DNA of 23,350 nt from Anaerolinea sp. Its GTDB lineage: Bacteria > Chloroflexota > Anaerolineae > Anaerolineales > Villigracilaceae. Location: contig JAIFKY010000062.1 of the NCBI GenBank assembly GCA_020049345.1, positions 1-23,350 of the forward strand, given 5' to 3'. The translations under genes and the position numbers were made by a program. Under the pieces are notes generated by a model. The model did not search any database. It saw only the letters and a list, made by a program, of their open reading frames with translations, and was not told the origin of the DNA. Below, piece after piece: positions 1-23,350 of this stretch. Within the stretch, counting starts at the first letter, position 1, and each line of letters opens with the position of its first letter.

Positions 1-28
1 AATTGCCGTATCAACCACAGGAGGCACG

Positions 29-1296
29 ATGAGCAAAGAAAATGAAGCCGTAATTCTAAGCGCCGCGCGCACAGCCATCGGAAAATTTCAAGGCGGACTG
101 AGCAGCCTCTCTGCTGTAAAACTTGGCGCGGCGGCGGTCAAAGCCGCAGTGGAGCGCGCAGGCATTGACCCAAACGATATTGAAGAAGTCTTGATGGGCA
201 ATGTCATTCAAGCGGGTAACGGACAAGCCCCCGCGCGGCAAGCGGCGATCTTTGCGGGGCTTCCAGCCACAGTCAGCGCGACCACCATCAACAAGGTTTG
301 CGGATCAGGTTTGAAAGCCGTCATGCTTTCGGCGCAAGCCATTCGCGCAGGCGACGCCGATCTCTTCGTAGCAGGCGGCATGGAATCCATGAGCCGTGCG
401 CCGTACCTCGTCAACGGGCGTTCGGGCGAATTGAAGTTCGGTCATCAACCCCTCACCGACGCCCTGCTCCACGACGGGCTGTGGGATCCGTTTGAAAATT
501 GGGGCATGGGCATGGCGGCGGAATTTATCGCGAATGAATACAAAATCACACGCGAGGCGATGGATGAATTTGCGCTTCGCTCCCACCTGAAAGCGGCGGC
601 GGCACAAGAAGCGGGACGGTTCAAGCCTGAGATTTTCCCTGTCCAAATTCCTGGTCGAAAAGGGCGGCGGCACAAGAAGCGGGACGGTTCAAGCCTGAGA
701 TTTTCCCTGTCCAAATTCCTGGTCGAAAAGGCGAAACGACAGCCTTCGACACAGACGAGGGACCGCGCAAAGATACCTCAATTGAGTCGCTTGCCAAACT
801 CAAGCCCGCCTTCAAGGCCGACGGCAAAGTGACCGCAGGCAATGCATCCTCCATGAATGATGGTGCGGCGGCGGTTGTGGTTGCGTCCCGCGCCTACACA
901 GAAAAAAATAATTTCAAACCAATGGCTCACATTACAGGCTACACGCAGGCGGCTTTGGAGCCGAAATATCTGTTTGCCGCGCCTGGGCTGGCAATTCCCA
1001 AACTGTTAAATAAAATCGGCTGGAAACTTGGCGACGTTGATCTCTTTGAAGTCAATGAAGCCTTTGCCGCGCAGGCTCTTGCAAACGGCTACGCCCTCGC
1101 CGATCAAGGCTGGGATTGGGACAAGGTCAATGTCAACGGCGGAGCGATTGCTCTCGGTCACCCACTCGGCGCGAGCGGGGCACGCATACTAACGACTCTG
1201 ATCTACGCCTTGAAAGATCGCGGACTAAAACGCGGAGTCGCTTCGTTATGTTTGGGTGGCGGCGAGGCTGTGGCAATGGCGATTGAGGTTGAGTAA
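29..1296 (+). pseudogene. acetyl-CoA C-acetyltransferase (thiolase II), reading frame broken by an internal 68-bp tandem duplication
   Basis: AGGAGG at 19..24 lies 4 nt upstream of ATG 29. Thiolase signatures are present: NKVCGSGLKA (nucleophile Cys), [24 protein letters not shown] and CLGGGEAVAMAIE. The ORF track splits the gene into 29..832 and 829..1296 in different frames. Deleting one copy (663..730) gives a continuous ...[46 protein letters not shown]... and a 399-aa product. Confidence 0.85.
595..730. repeat. perfect 2 x 68-bp tandem duplication inside the thiolase gene
   Basis: Bases 595..662 (ggcggcggcacaagaagcgggacggttcaagcctgagattttccctgtccaaattcctggtcgaaaag) are repeated exactly at 663..730. 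I compared them base by base. Confidence 0.95.
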
Positions 1297-1318
1297 TTGA
1301 CAAATTGGAGAATTGACA

Positions 1319-1804
1319 ATGGATAAAACCGAACGCAGCGAAAAAATGGAACTCTACGGGCGTGGATTCAGCCTGTTGGAAGCGGCTCTGGCCGAGGCGC
1401 CGCAGGAGGCGATGAAGTTCAAGCCCGTACCAAACGAGTGGAGCATCCACGAGATCATCATCCACATCGCGGATAGTGAATCGAATGCCGCGTTACGCGC
1501 GCGCAAACTGATCGTCGAACCCGGCGGCGTGTTGATGGGCTACGATCAAGATGCGTGGGCTGACACGTTAAATTATCACGAACACAATTTTGAAGACGCG
1601 CTGGAAGTTACAAGACTCGCAAGAAAAACGACTTACGAATTGCTCAAAAGACAGCCTGACGAAGTTTTCACCCACTCCATTATCCACCCTGAATATGAAG
1701 CGCCGTACACTTTTGAGCAATGGATCAATATTTACTCGGCACATATCCCAGGGCATATTGAACAGATCAAAAATAATATGCGTCTATGGAAAGAGCAAAA
1801 ATGA
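1319..1804 (+). CDS. DinB-family (DinB_2-like) metal-dependent protein
   Basis: The size is about 160 aa. The conserved His pattern (IIIHIADSE ... HIPGHIEQI) is typical of the DinB four-helix bundle. GGAG at 1307..1310 precedes ATG 1319; the track start at 1313 is a TTG. The stop overlaps the hbd start (ATGA at 1801..1804). Confidence 0.6.
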
Positions 1805-2646
1805 ATATCAAAAATATTTTTATCGTCGGCGCGGGGACGATGGGCAACGGCATCGCACAGGCTGCCGCAACATCAGGCTATCAAGTCACCTGCATGGATG
1901 TTCAGCCTGCCGCGTTGGAAAAAGCCAAAGCGACGATTGCAAAATCGACTGCGAAGTTGTTGGAGAAGGGCGTGATCCATGCTGAGCAAAAATCGGCGGC
2001 GAACGCAATTCAATTCGTGACAAATATGGATACGATGAAAGCCGCAGATTTAGTGATCGAAGCCGCAACCGAAAACCCCGAATTGAAATTCAAAATTTTC
2101 AAAGACATGGACGCCAACGCGCGCGAAGGCGCGATTCTGGCGAGCAACACTTCGTCAATTTCGATCACGAAGATCGCAGCAGTGACCAGCCGTCCCGATA
2201 AAGTGATCGGAATGCACTTCATGAATCCCGTGCCGTTGATGAAACTGGTCGAAGTCATTCGCGGACTGGCAACCCATGACGAAACACGCGACACAGTTTT
2301 TGAAGTGATTCAGCAAATGAACAAGTCGCCCGTAGAAGCAAATGATTCGCCTGGGTTTATTTCAAACCGCATTTTATGTCCAATGATTAACGAAGCCATT
2401 TTCGCTTTGCAGGAAAATGTTGGCACGCCTGAAGCAATTGACACTGTGATGAAGTTGGGCATGAATCATCCCATGGGTCCGCTGACATTGGCAGACCTGA
2501 TTGGGCTTGACGTTGTTTTGTTCGTGATGGAAGTGTTGCAAAGAGATTTGGGCGAAGATAAATACCGTCCCGCATACTTGTTGCGAAAAATGGTGGACGC
2601 GGGTTATTTGGGAAGAAAAACAGGACGCGGATTTTACAAATATTAA
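1801..2646 (+). CDS. hbd: 3-hydroxybutyryl-CoA dehydrogenase (NAD-binding 3-hydroxyacyl-CoA dehydrogenase)
   Basis: The N-terminal Rossmann motif is [20 protein letters not shown]. Family blocks [53 protein letters not shown] and [11 protein letters not shown] are present. ATG 1801 is preferred over the upstream in-frame start at 1786. Confidence 0.9.
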
Positions 2647-2685
2647 TATTTGACTCATCCTCTCAACCCTGCTATTATCTTTTTC

Positions 2686-4029
2686 ATGCGGAATAATTTC
2701 ATCGAACGCATCTGGCGCACCCTGCGCGATATTCCACGTTGGTTTCGTCCAGGTTTGGGCATTAAACGTTGGTACGCTCTGGTAATGATTGGCATTACAT
2801 TATTGGGGCTGGGTTTTGCAGTCTTAATAATTGACCTGTACCGCACCGACTCTTCCAATCCCATTTTACTTACATTCCTCACCTACGCATCCCTGCGATT
2901 TATTCCACGCGTCTGGCGCGCAATCATTTTTGGCGGGTTGGGTATTGGACTTGTGGTGTATGGTATTTTGCGGCTTAACCGTTCGCTACTGCAACCGTTC
3001 ATTCGCCCAGGTTCTGATGTGTTTGATCAGATCACAGATTACCGCCGCCGCGAACGCGGCCCGCGTATCGTAACAATCGGCGGAGGTCACGGACTGGCAA
3101 CGCTTTTACGTGGATTAAAAACGCACACCCGCAACCTGACGGCTGTTGTCACCGTTGCGGATGATGGCGGCTCCTCTGGCAGATTGCGCGAGAGCCACGG
3201 CATCCTTCCGCCTGGCGATATTCGCAATTGTCTCGCCGCACTCTCCAACGACGAAGCCCTGCTCACCCAACTCTTTCAATATCGTTTTAGCGGATCCCCT
3301 GACCTTGAAGGTCATTCATTTGGGAATCTTTTCATCACAGCGCTGGCTGATATTACAGGCAGTTTTGAAGATGCCGTTGCTGAATCAGGCCGCGTACTTT
3401 CGGTCAATGGACGAGTGTTGCCCTCAACCTTGCATAATGTTAAACTGGTCGCCAGCATGGAACTGCCGCACTCACTTAACGAAGTGCGCGTGGAAGGTGA
3501 AAGTAAAATTCCCACAATGGCGGGCAGAGTCAACCGCGTATGGCTCGAACCAGATAATGCATCTGCATTCCCGCCTGTCATCAAATCCATATTAAATGCA
3601 GATGTAATCATCGTCGGGCCCGGCAGCCTTTACACCAGCCTCCTGCCCAACCTGCTTGTGAATGACCTACTGGCCGCCATGCAAGCCAGCCGCGCCATAA
3701 AAATATATGTTTGCAATATTGCCACCCAATCTGGCGAAACTGATTTTTTCACCTGCTATGACCATATCCGCGCGCTCGAAAATCATGTCGGCGAAGATCT
3801 GTTCGATATTATTTTATGCAACAATAATTACGAGAATAATATTGGATCATCGCAATGGGTTCTTGCAGATGAAAAAACACTCTCAGACTCACGCACCCAT
3901 TGCTCTGACCTTGTAGATGATGGACACCCCTGGCGGCACGACTCGATCAAACTGGCACAGGTCATCATGGATATTTTTTATGAACGCACAGGACCATTAA
4001 GTGAAAACGGCATCCAGCAGATGCTATAA
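2686..4029 (+). CDS. yvcK: YvcK/CuvA-like gluconeogenesis-factor family protein (UPF0052, CofD-like) with an N-terminal two-helix membrane anchor
   Basis: Core motifs are IVTIGGGHGLATLLRGLK, VVTVADDGGSSGRLR, ILPPGDIRNCL, GHSFGNLFI and IIVGPGSLYTSLLPNL. Two hydrophobic helices precede the domain (WYALVMIGITLLGLGFAVLIIDLY and AIIFGGLGIGLVVYGILRL). The start is uncertain: ATG 2686 or TTG 2650, and neither has a clear SD. Confidence 0.8.
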   Translation: MRNNFIERIWRTLRDIPRWFRPGLGIKRWYALVMIGITLLGLGFAVLIIDLYRTDSSNPILLTFLTYASLRFIPRVWRAIIFGGLGIGLVVYGILRLNRSLLQPFIRPGSDVFDQITDYRRRERGPRIVTIGGGHGLATLLRGLKTHTRNLTAVVTVADDGGSSGRLRESHGILPPGDIRNCLAALSNDEALLTQLFQYRFSGSPDLEGHSFGNLFITALADITGSFEDAVAESGRVLSVNGRVLPSTLHNVKLVASMELPHSLNEVRVEGESKIPTMAGRVNRVWLEPDNASAFPPVIKSILNADVIIVGPGSLYTSLLPNLLVNDLLAAMQASRAIKIYVCNIATQSGETDFFTCYDHIRALENHVGEDLFDIILCNNNYENNIGSSQWVLADEKTLSDSRTHCSDLVDDGHPWRHDSIKLAQVIMDIFYERTGPLSENGIQQML

Positions 4030-4060
4030 TTCAGCCAATCTTATGTTAAAATAACAAAGA

Positions 4061-4078
4061 TTGTGCAAAAAATCACAA
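4061..4078. promoter_or_regulatory. 18-bp palindromic operator candidate upstream of gap (Rex-type TTGTGAA-N4-TTCACAA, or CRP/FNR-type TGTGA-N6-TCACA)
   Basis: The sequence TTGTGCAAAAAATCACAA has one mismatch per half-site to the Rex consensus. It ends 28 nt upstream of the gap ATG. A perfect TATAAT at 4025..4030 overlaps the yvcK stop. Confidence 0.4.
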
Positions 4079-4106
4079 GACTACATTTTCTTTAAGGAGA
4101 TTTAAA

Positions 4107-5165
4107 ATGACAATAAAAGTTGGTATTAATGGCTTCGGCCGCATTGGACGACAGGTAATTAAAGCGATCCGCGATAAGTACCCCACCGAACTTGAGGTTG
4201 TTGCCTTTAACGATATTGGCGATGTAAAGACAATGGCTCACCTGCTCAAATACGATTCGACCTATGGCCGTTTCGAAGGCACCGTGGAAATTGCCGGCGA
4301 GGATCTTTTGATCGATGGGAAGAAAGTCAAAGTCTTCAAAGAGACCGACCCCTCCAACATCATGTGGAAAGACTTGGGCATTGACATCGTCATCGAATCA
4401 ACCGGTCTGTTCACCATCAAGGAAGACGGCGTCAACAAGAAGGGCAAGACCGTCAAGGGCGCAGTCAACCACATCACCTCTGGTGGCGCCAAGAAAGTCA
4501 TCATCTCAGCCCCCGCTGAAGGCGAAGACTTGACCGTTGTTCTCGGCGTGAACGAAGACAAGTACGATTCCGCCAAGCACCATGTCGTTTCAAATGCTTC
4601 CTGCACCACAAACTGCCTTGCGCCTGCCGCCAAAGTAGTGCATGACCTGTACAGCATCAAGCGCGGCTTTATGACCACCATCCACTCCTACACCAACGAC
4701 CAGAAAGTGCTCGACATGCCGCATTCAGACCTGCGCCGCGCCCGCGCTGCCGGATTAAACATCATCCCGACCACCACCGGCGCCGCCAAGGCTATCGCTC
4801 TGGTCATTCCTGAATTGAAGGGCAAGTTCGATGGTTATTCCCTGCGCGTCCCGACCCCCACAGTTTCCGTAGTGGATTTCACCGCTGAACTCGAAAAAGA
4901 AACCACCACCGAAGAACTGCGCCAGGCATTCCGCGATGCCGCCAAGACACCGCGCTTCAAAGGCATCCTCGAAGCCGTGGACGAACCCTTGGTCAGCATG
5001 GACTTCAAGGGCAGCCCGTACAGCTCCTCAGTTGATTTGCCGTTCACATCCGTCCTCGGCAAAGACAAGAGCAACTTCATCAAAGTCGTCACCTGGTACG
5101 ATAATGAATGGGGTTATTCCTGCCGCACAGCCGATCTCGCGGCGTTGATGGCGAAATCCCTGTAA
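4107..5165 (+). CDS. gap: type I glyceraldehyde-3-phosphate dehydrogenase
   Basis: AAGGAGA SD lies upstream. The N-terminus is [15 protein letters not shown]. The active site [12 protein letters not shown] and the block WYDNEWGYS are present. Confidence 0.95.
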
Positions 5166-5227
5166 TTGGTAAATAGTAAATTGGTAGATTGGGAAACTGG
5201 TCTACCAATTTTACTAATTTACCAATT
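5163..5227 (+). repeat. long AT-rich intercistronic hairpin starting on the gap stop codon (TAATTGGTAA-type repeat family)
   Basis: The left arm is taattggtaaatagtaaattggtaga (5163..5188) and the loop is 5189..5200. The right arm is tctaccaattttactaatttaccaatt (5201..5227). About 25 bp pair, with two 1-nt bulges. It shares ttactaatTtacca with the spacers at 19056..19069 and 22496..22509. Confidence 0.8.
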
Positions 5228-5247
5228 CCCAATTTACCGAGGAATTT

Positions 5248-6420
5248 ATGAACAAGAAAACTGTAAAAGATATCGATCTCAAAGGCAAACGCGTGATTAT
5301 GCGCGTCGATTTCAACGTGCCGATGGCAGATGGCAAAGTAACGGATGATAAGCGCATCAAAGCGGCGCTGCCAACCATTAATTATGTTTTGGAACAAGGC
5401 GCATCCTTGCTTTTGATGAGTCACTTGGGACGCCCCAAAGGCGGCCCCGATGCCGAATTCAGCCTGAAAGCCGCTTCGGAAGCATTGTCAGCGCTGTTGG
5501 GCAAGCCGGTCAAGATGGCTCCTGATTGCGTCGGCGCAGAAGTTGAAAAGATGGCACAGGAAATGAAACCCGGCGATGTGATCATGCTGGAGAACACCCG
5601 CTTCCACAAGGGCGAAGAGAAGAACGACCTTGACCTCGCCAAGCAAATGGCCGCGCTCGGTGAAGTGTACGTCAATGATGCATTTGGTTCTGCTCACCGC
5701 GCCCACTCCTCCACCGAAGGCATTGCACGCTTCCTGCCCGCCGTTTCCGGCTTCCTGATGGAACAGGAACTTGAATATCTTGGTCGCGCAGTTGCGAACC
5801 CTGAACATCCCTACATCGCCATTCTCGGCGGAGCAAAGATCAGCGACAAGATTTTGGTTGTGGAAACTCTTGCATCCAAATGTGACAAACTGATCATCGG
5901 CGGCGGCATGGCAAATACCTTCCTCACCGCGAAGGGATTGAACATGCAAGACAGCCTTGTCGAAGCAGAGGCGCTTGAAACTGCAAAAACTTTGCTTGCC
6001 AAACTTGGCGACAAATTGATCCTGCCTGTGGACGCAATCATCGCCGATAAATTCGATGCGGAAGCCAACACTCAAACTGTGGATGTGGATAAAATCCCCG
6101 CAGGCTGGCGCATGTTGGATGTGGGTCCGAAGACCATCGAAGCCTACAAAGCCGTGATTGGTACAGCCAAGCTGGTCGTTTGGAATGGTCCCGTGGGCGT
6201 CTTTGAAATGCCGAAGTTTGCCGAAGGCACGTTCGCCCTTGCCCGCATGTTAGCCGAATCCAGCGCGATCACGGTCATCGGCGGCGGCGACTCGGCCAGC
6301 GCGGTCAAGAAGGCAGGCGTTGCCAAACAAATGACGCATGTCTCCACTGGCGGCGGCGCTTCGCTCGAATTCCTGGAAGGAAAAGAACTGCCCGGCGTTG
6401 CTGCGTTGCTCGATAAATAG
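5248..6420 (+). CDS. pgk: phosphoglycerate kinase
   Basis: GAGG at 5239..5242 precedes the start. The N-terminus is [25 protein letters not shown]. Blocks [21 protein letters not shown] and [19 protein letters not shown] are present. Confidence 0.95.
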
Positions 6421-6448
6421 TCCTTCGAGATTGACAATGGTTGATACC

Positions 6449-6484
6449 AGAACAGCGCGGAGCTTCTTCGCGCTGTTCTTTAGT
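6449..6484 (+). terminator. intrinsic terminator candidate after pgk
   Basis: An 11-bp stem agaacagcgcg (6449..6459) / cgcgctgttct (6469..6479) has a 9-nt loop and is followed by TTTAG. It lies 29 nt after the pgk stop. The U-tract is short. Confidence 0.55.
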
Positions 6485-6627
6485 CCACTTTGCGGGCTTT
6501 GTAATATTTGCGCTGGCTGACAGCGTAAACAATGCCTCTCGAAACAGAACCAATCTTCCGCTCATTTTCCGCATTTCAATTTACAAACAATTCACATTTA
6601 GCACATCAAAAACTCAATACACTCGAC

Positions 6628-6633
6628 TATAAT
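6628..6633 (+). promoter_or_regulatory. candidate -10 box (TATAAT) for the kinase-tpiA unit
   Basis: A perfect TATAAT sits 28 nt upstream of ATG 6661. No convincing -35 is present. GGAG SD is at 6650..6653. Confidence 0.3.
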
Positions 6634-6660
6634 CTAAAAAAATGCAAGCGGAGATTATGA

Positions 6661-8469
6661 ATGTCTTTCAATATCGGTGAGAACGTTGGTCCCTATCGGA
6701 TCATCGAACAACTTGGACAGGGTGGCATGGCGACGGTTTATAAAGCCTATCATGCTTCACTTGATCGCTACGTTGCCTTAAAAGTTCTACACCCGGCTTT
6801 TCATCAAGATCAAACATTCATCACGCGCTTCCAACGCGAAGCGCGCGTGGTTGCGCGTTTGGAACACCCCAACATTGTCCCAATTTATGACTATTCCGAA
6901 CATGAATCGCGTCCTTTTCTTGTAATGAAATATATTGAAGGGGATACGCTCAAGGCGCGTTTGAACCAGGGTCCGCTGACTTCAGAAGAGATCGAACAGG
7001 TGGTCAATTCAGTTGGCGCTGCGCTGGCGTACGCGCACAAACAGGGCATTTTGCATCGTGATGTCAAACCGTCAAATGTGATGATCGCAACAGACGGCGC
7101 AATGTACCTCGCAGATTTTGGACTCGCGCGCATTGCAGAAGCAGGTGAATCTACCATGTCATCTGATTCGATCATGGGCACACCGCAATACATCTCGCCT
7201 GAGCAGGCAATGGGCAAGAAAGACCTCGATGCCGGCACGGATATTTATTCCTTCGGTGTCATGCTGTATGAAATGGTGGTGGGGCAAGTCCCGTTCAGCG
7301 CAGATACGCCCTTCTCCATCATTCACGATCATATTTACACGCCCCTGCCTTTACCCAAAAAGGTGAACCCAAATGTGCCTGAGCCTGTTCAACGTGTTTT
7401 ATTAAAAGCGCTTGCAAAAGATCGCCTTGACCGTTACACCGCAACCGAAGAGTTAATGACAGCCTTCAAAGAAGCGTGGACAGAAGCGGGCGTGCCGATG
7501 CAAGGCACAGCCATCGTCATGCGCTCAAGCATGTCAAAAGACAAAACGGGTTCAAAAAGACAAAACTTCATCCAGAATGAAAAAGCGGCAGCCATTGAAA
7601 GCCGGTCAAAGAAATTCTCACCGTGGATGTGGGTAAGCATTGGATTAGTTGCCCTGCTTTGTTTGACCATAGCGCTGCTTGCAATCCGAAAGAATCGATC
7701 CGCTCCCCCGCCAAACCAGCCAATTGCGGCAACAGCGATCATTCCTGCCACAGTTGCGCCGACACAAATACTTCCAGCCACCCCATTACCTCCTCCCGAA
7801 AACGGAGAAGCCGCTGGAAACCCTAATCTGCCTACTTTTCAAAATGCCTCGCCCGAATTAAAAGCGGCGATTGAACTGGTTGCCAAAAACCCAAATGATC
7901 CTGACGCTCATTTGAATCTATCCATCGCGCTGTTGGAATCAAAAGAAAATGCTCGCGCTGCAATGGAAGAACTGGTACAAGCCGCAAATTTAGCGGGACC
8001 CGACAACAAGGATTTTCTCCTGAAAGCCGCGGAAAAATTCAAAGAACGCGGAGCATGGGTACCCGCCGCAGGAATGTATTTGCGTTTGAATCAGGCTTAT
8101 CATAATGAAATCGTACCCATGGAAGTCAGAAATAATTTCCACGAGGCTGTCTACAAAGCCACTGAACAAAAAGACATGCCGCTCTTCGTACTCTTTGAGC
8201 GGATTGACAATGTAGACCCGGGGCTTGGCCACATTGCGCGCGGACGGTACGCCCTGTACAACGACATAGGCGACGCGCAAATACAACTTGCCAAAGCAGA
8301 AAATATGACGCCAAAAATGCACGAAGCAACTTTACTAAAAGCAGAAATTGAAATGCAATCGGGCAATCAGGCAGAGGCGAAAAACACCCTGTTACCGCTT
8401 TCCTCTGATCCTCAAACGCCCGAATGGATTCGCCTCATGGCGGAAAACTATCTCAAAACCATACAATAG
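6661..8469 (+). CDS. Hanks-type Ser/Thr protein kinase, single-pass membrane protein with a Pro-rich linker and a TPR-like extracytoplasmic C-terminal domain
   Basis: Kinase motifs are GQGGMATVYKA, VALKVL, HRDVKPSNVM, DFGLAR and GTPQYISPEQ. The TM helix is WMWVSIGLVALLCLTIALLAI, followed by a Pro-rich segment and helical repeats. Confidence 0.9.
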   Translation: MSFNIGENVGPYRIIEQLGQGGMATVYKAYHASLDRYVALKVLHPAFHQDQTFITRFQREARVVARLEHPNIVPIYDYSEHESRPFLVMKYIEGDTLKARLNQGPLTSEEIEQVVNSVGAALAYAHKQGILHRDVKPSNVMIATDGAMYLADFGLARIAEAGESTMSSDSIMGTPQYISPEQAMGKKDLDAGTDIYSFGVMLYEMVVGQVPFSADTPFSIIHDHIYTPLPLPKKVNPNVPEPVQRVLLKALAKDRLDRYTATEELMTAFKEAWTEAGVPMQGTAIVMRSSMSKDKTGSKRQNFIQNEKAAAIESRSKKFSPWMWVSIGLVALLCLTIALLAIRKNRSAPPPNQPIAATAIIPATVAPTQILPATPLPPPENGEAAGNPNLPTFQNASPELKAAIELVAKNPNDPDAHLNLSIALLESKENARAAMEELVQAANLAGPDNKDFLLKAAEKFKERGAWVPAAGMYLRLNQAYHNEIVPMEVRNNFHEAVYKATEQKDMPLFVLFERIDNVDPGLGHIARGRYALYNDIGDAQIQLAKAENMTPKMHEATLLKAEIEMQSGNQAEAKNTLLPLSSDPQTPEWIRLMAENYLKTIQ

Positions 8470-8478
8470 GAAATCATC

Positions 8479-9237
8479 ATGCGAAAATCACTTGTTGCCG
8501 GCAATTGGAAAATGAACAAAACCATCGCAGAAACACGCGATCTGGTCTTCAAAATGAGCACGCAACTGCGCGAGATCAACGGCGTTGAAAAAGTCATCTG
8601 CCCGCCGTTCATGTCGCTCATGGCAGCCTCAGCCCTGCTCGAAGGTTCAGGTATTGGCTTGGGCGCGCAAAACATGCACTGGGAAGAAAAAGGCGCGTTC
8701 ACCGGCGAAACCTCACCCGCAATGGTCAAGGAATTATGCGGCTATGTCATTCTTGGGCACTCGGAACGCCGCGCCTACTTCAACGAAACCGATCAGGTTG
8801 TGAATCGGAAATTGCTCGCCGCCCAGGCAATGGACCTGACCCCAATCGTCTGCGTCGGCGAAACGCTGGATCAATACGAATCAAAACTTACCCGTGAGGT
8901 TGTTTCTGCTCAAACGAGCAATAGTCTCAGGGGAGTATCTCCTGCCTATGCCGCGCGCATTATCGTTGCCTACGAGCCTGTCTGGGCTATCGGCACCGGC
9001 AAAGCATCCAACGGATTGGAAGCAAATGCCGTTGTCAAAGATGTCATCCGCCCGGCGCTGGCAGAATTGTTTGGAGAAGAAACCGCGCAAGCCATCCGCG
9101 TACTGTACGGCGGATCAGTCACAGCGACCAACGCCGCCGAGTTCTTTGGTCAGCCTGATATTGACGGCGCGCTCGTTGGCGGCGCAAGCCTGAAAATAGA
9201 CGAATTCGTTGCCATTACAAAAGCCGCAGCAAAATAA
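8479..9237 (+). CDS. tpiA: triosephosphate isomerase
   Basis: The N-terminus is MRKSLVAGNWKMNKT. Blocks ILGHSERR, VAYEPVWAIGTGK and YGGSV are present. The start is 9 nt after the kinase stop. Confidence 0.95.
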   Translation: MRKSLVAGNWKMNKTIAETRDLVFKMSTQLREINGVEKVICPPFMSLMAASALLEGSGIGLGAQNMHWEEKGAFTGETSPAMVKELCGYVILGHSERRAYFNETDQVVNRKLLAAQAMDLTPIVCVGETLDQYESKLTREVVSAQTSNSLRGVSPAYAARIIVAYEPVWAIGTGKASNGLEANAVVKDVIRPALAELFGEETAQAIRVLYGGSVTATNAAEFFGQPDIDGALVGGASLKIDEFVAITKAAAK

Positions 9238-9255
9238 GGCGCTGGACGACAGACC

Positions 9256-9285
9256 GATGAAGGATGAGAGCAACCATCCTTCATC
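9256..9285 (+). terminator. hairpin after tpiA (weak terminator candidate)
   Basis: An 11-bp stem gatgaaggatg/catccttcatc has an 8-nt loop. The downstream sequence attcatcctttgttc is only moderately T-rich. Confidence 0.3.
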
Positions 9286-9303
9286 ATTCATCCTTTGTTC
9301 TCC

Positions 9304-10056
9304 ATGTCTTTCACTGGCTTGTTCTGGTTTATCTTAACCCTCCTGCCGCTGGTATTTCTCCAGCGGCTTTTGCATCGTGAGATTCAAGCCGTTTTTTTAA
9401 TTGTGACGCGCAACCTCCAGTTGACGATTGGCTTGTTCTCGATCTTATTTTTGCCGGGCGTATTTCTGCATGAACTAAGTCATTTTTTGATGGCGAAAAT
9501 ATTGCGCGTGCCAACGGGGAAAACTTCACTCATTCCAAAATCCCTGCCAAATGGACGACTGCAAATGGGGTACGTTGAAACCGCGCAGGCAGACATTGTC
9601 CGCGATTCGCTGATCGGAATTGCGCCGTTGATCGCAGGCTCGTCATTTCTCGCCTACGCAGGCTTGAATAAACTTGGGTTAAGCACGCTGCTGGCTGTGT
9701 TGACAAATGGACAACCTGAATTGTTCTGGATGGGATTAAAACTATTGCCGCAAGTCAACGATTTTTACTTGTGGTTCTACCTTGCATTTGCCGTTTCCAG
9801 CACCATGCTGCCCTCCGAATCAGATCGCCACGCCTGGCTTCCGCTTGGACTATGGACAGCAGGGTTGCTTGCCCTTGCGATCTTCGCTGGCGCAGGCACT
9901 TGGATGCTTGAAAATATTACCCCGTTATTAAATGATTTCCTCGGCTCAGTGGCCACTTTATTTGGATTAAGTGTCGCGCTGCATGTGATACTTTTACTGC
10001 CGACAATGCTTCTTCACCGCATTGCTTCAAAGATCAGCGGGGTGGATGTGAAATAA
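9304..10056 (+). CDS. polytopic membrane protein with an HExxH motif (putative intramembrane zinc metalloprotease, M50/DUF3267-like)
   Basis: There are several predicted TM helices. HELSH occurs within FLPGVFLHELSHFLMAK. ATG 9304 is preferred over TTG 9295. I recognised no other family motif. Confidence 0.5.
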   Translation: MSFTGLFWFILTLLPLVFLQRLLHREIQAVFLIVTRNLQLTIGLFSILFLPGVFLHELSHFLMAKILRVPTGKTSLIPKSLPNGRLQMGYVETAQADIVRDSLIGIAPLIAGSSFLAYAGLNKLGLSTLLAVLTNGQPELFWMGLKLLPQVNDFYLWFYLAFAVSSTMLPSESDRHAWLPLGLWTAGLLALAIFAGAGTWMLENITPLLNDFLGSVATLFGLSVALHVILLLPTMLLHRIASKISGVDVK

Positions 10057-10079
10057 TGGTTTGAGTTGCAAAACACAAC

Positions 10080-11402
10080 CTATTGAATTTCAGGCATGAT
10101 TGCTTTTTTATTAAACCCGTTCCACGCGCGCGTGTTCAAAATCTTTTTGCGTTCCGAAATTTTCTCCACGCGCTTCAACCATTCCGCTTCGGCTTGGGCG
10201 GCTTCGCGGAAGCATTGAGCAGAAAAGTCTGCGCGTTCTGACGCAGAGGCGTTGGTTAAGTTCAAGGCGCCCTGCACGAACTTCCTTTCAAGTTCGTCGC
10301 GGTCGCTGGCGTAGGTTTTTATGCGTTCAGGGTAGTTGATCAACGTGGCGCGATGCAGGCGTTCGTGAGACCAAAACAGGGATGAAGAATCATACGTCGA
10401 AGCAGGATCAGACCCAAGGGGCGGTAATGATGCGTCAATCCACATCGGCTTGAAAATGCTGGTACACGGGGCTGATGTTCCGGTGGCAAAAATGATCGGC
10501 GCGCGGTCATCCAAATAAACGACCATGGATGCAGTGCTTTGGCTGACGCGGACGGGACCAAAACCCGCGTGCATACAAATATCCACATCAAAAATGCTGG
10601 CGGTCTGCGGATCAAAATTTTCATCCTTGTGGTGGCGCAGTGTTTGCATCATTGATTCAATACTGGATTTTTGTCCGCTTAGAATGGCGGTTGTGGTTGC
10701 GCGGCGTATGCGTCCCCTGCCGAAGTTGGTAAAAAGAAAATCAGAATAGTCTTTTGCGTAATTAAATTTCTGGGGTGATTTGGAGAAACCTTTTTGAACT
10801 GCAATCTCAACCAAGCCTGGCGATGCGATATCAAATTGATTGGCAATTGTTAAACAGTTTGAAATGGAATACACATCTTTAATCTGGCGCGCCGCCCATT
10901 GCCTGTCCACAGTTTCAAGCGTCCAGGCATCTTCGGCATTGGCAATTAGAAAACTGTTGTGATAATACATGCTCTCGCCATGCGAGGCGCAATTGCCGCC
11001 CTGACCAAATTGCTCAAGCAGATCAATGATCACTTGCAAAGCTTCGCGCGGGGTTACGGCGCGTTCAAGCGCGGCGCGCAACATATCCATGCCAAGCAGG
11101 GCTGGTTCTTTGTTGGCCGGAACTTTGGAATAAACTGCTTCATTACCAATGACCAGCCCATGCTCGTTGACTCCCATTTCGCCACCCCACATCCAAAAGG
11201 GTTTGGATAAAAGAACTGCGTGAGTTTTTTCAACCTGTGGAATTTCAATATAGGTGCATTTGACACGGCTATTCACCTGATATTGCGCGGCGGGAAAATA
11301 TGCAATATGCTGTCCCTCGTTCACCGGGCGGTCTGAATTTTTTCCAAAGAGGGCGATACCGTTTGATGTGGCAGATTTGGTTGCGATAAGAGTGTCACAC
11401 AT
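10080..11402 (-). CDS. Ntn-hydrolase, peptidase C69/secernin-like (N-terminal nucleophile Cys)
   Basis: The protein begins MCDTLIATKSATSNGIALFGKNSDR, with Cys2 as the putative nucleophile after Met removal. AAGGA SD lies 6 nt upstream. The length of 440 aa is typical for this family. Confidence 0.6.
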   Translation of the reverse strand: MCDTLIATKSATSNGIALFGKNSDRPVNEGQHIAYFPAAQYQVNSRVKCTYIEIPQVEKTHAVLLSKPFWMWGGEMGVNEHGLVIGNEAVYSKVPANKEPALLGMDMLRAALERAVTPREALQVIIDLLEQFGQGGNCASHGESMYYHNSFLIANAEDAWTLETVDRQWAARQIKDVYSISNCLTIANQFDIASPGLVEIAVQKGFSKSPQKFNYAKDYSDFLFTNFGRGRIRRATTTAILSGQKSSIESMMQTLRHHKDENFDPQTASIFDVDICMHAGFGPVRVSQSTASMVVYLDDRAPIIFATGTSAPCTSIFKPMWIDASLPPLGSDPASTYDSSSLFWSHERLHRATLINYPERIKTYASDRDELERKFVQGALNLTNASASERADFSAQCFREAAQAEAEWLKRVEKISERKKILNTRAWNGFNKKAIMPEIQ

Positions 11403-11422
11403 AGGGGGTCCTTAAGCGGCAG

Positions 11423-11452
11423 AGTATAGCATATTCATTTTTTATATTTCAA
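11423..11452 (-). promoter_or_regulatory. sigma-70-like promoter candidate for the Ntn-hydrolase gene
   Basis: On the minus strand: TTGAAA (11447..11452), an 18-nt spacer, then TATACT (11423..11428). The -35 overlaps the stop of the upstream histidine kinase gene. Confidence 0.35.
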
Positions 11453-13320
11453 GTTGAATGCCTTAAGTAAACAATAAATGTAGCGCCTTGATTTAACTCA
11501 CTTTGGACTTCGATCCTTCCGCCCAACTCATCAACGATGGATTTGACAATATAAAGCCCAACGCCGCTGCCCGGAATTTCAGCAACTGTGACATTTCGGG
11601 CGCGATAAAATCGCTCAAACAAATGCGGAATGGCTTCGGGTGGAATGCCAAGCCCGTGATCAGCGATGGAAATACGCACCTCGCCATTCTCACTTTGAGC
11701 CGCCAGCACTTCGATGGTTTTTCCTTCGGGTGAGAATTTGACTGCGTTATTAATAAGGTTAATAAACACTTGCGACAACCCGCCGGCATCGCCAAGAACA
11801 TTAATGGAGGGCTGGTCTGTTTCCAATTTTATGGAAATTTTTCGCGTATTGGCAATTGCTTTTACTGCCTGCACAGATTCTGTCAAAACGGGCAGTAAAT
11901 CCAAGCGAGCCGATTCAAGTTTCATTCTGCCGCTTTCCAAACGCCCCGCCAGCAGTAGTTGATTGATCAAATTCTTCTGGCGATTTAACTCGTGCATCAA
12001 GGTTTCGAGATATTCCGCCATCTCTTCCTGCGTGCCGCCATGCTGCAATAGTTCTGCCATCAAAATGGCGGAGGTTAATGGCGTGCGTAATTCATGCGAA
12101 GCGCGGTTGATAAAATCGGATTTCATCTGATCCAAACGCGCCTGTTCGGTAATATCGCGCACAATGATCAAGGCTTCCTCTGAACTGATGGGGTGCAACC
12201 GCGCTTCGAATACCTGATCGTGATTTGGCAGGCTAAACCCGTACACCCAATGAGCCGCAACAAAAGCGCCCTGCGCTTCTGGATCAATGATCATATTCAC
12301 TACATCCAGCGGCCAAAGTTCAGAGAGTTTGATTCCGATCACCGATTCGCGCGGCAGGTAAAGCGGGTGACTCGGATGAACGCTGTAGTCGAGAATCTGC
12401 CCCAGCAGATCGGTGCGGAGGAGGAGATCAGGCAGCGCATCGACGATAACACGGTTACGCATTTCACTCAGGCGAATGGTTTTTTCGTAGTGCAACCGTT
12501 CCAGCGCGGCGCCGATTAAGTTGGCAGTTGTTTGCACAGCATCAAATTCAGTAGTAAGCCAGGATAATTGATTCTGTTTATCAAATAAGGCAAGAAATCC
12601 CCAAAAGCCCAACATGCCTTGAACGGGAATTACCAGAATGGAAACAAGGGGGATTTCCACGTTATCAATTCTTACGCCGGTCACCGAAAATACGCGCGTG
12701 GGATTCTCGGTAATTGTCTCAAGGAACGGCTCAAGCGCGGTGGTTATGTCGAAAATTGTCGTGTCAAAACTCACCCACTGTGTCTGAATTTTTACGGAAG
12801 ACTTATTAATATCAAGCAGCGCGCAACAAAACACATCCACTGCATATCCCAACGATTCCAGCACTTCGGGGAGTTTTATTTCAATATTGGAAGAGCGGAA
12901 CAAACTTGCGGTCACTTCGCCGATCACCGAAAGCGCGCGCGTATGCCGCTTTAGACTTGCTTCAGATTGCCTGCGTTCCGAGACATCACGCGCCAGCATT
13001 TGAATATAAGCAGGCTGTCCCAGGGCATTATGCACAAAAGACATGCTCAACTCAACAGGCAACATGGAGCCATTTTTTTTCTTTAGCGTATGCTCTGATA
13101 AACTCGAATGTTTTTCAATCAAAACTTCACGCTGATCGACATTTTCAAGCAGCATAATTTCTTCAACGGGCAAGCCTGTTAATTGATGGTCTTCATAGCC
13201 AAGCAATCGCAATGCCTGCGGGTTGGCGGTAATAAGTTTGAAATCCAAACCGATAATGAACACACACTCCCCTGTCTGTTCAAATAGTGCGCGATAATCG
13301 AGGACGGTTTTTTCATCCAT
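11449..13320 (-). CDS. PAS/GAF-domain sensor histidine kinase (cytoplasmic)
   Basis: An N-terminal PAS-like region is followed by a GAF-like middle region. The H-box is RASHELRTPLTSA, the N-box is NLINNAVKFSP, G1 is DHGLGIP and G2 is GSGVGLYIVKS. No TM segment is present. Confidence 0.85.
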   Translation of the reverse strand: MDEKTVLDYRALFEQTGECVFIIGLDFKLITANPQALRLLGYEDHQLTGLPVEEIMLLENVDQREVLIEKHSSLSEHTLKKKNGSMLPVELSMSFVHNALGQPAYIQMLARDVSERRQSEASLKRHTRALSVIGEVTASLFRSSNIEIKLPEVLESLGYAVDVFCCALLDINKSSVKIQTQWVSFDTTIFDITTALEPFLETITENPTRVFSVTGVRIDNVEIPLVSILVIPVQGMLGFWGFLALFDKQNQLSWLTTEFDAVQTTANLIGAALERLHYEKTIRLSEMRNRVIVDALPDLLLRTDLLGQILDYSVHPSHPLYLPRESVIGIKLSELWPLDVVNMIIDPEAQGAFVAAHWVYGFSLPNHDQVFEARLHPISSEEALIIVRDITEQARLDQMKSDFINRASHELRTPLTSAILMAELLQHGGTQEEMAEYLETLMHELNRQKNLINQLLLAGRLESGRMKLESARLDLLPVLTESVQAVKAIANTRKISIKLETDQPSINVLGDAGGLSQVFINLINNAVKFSPEGKTIEVLAAQSENGEVRISIADHGLGIPPEAIPHLFERFYRARNVTVAEIPGSGVGLYIVKSIVDELGGRIEVQSELNQGATFIVYLRHST

Positions 13321-14452
13321 AAAATATATCTTCCGGTCTCAAATCAGGAAGAGTAGCCACCACGTAACAACCCTGCGCAGATTCCAATATTTTCACCTCG
13401 CCGCCCAGGCTGGTAAAAACTGCGCGCGCAACCGTCAAACCAACTCCCAAGCCTTGAAATTCGCGCCCATCGCCCTGACTGACTTGATAAAAACGCTCGA
13501 ATACTTTTTCGCGCAGTTCAACGGGAATGCCAATTCCTTCATCCTGTACCGTAATAACCGCGCCTCCATTTTCGCTCGGCTTAACAGTTAATTTCACCAC
13601 GCCTGACTGTGGGCTGAATTTGAATGCATTATCCACCAAATGCATCACAGACTGGGTAAATTCACGGCGCGGGGCTTTGATCACACCGCTAAAATTAATG
13701 TCGTGGACGAAACTTATGCCCTTTGAATCGTAACGTGCCTGCCTTCTTTTGATGGGCGCCAGAATATGATGCTCCATGTCTATCACCTGGCGCATCATAT
13801 TCAAATTGTTCTGATCAATATCTGCCAGAAGGATGATGTCTGCGATTAATGTTTCCAGACGGTCGGCGCTGGAGTGTGCGATACGCAAAAATTCATTTTG
13901 TTCTTCGGCGGTTTTAAATTTATTATTAACCACCACATCCAGAGACATCATAACGTTGCCCAGTGGCGTGCGTAACTCATGGCTGAAATTTTGCAAGACC
14001 TCTCTGCGAAGTTTCTCCATTTCATCATGCGCGGCCTGCTTTACCTGTTCGCGCCCGCGTTCCTGTTCGGTCTTTACGCGACGCAAAACCGCTTCGATCC
14101 GCGCCACCAATTCTTCGGTGACGAAAGGCTTTGTCACATAATCATCTGCGCCGTCACGCATTCCAGCCACTCGATCTTCAGTGGATGTGCGCGCGGTAAG
14201 AAAGATGAATGGAATGGGCGACAGCAATGGATCCACGCTCATTTGTTGTTTCATCTCAAAACCATTTAGGTCGGGCATCATCACATCCGAGATGATCAAA
14301 TCTGGCAGAGATTGCCTTGCCTTCAAAAAACCATCATCGCCATTAACGGCAGTGATCACACTGTAGCCATAGTGTCCAATCGTCGCGGCAAGCCCCATGC
14401 GAATGGAAGGCTCATCATCTACGATAAGAATGGTAAATTTTTTTTCTTCCAT
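13313..14452 (-). CDS. hybrid response-regulator receiver / histidine kinase
   Basis: The REC domain shows ILIVDDEP, IISDVMMPDLNG and YVTKP. The H-box is FSHELRTPLGNV. ATPase motifs are VDNAFKFSP, DEGIGIP and GLGVGLTVAR. The stop overlaps the start of the next kinase gene by 8 nt. Confidence 0.85.
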   Translation of the reverse strand: MEEKKFTILIVDDEPSIRMGLAATIGHYGYSVITAVNGDDGFLKARQSLPDLIISDVMMPDLNGFEMKQQMSVDPLLSPIPFIFLTARTSTEDRVAGMRDGADDYVTKPFVTEELVARIEAVLRRVKTEQERGREQVKQAAHDEMEKLRREVLQNFSHELRTPLGNVMMSLDVVVNNKFKTAEEQNEFLRIAHSSADRLETLIADIILLADIDQNNLNMMRQVIDMEHHILAPIKRRQARYDSKGISFVHDINFSGVIKAPRREFTQSVMHLVDNAFKFSPQSGVVKLTVKPSENGGAVITVQDEGIGIPVELREKVFERFYQVSQGDGREFQGLGVGLTVARAVFTSLGGEVKILESAQGCYVVATLPDLRPEDIFYG

Positions 14453-14535
14453 GAATTGCCTCTTTTTAGAACATTATACATATTATCAGGACTTCATTAT
14501 CCCCGCATCCCGCCTAATAATCATTGTAATGGCAT

Positions 14536-14712
14536 GACAAATCGTAACTGCTTAGCGTACCGTTATCCGTCCTGACGTAAACGTCAGCGATCATTTACGA
14601 AGCCGCCTGCGGTGGCTTAAGTCTGCGAAGCAGGCTTCGTTATTGAGCGCGGGGGTTCATCCCCGCGCGGAGTTGCAGGAGAAATACCCTCGCTGAGCAG
14701 TTACGACAAATC
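14536..14712. mobile_element. 161-bp MITE-like element (14544..14704) with 14-bp terminal inverted repeats, flanked by an 8-bp direct repeat
   Basis: The putative TSD GACAAATC occurs at 14536..14543 and at 14705..14712. TIR-L is gtaactgcttagcg (14544..14557) and TIR-R is cgctgagcagttac (14691..14704), with 13 of 14 positions complementary. Three internal hairpins are present: 14572..14587, 14597..14640 and 14647..14668. The element has no coding capacity. Confidence 0.65.
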
Positions 14713-14781
14713 TGACGAAAAAAGACAGGGCGAATTGGGAATCTGATCTACTTTGCCACTGAGTATCACCCGTCAACCCGT

Positions 14782-14787
14782 TATAAT
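14782..14787 (+). promoter_or_regulatory. TATAAT -10 box 6 nt upstream of the obg ATG (implies a leaderless transcript)
   Basis: In ccgtTATAATgggggcATG, the last base of the -10 is 14787 and the A of the ATG is 14794. There is no room for an SD. Confidence 0.35.
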
Positions 14788-14793
14788 GGGGGC

Positions 14794-16056
14794 ATGTTTA
14801 TAGATCAAGTTAACATCCACGTAAAATCAGGCAAAGGCGGCGACGGCATGGTGCATTTCCGCCGCGAGAAGTTTGTACCACTTGGCGGACCAGATGGGGG
14901 TGACGGCGGCAGGGGCGGCAATGCCATCTTTGAGGTAAAAGCCACGCTCAATACACTTTCTGCGTTTCGACAAAACGAAAAGTTCGCGGCAGACCCAGGC
15001 AAAAATGGCGGCGGCTCCGAAAAAACCGGTCGCGGCGGAAAAGACCTCATCATCTATGTTCCGCCCGGCACTGTGGTTTATGACGCCGAAACAGGCGACC
15101 TGCTTGGCGACCTGACCGAAGCAGGACAGCAACTATTGGTCTGCAAAGGCGGGCGCGGCGGGCTGGGCAACCAGCACTACGCCACCTCGCGCAACCAGGC
15201 TCCGCGCATGGCAGAACGCGGCGAACCGCACGAAGAGAAACTACTGCGTCTTGAACTCAAACTCATCGCCGATATTGGCATTATTGGATTGCCCAATGCG
15301 GGCAAATCCACTTTGCTTGCGGCGTTGACCAATGCCAAGCCAAAGATCGGCGATTACCCATTCACCACGCTGGAACCCAACCTCGGCGTGGCAAATATTG
15401 ACGATGACACCACCGTGGTCATGGCAGACATTCCAGGCTTGATCGAAGGCGCGGCGGAAGGCGCAGGCTTGGGTCACGACTTTCTGCGTCACATTCAACG
15501 TACCCGTGTATTGATCCACATGGTAGACGGGCTATCCGAAGACCCGCTCGCAGACTTTAGCCAAATCAACAACGAGCTATCGCTCTTCGACACAAAACTT
15601 GGCGACAAACCACAGATCGTGGTACTTAACAAAATTGATCAACCCGATGTGCAGGAACGGCTGAAAGCCATCAAGGCAAGTTTCAAAAAACAAAAAGTGG
15701 AATTGATCACAGCCTCGGCAATGGCGCGTACCAACACACGCGATATTTTAATTGCGGCTTACCGAAAACTGGGTGAAATGCCAATCGAAGAATTGGACGA
15801 AACCCTGCCCGTGTACAAGCCTGAGGTAGACCCAAATCAATTTGAGGTCGCGCAAGAGGAAGACGGCAAGTGGCGCATCACAGGCGTTGCCATCGAACGC
15901 TCGGCAAAAATGACGTACTGGGAGCACGACGGCTCGGTTCGCAGATTCCAAAAACTGATGGAAAGACTCGGTGTGGATAAAGCCCTCAACGAAGCCGGCA
16001 TCGAAGAAGGCGACACCGTATACGTGGGCAATTTTGAATTGGAGTGGAAAGACTAA
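14794..16056 (+). CDS. obg: GTPase Obg/CgtA
   Basis: The N-terminus is the canonical MFIDQVNIHVKSGKGGDGMVHFRREKF. A Gly-rich Obg fold is followed by G1 GLPNAGKST, G3 DIPGLIEGA and G4 NKID. A C-terminal OCT-like domain is present. Confidence 0.95.
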   Translation: MFIDQVNIHVKSGKGGDGMVHFRREKFVPLGGPDGGDGGRGGNAIFEVKATLNTLSAFRQNEKFAADPGKNGGGSEKTGRGGKDLIIYVPPGTVVYDAETGDLLGDLTEAGQQLLVCKGGRGGLGNQHYATSRNQAPRMAERGEPHEEKLLRLELKLIADIGIIGLPNAGKSTLLAALTNAKPKIGDYPFTTLEPNLGVANIDDDTTVVMADIPGLIEGAAEGAGLGHDFLRHIQRTRVLIHMVDGLSEDPLADFSQINNELSLFDTKLGDKPQIVVLNKIDQPDVQERLKAIKASFKKQKVELITASAMARTNTRDILIAAYRKLGEMPIEELDETLPVYKPEVDPNQFEVAQEEDGKWRITGVAIERSAKMTYWEHDGSVRRFQKLMERLGVDKALNEAGIEEGDTVYVGNFELEWKD

Positions 16057-16238
16057 GAGAGCGTTTCTTAAGTCAGACCCTAAGAGATTGTTTAATAATC
16101 CCGCTTTTTGACCACAAAGGCACGAAGTCTCAAAGACTCGAAGGGGAAAACTTTGTGGCTTTGTGTCTTGGTGACTTCGTGGTGAAGTTATTAAACAGTC
16201 TCTTAGGGTCTTTGTCAGCGAGTTAAGAAACAGTCTCA
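16057..16238. repeat. palindromic MITE-like element (copy 1) abutting the obg stop codon
   Basis: The arms are imperfect inverted repeats: gagagcgtttcttaagtcagaccctaagagattgtttaataa (16057..16098) versus ttattaaacagtctcttagggtctttgtcagcgagttaagaaacagtctc (16189..16238). The core contains CACGAAGTC / CACAAAG motifs. Confidence 0.75.
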
Positions 16239-16354
16239 AAGTAGTCGGTTGAAAGGTTTTAGAACACCTTTGGCTTTTCGGGGGCTTAGCCCCCGAAAGA
16301 GCAGGGATGGGTTTTAAAATTATTTTCAACGAGTTACTTAAACCAGAGGAGCCC

Positions 16355-16777
16355 ATGTTTGCACAAAAAAACCTCAAACAACGCGCAATAATAATCAGCC
16401 TCATCATTCTTGGCGTATTATTCACCGCATTCTTTGGAATGCGCGCATTCCGCGCCTTAAAAAAGTTTGATGGGCATGGACCTCCGCCGCGCGAAAAAGT
16501 TGAAACCGATGTTGAATTGATCCGCGAATGGATGACAGTTTCCTTCATCTCAAAAACATACCGCGTCCCTGAAAAAGAAATCTTTGACGCAATCAAGGTT
16601 TCTCCGCTGGGTAGCCACGATAAAAGCTTGAAAGAATTGAATAACGACTACTATCCAGATAAAGATGGATTTGTGATGGACACAGTCAAAGCGGTAGTCC
16701 TCGAAAAACAACCCCCGCCGCAGCCTGATTCTGCTCCGACAGCAGTTTCCACACCGAAAACGCCCGCTGCGCCATAA
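16355..16777 (+). CDS. hypothetical N-terminally anchored membrane protein with a Pro-rich C-terminus
   Basis: GAGGAG precedes ATG 16355. The basic N-terminus MFAQKNLKQR is followed by the TM helix AIIISLIILGVLFTAFFGM. I recognised no family. The track start at 16307 lacks an SD. Confidence 0.5.
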   Translation: MFAQKNLKQRAIIISLIILGVLFTAFFGMRAFRALKKFDGHGPPPREKVETDVELIREWMTVSFISKTYRVPEKEIFDAIKVSPLGSHDKSLKELNNDYYPDKDGFVMDTVKAVVLEKQPPPQPDSAPTAVSTPKTPAAP

Positions 16778-16785
16778 CCCATCAC

Positions 16786-17382
16786 ATGTCTGAATTTTTC
16801 CTCACACAAGTCATTAATTTTGGCGCACCGCTTATAGGGCTTATCCTTTTTCTGGGAGCGCTTGGGTTCCCCGTTGGCGCATCGGTAGTTGTAATTGCAG
16901 CAGGCGCGTTTAGTCAACAAGGTATATTGGACTGGCCCAGCGCAATATTAATTGGGCTGATTGGCGCAGTCATTGGAGATACCCTTAGTTACGGCATTGG
17001 ACATTATGCAAAAGACTGGACACAGCAACGGTTCGGAACCTCCCCCGCCTGGATCAACGCCAGCCAGTCGTTTCAAAACAATGCAGGCTGGGCCATCTAC
17101 CTCACACGCTGGCTGATCACCGCCGTAGCCATCCCCACCAATTTGATTGCGGGTGGAAGCGAATATAAATTTTCACACTTTCTGCTTTATGATTTAACAG
17201 GCGAATTCACCTGGATAGTGCTTTACGGCGGTCTTGGGTATTGGTTTGGCAGTGAATGGGAATTGGTTTACGACTTCATCAGCAACTTTGGCGGTTTGGT
17301 TCTGGGAATAGCCCTGCTTGGCTTTGGCATCAAGCAGGCATGGAACTGGCAGGAAAAGAAAAAACAAGCCTTAGAGACCTGA
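16786..17382 (+). CDS. DedA/VTT-domain family membrane protein
   Basis: The DedA-type motif GDTLSYGIGHYAK is present. There are multiple TM helices and the length is 198 aa. The start is 8 nt after the preceding stop. Confidence 0.7.
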   Translation: MSEFFLTQVINFGAPLIGLILFLGALGFPVGASVVVIAAGAFSQQGILDWPSAILIGLIGAVIGDTLSYGIGHYAKDWTQQRFGTSPAWINASQSFQNNAGWAIYLTRWLITAVAIPTNLIAGGSEYKFSHFLLYDLTGEFTWIVLYGGLGYWFGSEWELVYDFISNFGGLVLGIALLGFGIKQAWNWQEKKKQALET

Positions 17383-17474
17383 GGTTATGCGCGAACAACT
17401 CCGAAGGAGTGAAATGATTATAGATTTGCGAAAAATGGATGAAATAACCCCGAAGGGGTGTCAGGGCTTTTAAC

Positions 17475-17521
17475 GCGGAGCGAAGAACCTCTTATTTCAA
17501 GGTAGAGACCCTTCGCTCCGC
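17475..17521. repeat. GC-rich palindromic unit (GAGCGAAG / CTTCGCTC type)
   Basis: An 11-bp stem gcggagcgaag (17475..17485) / cttcgctccgc (17511..17521) has a 25-nt loop. It is preceded by the mini-hairpins actccgaaggagt (17398..17410) and accccgaaggggt (17447..17459). Confidence 0.7.
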
Positions 17522-17550
17522 TCAGGGAATCACGCTTTAGGTGCGTAAGG

Positions 17551-17645
17551 TGACTTAATAATTTCACCACGAAGTCACAAAGACACAAAGTTTTCCCCTT
17601 CGAGTCTTTGCGGTCAAAAAAGCGGGCTTATTAAACAGACTCCAT
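17551..17645. repeat. copy 2 (core only, inverted orientation) of the 16057..16238 element family
   Basis: Its reverse complement aligns to 16087..16200. The identical runs are caaagactcgaaggggaaaactttgtg and gtgacttcgtggtgaa. There are two indels (16 nt and 8 nt). Confidence 0.8.
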
Positions 17646-17657
17646 TCCCCCTTGGGC

Positions 17658-17705
17658 AAAGAAAAAAACAACAAAAAAAGAGACACTCAATTTCTGAGAG
17701 TCTCT
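17658..17705 (-). terminator. strong intrinsic terminator ending the cytochrome / YeeE operon
   Basis: On the minus strand, the stem-loop agagactctca-gaaat-tgagtgtctct (17679..17705, one bulge) is followed directly by CTTTTTTTGTTGTTTTTTTC (complement of 17661..17680). It begins 23 nt after the stop codon at 17729..17731. Confidence 0.85.
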
Positions 17706-17728
17706 TTCTATTTTCTGCGTTCTGTTTT

Positions 17729-19030
17729 TTATCCGCAGCCGCCGCCAGATTTATCTCGCTTGAGTTGCAGGACTATCTTGGCTTCAAATTCGAGCGCTTC
17801 ATATTCGACGGGACTGGGTGAGCAAGACTCGTAATTACTGCCCAATGCCGCAGGGAAGATATAGCCCAATTCGTCGTCACCCGCTTTCGGGTTGGCTTGC
17901 AGCGCTTTATCATCCGTGCCAAAGAATGCGATCCAGTTGTTGACTCCGCCTTCAAGAATATACGAGTTGGTCACGCCACTTCCGACAAGCAATTTCCATG
18001 CGTCGGTGGCGGCGGTTTCGTCATTGCCCATCACGATGAATACTGAGTTGGCGGGCGGTTCGCTGAGCAAGAGCGGAACAATTTCGGTGATGCGATCCAG
18101 CGGTACATTGACCGCGTCTTCGACGTGATACAGGTTGTATTCCGCTTCAGGGCGCACATCAATATAAATGGGATTCATCGCCTGATTGTATTTTGCCTTG
18201 AAGGCTTCGGCGGGCGTGATGTGTACCAGCCGTTTTGCAAGCATGTCATCAGCAGTATAAGTATAGGTGTTGACGATTGGATCTGCATTCAATTGCGGAA
18301 TGCTTTCGGTGCGCGTGAATTTGACCTTGTTATATTTGTCTTCGAGAGAAGGCGAGCCGATGAAGAAGACCGCCAACGCGCCGACAAACAATGCCACTGC
18401 GCCAGCCACGCGGATTTTCGGTTCCTTGCTCAAATCTTTTTTACCGATGATGCGTTCCAATTGTTCCGCGCCCCAGAACATGAAAAGCGCCATGAGGATG
18501 ACGAGCACAACCACCGCGCCGATGGGAATTCCAAAAACTTGATCGAGGGTCAAACGCCCTAAGTAGCCCGCGTTGTTGTACCAGTTGGTGAAGAGTGGTT
18601 CGGTTTCGCCGAAAAGGAATGCGCCCACAAATCCACCGAGCATGAAGAGCATACCGTCGATTTTTCCTGTAGATGCGGATGCAAGCGAGGTAGTGGGACA
18701 GAACCCGCCGATGATGAAGCCGACGCCCATGATAAGTCCGCCAAGAATGCCAGACCAGATGTAGGTTGTGTTGACCCAGACTTGGCTGAAGTCGAGGATG
18801 CCAAGTCCAACCGCGCCGAAAAGCAAAACCATGGCGGTGACAATGGCGGTAAACATGACCTTGAGCACGGTCAATTCGGTGAAGTAGAACTGCGCGGCAA
18901 GTTTGCGTGAATCGCCGAAACCTGACATTTCAAGGGTGAAGCCGAAGGCAAAGCCAACCAGCGCGAATACGAGATAACTCCACGGGTTAGCCGCACTGAC
19001 TGCGATAAGGGATGGGATGGGAAAATTCAT
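17729..19030 (-). CDS. YeeE/YedE-family sulfur-transport half-protein fused to a rhodanese-like domain lacking the catalytic Cys, with a C-terminal ...SGGGCG tail
   Basis: AGGAGA SD lies 7 nt upstream. The N-terminal ~190 aa are polytopic and carry the conserved GGFCPTTS motif. An extra TM helix is IRVAGAVALFVGALAVFFIG. The rhodanese-like block is IYIDVRPEAEYNLYHVEDAVNVP...FIVMGNDETAATDAW...ILEGGVNNW, with G where the active-site C is expected. Confidence 0.75.
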   Translation of the reverse strand: MNFPIPSLIAVSAANPWSYLVFALVGFAFGFTLEMSGFGDSRKLAAQFYFTELTVLKVMFTAIVTAMVLLFGAVGLGILDFSQVWVNTTYIWSGILGGLIMGVGFIIGGFCPTTSLASASTGKIDGMLFMLGGFVGAFLFGETEPLFTNWYNNAGYLGRLTLDQVFGIPIGAVVVLVILMALFMFWGAEQLERIIGKKDLSKEPKIRVAGAVALFVGALAVFFIGSPSLEDKYNKVKFTRTESIPQLNADPIVNTYTYTADDMLAKRLVHITPAEAFKAKYNQAMNPIYIDVRPEAEYNLYHVEDAVNVPLDRITEIVPLLLSEPPANSVFIVMGNDETAATDAWKLLVGSGVTNSYILEGGVNNWIAFFGTDDKALQANPKAGDDELGYIFPAALGSNYESCSPSPVEYEALEFEAKIVLQLKRDKSGGGCG

Positions 19031-19046
19031 GATAAAGTCTCCTGAA

Positions 19047-19103
19047 TAATTACCAATTACTAATTACCAACCTGCGTAATTTGTAATTGGTGATTGGTAA
19101 TTA
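19047..19103 (-). repeat. AT-rich intercistronic hairpin overlapping the upstream stop codon (TAATTACCAAT family)
   Basis: taattaccaat (19047..19057) pairs with attggtaatta (19093..19103). Imperfect pairing continues inward to about 19070/19080. The hairpin contains the 14-mer attactaattacca at 19056..19069. The stop codon of the upstream gene is 19101..19103. Confidence 0.75.
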
Positions 19104-19646
19104 GTTCCACAACTTCCTGACGAAATACGCCAACGCATACGCCCCGCCGAAGATGGAAAACATCACCAGCCATGAACCAGCGGAGAGGGTCGTGCCGCCT
19201 GTCAGCGCCTGCCCCGATGTACATCCGCGAGCCATGCGCGCGCCGTAAAGGAAGATCACGCCGCCAAGGAATGCCATCAACCAGCGGGTGCGGTTGGAGA
19301 TGTTGGGACCTTTGGTGGTCATAAATTTGAGGCGTCCGTTGAATGCGCCAGAAGCGAATCCGCCGAGCAGTGCGCCGATGAAGACTGGGAGAATCCAATC
19401 GTCAAAAGGATTTTTATCGCCGCCAGCCATCTTCAACAAATAAGGATTGTTGTCCACGTGGGAAGGGGAAACCGCATCCACGAGCGCTGCGTCAATACGA
19501 GCGGTTGCGCCCGATGAGCCGAGTCCATTGCCTGTGAAGAGCAACGCCAGGAACAGAATAACGCCCAGCACCATTCCGCCAAAGTAAGGGTGTACGTAAG
19601 GTTTTTCAGGTCGGTTGAATATTGTTTTTTTTGTTTGAGTAGTCAT
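19101..19646 (-). CDS. YeeE/YedE-family sulfur-transport half-protein
   Basis: AAGGAG SD lies 6 nt upstream of ATG 19646; the track start at 19691 lacks an SD. The protein is polytopic and carries the conserved ARGCTSGQALTGG motif typical of the Sulf_transp family. Confidence 0.8.
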   Translation of the reverse strand: MTTQTKKTIFNRPEKPYVHPYFGGMVLGVILFLALLFTGNGLGSSGATARIDAALVDAVSPSHVDNNPYLLKMAGGDKNPFDDWILPVFIGALLGGFASGAFNGRLKFMTTKGPNISNRTRWLMAFLGGVIFLYGARMARGCTSGQALTGGTTLSAGSWLVMFSIFGGAYALAYFVRKLWN

Positions 19647-19690
19647 TTGATACTCCTTATTAATAAAACAGTTGCGAGGTACGAAATACA

Positions 19691-19733
19691 AGTAATGAGT
19701 AACGAGTTATGAGATTGCTCGTTACTCATTACT
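19691..19733 (-). repeat. perfect 16-bp intercistronic hairpin
   Basis: agtaatgagtaacgag (19691..19706) pairs with ctcgttactcattact (19718..19733), with an 11-nt loop. It lies between the cytochrome stop (19743) and the next start (19646). No good U-tract follows on the transcribed strand. Confidence 0.8.
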
Positions 19734-19742
19734 TTTTACTTA

Positions 19743-22451
19743 TTATTTTTTTTCCTGCTCTTCATGCACTTCCACTTCTTCATAACCTGTCACCATCGCG
19801 CGCATCGCCTCAAGCGGAGTTGCGCCCGTGGTGGTCATGTAGACATGGACAATGATGAATGTTCCGAACATCCACGCGACGAGGGAGTGGAATGGCGCAA
19901 GAACTGGAAGTCCGCCAAGCGCGTTTGTGAACGCGGGGAATTTTTGCACTGCCCACATCAACGAACCTGTGATAATTTGAAGCGGCAGTAATACATTCAA
20001 GATCATGAAGTAGGTAAACTTCTGAATCGGGTTCATGCGGCTGGTCGGCAATTTCTCAAACGGATGTCCTTCACCTTTGAAAATTCCAGAGATGTAATAC
20101 TTCGCCTGAACAATCGCGTCATCAAAGAAACCATACGGATGCGGAATAAATTCCTGAATGCGCTCAGTTGCAACATGGTAGAAGAGTGAGAATACCGCGT
20201 TCAGCACAAGAATAACCGCAATAACGTTGTGGATCGTCACCATGCCAGGGAACGAGAACACACCGAAGATATCGGGTCTGTGGATGATCAAACCTGTCAG
20301 AAGCAGAATAACGATGGAGGTGGTCTGGAGCCAGTGCCAGAAGCGGCGATACGGTTCGTACATGTAAACGCGCTCGGTCTTTGCGTGACCCTTAGCCTGT
20401 TTCTTCGACGATAAGAATCTCAGCGTCCCGTGACCAATTACGCCCAAAAGTGATCCAGCGAACATCAACGCGCCCAGCCAATCAATCCAACTTACACGGC
20501 TGGAGCCGAAAACATACATCTTATCTTTGGCGGGGGCAGGTTGATAGTACAACGCGCCATCTGCGCCAGTGACAATTTCACCCGTGCCGTTTACGTTGTT
20601 GTCCGCGTCAAAGACGGGCATCACAGGGGCGTGATCTGCAAGTTTGATGGATTGCGTCATACGCGAATTTTCGTTGTGACAGGCTTTGCAATCGTTGACC
20701 GCGTCATCGCCTTTGGCAACGTTGTGATTAATGCTGTACGGCTGAACCATGCCTTCGATGCGTGGATTATCCAACCCAAGCGCAACCAATTTGGCTTTGA
20801 CCGCGCCTTCTTTTGCAGGCGAATCAATCACTAATTCGGCGCTGCTCAGTTTTCCATCGCTGTTTGCGTCAAACGCAGCAACGATGTCGCTTGCGTAATT
20901 TCCACTATCAAGATACGCGGCTTCGAGGTCAACCAGACGGACGGGACGTTTGCTGCCATCGGCGTTGGCATCATCATACACCCAGTAGAAGGATGTAATC
21001 AGGTTGTACGGCGCAAGTAATGTATCGCCGTCAATATTTGTGCGGTTTAGTAAAACGGGTTCATAGCCCGATACAAGCGAGGTTACTTCATTCGGCGTAC
21101 CTTCCACGCCACGACATTCGGTGGAAGCGGTTCCGGCAGTTGTAATCACGGTCCAATCATAGGTTTGGATCGCAGGCGCGTACATTTGCGGGATATGGCA
21201 GGTTTCGCAGGCGACGGCATTCATGTGTGTGTCCACATAAGGCAGCCAGTCTGCATGGCTCTTGGTGGCGTCGTGGCAGTTTTCACAGCGGCGCATGGTG
21301 CCTTTGTATTCAGGCGCAACATTGAATTGTGCGCTTTCGCCGCGTGCAAAGTTATGATCTGGTCTTTGCAGGTATTCACCAATTTCCAAAGAGCGCGGAT
21401 CATAAACCAGGTGTTCAGGGTTGTTACTTTGGATTTCGCTGATGTGCGAGGGATTGTTCAACGCATAATGGCAATCAACACATTGCAACTGGCGTTCTGC
21501 GTGAATATCCCACGGGCGATTCAGTTCAGCCTTATTCGTCAGGTTTATGCCTGATTCGTTGATACGCTGTCCGCTGACAACTTGACCTGTGGTGGCTGTT
21601 TGCGGGTAGTTCAAGTCACACTGATTGACGGTGAGCGGGTCACCAGAATTGGGATGCACTTCACCATGACAAGTCGCACAGTTGGCATTGGTGGGGTCTT
21701 GAATGCCAATCGCATCACTCTTGATTTCGCCAATTTCGTTGAAGGCATCTGCGTTCCAAGTCCAGCCGTCAGTAGATTTGCTGACGATGTTCAAGTCGGT
21801 CAAGGTGGCGGTGTTGGCATTGCCAAAATCACCCGCTTGGATTGCCTCTGTGCGGGCGGTGGTGTTGGGAGATTTAAGGTGGCAGAGGAAACAATTCATT
21901 TCCATCGTGCCAGATTTGTCCCAATCCCAAACTGTGGGATTTCCATCTTTATCAAGAATGGCTGTTTCGGGATTTTCGACATCATCCTTGAGATTGTCAA
22001 GCGCCGCGCCATCGCGGGATGTGGTGGTTGGTCCGCCGCCGACGATTCTCTGTCCGTTGAGCATGAGCCATTCAGCGGTGGAAAGGTCGAGTCGTTCATC
22101 ACCATTCTGTGAGAGGTAGCGATAGGTCAGCGGATCCCATTTGCCAAAGAGTCCGGTGCTGGAACTCAGGTCTTTTGTTTCTTTATAATCTGAAAGCCCG
22201 AGGTCAGAGTGGAAGGCGTGGCTTTGGATGAAGTTCGTGTCGTGGCATTGTCCGCAGGTTTGCATGGTTGAAACCGCATTGCTGCTTTCGAGGACATTCA
22301 CGCCATCAACATCGAGCAGGGCAAAGTTCGGGTGCAGGACAGATGCCTGGGGTGTCGGAGCAGGTTCGGGCGAGGCGAGAACGGTTCCAATTCCAATGGC
22401 AAGAGCCAGGGCAATTAATCCAAGCAGGAGAAATAATGAGTATCGTTTCAT
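19743..22451 (-). CDS. fusion protein: signal/anchor peptide + heptahaem c-type cytochrome domain (Otr-like) + C-terminal FdnI/HydC/PhsC-type cytochrome b membrane domain (CbcL-like architecture)
   Basis: There are seven CxxCH motifs: CGQCH, CFLCH, CATCH, CVDCH, CENCH, CETCH and CKACH. The N-terminal hydrophobic leader is LFLLLGLIALALAIGIGTVLA. The C-terminal ~250 aa have 5 TM helices with the Ni_hydr_CYTB-type signature YRRFWHWLQTTSIVILLLTGLIIH and conserved His residues in later helices. AAGGAA SD lies upstream. Confidence 0.85.
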   Translation of the reverse strand: MKRYSLFLLLGLIALALAIGIGTVLASPEPAPTPQASVLHPNFALLDVDGVNVLESSNAVSTMQTCGQCHDTNFIQSHAFHSDLGLSDYKETKDLSSSTGLFGKWDPLTYRYLSQNGDERLDLSTAEWLMLNGQRIVGGGPTTTSRDGAALDNLKDDVENPETAILDKDGNPTVWDWDKSGTMEMNCFLCHLKSPNTTARTEAIQAGDFGNANTATLTDLNIVSKSTDGWTWNADAFNEIGEIKSDAIGIQDPTNANCATCHGEVHPNSGDPLTVNQCDLNYPQTATTGQVVSGQRINESGINLTNKAELNRPWDIHAERQLQCVDCHYALNNPSHISEIQSNNPEHLVYDPRSLEIGEYLQRPDHNFARGESAQFNVAPEYKGTMRRCENCHDATKSHADWLPYVDTHMNAVACETCHIPQMYAPAIQTYDWTVITTAGTASTECRGVEGTPNEVTSLVSGYEPVLLNRTNIDGDTLLAPYNLITSFYWVYDDANADGSKRPVRLVDLEAAYLDSGNYASDIVAAFDANSDGKLSSAELVIDSPAKEGAVKAKLVALGLDNPRIEGMVQPYSINHNVAKGDDAVNDCKACHNENSRMTQSIKLADHAPVMPVFDADNNVNGTGEIVTGADGALYYQPAPAKDKMYVFGSSRVSWIDWLGALMFAGSLLGVIGHGTLRFLSSKKQAKGHAKTERVYMYEPYRRFWHWLQTTSIVILLLTGLIIHRPDIFGVFSFPGMVTIHNVIAVILVLNAVFSLFYHVATERIQEFIPHPYGFFDDAIVQAKYYISGIFKGEGHPFEKLPTSRMNPIQKFTYFMILNVLLPLQIITGSLMWAVQKFPAFTNALGGLPVLAPFHSLVAWMFGTFIIVHVYMTTTGATPLEAMRAMVTGYEEVEVHEEQEKK

Positions 22452-22478
22452 AGTGAATTCCTTGGAGGTTAGTAATTG

Positions 22479-22514
22479 GTAAATGGTAATTACCGATTAC
22501 TAATTACCATTTAC
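22479..22514 (-). repeat. perfect 14-bp intercistronic hairpin overlapping the upstream stop codon (TAATTACCA family)
   Basis: gtaaatggtaatta (22479..22492) pairs with taattaccatttac (22501..22514), with an 8-nt loop. The stop codon of the upstream cytochrome gene is 22511..22513. The hairpin contains the 14-mer attactaattacca at 22496..22509. Confidence 0.85.
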
Positions 22515-23350
22515 TTCCTTCCACCCCATTCGATTGGGTCGCCAGCGTAACCGAGGGCTTCCCAATCCATGCGGCCGGGTTCGCCCGAAGGAGAATGGCA
22601 GGCGTTGCATTGCAGGGCTTTGTCGGCAGATTGCACCATGTGGGTTGTGGGCCAGTACATGTAGGTTTCAGTGAAGCCGTATTCGCCGCTGTAGGGTAAG
22701 CCCATTCTTTCCTGGGCTAATTTGAAGGAGTTGTCCCAGTCAAAATTTGTCCAGAAGCCGTCTGTGCCTGAGGTAATGGGTTGAAGCAGGTAATTATTTT
22801 TTACATCGTAGGGTTGTTTGGCGATGTGCAGTTTGAATGGGAAAATTTTTGCGGTGTTATCTTTGATGTTGCCCGCAGGTTTGTTGATGTAGGTAATGCC
22901 ATCCTTGCCGAGCGGGTCGCCGAGGATGTAACGATATTCATTGTTGCCATTAAACCAGAGGTAGGTGGGCGCAAAGTTTTTGTCGTAGACAAATTCACCT
23001 TTGATCTTGAGGTAGGTGAAATGGTCATCAGTGCGTCCGTCTTGTCCGGCCTGTGACCAGTCCCATGTAACTTTGGTTGGGTCTTCCAGCGCAATGGCGG
23101 GAATGTGACAGGTTTGACATGCAACAGCAGAAAGATGGGTATTGAGTCGTTCATCTTCGTGCTTTTGATTCACGTGGCACTGTTCGCAGGAAACTTGTTC
23201 CTTCGGGTCAATGGTGTAATTATCGGCAACCATGCGACCTAAAATTTGATGGTCAGTGGCGACATGGCAATCAATACATTGCATATTGGCGTCGCCGCCC
23301 ATGTGGATGTCAATATTTTGATCGGGGAAGTACATGCTCTCGTCGAGGTC
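22511..23350 (-). CDS. multihaem c-type cytochrome, probable octahaem tetrathionate-reductase (Otr) family, 5' end outside the window
   Basis: Four CxxCH motifs lie in the visible C-terminal 279 codons: CIDCH, CEQCH, CQTCH and CNACH. The frame stays open to the window edge (DLDES precedes the first Met). The C-terminal GRMDWEALGYAGDP matches my memory of Otr-family proteins. It is a clear paralog of the c-domain of the next gene. Confidence 0.6.
   Translation of the reverse strand, partial: DLDESMYFPDQNIDIHMGGDANMQCIDCHVATDHQILGRMVADNYTIDPKEQVSCEQCHVNQKHEDERLNTHLSAVACQTCHIPAIALEDPTKVTWDWSQAGQDGRTDDHFTYLKIKGEFVYDKNFAPTYLWFNGNNEYRYILGDPLGKDGITYINKPAGNIKDNTAKIFPFKLHIAKQPYDVKNNYLLQPITSGTDGFWTNFDWDNSFKLAQERMGLPYSGEYGFTETYMYWPTTHMVQSADKALQCNACHSPSGEPGRMDWEALGYAGDPIEWGGRK

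Follow-up and report, generated by a model that had tools for sequence, protein, structure and literature searches.

What does a bacterium use an Otr-family octahaem cytochrome c for when it is encoded together with a cytochrome b and the two halves of a YeeE-type sulfur channel? This question is raised by four co-directional genes, here termed A to D, on the minus strand of a 23,350-nt window of Anaerolinea sp. DNA (the whole stretch that was analysed). A description of such a module was not found in the searchable literature. A sequence-only reading had proposed that the operon couples menaquinol oxidation to reduction of a sulfur oxyanion outside the cell, imports the thiosulfate produced and passes it to a rhodanese-like domain in place of the missing YeeD/TusA partner.

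Organization of the operon

The positions and strand of the four genes, and the spacers of 59, 96 and 70 nt between them, were borne out, and a ribosome-binding motif of the GGAG/AAGGA type was located upstream of genes B, C and D. The operon is closed by an intrinsic terminator (17658..17705, minus strand), claimed earlier and found here as a hairpin of about 10 bp (AGAGACUCUCA-GAAAU-UGAGUGUCUCU) followed by T7/U7, with a z of -2.6 for its fold compared to shuffles. This terminator was missed by a generic terminator scan, the output of which was at chance level overall. The missing 5' part of the operon, the recovery of which had been suggested as a check, was provided by a contig (L163) from a 99.3%-identical strain; it carries a complete 8-haem Otr and, immediately past the window edge, a fifth operon gene for an ArsR-type regulator with one conserved Cys only. 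Genes A to D and the ArsR-type gene form a single operon, which is real and kept across hundreds of genomes. The rest of the window has housekeeping content, and ttr, phs, psr and sox genes are absent from it, as had been stated.

Genes A and B encode an Otr cytochrome and a heptahaem-cytochrome b fusion

Gene A (22511..>23350, minus strand) encodes an Otr-family octahaem cytochrome c, of which the window holds the C-terminal 279 aa with four CXXCH motifs (haem motifs 5-8) while the 5' part lies past the window end. This portion matched TIGR04315 (octaheme_Shew; 336 bits, 4e-100, model positions 165-440) as well as PF11783 (2.8e-56). The full-length Otr of L163 (481 aa, 8 CXXCH) scored 549 bits to TIGR04315 compared to a cutoff of 375, and the orthologue from locus L002 aligned to Shewanella oneidensis OTR (1SP3) with an E of 6e-132 and about 50% identity. 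The equivalents of Lys56 and Cys64 and all eight haem motifs were invariant in 91 cassette-linked Otr sequences; the Lys-ligated active-site haem and the Cys next to it thus show strict conservation. The protein also starts with a hydrophobic segment that is an anchor or a signal.

Gene B (19743..22451, minus strand; 902 aa) encodes, in order, an N-terminal signal/anchor helix, a heptahaem c domain with seven CXXCH motifs (residues ~30-650) that is predicted to be extracytoplasmic, a linker transmembrane (TM) helix and a cytochrome b domain (~654-891). The protein matched PF01292 at 7e-22. Its best NCBIfam match was PhsC (PRK15006; 1e-37, residues 654-891), but at 130 bits compared to a cutoff of 204 it is not a PhsC equivalog. 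The b domain is of the PhsC/FdnI dihaem type with six invariant His residues. PhsC is the menaquinol-oxidising anchor of thiosulfate reductase, and gene B is predicted to act as a menaquinol dehydrogenase and wire; the proposed transfer of electrons from quinol to Otr, by way of cytochrome b and haem c, is plausible. Relatives of gene B formed more than 120 clusters with identities of 72% or higher, each of them from Anaerolineales/Chloroflexi. Of 55 loci, 49 retained the fusion with 7 CXXCH, whereas more distant relatives have a separate b subunit that lacks the haem c domain. The heptahaem domain had been called paralogous to Otr: its seven haem motifs were confirmed, but the term 'paralogous' reflects only a weak local similarity (BLASTP 3e-10, 23% identity over 286 aa), and the domain is remotely similar to both Otr and MmcA.

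Genes C and D encode a split YeeE channel with a cysteine tail

Gene C (19101..19646, minus strand; 181 aa) encodes the C-terminal half of a YeeE/YedE protein (PF04143 Sulf_transp, 3e-19, model positions 165-309; helices H8-H13). Its start, the ATG at 19646, was chosen by homology (the L002 protein starts MATQTRK) and by the GGAG motif. Cys142, within RGCTSG, is equivalent to C293 of StYeeE and was invariant in 148 homologues. Gene D (17729..19030, minus strand; 433 aa) encodes the N-terminal half (PF04143, 4e-15, positions 11-186; H1-H6), followed by an H7-like TM helix, an extra TM helix, a rhodanese-like domain and a tail that ends in KSGGGCG-COOH. Cys111 of gene D, within GGFCPTTS, is equivalent to StYeeE C91; this residue and Gly431-Cys432 were invariant in 39 homologues with identity down to 28%. 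By these profile matches, all four family assignments of the sequence-only reading were upheld. Among known relatives, split YedE1E2 pairs import zero-valent sulfur, not thiosulfate, by way of essential Cys residues and adjoin ArsR regulators, while full-length YedE3 did not import it in the same assay (PMC10812762). The YeeE-like SoxT proteins take up sulfur that is either oxidised or used as a signal to repressors of the ArsR type (PMC11582611).

The rhodanese-like domain of gene D (residues 286-368; 17927..18175, minus strand; PF00581, 1.6e-11) is present as had been claimed, but it lacks the catalytic Cys. Alignment to 6MXV placed Met334 at this position, and the catalytic Cys was absent from every family member aligned, with Ser or Gly instead. 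The cysteine tail had been overlooked in the earlier reading. Its G-G-G-C-G codons (Cys432) lie at 17732..17746 (minus strand), and the tail is proposed to be a covalent sulfur-carrier arm. The C-terminal sequence was GGCG in 78 of 82 loci, and a GGC(G) tail was found in nearly all full-length representatives of the 50%-identity clusters. GGC(G)-type ends were detected in 166 of 3329 ORFs of related loci (130 fused and 36 free-standing), and 31 of the 36 free-standing rhodanese proteins, which are encoded in the same operons, have an N-terminal anchor or lipoprotein signal.

The rhodanese-like domain and its tail are predicted to lie outside the membrane based on homology to StYeeE, the N-terminus of which is outside (PMC7449682), on the six TM helices of D, on positive-inside statistics (K+R residues per 10 aa in successive loops follow an alternating pattern of 0.16, 1.36, 0.24, 0.73, 0.65 and 1.88) and on the anchors and lipoboxes of unfused orthologues. 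Two structure models made with AlphaFold were of poor quality (pLDDT 48 and 50) and thus lend this topology no structural support. The earlier proposal that the domain substitutes for the cytoplasmic YeeD/TusA was not sustained, with Met, Ser or Gly in place of the catalytic Cys and a predicted location outside the membrane.

The gene set is conserved across phyla

Co-occurrence of the four genes, proposed earlier as a check, was examined in two sets of loci. In 80 GTDB genomes with D proteins 43-60% identical, the order Otr, B, C, D was found in 59 of 60 informative loci, and seven further loci end within B. The second set comprised 80 metagenome loci, the D-like proteins of which are only about 30-35% identical; of its 47 informative loci, 40 keep the order, with Otr followed by a stand-alone PhsC-like cytochrome b and then by C and D. 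Overall, the unit spans Chloroflexota, Acidobacteriota, Xanthomonadales/Lysobacterales and low-GC metagenome lineages. With about 100 independent loci showing this gene order, the arrangement is far beyond chance.

In six of the 47 metagenome loci, a PhsA/PsrA-like molybdoenzyme with FeS and NrfD subunits stands in place of Otr and cytochrome b. The molybdoenzyme matched the NCBIfam PhsA model at 1.9e-141 and is PhsA/PsrA-like, not TtrA-like. This replacement points to a sulfur substrate, strengthening the sulfur link of the sequence-only reading, and suggests that the extracytoplasmic sulfur reductases with which the cassette works are interchangeable. The C/D cassette also occurs occasionally with no reductase at all (L055, L152); its function is thus not strictly dependent on Otr.

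A proposed quinol-fed sulfur reductase with a sulfur-handling cassette

Given the observed gene content, motifs and synteny, we assign a probability of roughly one half to the reading that the operon encodes an outward-facing, quinol-fed reductase of inorganic sulfur together with a dedicated sulfur-handling cassette. Judging from domain families and topology, B would oxidise menaquinol at its PhsC-like dihaem cytochrome b domain, and electrons would pass from there through the seven extracytoplasmic c-haems of B to the octahaem enzyme Otr. C and D would rebuild a channel of the YeeE/YedE1E2 type lined by the two invariant cysteines (equivalents of StYeeE C293 and C91), with the two extra TM helices of D placing the non-catalytic rhodanese-like domain and GGCG tail on the outer face. 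By analogy with the SoxY swinging arm or with Sud of polysulfide respiration, the tail Cys may form a covalent adduct with a sulfur species, either a persulfide, a polysulfide or a thiosulfonate. The tail could then present this sulfur to Otr for reduction and/or hand it to the outer mouth of the channel, which would pass it inward through exchange between cysteines, to be assimilated in the cytoplasm or sensed there by the ArsR repressor. We infer that the substrate is sulfane sulfur/polysulfide, thiosulfate or tetrathionate, that the reaction runs in the reductive direction and that the tail is a carrier. The tetrathionate induction of an Acidobacteriota otr gene (10.1101/2020.10.01.322446) speaks for this reading; the preference of purified OTR for nitrite and hydroxylamine over tetrathionate and the normal tetrathionate phenotype of Shewanella otr mutants (PMC12949373) speak against it, as do the C/D cassettes that lack a reductase and the single conserved Cys of the ArsR protein. 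The module is the first strong genomic clue to the natural role of the long-enigmatic Otr cytochrome family.

Alternative functions

The proposal that Otr acts outside the cell as a tetrathionate reductase, that the split YeeE imports the thiosulfate formed and that a cytoplasmic rhodanese-like domain replaces YeeD/TusA is considered unlikely. It agrees with the families of all four genes, with thiosulfate import by full-length YeeE together with YeeD (PMC7449682, PMC11073785), with the lack of a YeeD/TusA gene in the conserved unit and with the 36-fold induction of an Acidobacteriota otr gene by tetrathionate in microcosms (10.1101/2020.10.01.322446). By contrast, the rhodanese-like domain has no catalytic Cys and is predicted to face outward, and what split YedE1E2 pairs import is zero-valent sulfur, unlike full-length YedE3. 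Shewanella otr mutants have no tetrathionate phenotype (PMC12949373), and the enzyme that substitutes for Otr in variant loci is not of the TtrA type.

An oxidative module is somewhat less credible again. In this scheme, Otr would oxidise sulfide or couple thiosulfate to the tail Cys in the manner of SoxXA, electrons would enter the quinone pool, and bound sulfur would be imported by C/D for cytoplasmic processing. Sulfide, when oxidised to S0, is a thermodynamically feasible electron donor to menaquinone, and multihaem enzymes of the Otr superfamily can work in either direction. The thiosulfate/tetrathionate couple (+198 mV), by contrast, is unable to reduce menaquinone. A SoxY-like tail and a YeeE-like importer recall the SoxYZ/SoxT of sulfur oxidisers (PMC11582611, PMC5336275). 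However, the nearest relative of the cytochrome b (PhsC) and the alternative partner (PhsA/PsrA-like) are both reductive, and no sHdr, Dsr, PDO or Sox genes were adjacent in any locus inspected.

It is very unlikely that Otr serves as a nitrite/hydroxylamine (or NO) reductase in ammonification or detoxification, with YeeE/rhodanese as a separate sulfur transporter that shares its transcript. Purified OTR does reduce nitrite and hydroxylamine much better than tetrathionate (PMC12949373) and is structurally related to NrfA and HAO (PMC12949373, PMC10949509), and an Otr with cytochrome b561 in an Ignavibacteriae MAG has been discussed as a possible nitrite reductase (PMC7509429). Such a role is hard to reconcile with linkage to the Cys-channel/rhodanese-GGC cassette in ~100 of ~107 informative loci across phyla and with the PhsA/PsrA-type substitution in the Otr slot, and nitrogen-metabolism genes were not found adjacent.

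Psr/Phs-family enzymes include a respiratory selenite reductase, and C and D weakly matched the YedE/FdhT models of selenium metabolism (3e-7 and 2e-4). Nevertheless, a selenium/tellurium module, in which selenite or a similar oxyanion is reduced outside and imported by the YedE-like channel with Se bound to the tail Cys, is the least probable reading: although a Methanococcus YedE-like protein transports selenium according to work cited in PMC11582611, the YedE/FdhT scores are far under cutoff (30 compared to 350 bits), the conserved unit holds no selD, yedF or selenoprotein genes, and the module is very widespread in Anaerolineales of ordinary freshwater, sludge and sediment, where sulfur is far commoner.

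Comparison with known systems

As the preferred reading, an outward-facing sulfur reductase with a sulfur-handling cassette can be set beside several described systems. The Otr protein clearly belongs to the family of S. oneidensis OTR (1SP3; TIGR04315), with which it has eight CXXCH motifs in common, along with residues equivalent to Cys64 and to the haem ligand Lys56. Shewanella-type OTR is soluble and periplasmic and is thought to be fed by CymA (PMC12949373), and its loci encode a monohaem cytochrome c and a DUF3373 protein but no cytochrome b or YeeE cassette; by contrast, the Otr studied here has an N-terminal anchor or signal, and its operon also supplies a dedicated, predicted quinol dehydrogenase and a sulfur cassette. 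Gene B can be likened by architecture to Geobacter CbcL, as both join an extracytoplasmic multihaem c domain to a dihaem b quinol-interacting anchor. It differs from CbcL and PhsC in carrying seven haems at low density in a large 630-aa domain, and its b domain is nearest to PhsC (1e-37), including the extra N-terminal TM helix of the latter. SqrR and BigR are two-Cys persulfide sensors, unlike the ArsR of this operon with its one conserved Cys.

Similarly to YeeE/TsuA of Spirochaeta thermophila and E. coli, C and D together span both Sulf_transp halves and keep the essential C91 and C293, but they have no YeeD/TusA partner and C22 is absent. Separate half genes that adjoin an ArsR-type regulator are likewise found for YedE1E2/PmpAB (PMC10812762, PMC11582611). 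Neither the two additional TM helices, rhodanese-like domain and GGCG tail of D nor a channel embedded in a respiratory cytochrome operon has been described for YeeE, SoxT, PmpAB or YedE1E2.

SoxY (GGCGG-COOH) holds its intermediates on a Cys swinging arm (PMC5336275), and the tail of D likewise has a single conserved Cys in a flexible, glycine-rich C-terminus. This resemblance is confined to the short motif, and D is not homologous to SoxY, as its scaffold is rhodanese-like and no SoxZ is present. According to work cited in PMC6378623, rhodaneses, Sud among them, provide sulfur reductases with sulfur. D shares with Sud, the Wolinella polysulfide-sulfur transferase, a rhodanese scaffold predicted to be extracytoplasmic, but has no canonical active-site Cys and carries a Cys at the C-terminus instead. 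Unlike SoxY and Sud, the domain is attached to a membrane channel, by a tether or as a fusion; what it appears to share with them, by analogy, is encoding next to a redox enzyme that would act on the bound sulfur.

The common logic with PsrABC/PhsABC and MccABCD-type systems is that a membrane quinol dehydrogenase feeds an outward-facing reductase of sulfur compounds, and a PhsA/PsrA-FeS-NrfD set occupies the Otr and cytochrome b slot in the six related loci. In the present module, catalysis would fall to an octahaem cytochrome instead of a molybdoenzyme, and the anchor is a cytochrome b instead of NrfD; compared to the Psr, Phs and Mcc systems described, the channel and carrier cassette is an addition.

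Operon organization and surroundings

Region 17658..23350 of the Anaerolinea sp. contig was found to encode four genes, all on the minus strand, that are here designated A to D and are separated by spacers of 59, 96 and 70 nt. An AAGGA or GGAG motif was detected 5' of each of genes B, C and D, and a terminator, made up of a roughly 10-bp hairpin and a U7 tract, was located 24 nt past the stop codon of gene D. The remainder of the window was of housekeeping type (thiolase, 3-hydroxyacyl-CoA dehydrogenase, CofD, GAPDH, PGK, TIM, kinases, Obg and a DedA/VTT protein), with no ttr, phs, psr or sox genes detected. By this analysis, every factual detail of an earlier sequence-only reading of the region (gene content, spacers, terminator and a window free of ttr, phs, psr and sox) was confirmed. 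A generic promoter/terminator scan of 17000..23350 did no better than chance and failed to pick up the real terminator; a promoter-like match that it returned inside the C-D spacer was set aside.

Several features of the surrounding window were also recorded. Thiolase_N and Thiolase_C were found in separate ORFs (29..832 and 829..1296, both plus strand) that overlap by 4 nt and probably represent an acetyl-CoA acetyltransferase gene with a frameshift, through assembly error or as a pseudogene. A PAS-domain histidine kinase gene (11449..13320, minus strand) overlaps a hybrid response-regulator/histidine-kinase gene (13313..14452, minus strand); both are on the operon strand about 3 kb away, with Obg and other genes between, and no evidence of a link to the operon was found. 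ORFs 9295..10056 (plus), 16307..16777 (plus) and 15748..16596 (minus) had no Pfam match, and the last is probably not a real gene, as it overlaps both the Obg gene and ORF 16307..16777.

The 5' part of the operon, missing from the window, was recovered from L163, a JGI metagenome contig that is 99.3% identical to window positions 17443..23350, reaches further upstream, and encodes a full-length Otr and a regulator. This regulator, an ArsR/SmtB-type protein of 111-115 aa, is encoded just beyond the right end of the window (L163 5055..5390; 8209..8556 and 8135..8482 of the related contigs L002 and L001, respectively). In all three contigs its gene is directly 5' of otr, either overlapping or 10 nt apart; in L163 the gene encodes 111 aa, is 10 nt upstream of otr and is preceded by an 868-nt intergenic region. 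The protein has one conserved Cys in the motif LHAxxCxALxDPxR and scores under the cutoffs of the BigR, TsoR and CmtR models. An arsR gene was found upstream of otr in 38 of 52 related loci, and the five-gene unit (ArsR, Otr, B, C, D) was also detected in a 205-kb JGI contig and a 4.9-Mb Anaerolineales MAG with unrelated flanks.

Gene A and the Otr family

Gene A (22511..>23350, minus strand) is cut by the window end, leaving 279 C-terminal residues with four CXXCH motifs. This fragment matched TIGR04315, the model for octahaem c-type cytochromes of the tetrathionate reductase family, at 4e-100 and 336 bits (model positions 165-440) and PF11783 at 2.8e-56; a score under the curated TIGR04315 cutoff of 375 bits is as expected, since the protein is partial. 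The full-length Otr of L163, a 481-aa protein that carries eight CXXCH motifs and begins with a hydrophobic anchor or signal, scored 549 bits against the same model, such that the family assignment of the sequence-only reading was borne out and gene A is, by sequence, a bona fide Otr-family member. Eight CXXCH motifs were likewise present in the Otr of L002, and all eight were conserved in 90-91 of 91 Otr homologues linked to the cassette (the split YeeE pair C/D with its rhodanese part). The L002 orthologue aligned with Shewanella oneidensis OTR (PDB 1SP3) at an E value of 6e-132, with the equivalents of Lys56 and Cys64 conserved. Both residues are invariant in the 91 cassette-linked homologues and are encoded outside the window, in the 5' part of gene A; Lys56 of 1SP3 is reported to be the ligand of the active-site haem (Mowat et al. 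2004). Assignment of A as an MccA sulfite reductase was rejected based on its clear TIGR04315 membership, as was an MtrA/OmcA-type electron conduit, for which matches were faint and sub-threshold only.

Gene B, a heptahaem-cytochrome b fusion

Gene B (19743..22451, minus strand) encodes a protein of 902 aa with, in order, an N-terminal hydrophobic helix, seven CXXCH motifs across about 630 residues, a linker transmembrane (TM) helix and a Ni_hydr_CYTB domain. The match to PF01292 (7e-22, 78 bits, gathering score 30) in a single ORF with the seven haem motifs upheld the earlier description of a cytochrome b fused to a heptahaem domain, and this fusion was kept in 49 of 55 loci. Residues 654-891 were closest among curated models to PhsC (1e-37), the cytochrome b of thiosulfate reductase, and H706, H724, H741, H759, H855 and H869 were invariant in 40 homologues. 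Against the PhsC equivalog NF011582, B scored 130 bits, under the cutoff of 204, and neither PhsA nor PhsB was detected in the operon; thus, B is PhsC-like rather than PhsC.

The haem domain of B was related to Otr by BLASTP at 3e-10, with 23% identity over 286 aa. Its earlier description as paralogous thus stood as a remote relation and nothing closer. Being remote from Otr and missing where the module takes its distant form, this domain would more probably serve as a wire or adaptor than as a second catalyst. Besides the cysteines of its CXXCH motifs, the heptahaem domain has C278 and C446, which were invariant in 40 homologues and could form a disulfide or have a functional role. AlphaFold2 models of B and D had mean pLDDT values of 50 and 48, respectively, with input alignments of only sequences at least 72% identical.

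Genes C and D, a split YeeE channel with a rhodanese-like domain

Gene C (19101..19646, minus strand; 181 aa) encodes a protein that corresponds to the C-terminal half of YeeE/YedE (Sulf_transp) and bears the motif RGCTSG, and gene D (17729..19030, minus strand; 433 aa) encodes the N-terminal half, with the motif GGFCPTTS, followed by a rhodanese domain. Both halves matched PF04143 (C at 3e-19, model positions 165-309; D at 4e-15, positions 11-186), in agreement with the split YeeE that had been proposed. With Spirochaeta thermophila YeeE (StYeeE) as the reference for numbering, Cys142 of C (C293 equivalent) was invariant in 148 sequences and Cys111 of D (C91 equivalent) in 39. Matches of C and D to the TsuA NCBIfam models reached 19-28 bits, against cutoffs of 400-645, and no TusA-like gene was found in the conserved unit of L001, L002 and L163.

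The rhodanese fold of D was supported by PF00581 (residues 286-368, 1.6e-11) and by matches to the PDB rhodanese-like proteins 6MXV and 3ILM. The catalytic residue was not: the active-site Cys of 6MXV aligns with Met334 of D, and in 39 homologues (28-44% identity) this column was never Cys but M, S or G, in a loop of the form S/G/M-N-D-E. Of the rhodanese-like domain noted earlier, the fold was therefore retained and the catalytic Cys was lost, which makes this an inactive-type rhodanese homology domain.

The location of the domain was predicted by several approaches. The N-terminus of StYeeE is outside, H1-H6 return the chain to the outside, and H7 crosses inward (PMC7449682). D can be aligned with H1-H6, after which come an H7-like helix (residues 165-185), a K/R-rich loop (186-205) and a further TM helix (206-224), giving six TM helices with both termini predicted outside. 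The family-wide K+R content per 10 residues along the loops of D (0.16, 1.36, 0.24, 0.73, 0.65 and 1.88) fits the positive-inside rule, and the N-terminus of C is K/R-rich and predicted cytoplasmic, as expected for H8-H13. Taken together with the unfused orthologues described below, StYeeE homology, TM count and charge distribution predict that the rhodanese-like domain of D is outside the membrane. The proposal that this domain stands in for cytoplasmic YeeD/TusA thus fails on both predicted topology and the missing catalytic Cys.

The C-terminus of D ends KRDKSGGGCG-COOH. Within this tail, G431-C432 was invariant in the diverse alignment of 39 homologues, as was channel Cys111; GGCG was found in 78 of 82 loci, and GGC(G) in nearly all full-length representatives of 50%-identity clusters. 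Where the YeeE N-half is unfused, free-standing rhodanese proteins of about 200 aa that end GGC-COOH are encoded in the same operons. Among 3329 ORFs of at least 100 aa in related loci, 166 had GGC-type ends (130 fused and 36 free); all but one of the free proteins (35/36) were encoded on the cassette strand, 31/36 had an N-terminal hydrophobic anchor, several had lipoprotein-type signals (e.g., AFSCGNS), and in 19/36 the terminal Cys was the sole Cys. Since most unfused orthologues have an anchor or a lipoprotein-type signal, which marks a protein as extracytoplasmic, the tail is predicted to work outside the cell membrane. A GlyGly-CTERM/PEP-CTERM sorting signal was rejected, as no C-terminal TM helix follows GGCG. 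Further free-standing rhodanese proteins ending GGC-COOH were observed in the related loci L084 (9236..12312), L083 (6311..7417) and L092 (399..1472), some of them lipoprotein-like with two rhodanese domains and the catalytic Cys kept; in L084 the rhodanese-GGC genes are followed by a gene for an Alginate_exp/DUF5777-like outer-membrane beta-barrel.

Conservation of the unit and variant loci

Homologues of B at least 72% identical formed at least 120 clusters (90% identity) among the matches listed, all from Anaerolineales/Chloroflexi, and the same was found for D. More divergent loci were recovered by a genome scan and a metagenome scan, each with more than 600 pattern matches. The genome scan used one genome per GTDB species and an alignment of diverse D homologues, with the closest relatives excluded by the pattern, and yielded 80 loci in which D was only 43-60% identical. 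These were mostly from Chloroflexota (Anaerolineales, Caldilineales, Promineifilaceae and Ardenticatenaceae), with one Acidobacteriota MAG and two Lysobacterales/Xanthomonadales MAGs. Among loci with enough upstream sequence, 59 had Otr, B, C and D in order and one (L055) had C and D alone; seven more end inside B.

The metagenome scan, seeded with the D-like proteins least similar to D of the window (about 30-35% identity), yielded 80 further loci with a median GC of 41%, of which 47 were informative. In 40 of these, the order was Otr, a free PhsC-like cytochrome b (about 219 aa, without a haem c domain), C and D; one had the cassette alone. In the remaining six, the position of Otr and cytochrome b is occupied by a TAT-exported molybdoenzyme together with a 4Fe-4S subunit and an NrfD/PsrC anchor, as in the PhsA/PsrA-type operons of L137 (3703..9997), L162 (3702..10423) and L114 (3656..9910), where these three genes precede the split YeeE pair and the rhodanese-GGC part is one or two separate membrane-anchored proteins. 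The best curated match of the molybdoenzyme was PhsA (1.9e-141), and it was not TtrA-like.

Conservation of the gene set as a unit, the lack of which was named by the sequence-only reading as a refutation, thus held in both scans. As the same C/D pair occurs with either Otr and cytochrome b or the molybdoenzyme set, the cassette is, judged by its gene contexts, a mobile accessory of predicted outward-facing quinol-dependent sulfur-compound reductases. Otr with cytochrome b was by far its commonest partner.

Proposed mechanism and alternatives

We propose that quinol-fed Otr reduces a sulfur species that is handled by the tail and the C/D channel, a model to which we assign a probability of about one half. 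The PhsC-like cytochrome b of B would oxidize menaquinol, and electrons would reach Otr on the outer face by way of the seven c-haems of B, as suggested by protein families and topology. C and D would together make up a YeeE fold that keeps both essential cysteines (C293 and C91 equivalents). YeeE-like SoxT proteins take up sulfur that serves oxidation as well as signalling to ArsR-type repressors (PMC11582611). The tail Cys may capture the sulfur species as a persulfide, polysulfide or thiosulfonate and then offer the bound sulfur to Otr for reduction, to the outer channel mouth for Cys-relay import, or to both; the ArsR protein may sense the imported species. The carrier proposal is based on an invariant, glycine-flanked and predicted external C-terminal Cys, such a Cys being the hallmark of the SoxY swinging arm, on which pathway intermediates are carried covalently (PMC5336275), and on the precedent of Sud and other rhodanese-type proteins, which give polysulfide-sulfur to sulfur reductases (cited in PMC6378623). 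We infer substrate and direction of electron flow only from gene context, which favours sulfane sulfur/polysulfide or thiosulfate, since Otr is exchanged with PhsA/PsrA-type enzymes and has a PhsC-like anchor. Tetrathionate is also a possible substrate, as an Acidobacteriota otr gene was induced 36-fold by it (10.1101/2020.10.01.322446).

More tentatively, and with less confidence than in the overall model, rhodanese-like domains ending GGC(G)-COOH might constitute an unrecognized class of extracytoplasmic covalent sulfur carriers, with a SoxY-type arm on a rhodanese scaffold, that carry sulfane sulfur back and forth among external sulfur (insoluble or dilute), a terminal reductase (Otr or Psr/Phs) and the YeeE Cys-relay channel. 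The substrate of cassette-linked Otr would then be a protein-bound persulfide, polysulfide or thiosulfonate and not free tetrathionate or nitrite.

A route in which tetrathionate is reduced to thiosulfate outside the cell and the thiosulfate, once imported, is handed to a cytoplasmic rhodanese, as the sequence-only reading had suggested, is unlikely. The predicted topology of D, its missing catalytic Cys and Shewanella genetics argue against this route; a 2026 genetic study of otr revealed no tetrathionate phenotype, with sulfite speculated (PMC12949373). Oxidative operation, in which electrons reach quinone either from sulfide oxidation or from a SoxXA-like coupling reaction that loads the tail, would fit the analogy to SoxY and SoxT; we consider it quite unlikely given the reductive character of PhsC and PhsA and the absence of adjacent cytoplasmic sulfur-oxidation genes in the loci inspected. 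Nitrite/hydroxylamine reduction by Otr matches the in-vitro preferences of OTR but is improbable, as it accounts neither for the almost obligatory association with a Cys channel and carrier nor for the substitution by Phs/Psr. Least probable is a selenium role, suggested by NCBIfam YedE/FdhT matches of C and D that were weak and far below the model cutoffs.

Significance

Most environmental Otr homologues sampled are tied by synteny to a PhsC-like quinol dehydrogenase, a Cys-lined YeeE channel and a cysteine-tailed rhodanese-like candidate carrier, and PhsA/PsrA-type enzymes fill the same slot in sister loci, which together make a testable case for these Otr proteins in sulfur respiration or trafficking. 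The crystal structure of OTR dates from 2004; if the carrier reading is true, a question of about 20 years as to the purpose of Otr would be settled, at least in Chloroflexota and other environmental lineages. Proteins of the rhodanese-GGC-COOH type may represent a novel sort of sulfur carrier that acts outside the cytoplasm. Among Anaerolineales and related Chloroflexota, which are abundant in activated sludge, sediments and groundwater, the module is very common, and it could matter for cryptic sulfur cycling there and for metagenome annotation of 'tetrathionate reductase' genes.

Both the existence and the conservation of the module are confirmed, and no description of it was found in the searchable literature. 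Within this literature on Otr with YeeE, rhodanese or cytochrome b, neither the cassette nor the GGC tail was found (subscription reviews, e.g., by Simon and co-workers, were outside the search), and the sole hint was one sentence on an Ignavibacteriae MAG with a cluster of 'Otr and cytochrome b561' (PMC7509429).

Comparison with known systems

The characterized Shewanella-type otr locus has a monohaem cytochrome c and a DUF3373 protein, without cytochrome b or a YeeE cassette, and the otr gene of Malonomonas is solitary. At L164 (Shewanella algae, 3814..7401) and L166 (Marinobacter, 3900..7383), otr comes after genes for a monohaem cytochrome c and for a DUF3373 protein about 570 aa long, with neither cytochrome b nor the YeeE cassette at the locus; in S. 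algae a divergent PsrABC-like operon is located about 3 kb upstream. Geobacter CbcL shares with B a multihaem c domain and a HydC/FdnI-type cytochrome b on one polypeptide, a likeness of architecture; CbcL has nine haems compared to seven in B.

YeeE/TsuA has nine TM helices in a single chain of about 330-350 aa, the conserved cysteines C22, C91 and C293, and an adjacent YeeD/TsuB. By contrast, C/D is split into two genes, has only the C91 and C293 equivalents and lacks YeeD. With YedE1E2/PmpAB, C/D shares adjacent half-size genes with one conserved Cys each and an upstream ArsR gene (38/52 loci), although D is much longer than PmpB due to its additions. Thus, C/D is YedE1E2/PmpAB-like and not TsuA. 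In experiments, split YedE1E2 pairs import zero-valent sulfur via such cysteines, and they adjoin ArsR regulators (PMC10812762).

No SoxY or SoxZ domain was detected in D by Pfam and no sox genes are in the window, such that the tail of D is SoxY-like by analogy only. What SoxY shares with D is a C-terminal Gly-Gly-Cys-Gly arm, its motif being GGCGG. To our knowledge, there is no earlier case of a YeeE-type channel physically fused to a rhodanese-GGC-type carrier. As a whole, the module is predicted to belong to a kind already known, that of quinol-dependent reductases that act on sulfur compounds outside the cytoplasm with the help of a carrier protein; one element, the fusion of a putative rhodanese-GGC-COOH carrier with a YeeE half-channel, may be novel by itself.

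Follow-up and report, generated by a model that had tools for sequence, protein, structure and literature searches.

Genes and features at the locus

We analyzed a 23,350-nucleotide stretch of DNA from Anaerolinea sp. (the window). Positions 19743..22451 of the minus strand, which carries all of the features described here, encode a 902-amino acid protein with an ATG start. The protein combines a signal peptide, a heptahaem domain similar to octahaem tetrathionate reductase (Otr), a transmembrane (TM) helix, and a dihaem cytochrome b. The N-terminal segment (aa 1-26, MKRYSLFLLLGLIALALAIGIGTVLA; 22374..22451) has a hydropathy peak at aa 6-24 and N-terminal K/R residues. It is a predicted signal peptide or anchor, and may be cleaved. 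It is followed by the extracytoplasmic c-type domain (the c-domain, aa 27-654; 20490..22373). As the initial annotation stated, seven CxxCH motifs occur in this domain, at aa 66, 187, 258, 324, 389, 415 and 588 (nucleotides 22242-22256, 21879-21893, 21666-21680, 21468-21482, 21273-21287, 21195-21209 and 20676-20690, respectively).

A TM helix (aa 655-684; 20400..20489; a helix in AF2 model 1) bridges the c-domain and the cytochrome b. It coincides with a hydropathy peak and is followed by a loop with eight K/R residues. The dihaem cytochrome b domain (aa 695-893; 19773..20369) has four TM helices. In all, a hydropathy scan found five TM helices after aa 655 in addition to the N-terminal signal or anchor helix, and hydropathy together with the positive-inside rule places the c-domain and its seven CxxCH motifs on the outer face of the membrane. 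The c-domain also contains an EF-hand-like loop, 'AFDANSDGKLSSAEL' (aa 526-540; 20832..20876; Pfam EF-hand_1, E 0.038). In close relatives D528, G533 and E539 of this loop never vary; among distant relatives, conservation of D528 and E539 is still 90% or more. The c-domain family profile gave weak calmodulin matches. The loop may bind calcium.

The gene upstream, as judged from its sequence, is a genuine otr. The window holds its 3' part (22511..>23350), encoding the C-terminal 279 aa, and the gene runs beyond the window end. The fragment matched TIGR04315 (E 4.4e-100; 335.8 bits for this partial gene) and PF11783 (E 2.8e-56). We took the full-length protein (481 aa) from L001, an overlapping and nearly identical contig. 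It scored 548.9 bits against TIGR04315, above the cutoff of 375, and matched Shewanella Otr (1sp3) with E 2.2e-129. It has eight CxxCH motifs, and 'TIGKVNQINNFC' holds the equivalents of the active-site residues Lys56 and Cys64 ('GKVNQINNFC'). All eight neighbouring Otrs that we checked have eight CxxCH motifs, and 6/8 (not L084 or L089) have the strict pattern GK.N...NN[FY]C that contains the Lys56 and Cys64 equivalents.

Two genes downstream encode the halves of a split YeeE/YedE-family sulfur transporter. The PmpA-like half (19101..19691) matched PF04143 with E 1.6e-20 (profile positions 159-309/310). The PmpB-like half (17729..19030) matched PF04143 with E 4.1e-15 (profile positions 11-186) and, through an added domain, the rhodanese family PF00581 with E 1.6e-11. 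The rhodanese-like domain has 'MGNDE' in the loop that would normally hold the catalytic Cys, and the protein ends in GGCG (last four codons, 17732..17743). This C-terminus is present in 78/78 PmpB-like orthologues, including four at 39-49% identity, and also in L087 and L091. The SoxY sulfur carrier motif is GGCGG, which the C-terminal Gly-Gly-Cys-Gly resembles. Previously described PmpA and PmpB (PMC11582611) are likewise two half-size PF04143 proteins, the first corresponding to the C-terminal half of YeeE and the second to its N-terminal half. In contrast to PmpB, the PmpB-like half here is extended by a further TM helix, a rhodanese-like domain lacking the catalytic Cys, and the terminal GGCG. 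We found no such arrangement in the literature searched.

The gene order is conserved

We found that the order otr, c7/b (the fusion or its split equivalent), pmpA-like, pmpB-like with its rhodanese domain was kept in 80/80 genome loci long enough for the flanks to be read. The same order occurred in 7/7 more distant seven-haem contexts (33-49% identity), with c7/b either fused or split, and in the contexts examined the pmpA-like gene always directly followed the c7/b module. An ArsR/SmtB-type regulator can precede otr, giving the cassette [ArsR]-Otr-c7/b-PmpA-like-PmpB-like. Hosts are mostly Anaerolineales. The cassette is also found in the Proteobacteria Parasulfuritortus cantonensis (L073), Ideonella (L071) and Rubrivivax (L079).

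The fusion is a real gene

An error in assembly or sequencing could have joined a c-type cytochrome gene to a cytochrome b gene, as the initial annotation cautioned. In other lineages the module does occur as two genes whose stop and start codons overlap, and this speaks for such an error. Against it, an identical 902-aa product is encoded on an independent JGI contig, the fusion recurs across databases, and fusion status has clade structure on the tree. We regard a joining artefact as practically inconceivable: recurrence of the fusion refutes it, and the reading frame is free of frameshifts and stops.

The fused open reading frame recurred in more than 200 database clusters among the matches listed, and loci with it came from 396 species genomes. 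Full-length fused homologues at 72-100% identity were present in more than 120 clusters (NCBI, JGI, ENA and Logan), and 109/120 relatives at 40-59% identity were fused. Split relatives have a 675-727-aa c7 protein and a separate 204-222-aa cytochrome b, and the linking TM helix remains on the c-type protein. The fused and split forms are two interchangeable gene states of one module.

The cytochrome b part resembles PhsC and FdnI

The membrane part of the fusion belongs to a known family of dihaem cytochromes b, consistent with the five-TM b-type cytochrome that had been recognized from the sequence. PF01292 (Ni_hydr_CYTB) matched aa 698-889 with E 7.4e-22. Among named models, NCBIfam PhsC (NF011582; E 1e-37) scored best on aa 654-891, aligning over profile positions 15-246/248, the extra first TM helix included. 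The score of 130 bits was under the PhsC cutoff of 204, and the fusion has no accompanying PhsA or PhsB genes; in the loci examined, genes for molybdopterin or FeS subunits were absent from the cassette. PhsC belongs to the Salmonella thiosulfate reductase PhsABC; the partner of the b-part here is a chain of c-type haems. The formate dehydrogenase gamma (FdnI) model TIGR01583 also matched the b-domain (E 5.8e-13).

Four His residues of the b-domain, H706, H741, H855 and H869, are invariant and are candidate ligands of the b haems. In E. coli FdnI the haem ligands are His18, His57, His155 and His169. We take the placement in the fusion to be similar, with one His each in helices 1 and 2 and a pair in the last helix at a spacing of 14 residues.

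The c-domain is an ancient relative of Otr

We found that the c-domain is truly homologous to the neighbouring Otr, as the initial annotation had proposed. BLASTP between the two window proteins aligned fusion aa 315-434 with Otr 14-99 (E 1e-8; 27% identity, 34% gaps). A comparison of an 81-sequence c-domain profile with an 80-sequence Otr profile in hhalign aligned c-domain 245-440 with Otr 173-307 (probability 98.6%, E 5.8e-16) and paired fusion haems 3-6 with Otr haems 4-7. In a colinear global alignment, Otr haem 2 has no partner: the first haems of the two proteins pair, fusion haem 2 falls on Otr haem 3, and fusion haems 3-7 fall on Otr haems 4-8. The three short motif alignments on which the proposal had been based proved real and beyond chance in the pairwise and profile alignments.

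The predicted structure is consistent with this homology. The AF2 model of the c-domain was of high confidence (pLDDT 90.7), and in Foldseek its sole significant match in the PDB was 1sp3 (E 4e-9, probability 1.00, 476 columns); the next match had E 0.25. The modelled c-domain thus has an Otr fold, with low TM-scores (0.28 and 0.39; rmsd 10 Å), and the low scores indicate large insertions or rearrangements. The c-domain shares with Shewanella oneidensis Otr (SO4144, 1sp3) a C-terminal 'H.V....C..CH' and a core 'CH...H....TH...VAC.TCHIP...DW', and the haem motifs are colinear. It differs from Otr in being ~180 aa longer through insertions, in having seven haems rather than eight, and in being membrane-tethered and fused to a cytochrome b.

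The relationship is old. To call the two domains a tandem duplication would imply a recent copying event at this locus, and this does not fit the divergence: the c-domain is about 15-27% identical to the neighbouring Otr, and it scored 45 bits against the Otr model TIGR04315, under the cutoff of 375 and over profile positions 175-271/440 only. It scored as well against the MmcA model TIGR04314 (E 3.8e-12; 45.8 bits, under the cutoff of 250), and Otr itself scored 45.8 bits against that model. Among 60 diverse relatives of the c-domain, 55/60 matched the Otr model and 51/60 the MmcA model. By these sequence measures, the c-domain, Otr and MmcA are three old and roughly equidistant branches.

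The catalytic haem of Otr has been lost from the c-domain

The c-domain retains a vestige of the haem-2 site. The segment 'WLMLNGQRIVGGGP' (aa 128-141; 22029..22070) aligns column by column with 'W.R.CG.CH.GGGP' of eight-haem relatives, and a forced global profile alignment puts it opposite 'NKCMSCHAGYGW' of Otr. At the haem-2 position the c-domain has 'NGQRIVGGG' and the eight-haem relatives have 'CGTCHVGGG'. The haem-2 CxxCH is missing from the window protein and from every seven-haem relative. Judged from the alignments, haem 2 was lost by substitution of both Cys residues (CG.CH.GGG to.G.R[HI]VGGG).

Other residues of the Otr active site have changed as well. Cys64 of Otr is a Tyr in the c-domain. 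The Lys aligned with Lys56 is kept in the window protein and is not conserved across the wider family, so that at the active-site positions the c-domain family conserves neither Lys nor Cys. The c-domain therefore lacks what defines the Otr family, namely eight motifs with a catalytic haem 2, its Lys ligand and the active-site Cys, and the label 'catalytic-type' given to it in the initial annotation does not hold.

The haem ligands tell the same story. All seven CxxCH motifs are invariant in 81 diverse relatives, as are H40, H317, H366, H409 and H576; for H81 and H399, conservation is at least 90%. The conserved His residues outside the motifs thus number exactly seven, matching the seven c haems, all of which are probably bis-His ligated. 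A search for distal Lys or His ligands, which had been suggested as a check, thus turned up seven conserved His and no conserved Lys at the Otr active-site position. Because there are seven such His for seven haems, the c-domain reads as a wire rather than an enzyme, and looks in this respect like archaeal MmcA. It is an ancient Otr paralogue that has kept the fold and seven haems and lost catalytic haem 2, seemingly a degenerate enzyme reused as a wire.

These findings bear on the idea that the fusion needs no partner and acts as a quinol:substrate oxidoreductase of its own. The Otr-like fold of the c-domain is in its favour, as are the eight-haem relatives, which keep the haem-2 CxxCH, in some cases without a separate Otr; the ancestral form may have been catalytic. 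For the 902-aa protein we consider it very improbable, because the haem-2 motif is lost here and in all seven-haem relatives, the seven conserved distal His account for seven haems, and the Lys and Cys are not conserved. In addition, an intact Otr always adjoins.

Comparison with known electron conduits

A parallel to the c-domain is MmcA of the Methanosarcina Rnf complex, likewise an Otr relative without the second haem motif. MmcA has seven bis-His haems and serves as an electron conduit (bioRxiv 10.1101/2023.04.20.537704). The same pattern, an Otr-like heptahaem domain without haem 2, is evident in the c-domain at the level of sequence, with a comparable axial ligation predicted. The c-domain is outside the MmcA family as modelled (45.8 bits, cutoff 250), with all of its motifs CxxCH. 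MmcA is archaeal, ~500 aa, without a TM helix of its own, encoded in an Rnf operon, and has two unusual motifs, CX3CH and CX4CH. In contrast, the fusion is bacterial, has seven canonical CxxCH motifs, and is paired with a quinol-oxidizing type of cytochrome b and with Otr. Rnf genes were absent from the window and the loci.

The architecture resembles that of Geobacter CbcL (GSU0274) and CbcBA (GSU0593/0594), bc-type quinol oxidoreductases of the same design, which combine a PF01292-type dihaem b with a multihaem c domain facing outward. The likeness to CbcL had been pointed out from the sequence, and it was borne out: the fusion has the PF01292 domain, four invariant His, and an outward domain with seven CxxCH. 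CbcA has seven haems and a C-terminal TM anchor, its gene lies upstream of cbcB, and CbcB homologues carry a 'thiosulfate reductase'-like annotation. Chloroflexi cbcB-cbcA fusions have been mentioned in the literature (Joshi et al.).

The c-part is probably not orthologous to CbcA. Compared with 28pb (probable CbcA, 278 aa, seven CxxCH; the code is printed as '2BPB' in a review, PMC13591261), the c-domain gave local matches of ~34 residues only (E 0.013 and 1e-3). 28pb was not among the Foldseek matches of the c-domain, in a library of entries released by 2026-04-08 that may not include it. The family of the c-domain is a different one, the Otr/MmcA superfamily. For the b-part, a query with a 92-aa fragment of 28pb found nothing, and a possible orthology to CbcB (GSU0593) draws on the published mention of Chloroflexi fusions. 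There are further differences from CbcBA. The regulator is of the ArsR type here and sigma54/BccR there, and the acceptor that we propose is an adjacent enzyme rather than the periplasmic Ppc cytochromes. With MmcA as a heptahaem conduit without haem 2, and with the fusions noted by Joshi et al., the idea of an Otr-derived wire in a bc-type quinol module has precedent.

By analogy with CbcBA, CbcL or MmcA, the fusion could be a general extracellular or periplasmic outlet that passes electrons to soluble cytochromes, Fe(III) or humics; Otr would then be a co-located passenger or just one acceptor among several. cbcBA-like genes and the Chloroflexi fusions have been proposed as markers of extracellular respiration (Joshi et al.), MmcA reduces Fe(III) and AQDS, and relatives without a neighbouring Otr (L088 and L090) lie in a sigma54-regulated context like that of Geobacter cbcBA. 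We consider this reading improbable. Those two relatives are eight-haem proteins, in every context read for a seven-haem member, its gene is immediately preceded by otr and followed by the PmpAB-like genes, and the window contains no outer-membrane conduit and no other multihaem genes.

Proposed function

We think it likely, though by no means certain, that the adjoining upstream Otr has in the 902-aa protein its own dedicated quinol dehydrogenase, membrane-bound and of the bc type. The sequences show which domains the protein has, that it is homologous to Otr, that the haem-2 motif is gone and how the genes are linked; the direction of electron flow, the contact with Otr and the substrate are inferred. 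Menaquinol would be oxidized at the PhsC/FdnI-type dihaem cytochrome b (aa ~695-893), and electrons would pass through two b haems across the membrane to the seven bis-His c haems (aa 27-654). The seven-haem c-domain would then hand them to the eight-haem Otr, which would reduce its substrate at the Lys-ligated haem 2. That one paralogue serves as an electron-delivery module for the other was a suggestion of the initial annotation, and it is the best-supported reading. An Otr and cytochrome b561 cluster in an Ignavibacteriae MAG has also been interpreted as quinol-linked (PMC7509429).

Several points count against this proposal, among them the low TM-scores of the Otr match, the uncertain substrate of Otr and the occurrence of the cassette in sulfur-oxidizing Proteobacteria. 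In addition, with a Q site near the cytoplasmic side, as in PhsC and FdnI, quinol oxidation would dissipate proton-motive force. By this analogy, such a loss would be odd for a high-potential acceptor.

The system might instead operate in reverse. Otr would oxidize thiosulfate or another reduced sulfur compound outside, and c7/b would reduce quinone as an FdnGHI-like half of a redox loop, building proton-motive force. FdnI is a quinone-reducing subunit with a cytoplasmic-side Q site, and the b-domain matches its model. The cassette occurs in sulfur-oxidizing or facultative Proteobacteria (L073, L071 and L079), and CbcBA has been proposed to run backwards in Seep-SRB2 (PMC10553843). We consider reverse operation unlikely overall. 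Otr was characterized as a reductase (Otr papers), and the hosts are mostly Anaerolineales. These are assumed to use menaquinone, against which the conversion of thiosulfate to tetrathionate is strongly uphill (tetrathionate/thiosulfate ~ +198 mV; menaquinone ~ -74 mV). In sulfur-oxidizing Proteobacteria such as Parasulfuritortus (L073), reverse flow is conceivable.

For the proposed quinol-to-Otr route, the most likely substrate of Otr is tetrathionate or another compound of the S-S or sulfane kind. Its product would probably be handled by the co-transcribed PmpAB-like transporter, and the invariant C-terminal GGCG cysteine of the PmpB-like protein may carry sulfur covalently. The same electron input could serve a different substrate (selenite, tellurite, nitrite, hydroxylamine or a sulfur adduct bound to protein), and with it detoxification or assimilation rather than respiration, but we consider this unlikely. 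Otr reduces nitrite and hydroxylamine as well as tetrathionate in vitro (Otr papers), and NCBIfam lists the multihaem cytochromes ExtM, ExtN and ExtO in a Geobacter selenite/tellurite-reduction operon. The ArsR/SmtB-type regulator and weak matches of the transporter halves to YedE/FdhT selenium transporters point the same way. Presumably, the Geobacter operon also encodes a rhodanese-like lipoprotein. Against this, the nearest models of the transporter halves are for thiosulfate and sulfur (TsuA and PF04143, 'Sulphur transport'), the active-site Cys and Lys of Otr are conserved, and the GGCG tail recalls SoxY.

The genes described here constitute a widely conserved and previously undescribed sulfur gene cassette. 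Tentatively, and with the chances rather against us, we suggest that the live Otr docks on its degenerate paralogue, the dead half of this pseudo-homodimer being wired to the quinone pool, that GGCG is a SoxY-like swinging arm giving or taking bound sulfur at the Otr active site, and that L088 and L090 represent the ancestral self-sufficient quinol:substrate oxidoreductase. If the pseudo-homodimer and the GGCG arm are real, they would define the long-cryptic physiological partners and the substrate route of the Otr family.

A seven-haem domain tethered to a dihaem cytochrome b

We found that 19743..22451 (reverse strand) is a single unbroken ORF of 902 aa. A signal-peptide-like helix (aa 1-26) opens the product. 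Next comes a c-type domain (the c-domain, aa 27-654) with seven CxxCH motifs (aa 66, 187, 258, 324, 389, 415 and 588), followed by a hydrophobic helix (aa 655-684), a positively charged loop and four further transmembrane (TM) helices. The C-terminal part matched Pfam PF01292 (aa 698-889, E 7.4e-22) and the NCBIfam model PhsC, a thiosulfate reductase cytochrome b subunit (aa 654-891, E 1e-37), the latter with a score of 130 bits, short of the equivalog cutoff (204). Four TM histidines (H706, H741, H855 and H869) are invariant in 56 homologues, and they are presumably placed like the haem ligands in FdnI-type dihaem cytochromes b. The layout given in the initial annotation, one 902-aa protein with seven CxxCH motifs and a C-terminal five-TM cytochrome b, was borne out: an outward-facing seven-haem domain related to octahaem tetrathionate reductase (Otr) is tethered to a dihaem cytochrome b.

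A loop inside the haem domain, DANSDGKLSSAEL (aa 526-540; 20832..20876, reverse strand), fits the canonical EF-hand pattern by eye, with a Pfam EF-hand_1 E value of just 0.038. Three of its residues (D528, G533, E539) never vary among close relatives, and two of these, D528 and E539, keep at least 90% conservation in distant ones; the c-domain family profile gave many weak matches to calmodulin in the PDB. The loop may be a structural calcium site.

The fusion is real. The initial concern that a sequencing error had merged two genes did not survive comparison with other assemblies: an identical 902-aa protein is encoded on an independent contig (locus L001), and the full-length fusion recurs at 72-100% identity in more than 120 clusters (NCBI, JGI, ENA and Logan; Anaerolineales, Chloroflexota). 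We regard the chance of an artefact as negligible. Relatives are encoded in at least 396 species genomes of Chloroflexota and Proteobacteria, the proteobacterial ones (~65% identity) in Parasulfuritortus cantonensis LSR1, Ideonella, Rubrivivax, Burkholderiales, Steroidobacteraceae and Lysobacterales. Searched exhaustively, the c-domain gave 771 clusters at 50% identity, 295 of them with E of 1e-30 or lower. Among 101 full-length c-domain representatives, 38 were fused and 63 unfused. In the split form, the TM helix stays with the c-type protein (675-727 aa), which is followed by a separate 204-222-aa PF01292 protein, and the stop and start codons of the two genes overlap. Fused forms fell in at least four or five clades of a rough neighbour-joining tree, interspersed with split forms, so fusion and fission probably happened repeatedly. 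For ten unfused representatives, the cluster members were all 'hypothetical protein' entries from Latescibacterota and Planctomycetota MAGs, which gave no connection to Geobacter CbcA by name.

The c-domain is an old relative of Otr

The similarity of the c-domain to Otr is real by four tests (BLASTP, phmmer, hhalign and AF2/Foldseek). BLASTP between the two window proteins aligned aa 315-434 of the fusion with residues 14-99 of the Otr fragment (E 1e-8, 27% identity, 34% gaps); this is the same stretch in which the initial annotation had aligned motif pairs with the upstream gene. A single-sequence phmmer search of the PDB found Shewanella oneidensis Otr (1sp3; E 0.0027) and also paired 'YSINHNV...CKACH' of the fusion with 'WRINHMV...CNDCH' of Otr. 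When a profile of 81 diverse c-domains was compared with one of 80 Otr sequences (79 from fetched loci plus 1sp3), hhalign gave a probability of 98.6% (E 5.8e-16) and placed fusion haems 3-6 on Otr haems 4-7.

An AF2 model of aa 30-650, built from an alignment of 143 sequences at 42-84% identity, had a pLDDT of 90.7 and a pTM of 0.91. (A full-length model built with 56 close homologues had a pLDDT of 52, below 50 in the c-domain, and was set aside.) The sole significant Foldseek match of the c-domain model in the PDB was 1sp3 (E 4e-9, probability 1.00, 476 columns). NrfA, HAO, MtrC, OcwA and other multihaem folds were not matched, since the second-ranked match had an E value of 0.25. TM-scores to 1sp3 were low (0.28 and 0.39) because of ~180 residues of insertions in the c-domain. 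An hmmsearch of the PDB with the diverse c-domain family profile did not show 1sp3 in the best 60 listed of 132 matches, whereas single-sequence phmmer, hhalign and Foldseek recovered it. For a relationship this remote, HMMER by itself is too weak.

Greedy and global profile alignments of the c-domain and Otr were colinear over the full length; the global one was forced, with statistical support for the central part only. In them the first haems of the two proteins are paired, and from there the register shifts by one: fusion haem 2 meets Otr haem 3, fusion haems 3-7 meet Otr haems 4-8, and the catalytic haem 2 of Otr is unpaired.

The initial annotation had spoken of a tandem duplication, and in a recent sense this does not hold. 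Against the Otr model the c-domain scored 45 bits. Against the model of MmcA, an archaeal heptahaem Otr relative, the c-domain and Otr itself both scored 45.8 bits. By these scores the three look like old, roughly equidistant branches.

Loss of haem 2

A minority of the relatives have eight CxxCH motifs. Their extra motif, 'W.R.CG.CH.GGGP', corresponds column for column to 'W....G.RHVGGGP' of the seven-haem proteins and stands where Otr has 'NKCMSCHAGYGW'. The aligned stretch of the 902-aa protein is 'WLMLNGQRIVGGGP' (aa 128-141). Judged by these alignments, it is a fossil haem-2 site in which both cysteines have been replaced. The second haem motif is likewise missing from archaeal MmcA, a relative of Otr that acts as an electron conduit (bioRxiv 10.1101/2023.04.20.537704).

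All seven CxxCH motifs and exactly seven other histidines (H40, H81, H317, H366, H399, H409 and H576) are invariant or at least 90% conserved among 81 relatives at 31-48% identity. By this count, the extra histidines match the number that seven bis-His haems need. Otr Cys64 aligns with a tyrosine in the c-domain. The 902-aa protein has a lysine opposite Otr Lys56 ('FGKW'), one that the diverse family does not conserve. The c-domain therefore looks like an electron wire and not a catalyst. It is homologous to Otr, as noted initially, but the initial description as catalytic in type no longer fits, with the haem-2 CxxCH absent and the cysteine replaced. A self-sufficient enzyme, one of two options offered initially, is very unlikely and the least probable of the functional alternatives.

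Eight-haem relatives of ~695 aa, each with a separate cytochrome b, were found at three loci: L088 (7001-9732), L089 (5591-9702) and L090 (3837-6546). They have a CxxCH at the Otr haem-2 position, most with a 'GKWC'-type Lys/Cys nearby, and are candidates for an ancestral, possibly catalytic form. No Otr neighbour was present at L088 or L090. That such relatives never stand beside Otr is ruled out by L089, which has Otr upstream and is without the transporter genes. The L088 gene lies behind a sigma54 activator, as does Geobacter cbcBA, and DUF3373 is near in L088 and L090.

The adjacent Otr and a conserved gene cassette

Otr is a widespread family. The window otr gene (22511..>23350, same strand) lies 59 nt upstream of the fusion and runs past the window end; its visible 279 aa matched TIGR04315 with an E value of 4.4e-100. 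The full-length protein (481 aa, eight CxxCH) was read from L001, an overlapping, near-identical JGI contig, which also has an ArsR/SmtB-type regulator gene upstream of otr. It scored 548.9 bits on TIGR04315 (cutoff 375) and matched 1sp3 with an E value of 2.2e-129. Lys56 and Cys64 of 1sp3, counted along the sequence, sit in 'RGKKNSINNFC'; both are conserved in the cassette Otr, and L001 keeps them in 'TIGKVNQINNFC'. In every context read, the seven-haem protein is encoded beside an Otr, and all the neighbouring Otrs checked have eight CxxCH motifs. The strict Lys56/Cys64 pattern was matched in six of eight neighbouring Otrs, the exceptions being those of L084 and L089.

Downstream of the fusion (c7/b) are two half-size YeeE/YedE-family (PF04143) membrane proteins, PmpA-like and PmpB-like, the second with a rhodanese-like domain. 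The order [ArsR]-Otr-c7/b-PmpA-like-PmpB-like/rhodanese was found in 80/80 genome loci long enough to show flanks; in the proteobacterial ones, no ArsR gene was detected. A close relative (L002) has the same cassette, as do all seven distant seven-haem relatives looked up (33-49% identity), with the fused form in L083, L084 and L091 and the split form in L085, L086 and L087. The whole Otr-c7/b-PmpAB cassette is also present in Beta- and Gammaproteobacteria (L069-L081, e.g. L071 of Ideonella, L073 of P. cantonensis LSR1 and L079 of Rubrivivax), with about 65-74% identity to that of Anaerolineales, which suggests horizontal transfer between phyla. L073 provides a cultured host.

The 433-aa PmpB-like ORF (17729..19030) ends in a GGCG-COOH tail, its last four codons (17732..17743, reverse strand). 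The tail is invariant in 78/78 orthologues, four at 39-49% identity included, and is also found in L087 and L091. Its cysteine is the only invariant one of the soluble domain. We take the tail to recall the GGCGG sulfur-carrying arm of SoxY. The rhodanese-like domain of this protein lies at about 17729..18360 (reverse strand). Its catalytic-Cys loop reads 'IVMGNDETAA' in the window protein and [MI][SGD]N[DN]E in all orthologues listed, so that the domain is Cys-less and presumably inactive. Counts by the positive-inside rule point weakly to an outward-facing domain, on the Otr side of the membrane. A soxY variant has been described beside otr in lucinid symbionts (PMC11237559).

Two loci carry further genes. 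In L083 (13893-18266, an Ardenticatenaceae MAG), a second, longer PF11783 Otr-like protein (745 aa) is encoded ~1.2 kb past the last transporter gene, with one small opposite-strand ORF between, and is followed by genes for a 4Fe-4S ferredoxin-type and an NrfD-type membrane protein. The set resembles a quinol module of a different kind, with another member of the Otr family as its partner. In L066 (16780-19095), ~3 kb downstream of the cassette, a second ArsR-like gene precedes a distant YeeE-half pair (30-34% identity).

The remaining window genes are housekeeping (thiolase, 3-hydroxyacyl-CoA dehydrogenase, CofD, GAPDH, PGK, TIM, Obg and sensor kinases). The thiolase gene (29..1296, forward strand) seems broken, with Thiolase_N in ORF 29..832, whose last ~50 residues look out of frame, and Thiolase_C in the overlapping ORF 829..1296; this appears to be a frameshift, a pseudogene or an assembly error. 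Promoter, terminator and Rfam scans added nothing.

Comparison with known systems

The fusion is a predicted bc-type quinol dehydrogenase with a c-module from the Otr/MmcA superfamily. Geobacter CbcL and CbcBA have the same design. The CbcBA parallel is close: seven-haem CbcA has a C-terminal TM anchor and is encoded just before the 'thiosulfate reductase'-like dihaem CbcB. The Chloroflexi cbcBA-like fusions of the literature are probably this family. The c-part is not like CbcA. The probable structure of Geobacter CbcA, 28pb (278 aa, seven CxxCH; the code is printed as '2BPB' in review PMC13591261), was matched over a 34-residue dihaem motif only. It was absent from the Foldseek matches of the c-domain model, and may postdate the searched structure set; when a 92-aa piece was reconstructed from it and used as the query, nothing was found. 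The design shared with CbcL and CbcBA would suit a general electron outlet; with an Otr gene alongside in every seven-haem context read, we consider this role very unlikely.

The dihaem motif, C..CH-x(3-7)-H-x-WLP-x(4)-H-x(5)-C..CH, lies at aa 388-420 (window about 21192..21290) and is common to the fusion family, Otr ('CEQCH...H....LNTHLSAVACQTCH') and 28pb (residues 104-141). It may be a deep building block of all three.

An Otr and cytochrome b561 cluster has been noted in an Ignavibacteriae MAG (PMC7509429). The Shewanella otr neighbours SO4142/SO4143 were considered as a known equivalent of c7/b and rejected because SO4142 is a monohaem cytochrome c. Among the open-access papers and preprints searched, none was found that treats the Otr-c7/b-PmpAB cassette as a unit or identifies the c-type protein as a paralogue of Otr in which haem 2 is missing.

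A proposed role in electron delivery to Otr

We suggest that the fusion is probably the electron-input module for the adjacent Otr. Menaquinol would be oxidised at the b-domain, and electrons would reach Otr by way of two b haems and seven c haems. At its Lys-ligated haem 2, Otr would reduce a sulfur compound, either tetrathionate or one related to it. The product would then be handled by the PmpAB-like transporter. Since Otr and c7 are paralogues, one might speculate that Otr docks on the c7 domain as two Otr-like subunits would on each other. Reverse electron flow through the fusion is the foremost alternative to electron input, and an unlikely one. The initial interpretation is partly supported: it is upheld in placing an Otr homologue on a cytochrome b and favoured in its option of a delivery module, while its option of a self-sufficient oxidoreductase is disfavoured.

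The finding merits attention mainly because Otr gains a candidate cognate quinol dehydrogenase and a conserved sulfur-handling context, in which a fixed four- to five-gene cassette links it with a sulfur transporter whose cysteine tail is SoxY-like. The partner of Otr would be a degenerated Otr paralogue, an enzyme turned into a wire and a bacterial parallel to archaeal MmcA. Together, these points caution against taking Chloroflexi 'cbcBA-like fusions' as markers of extracellular electron transfer. They also provide testable hypotheses on how Anaerolineales, a group abundant in sludge, sediments and groundwater, cycle tetrathionate and thiosulfate.
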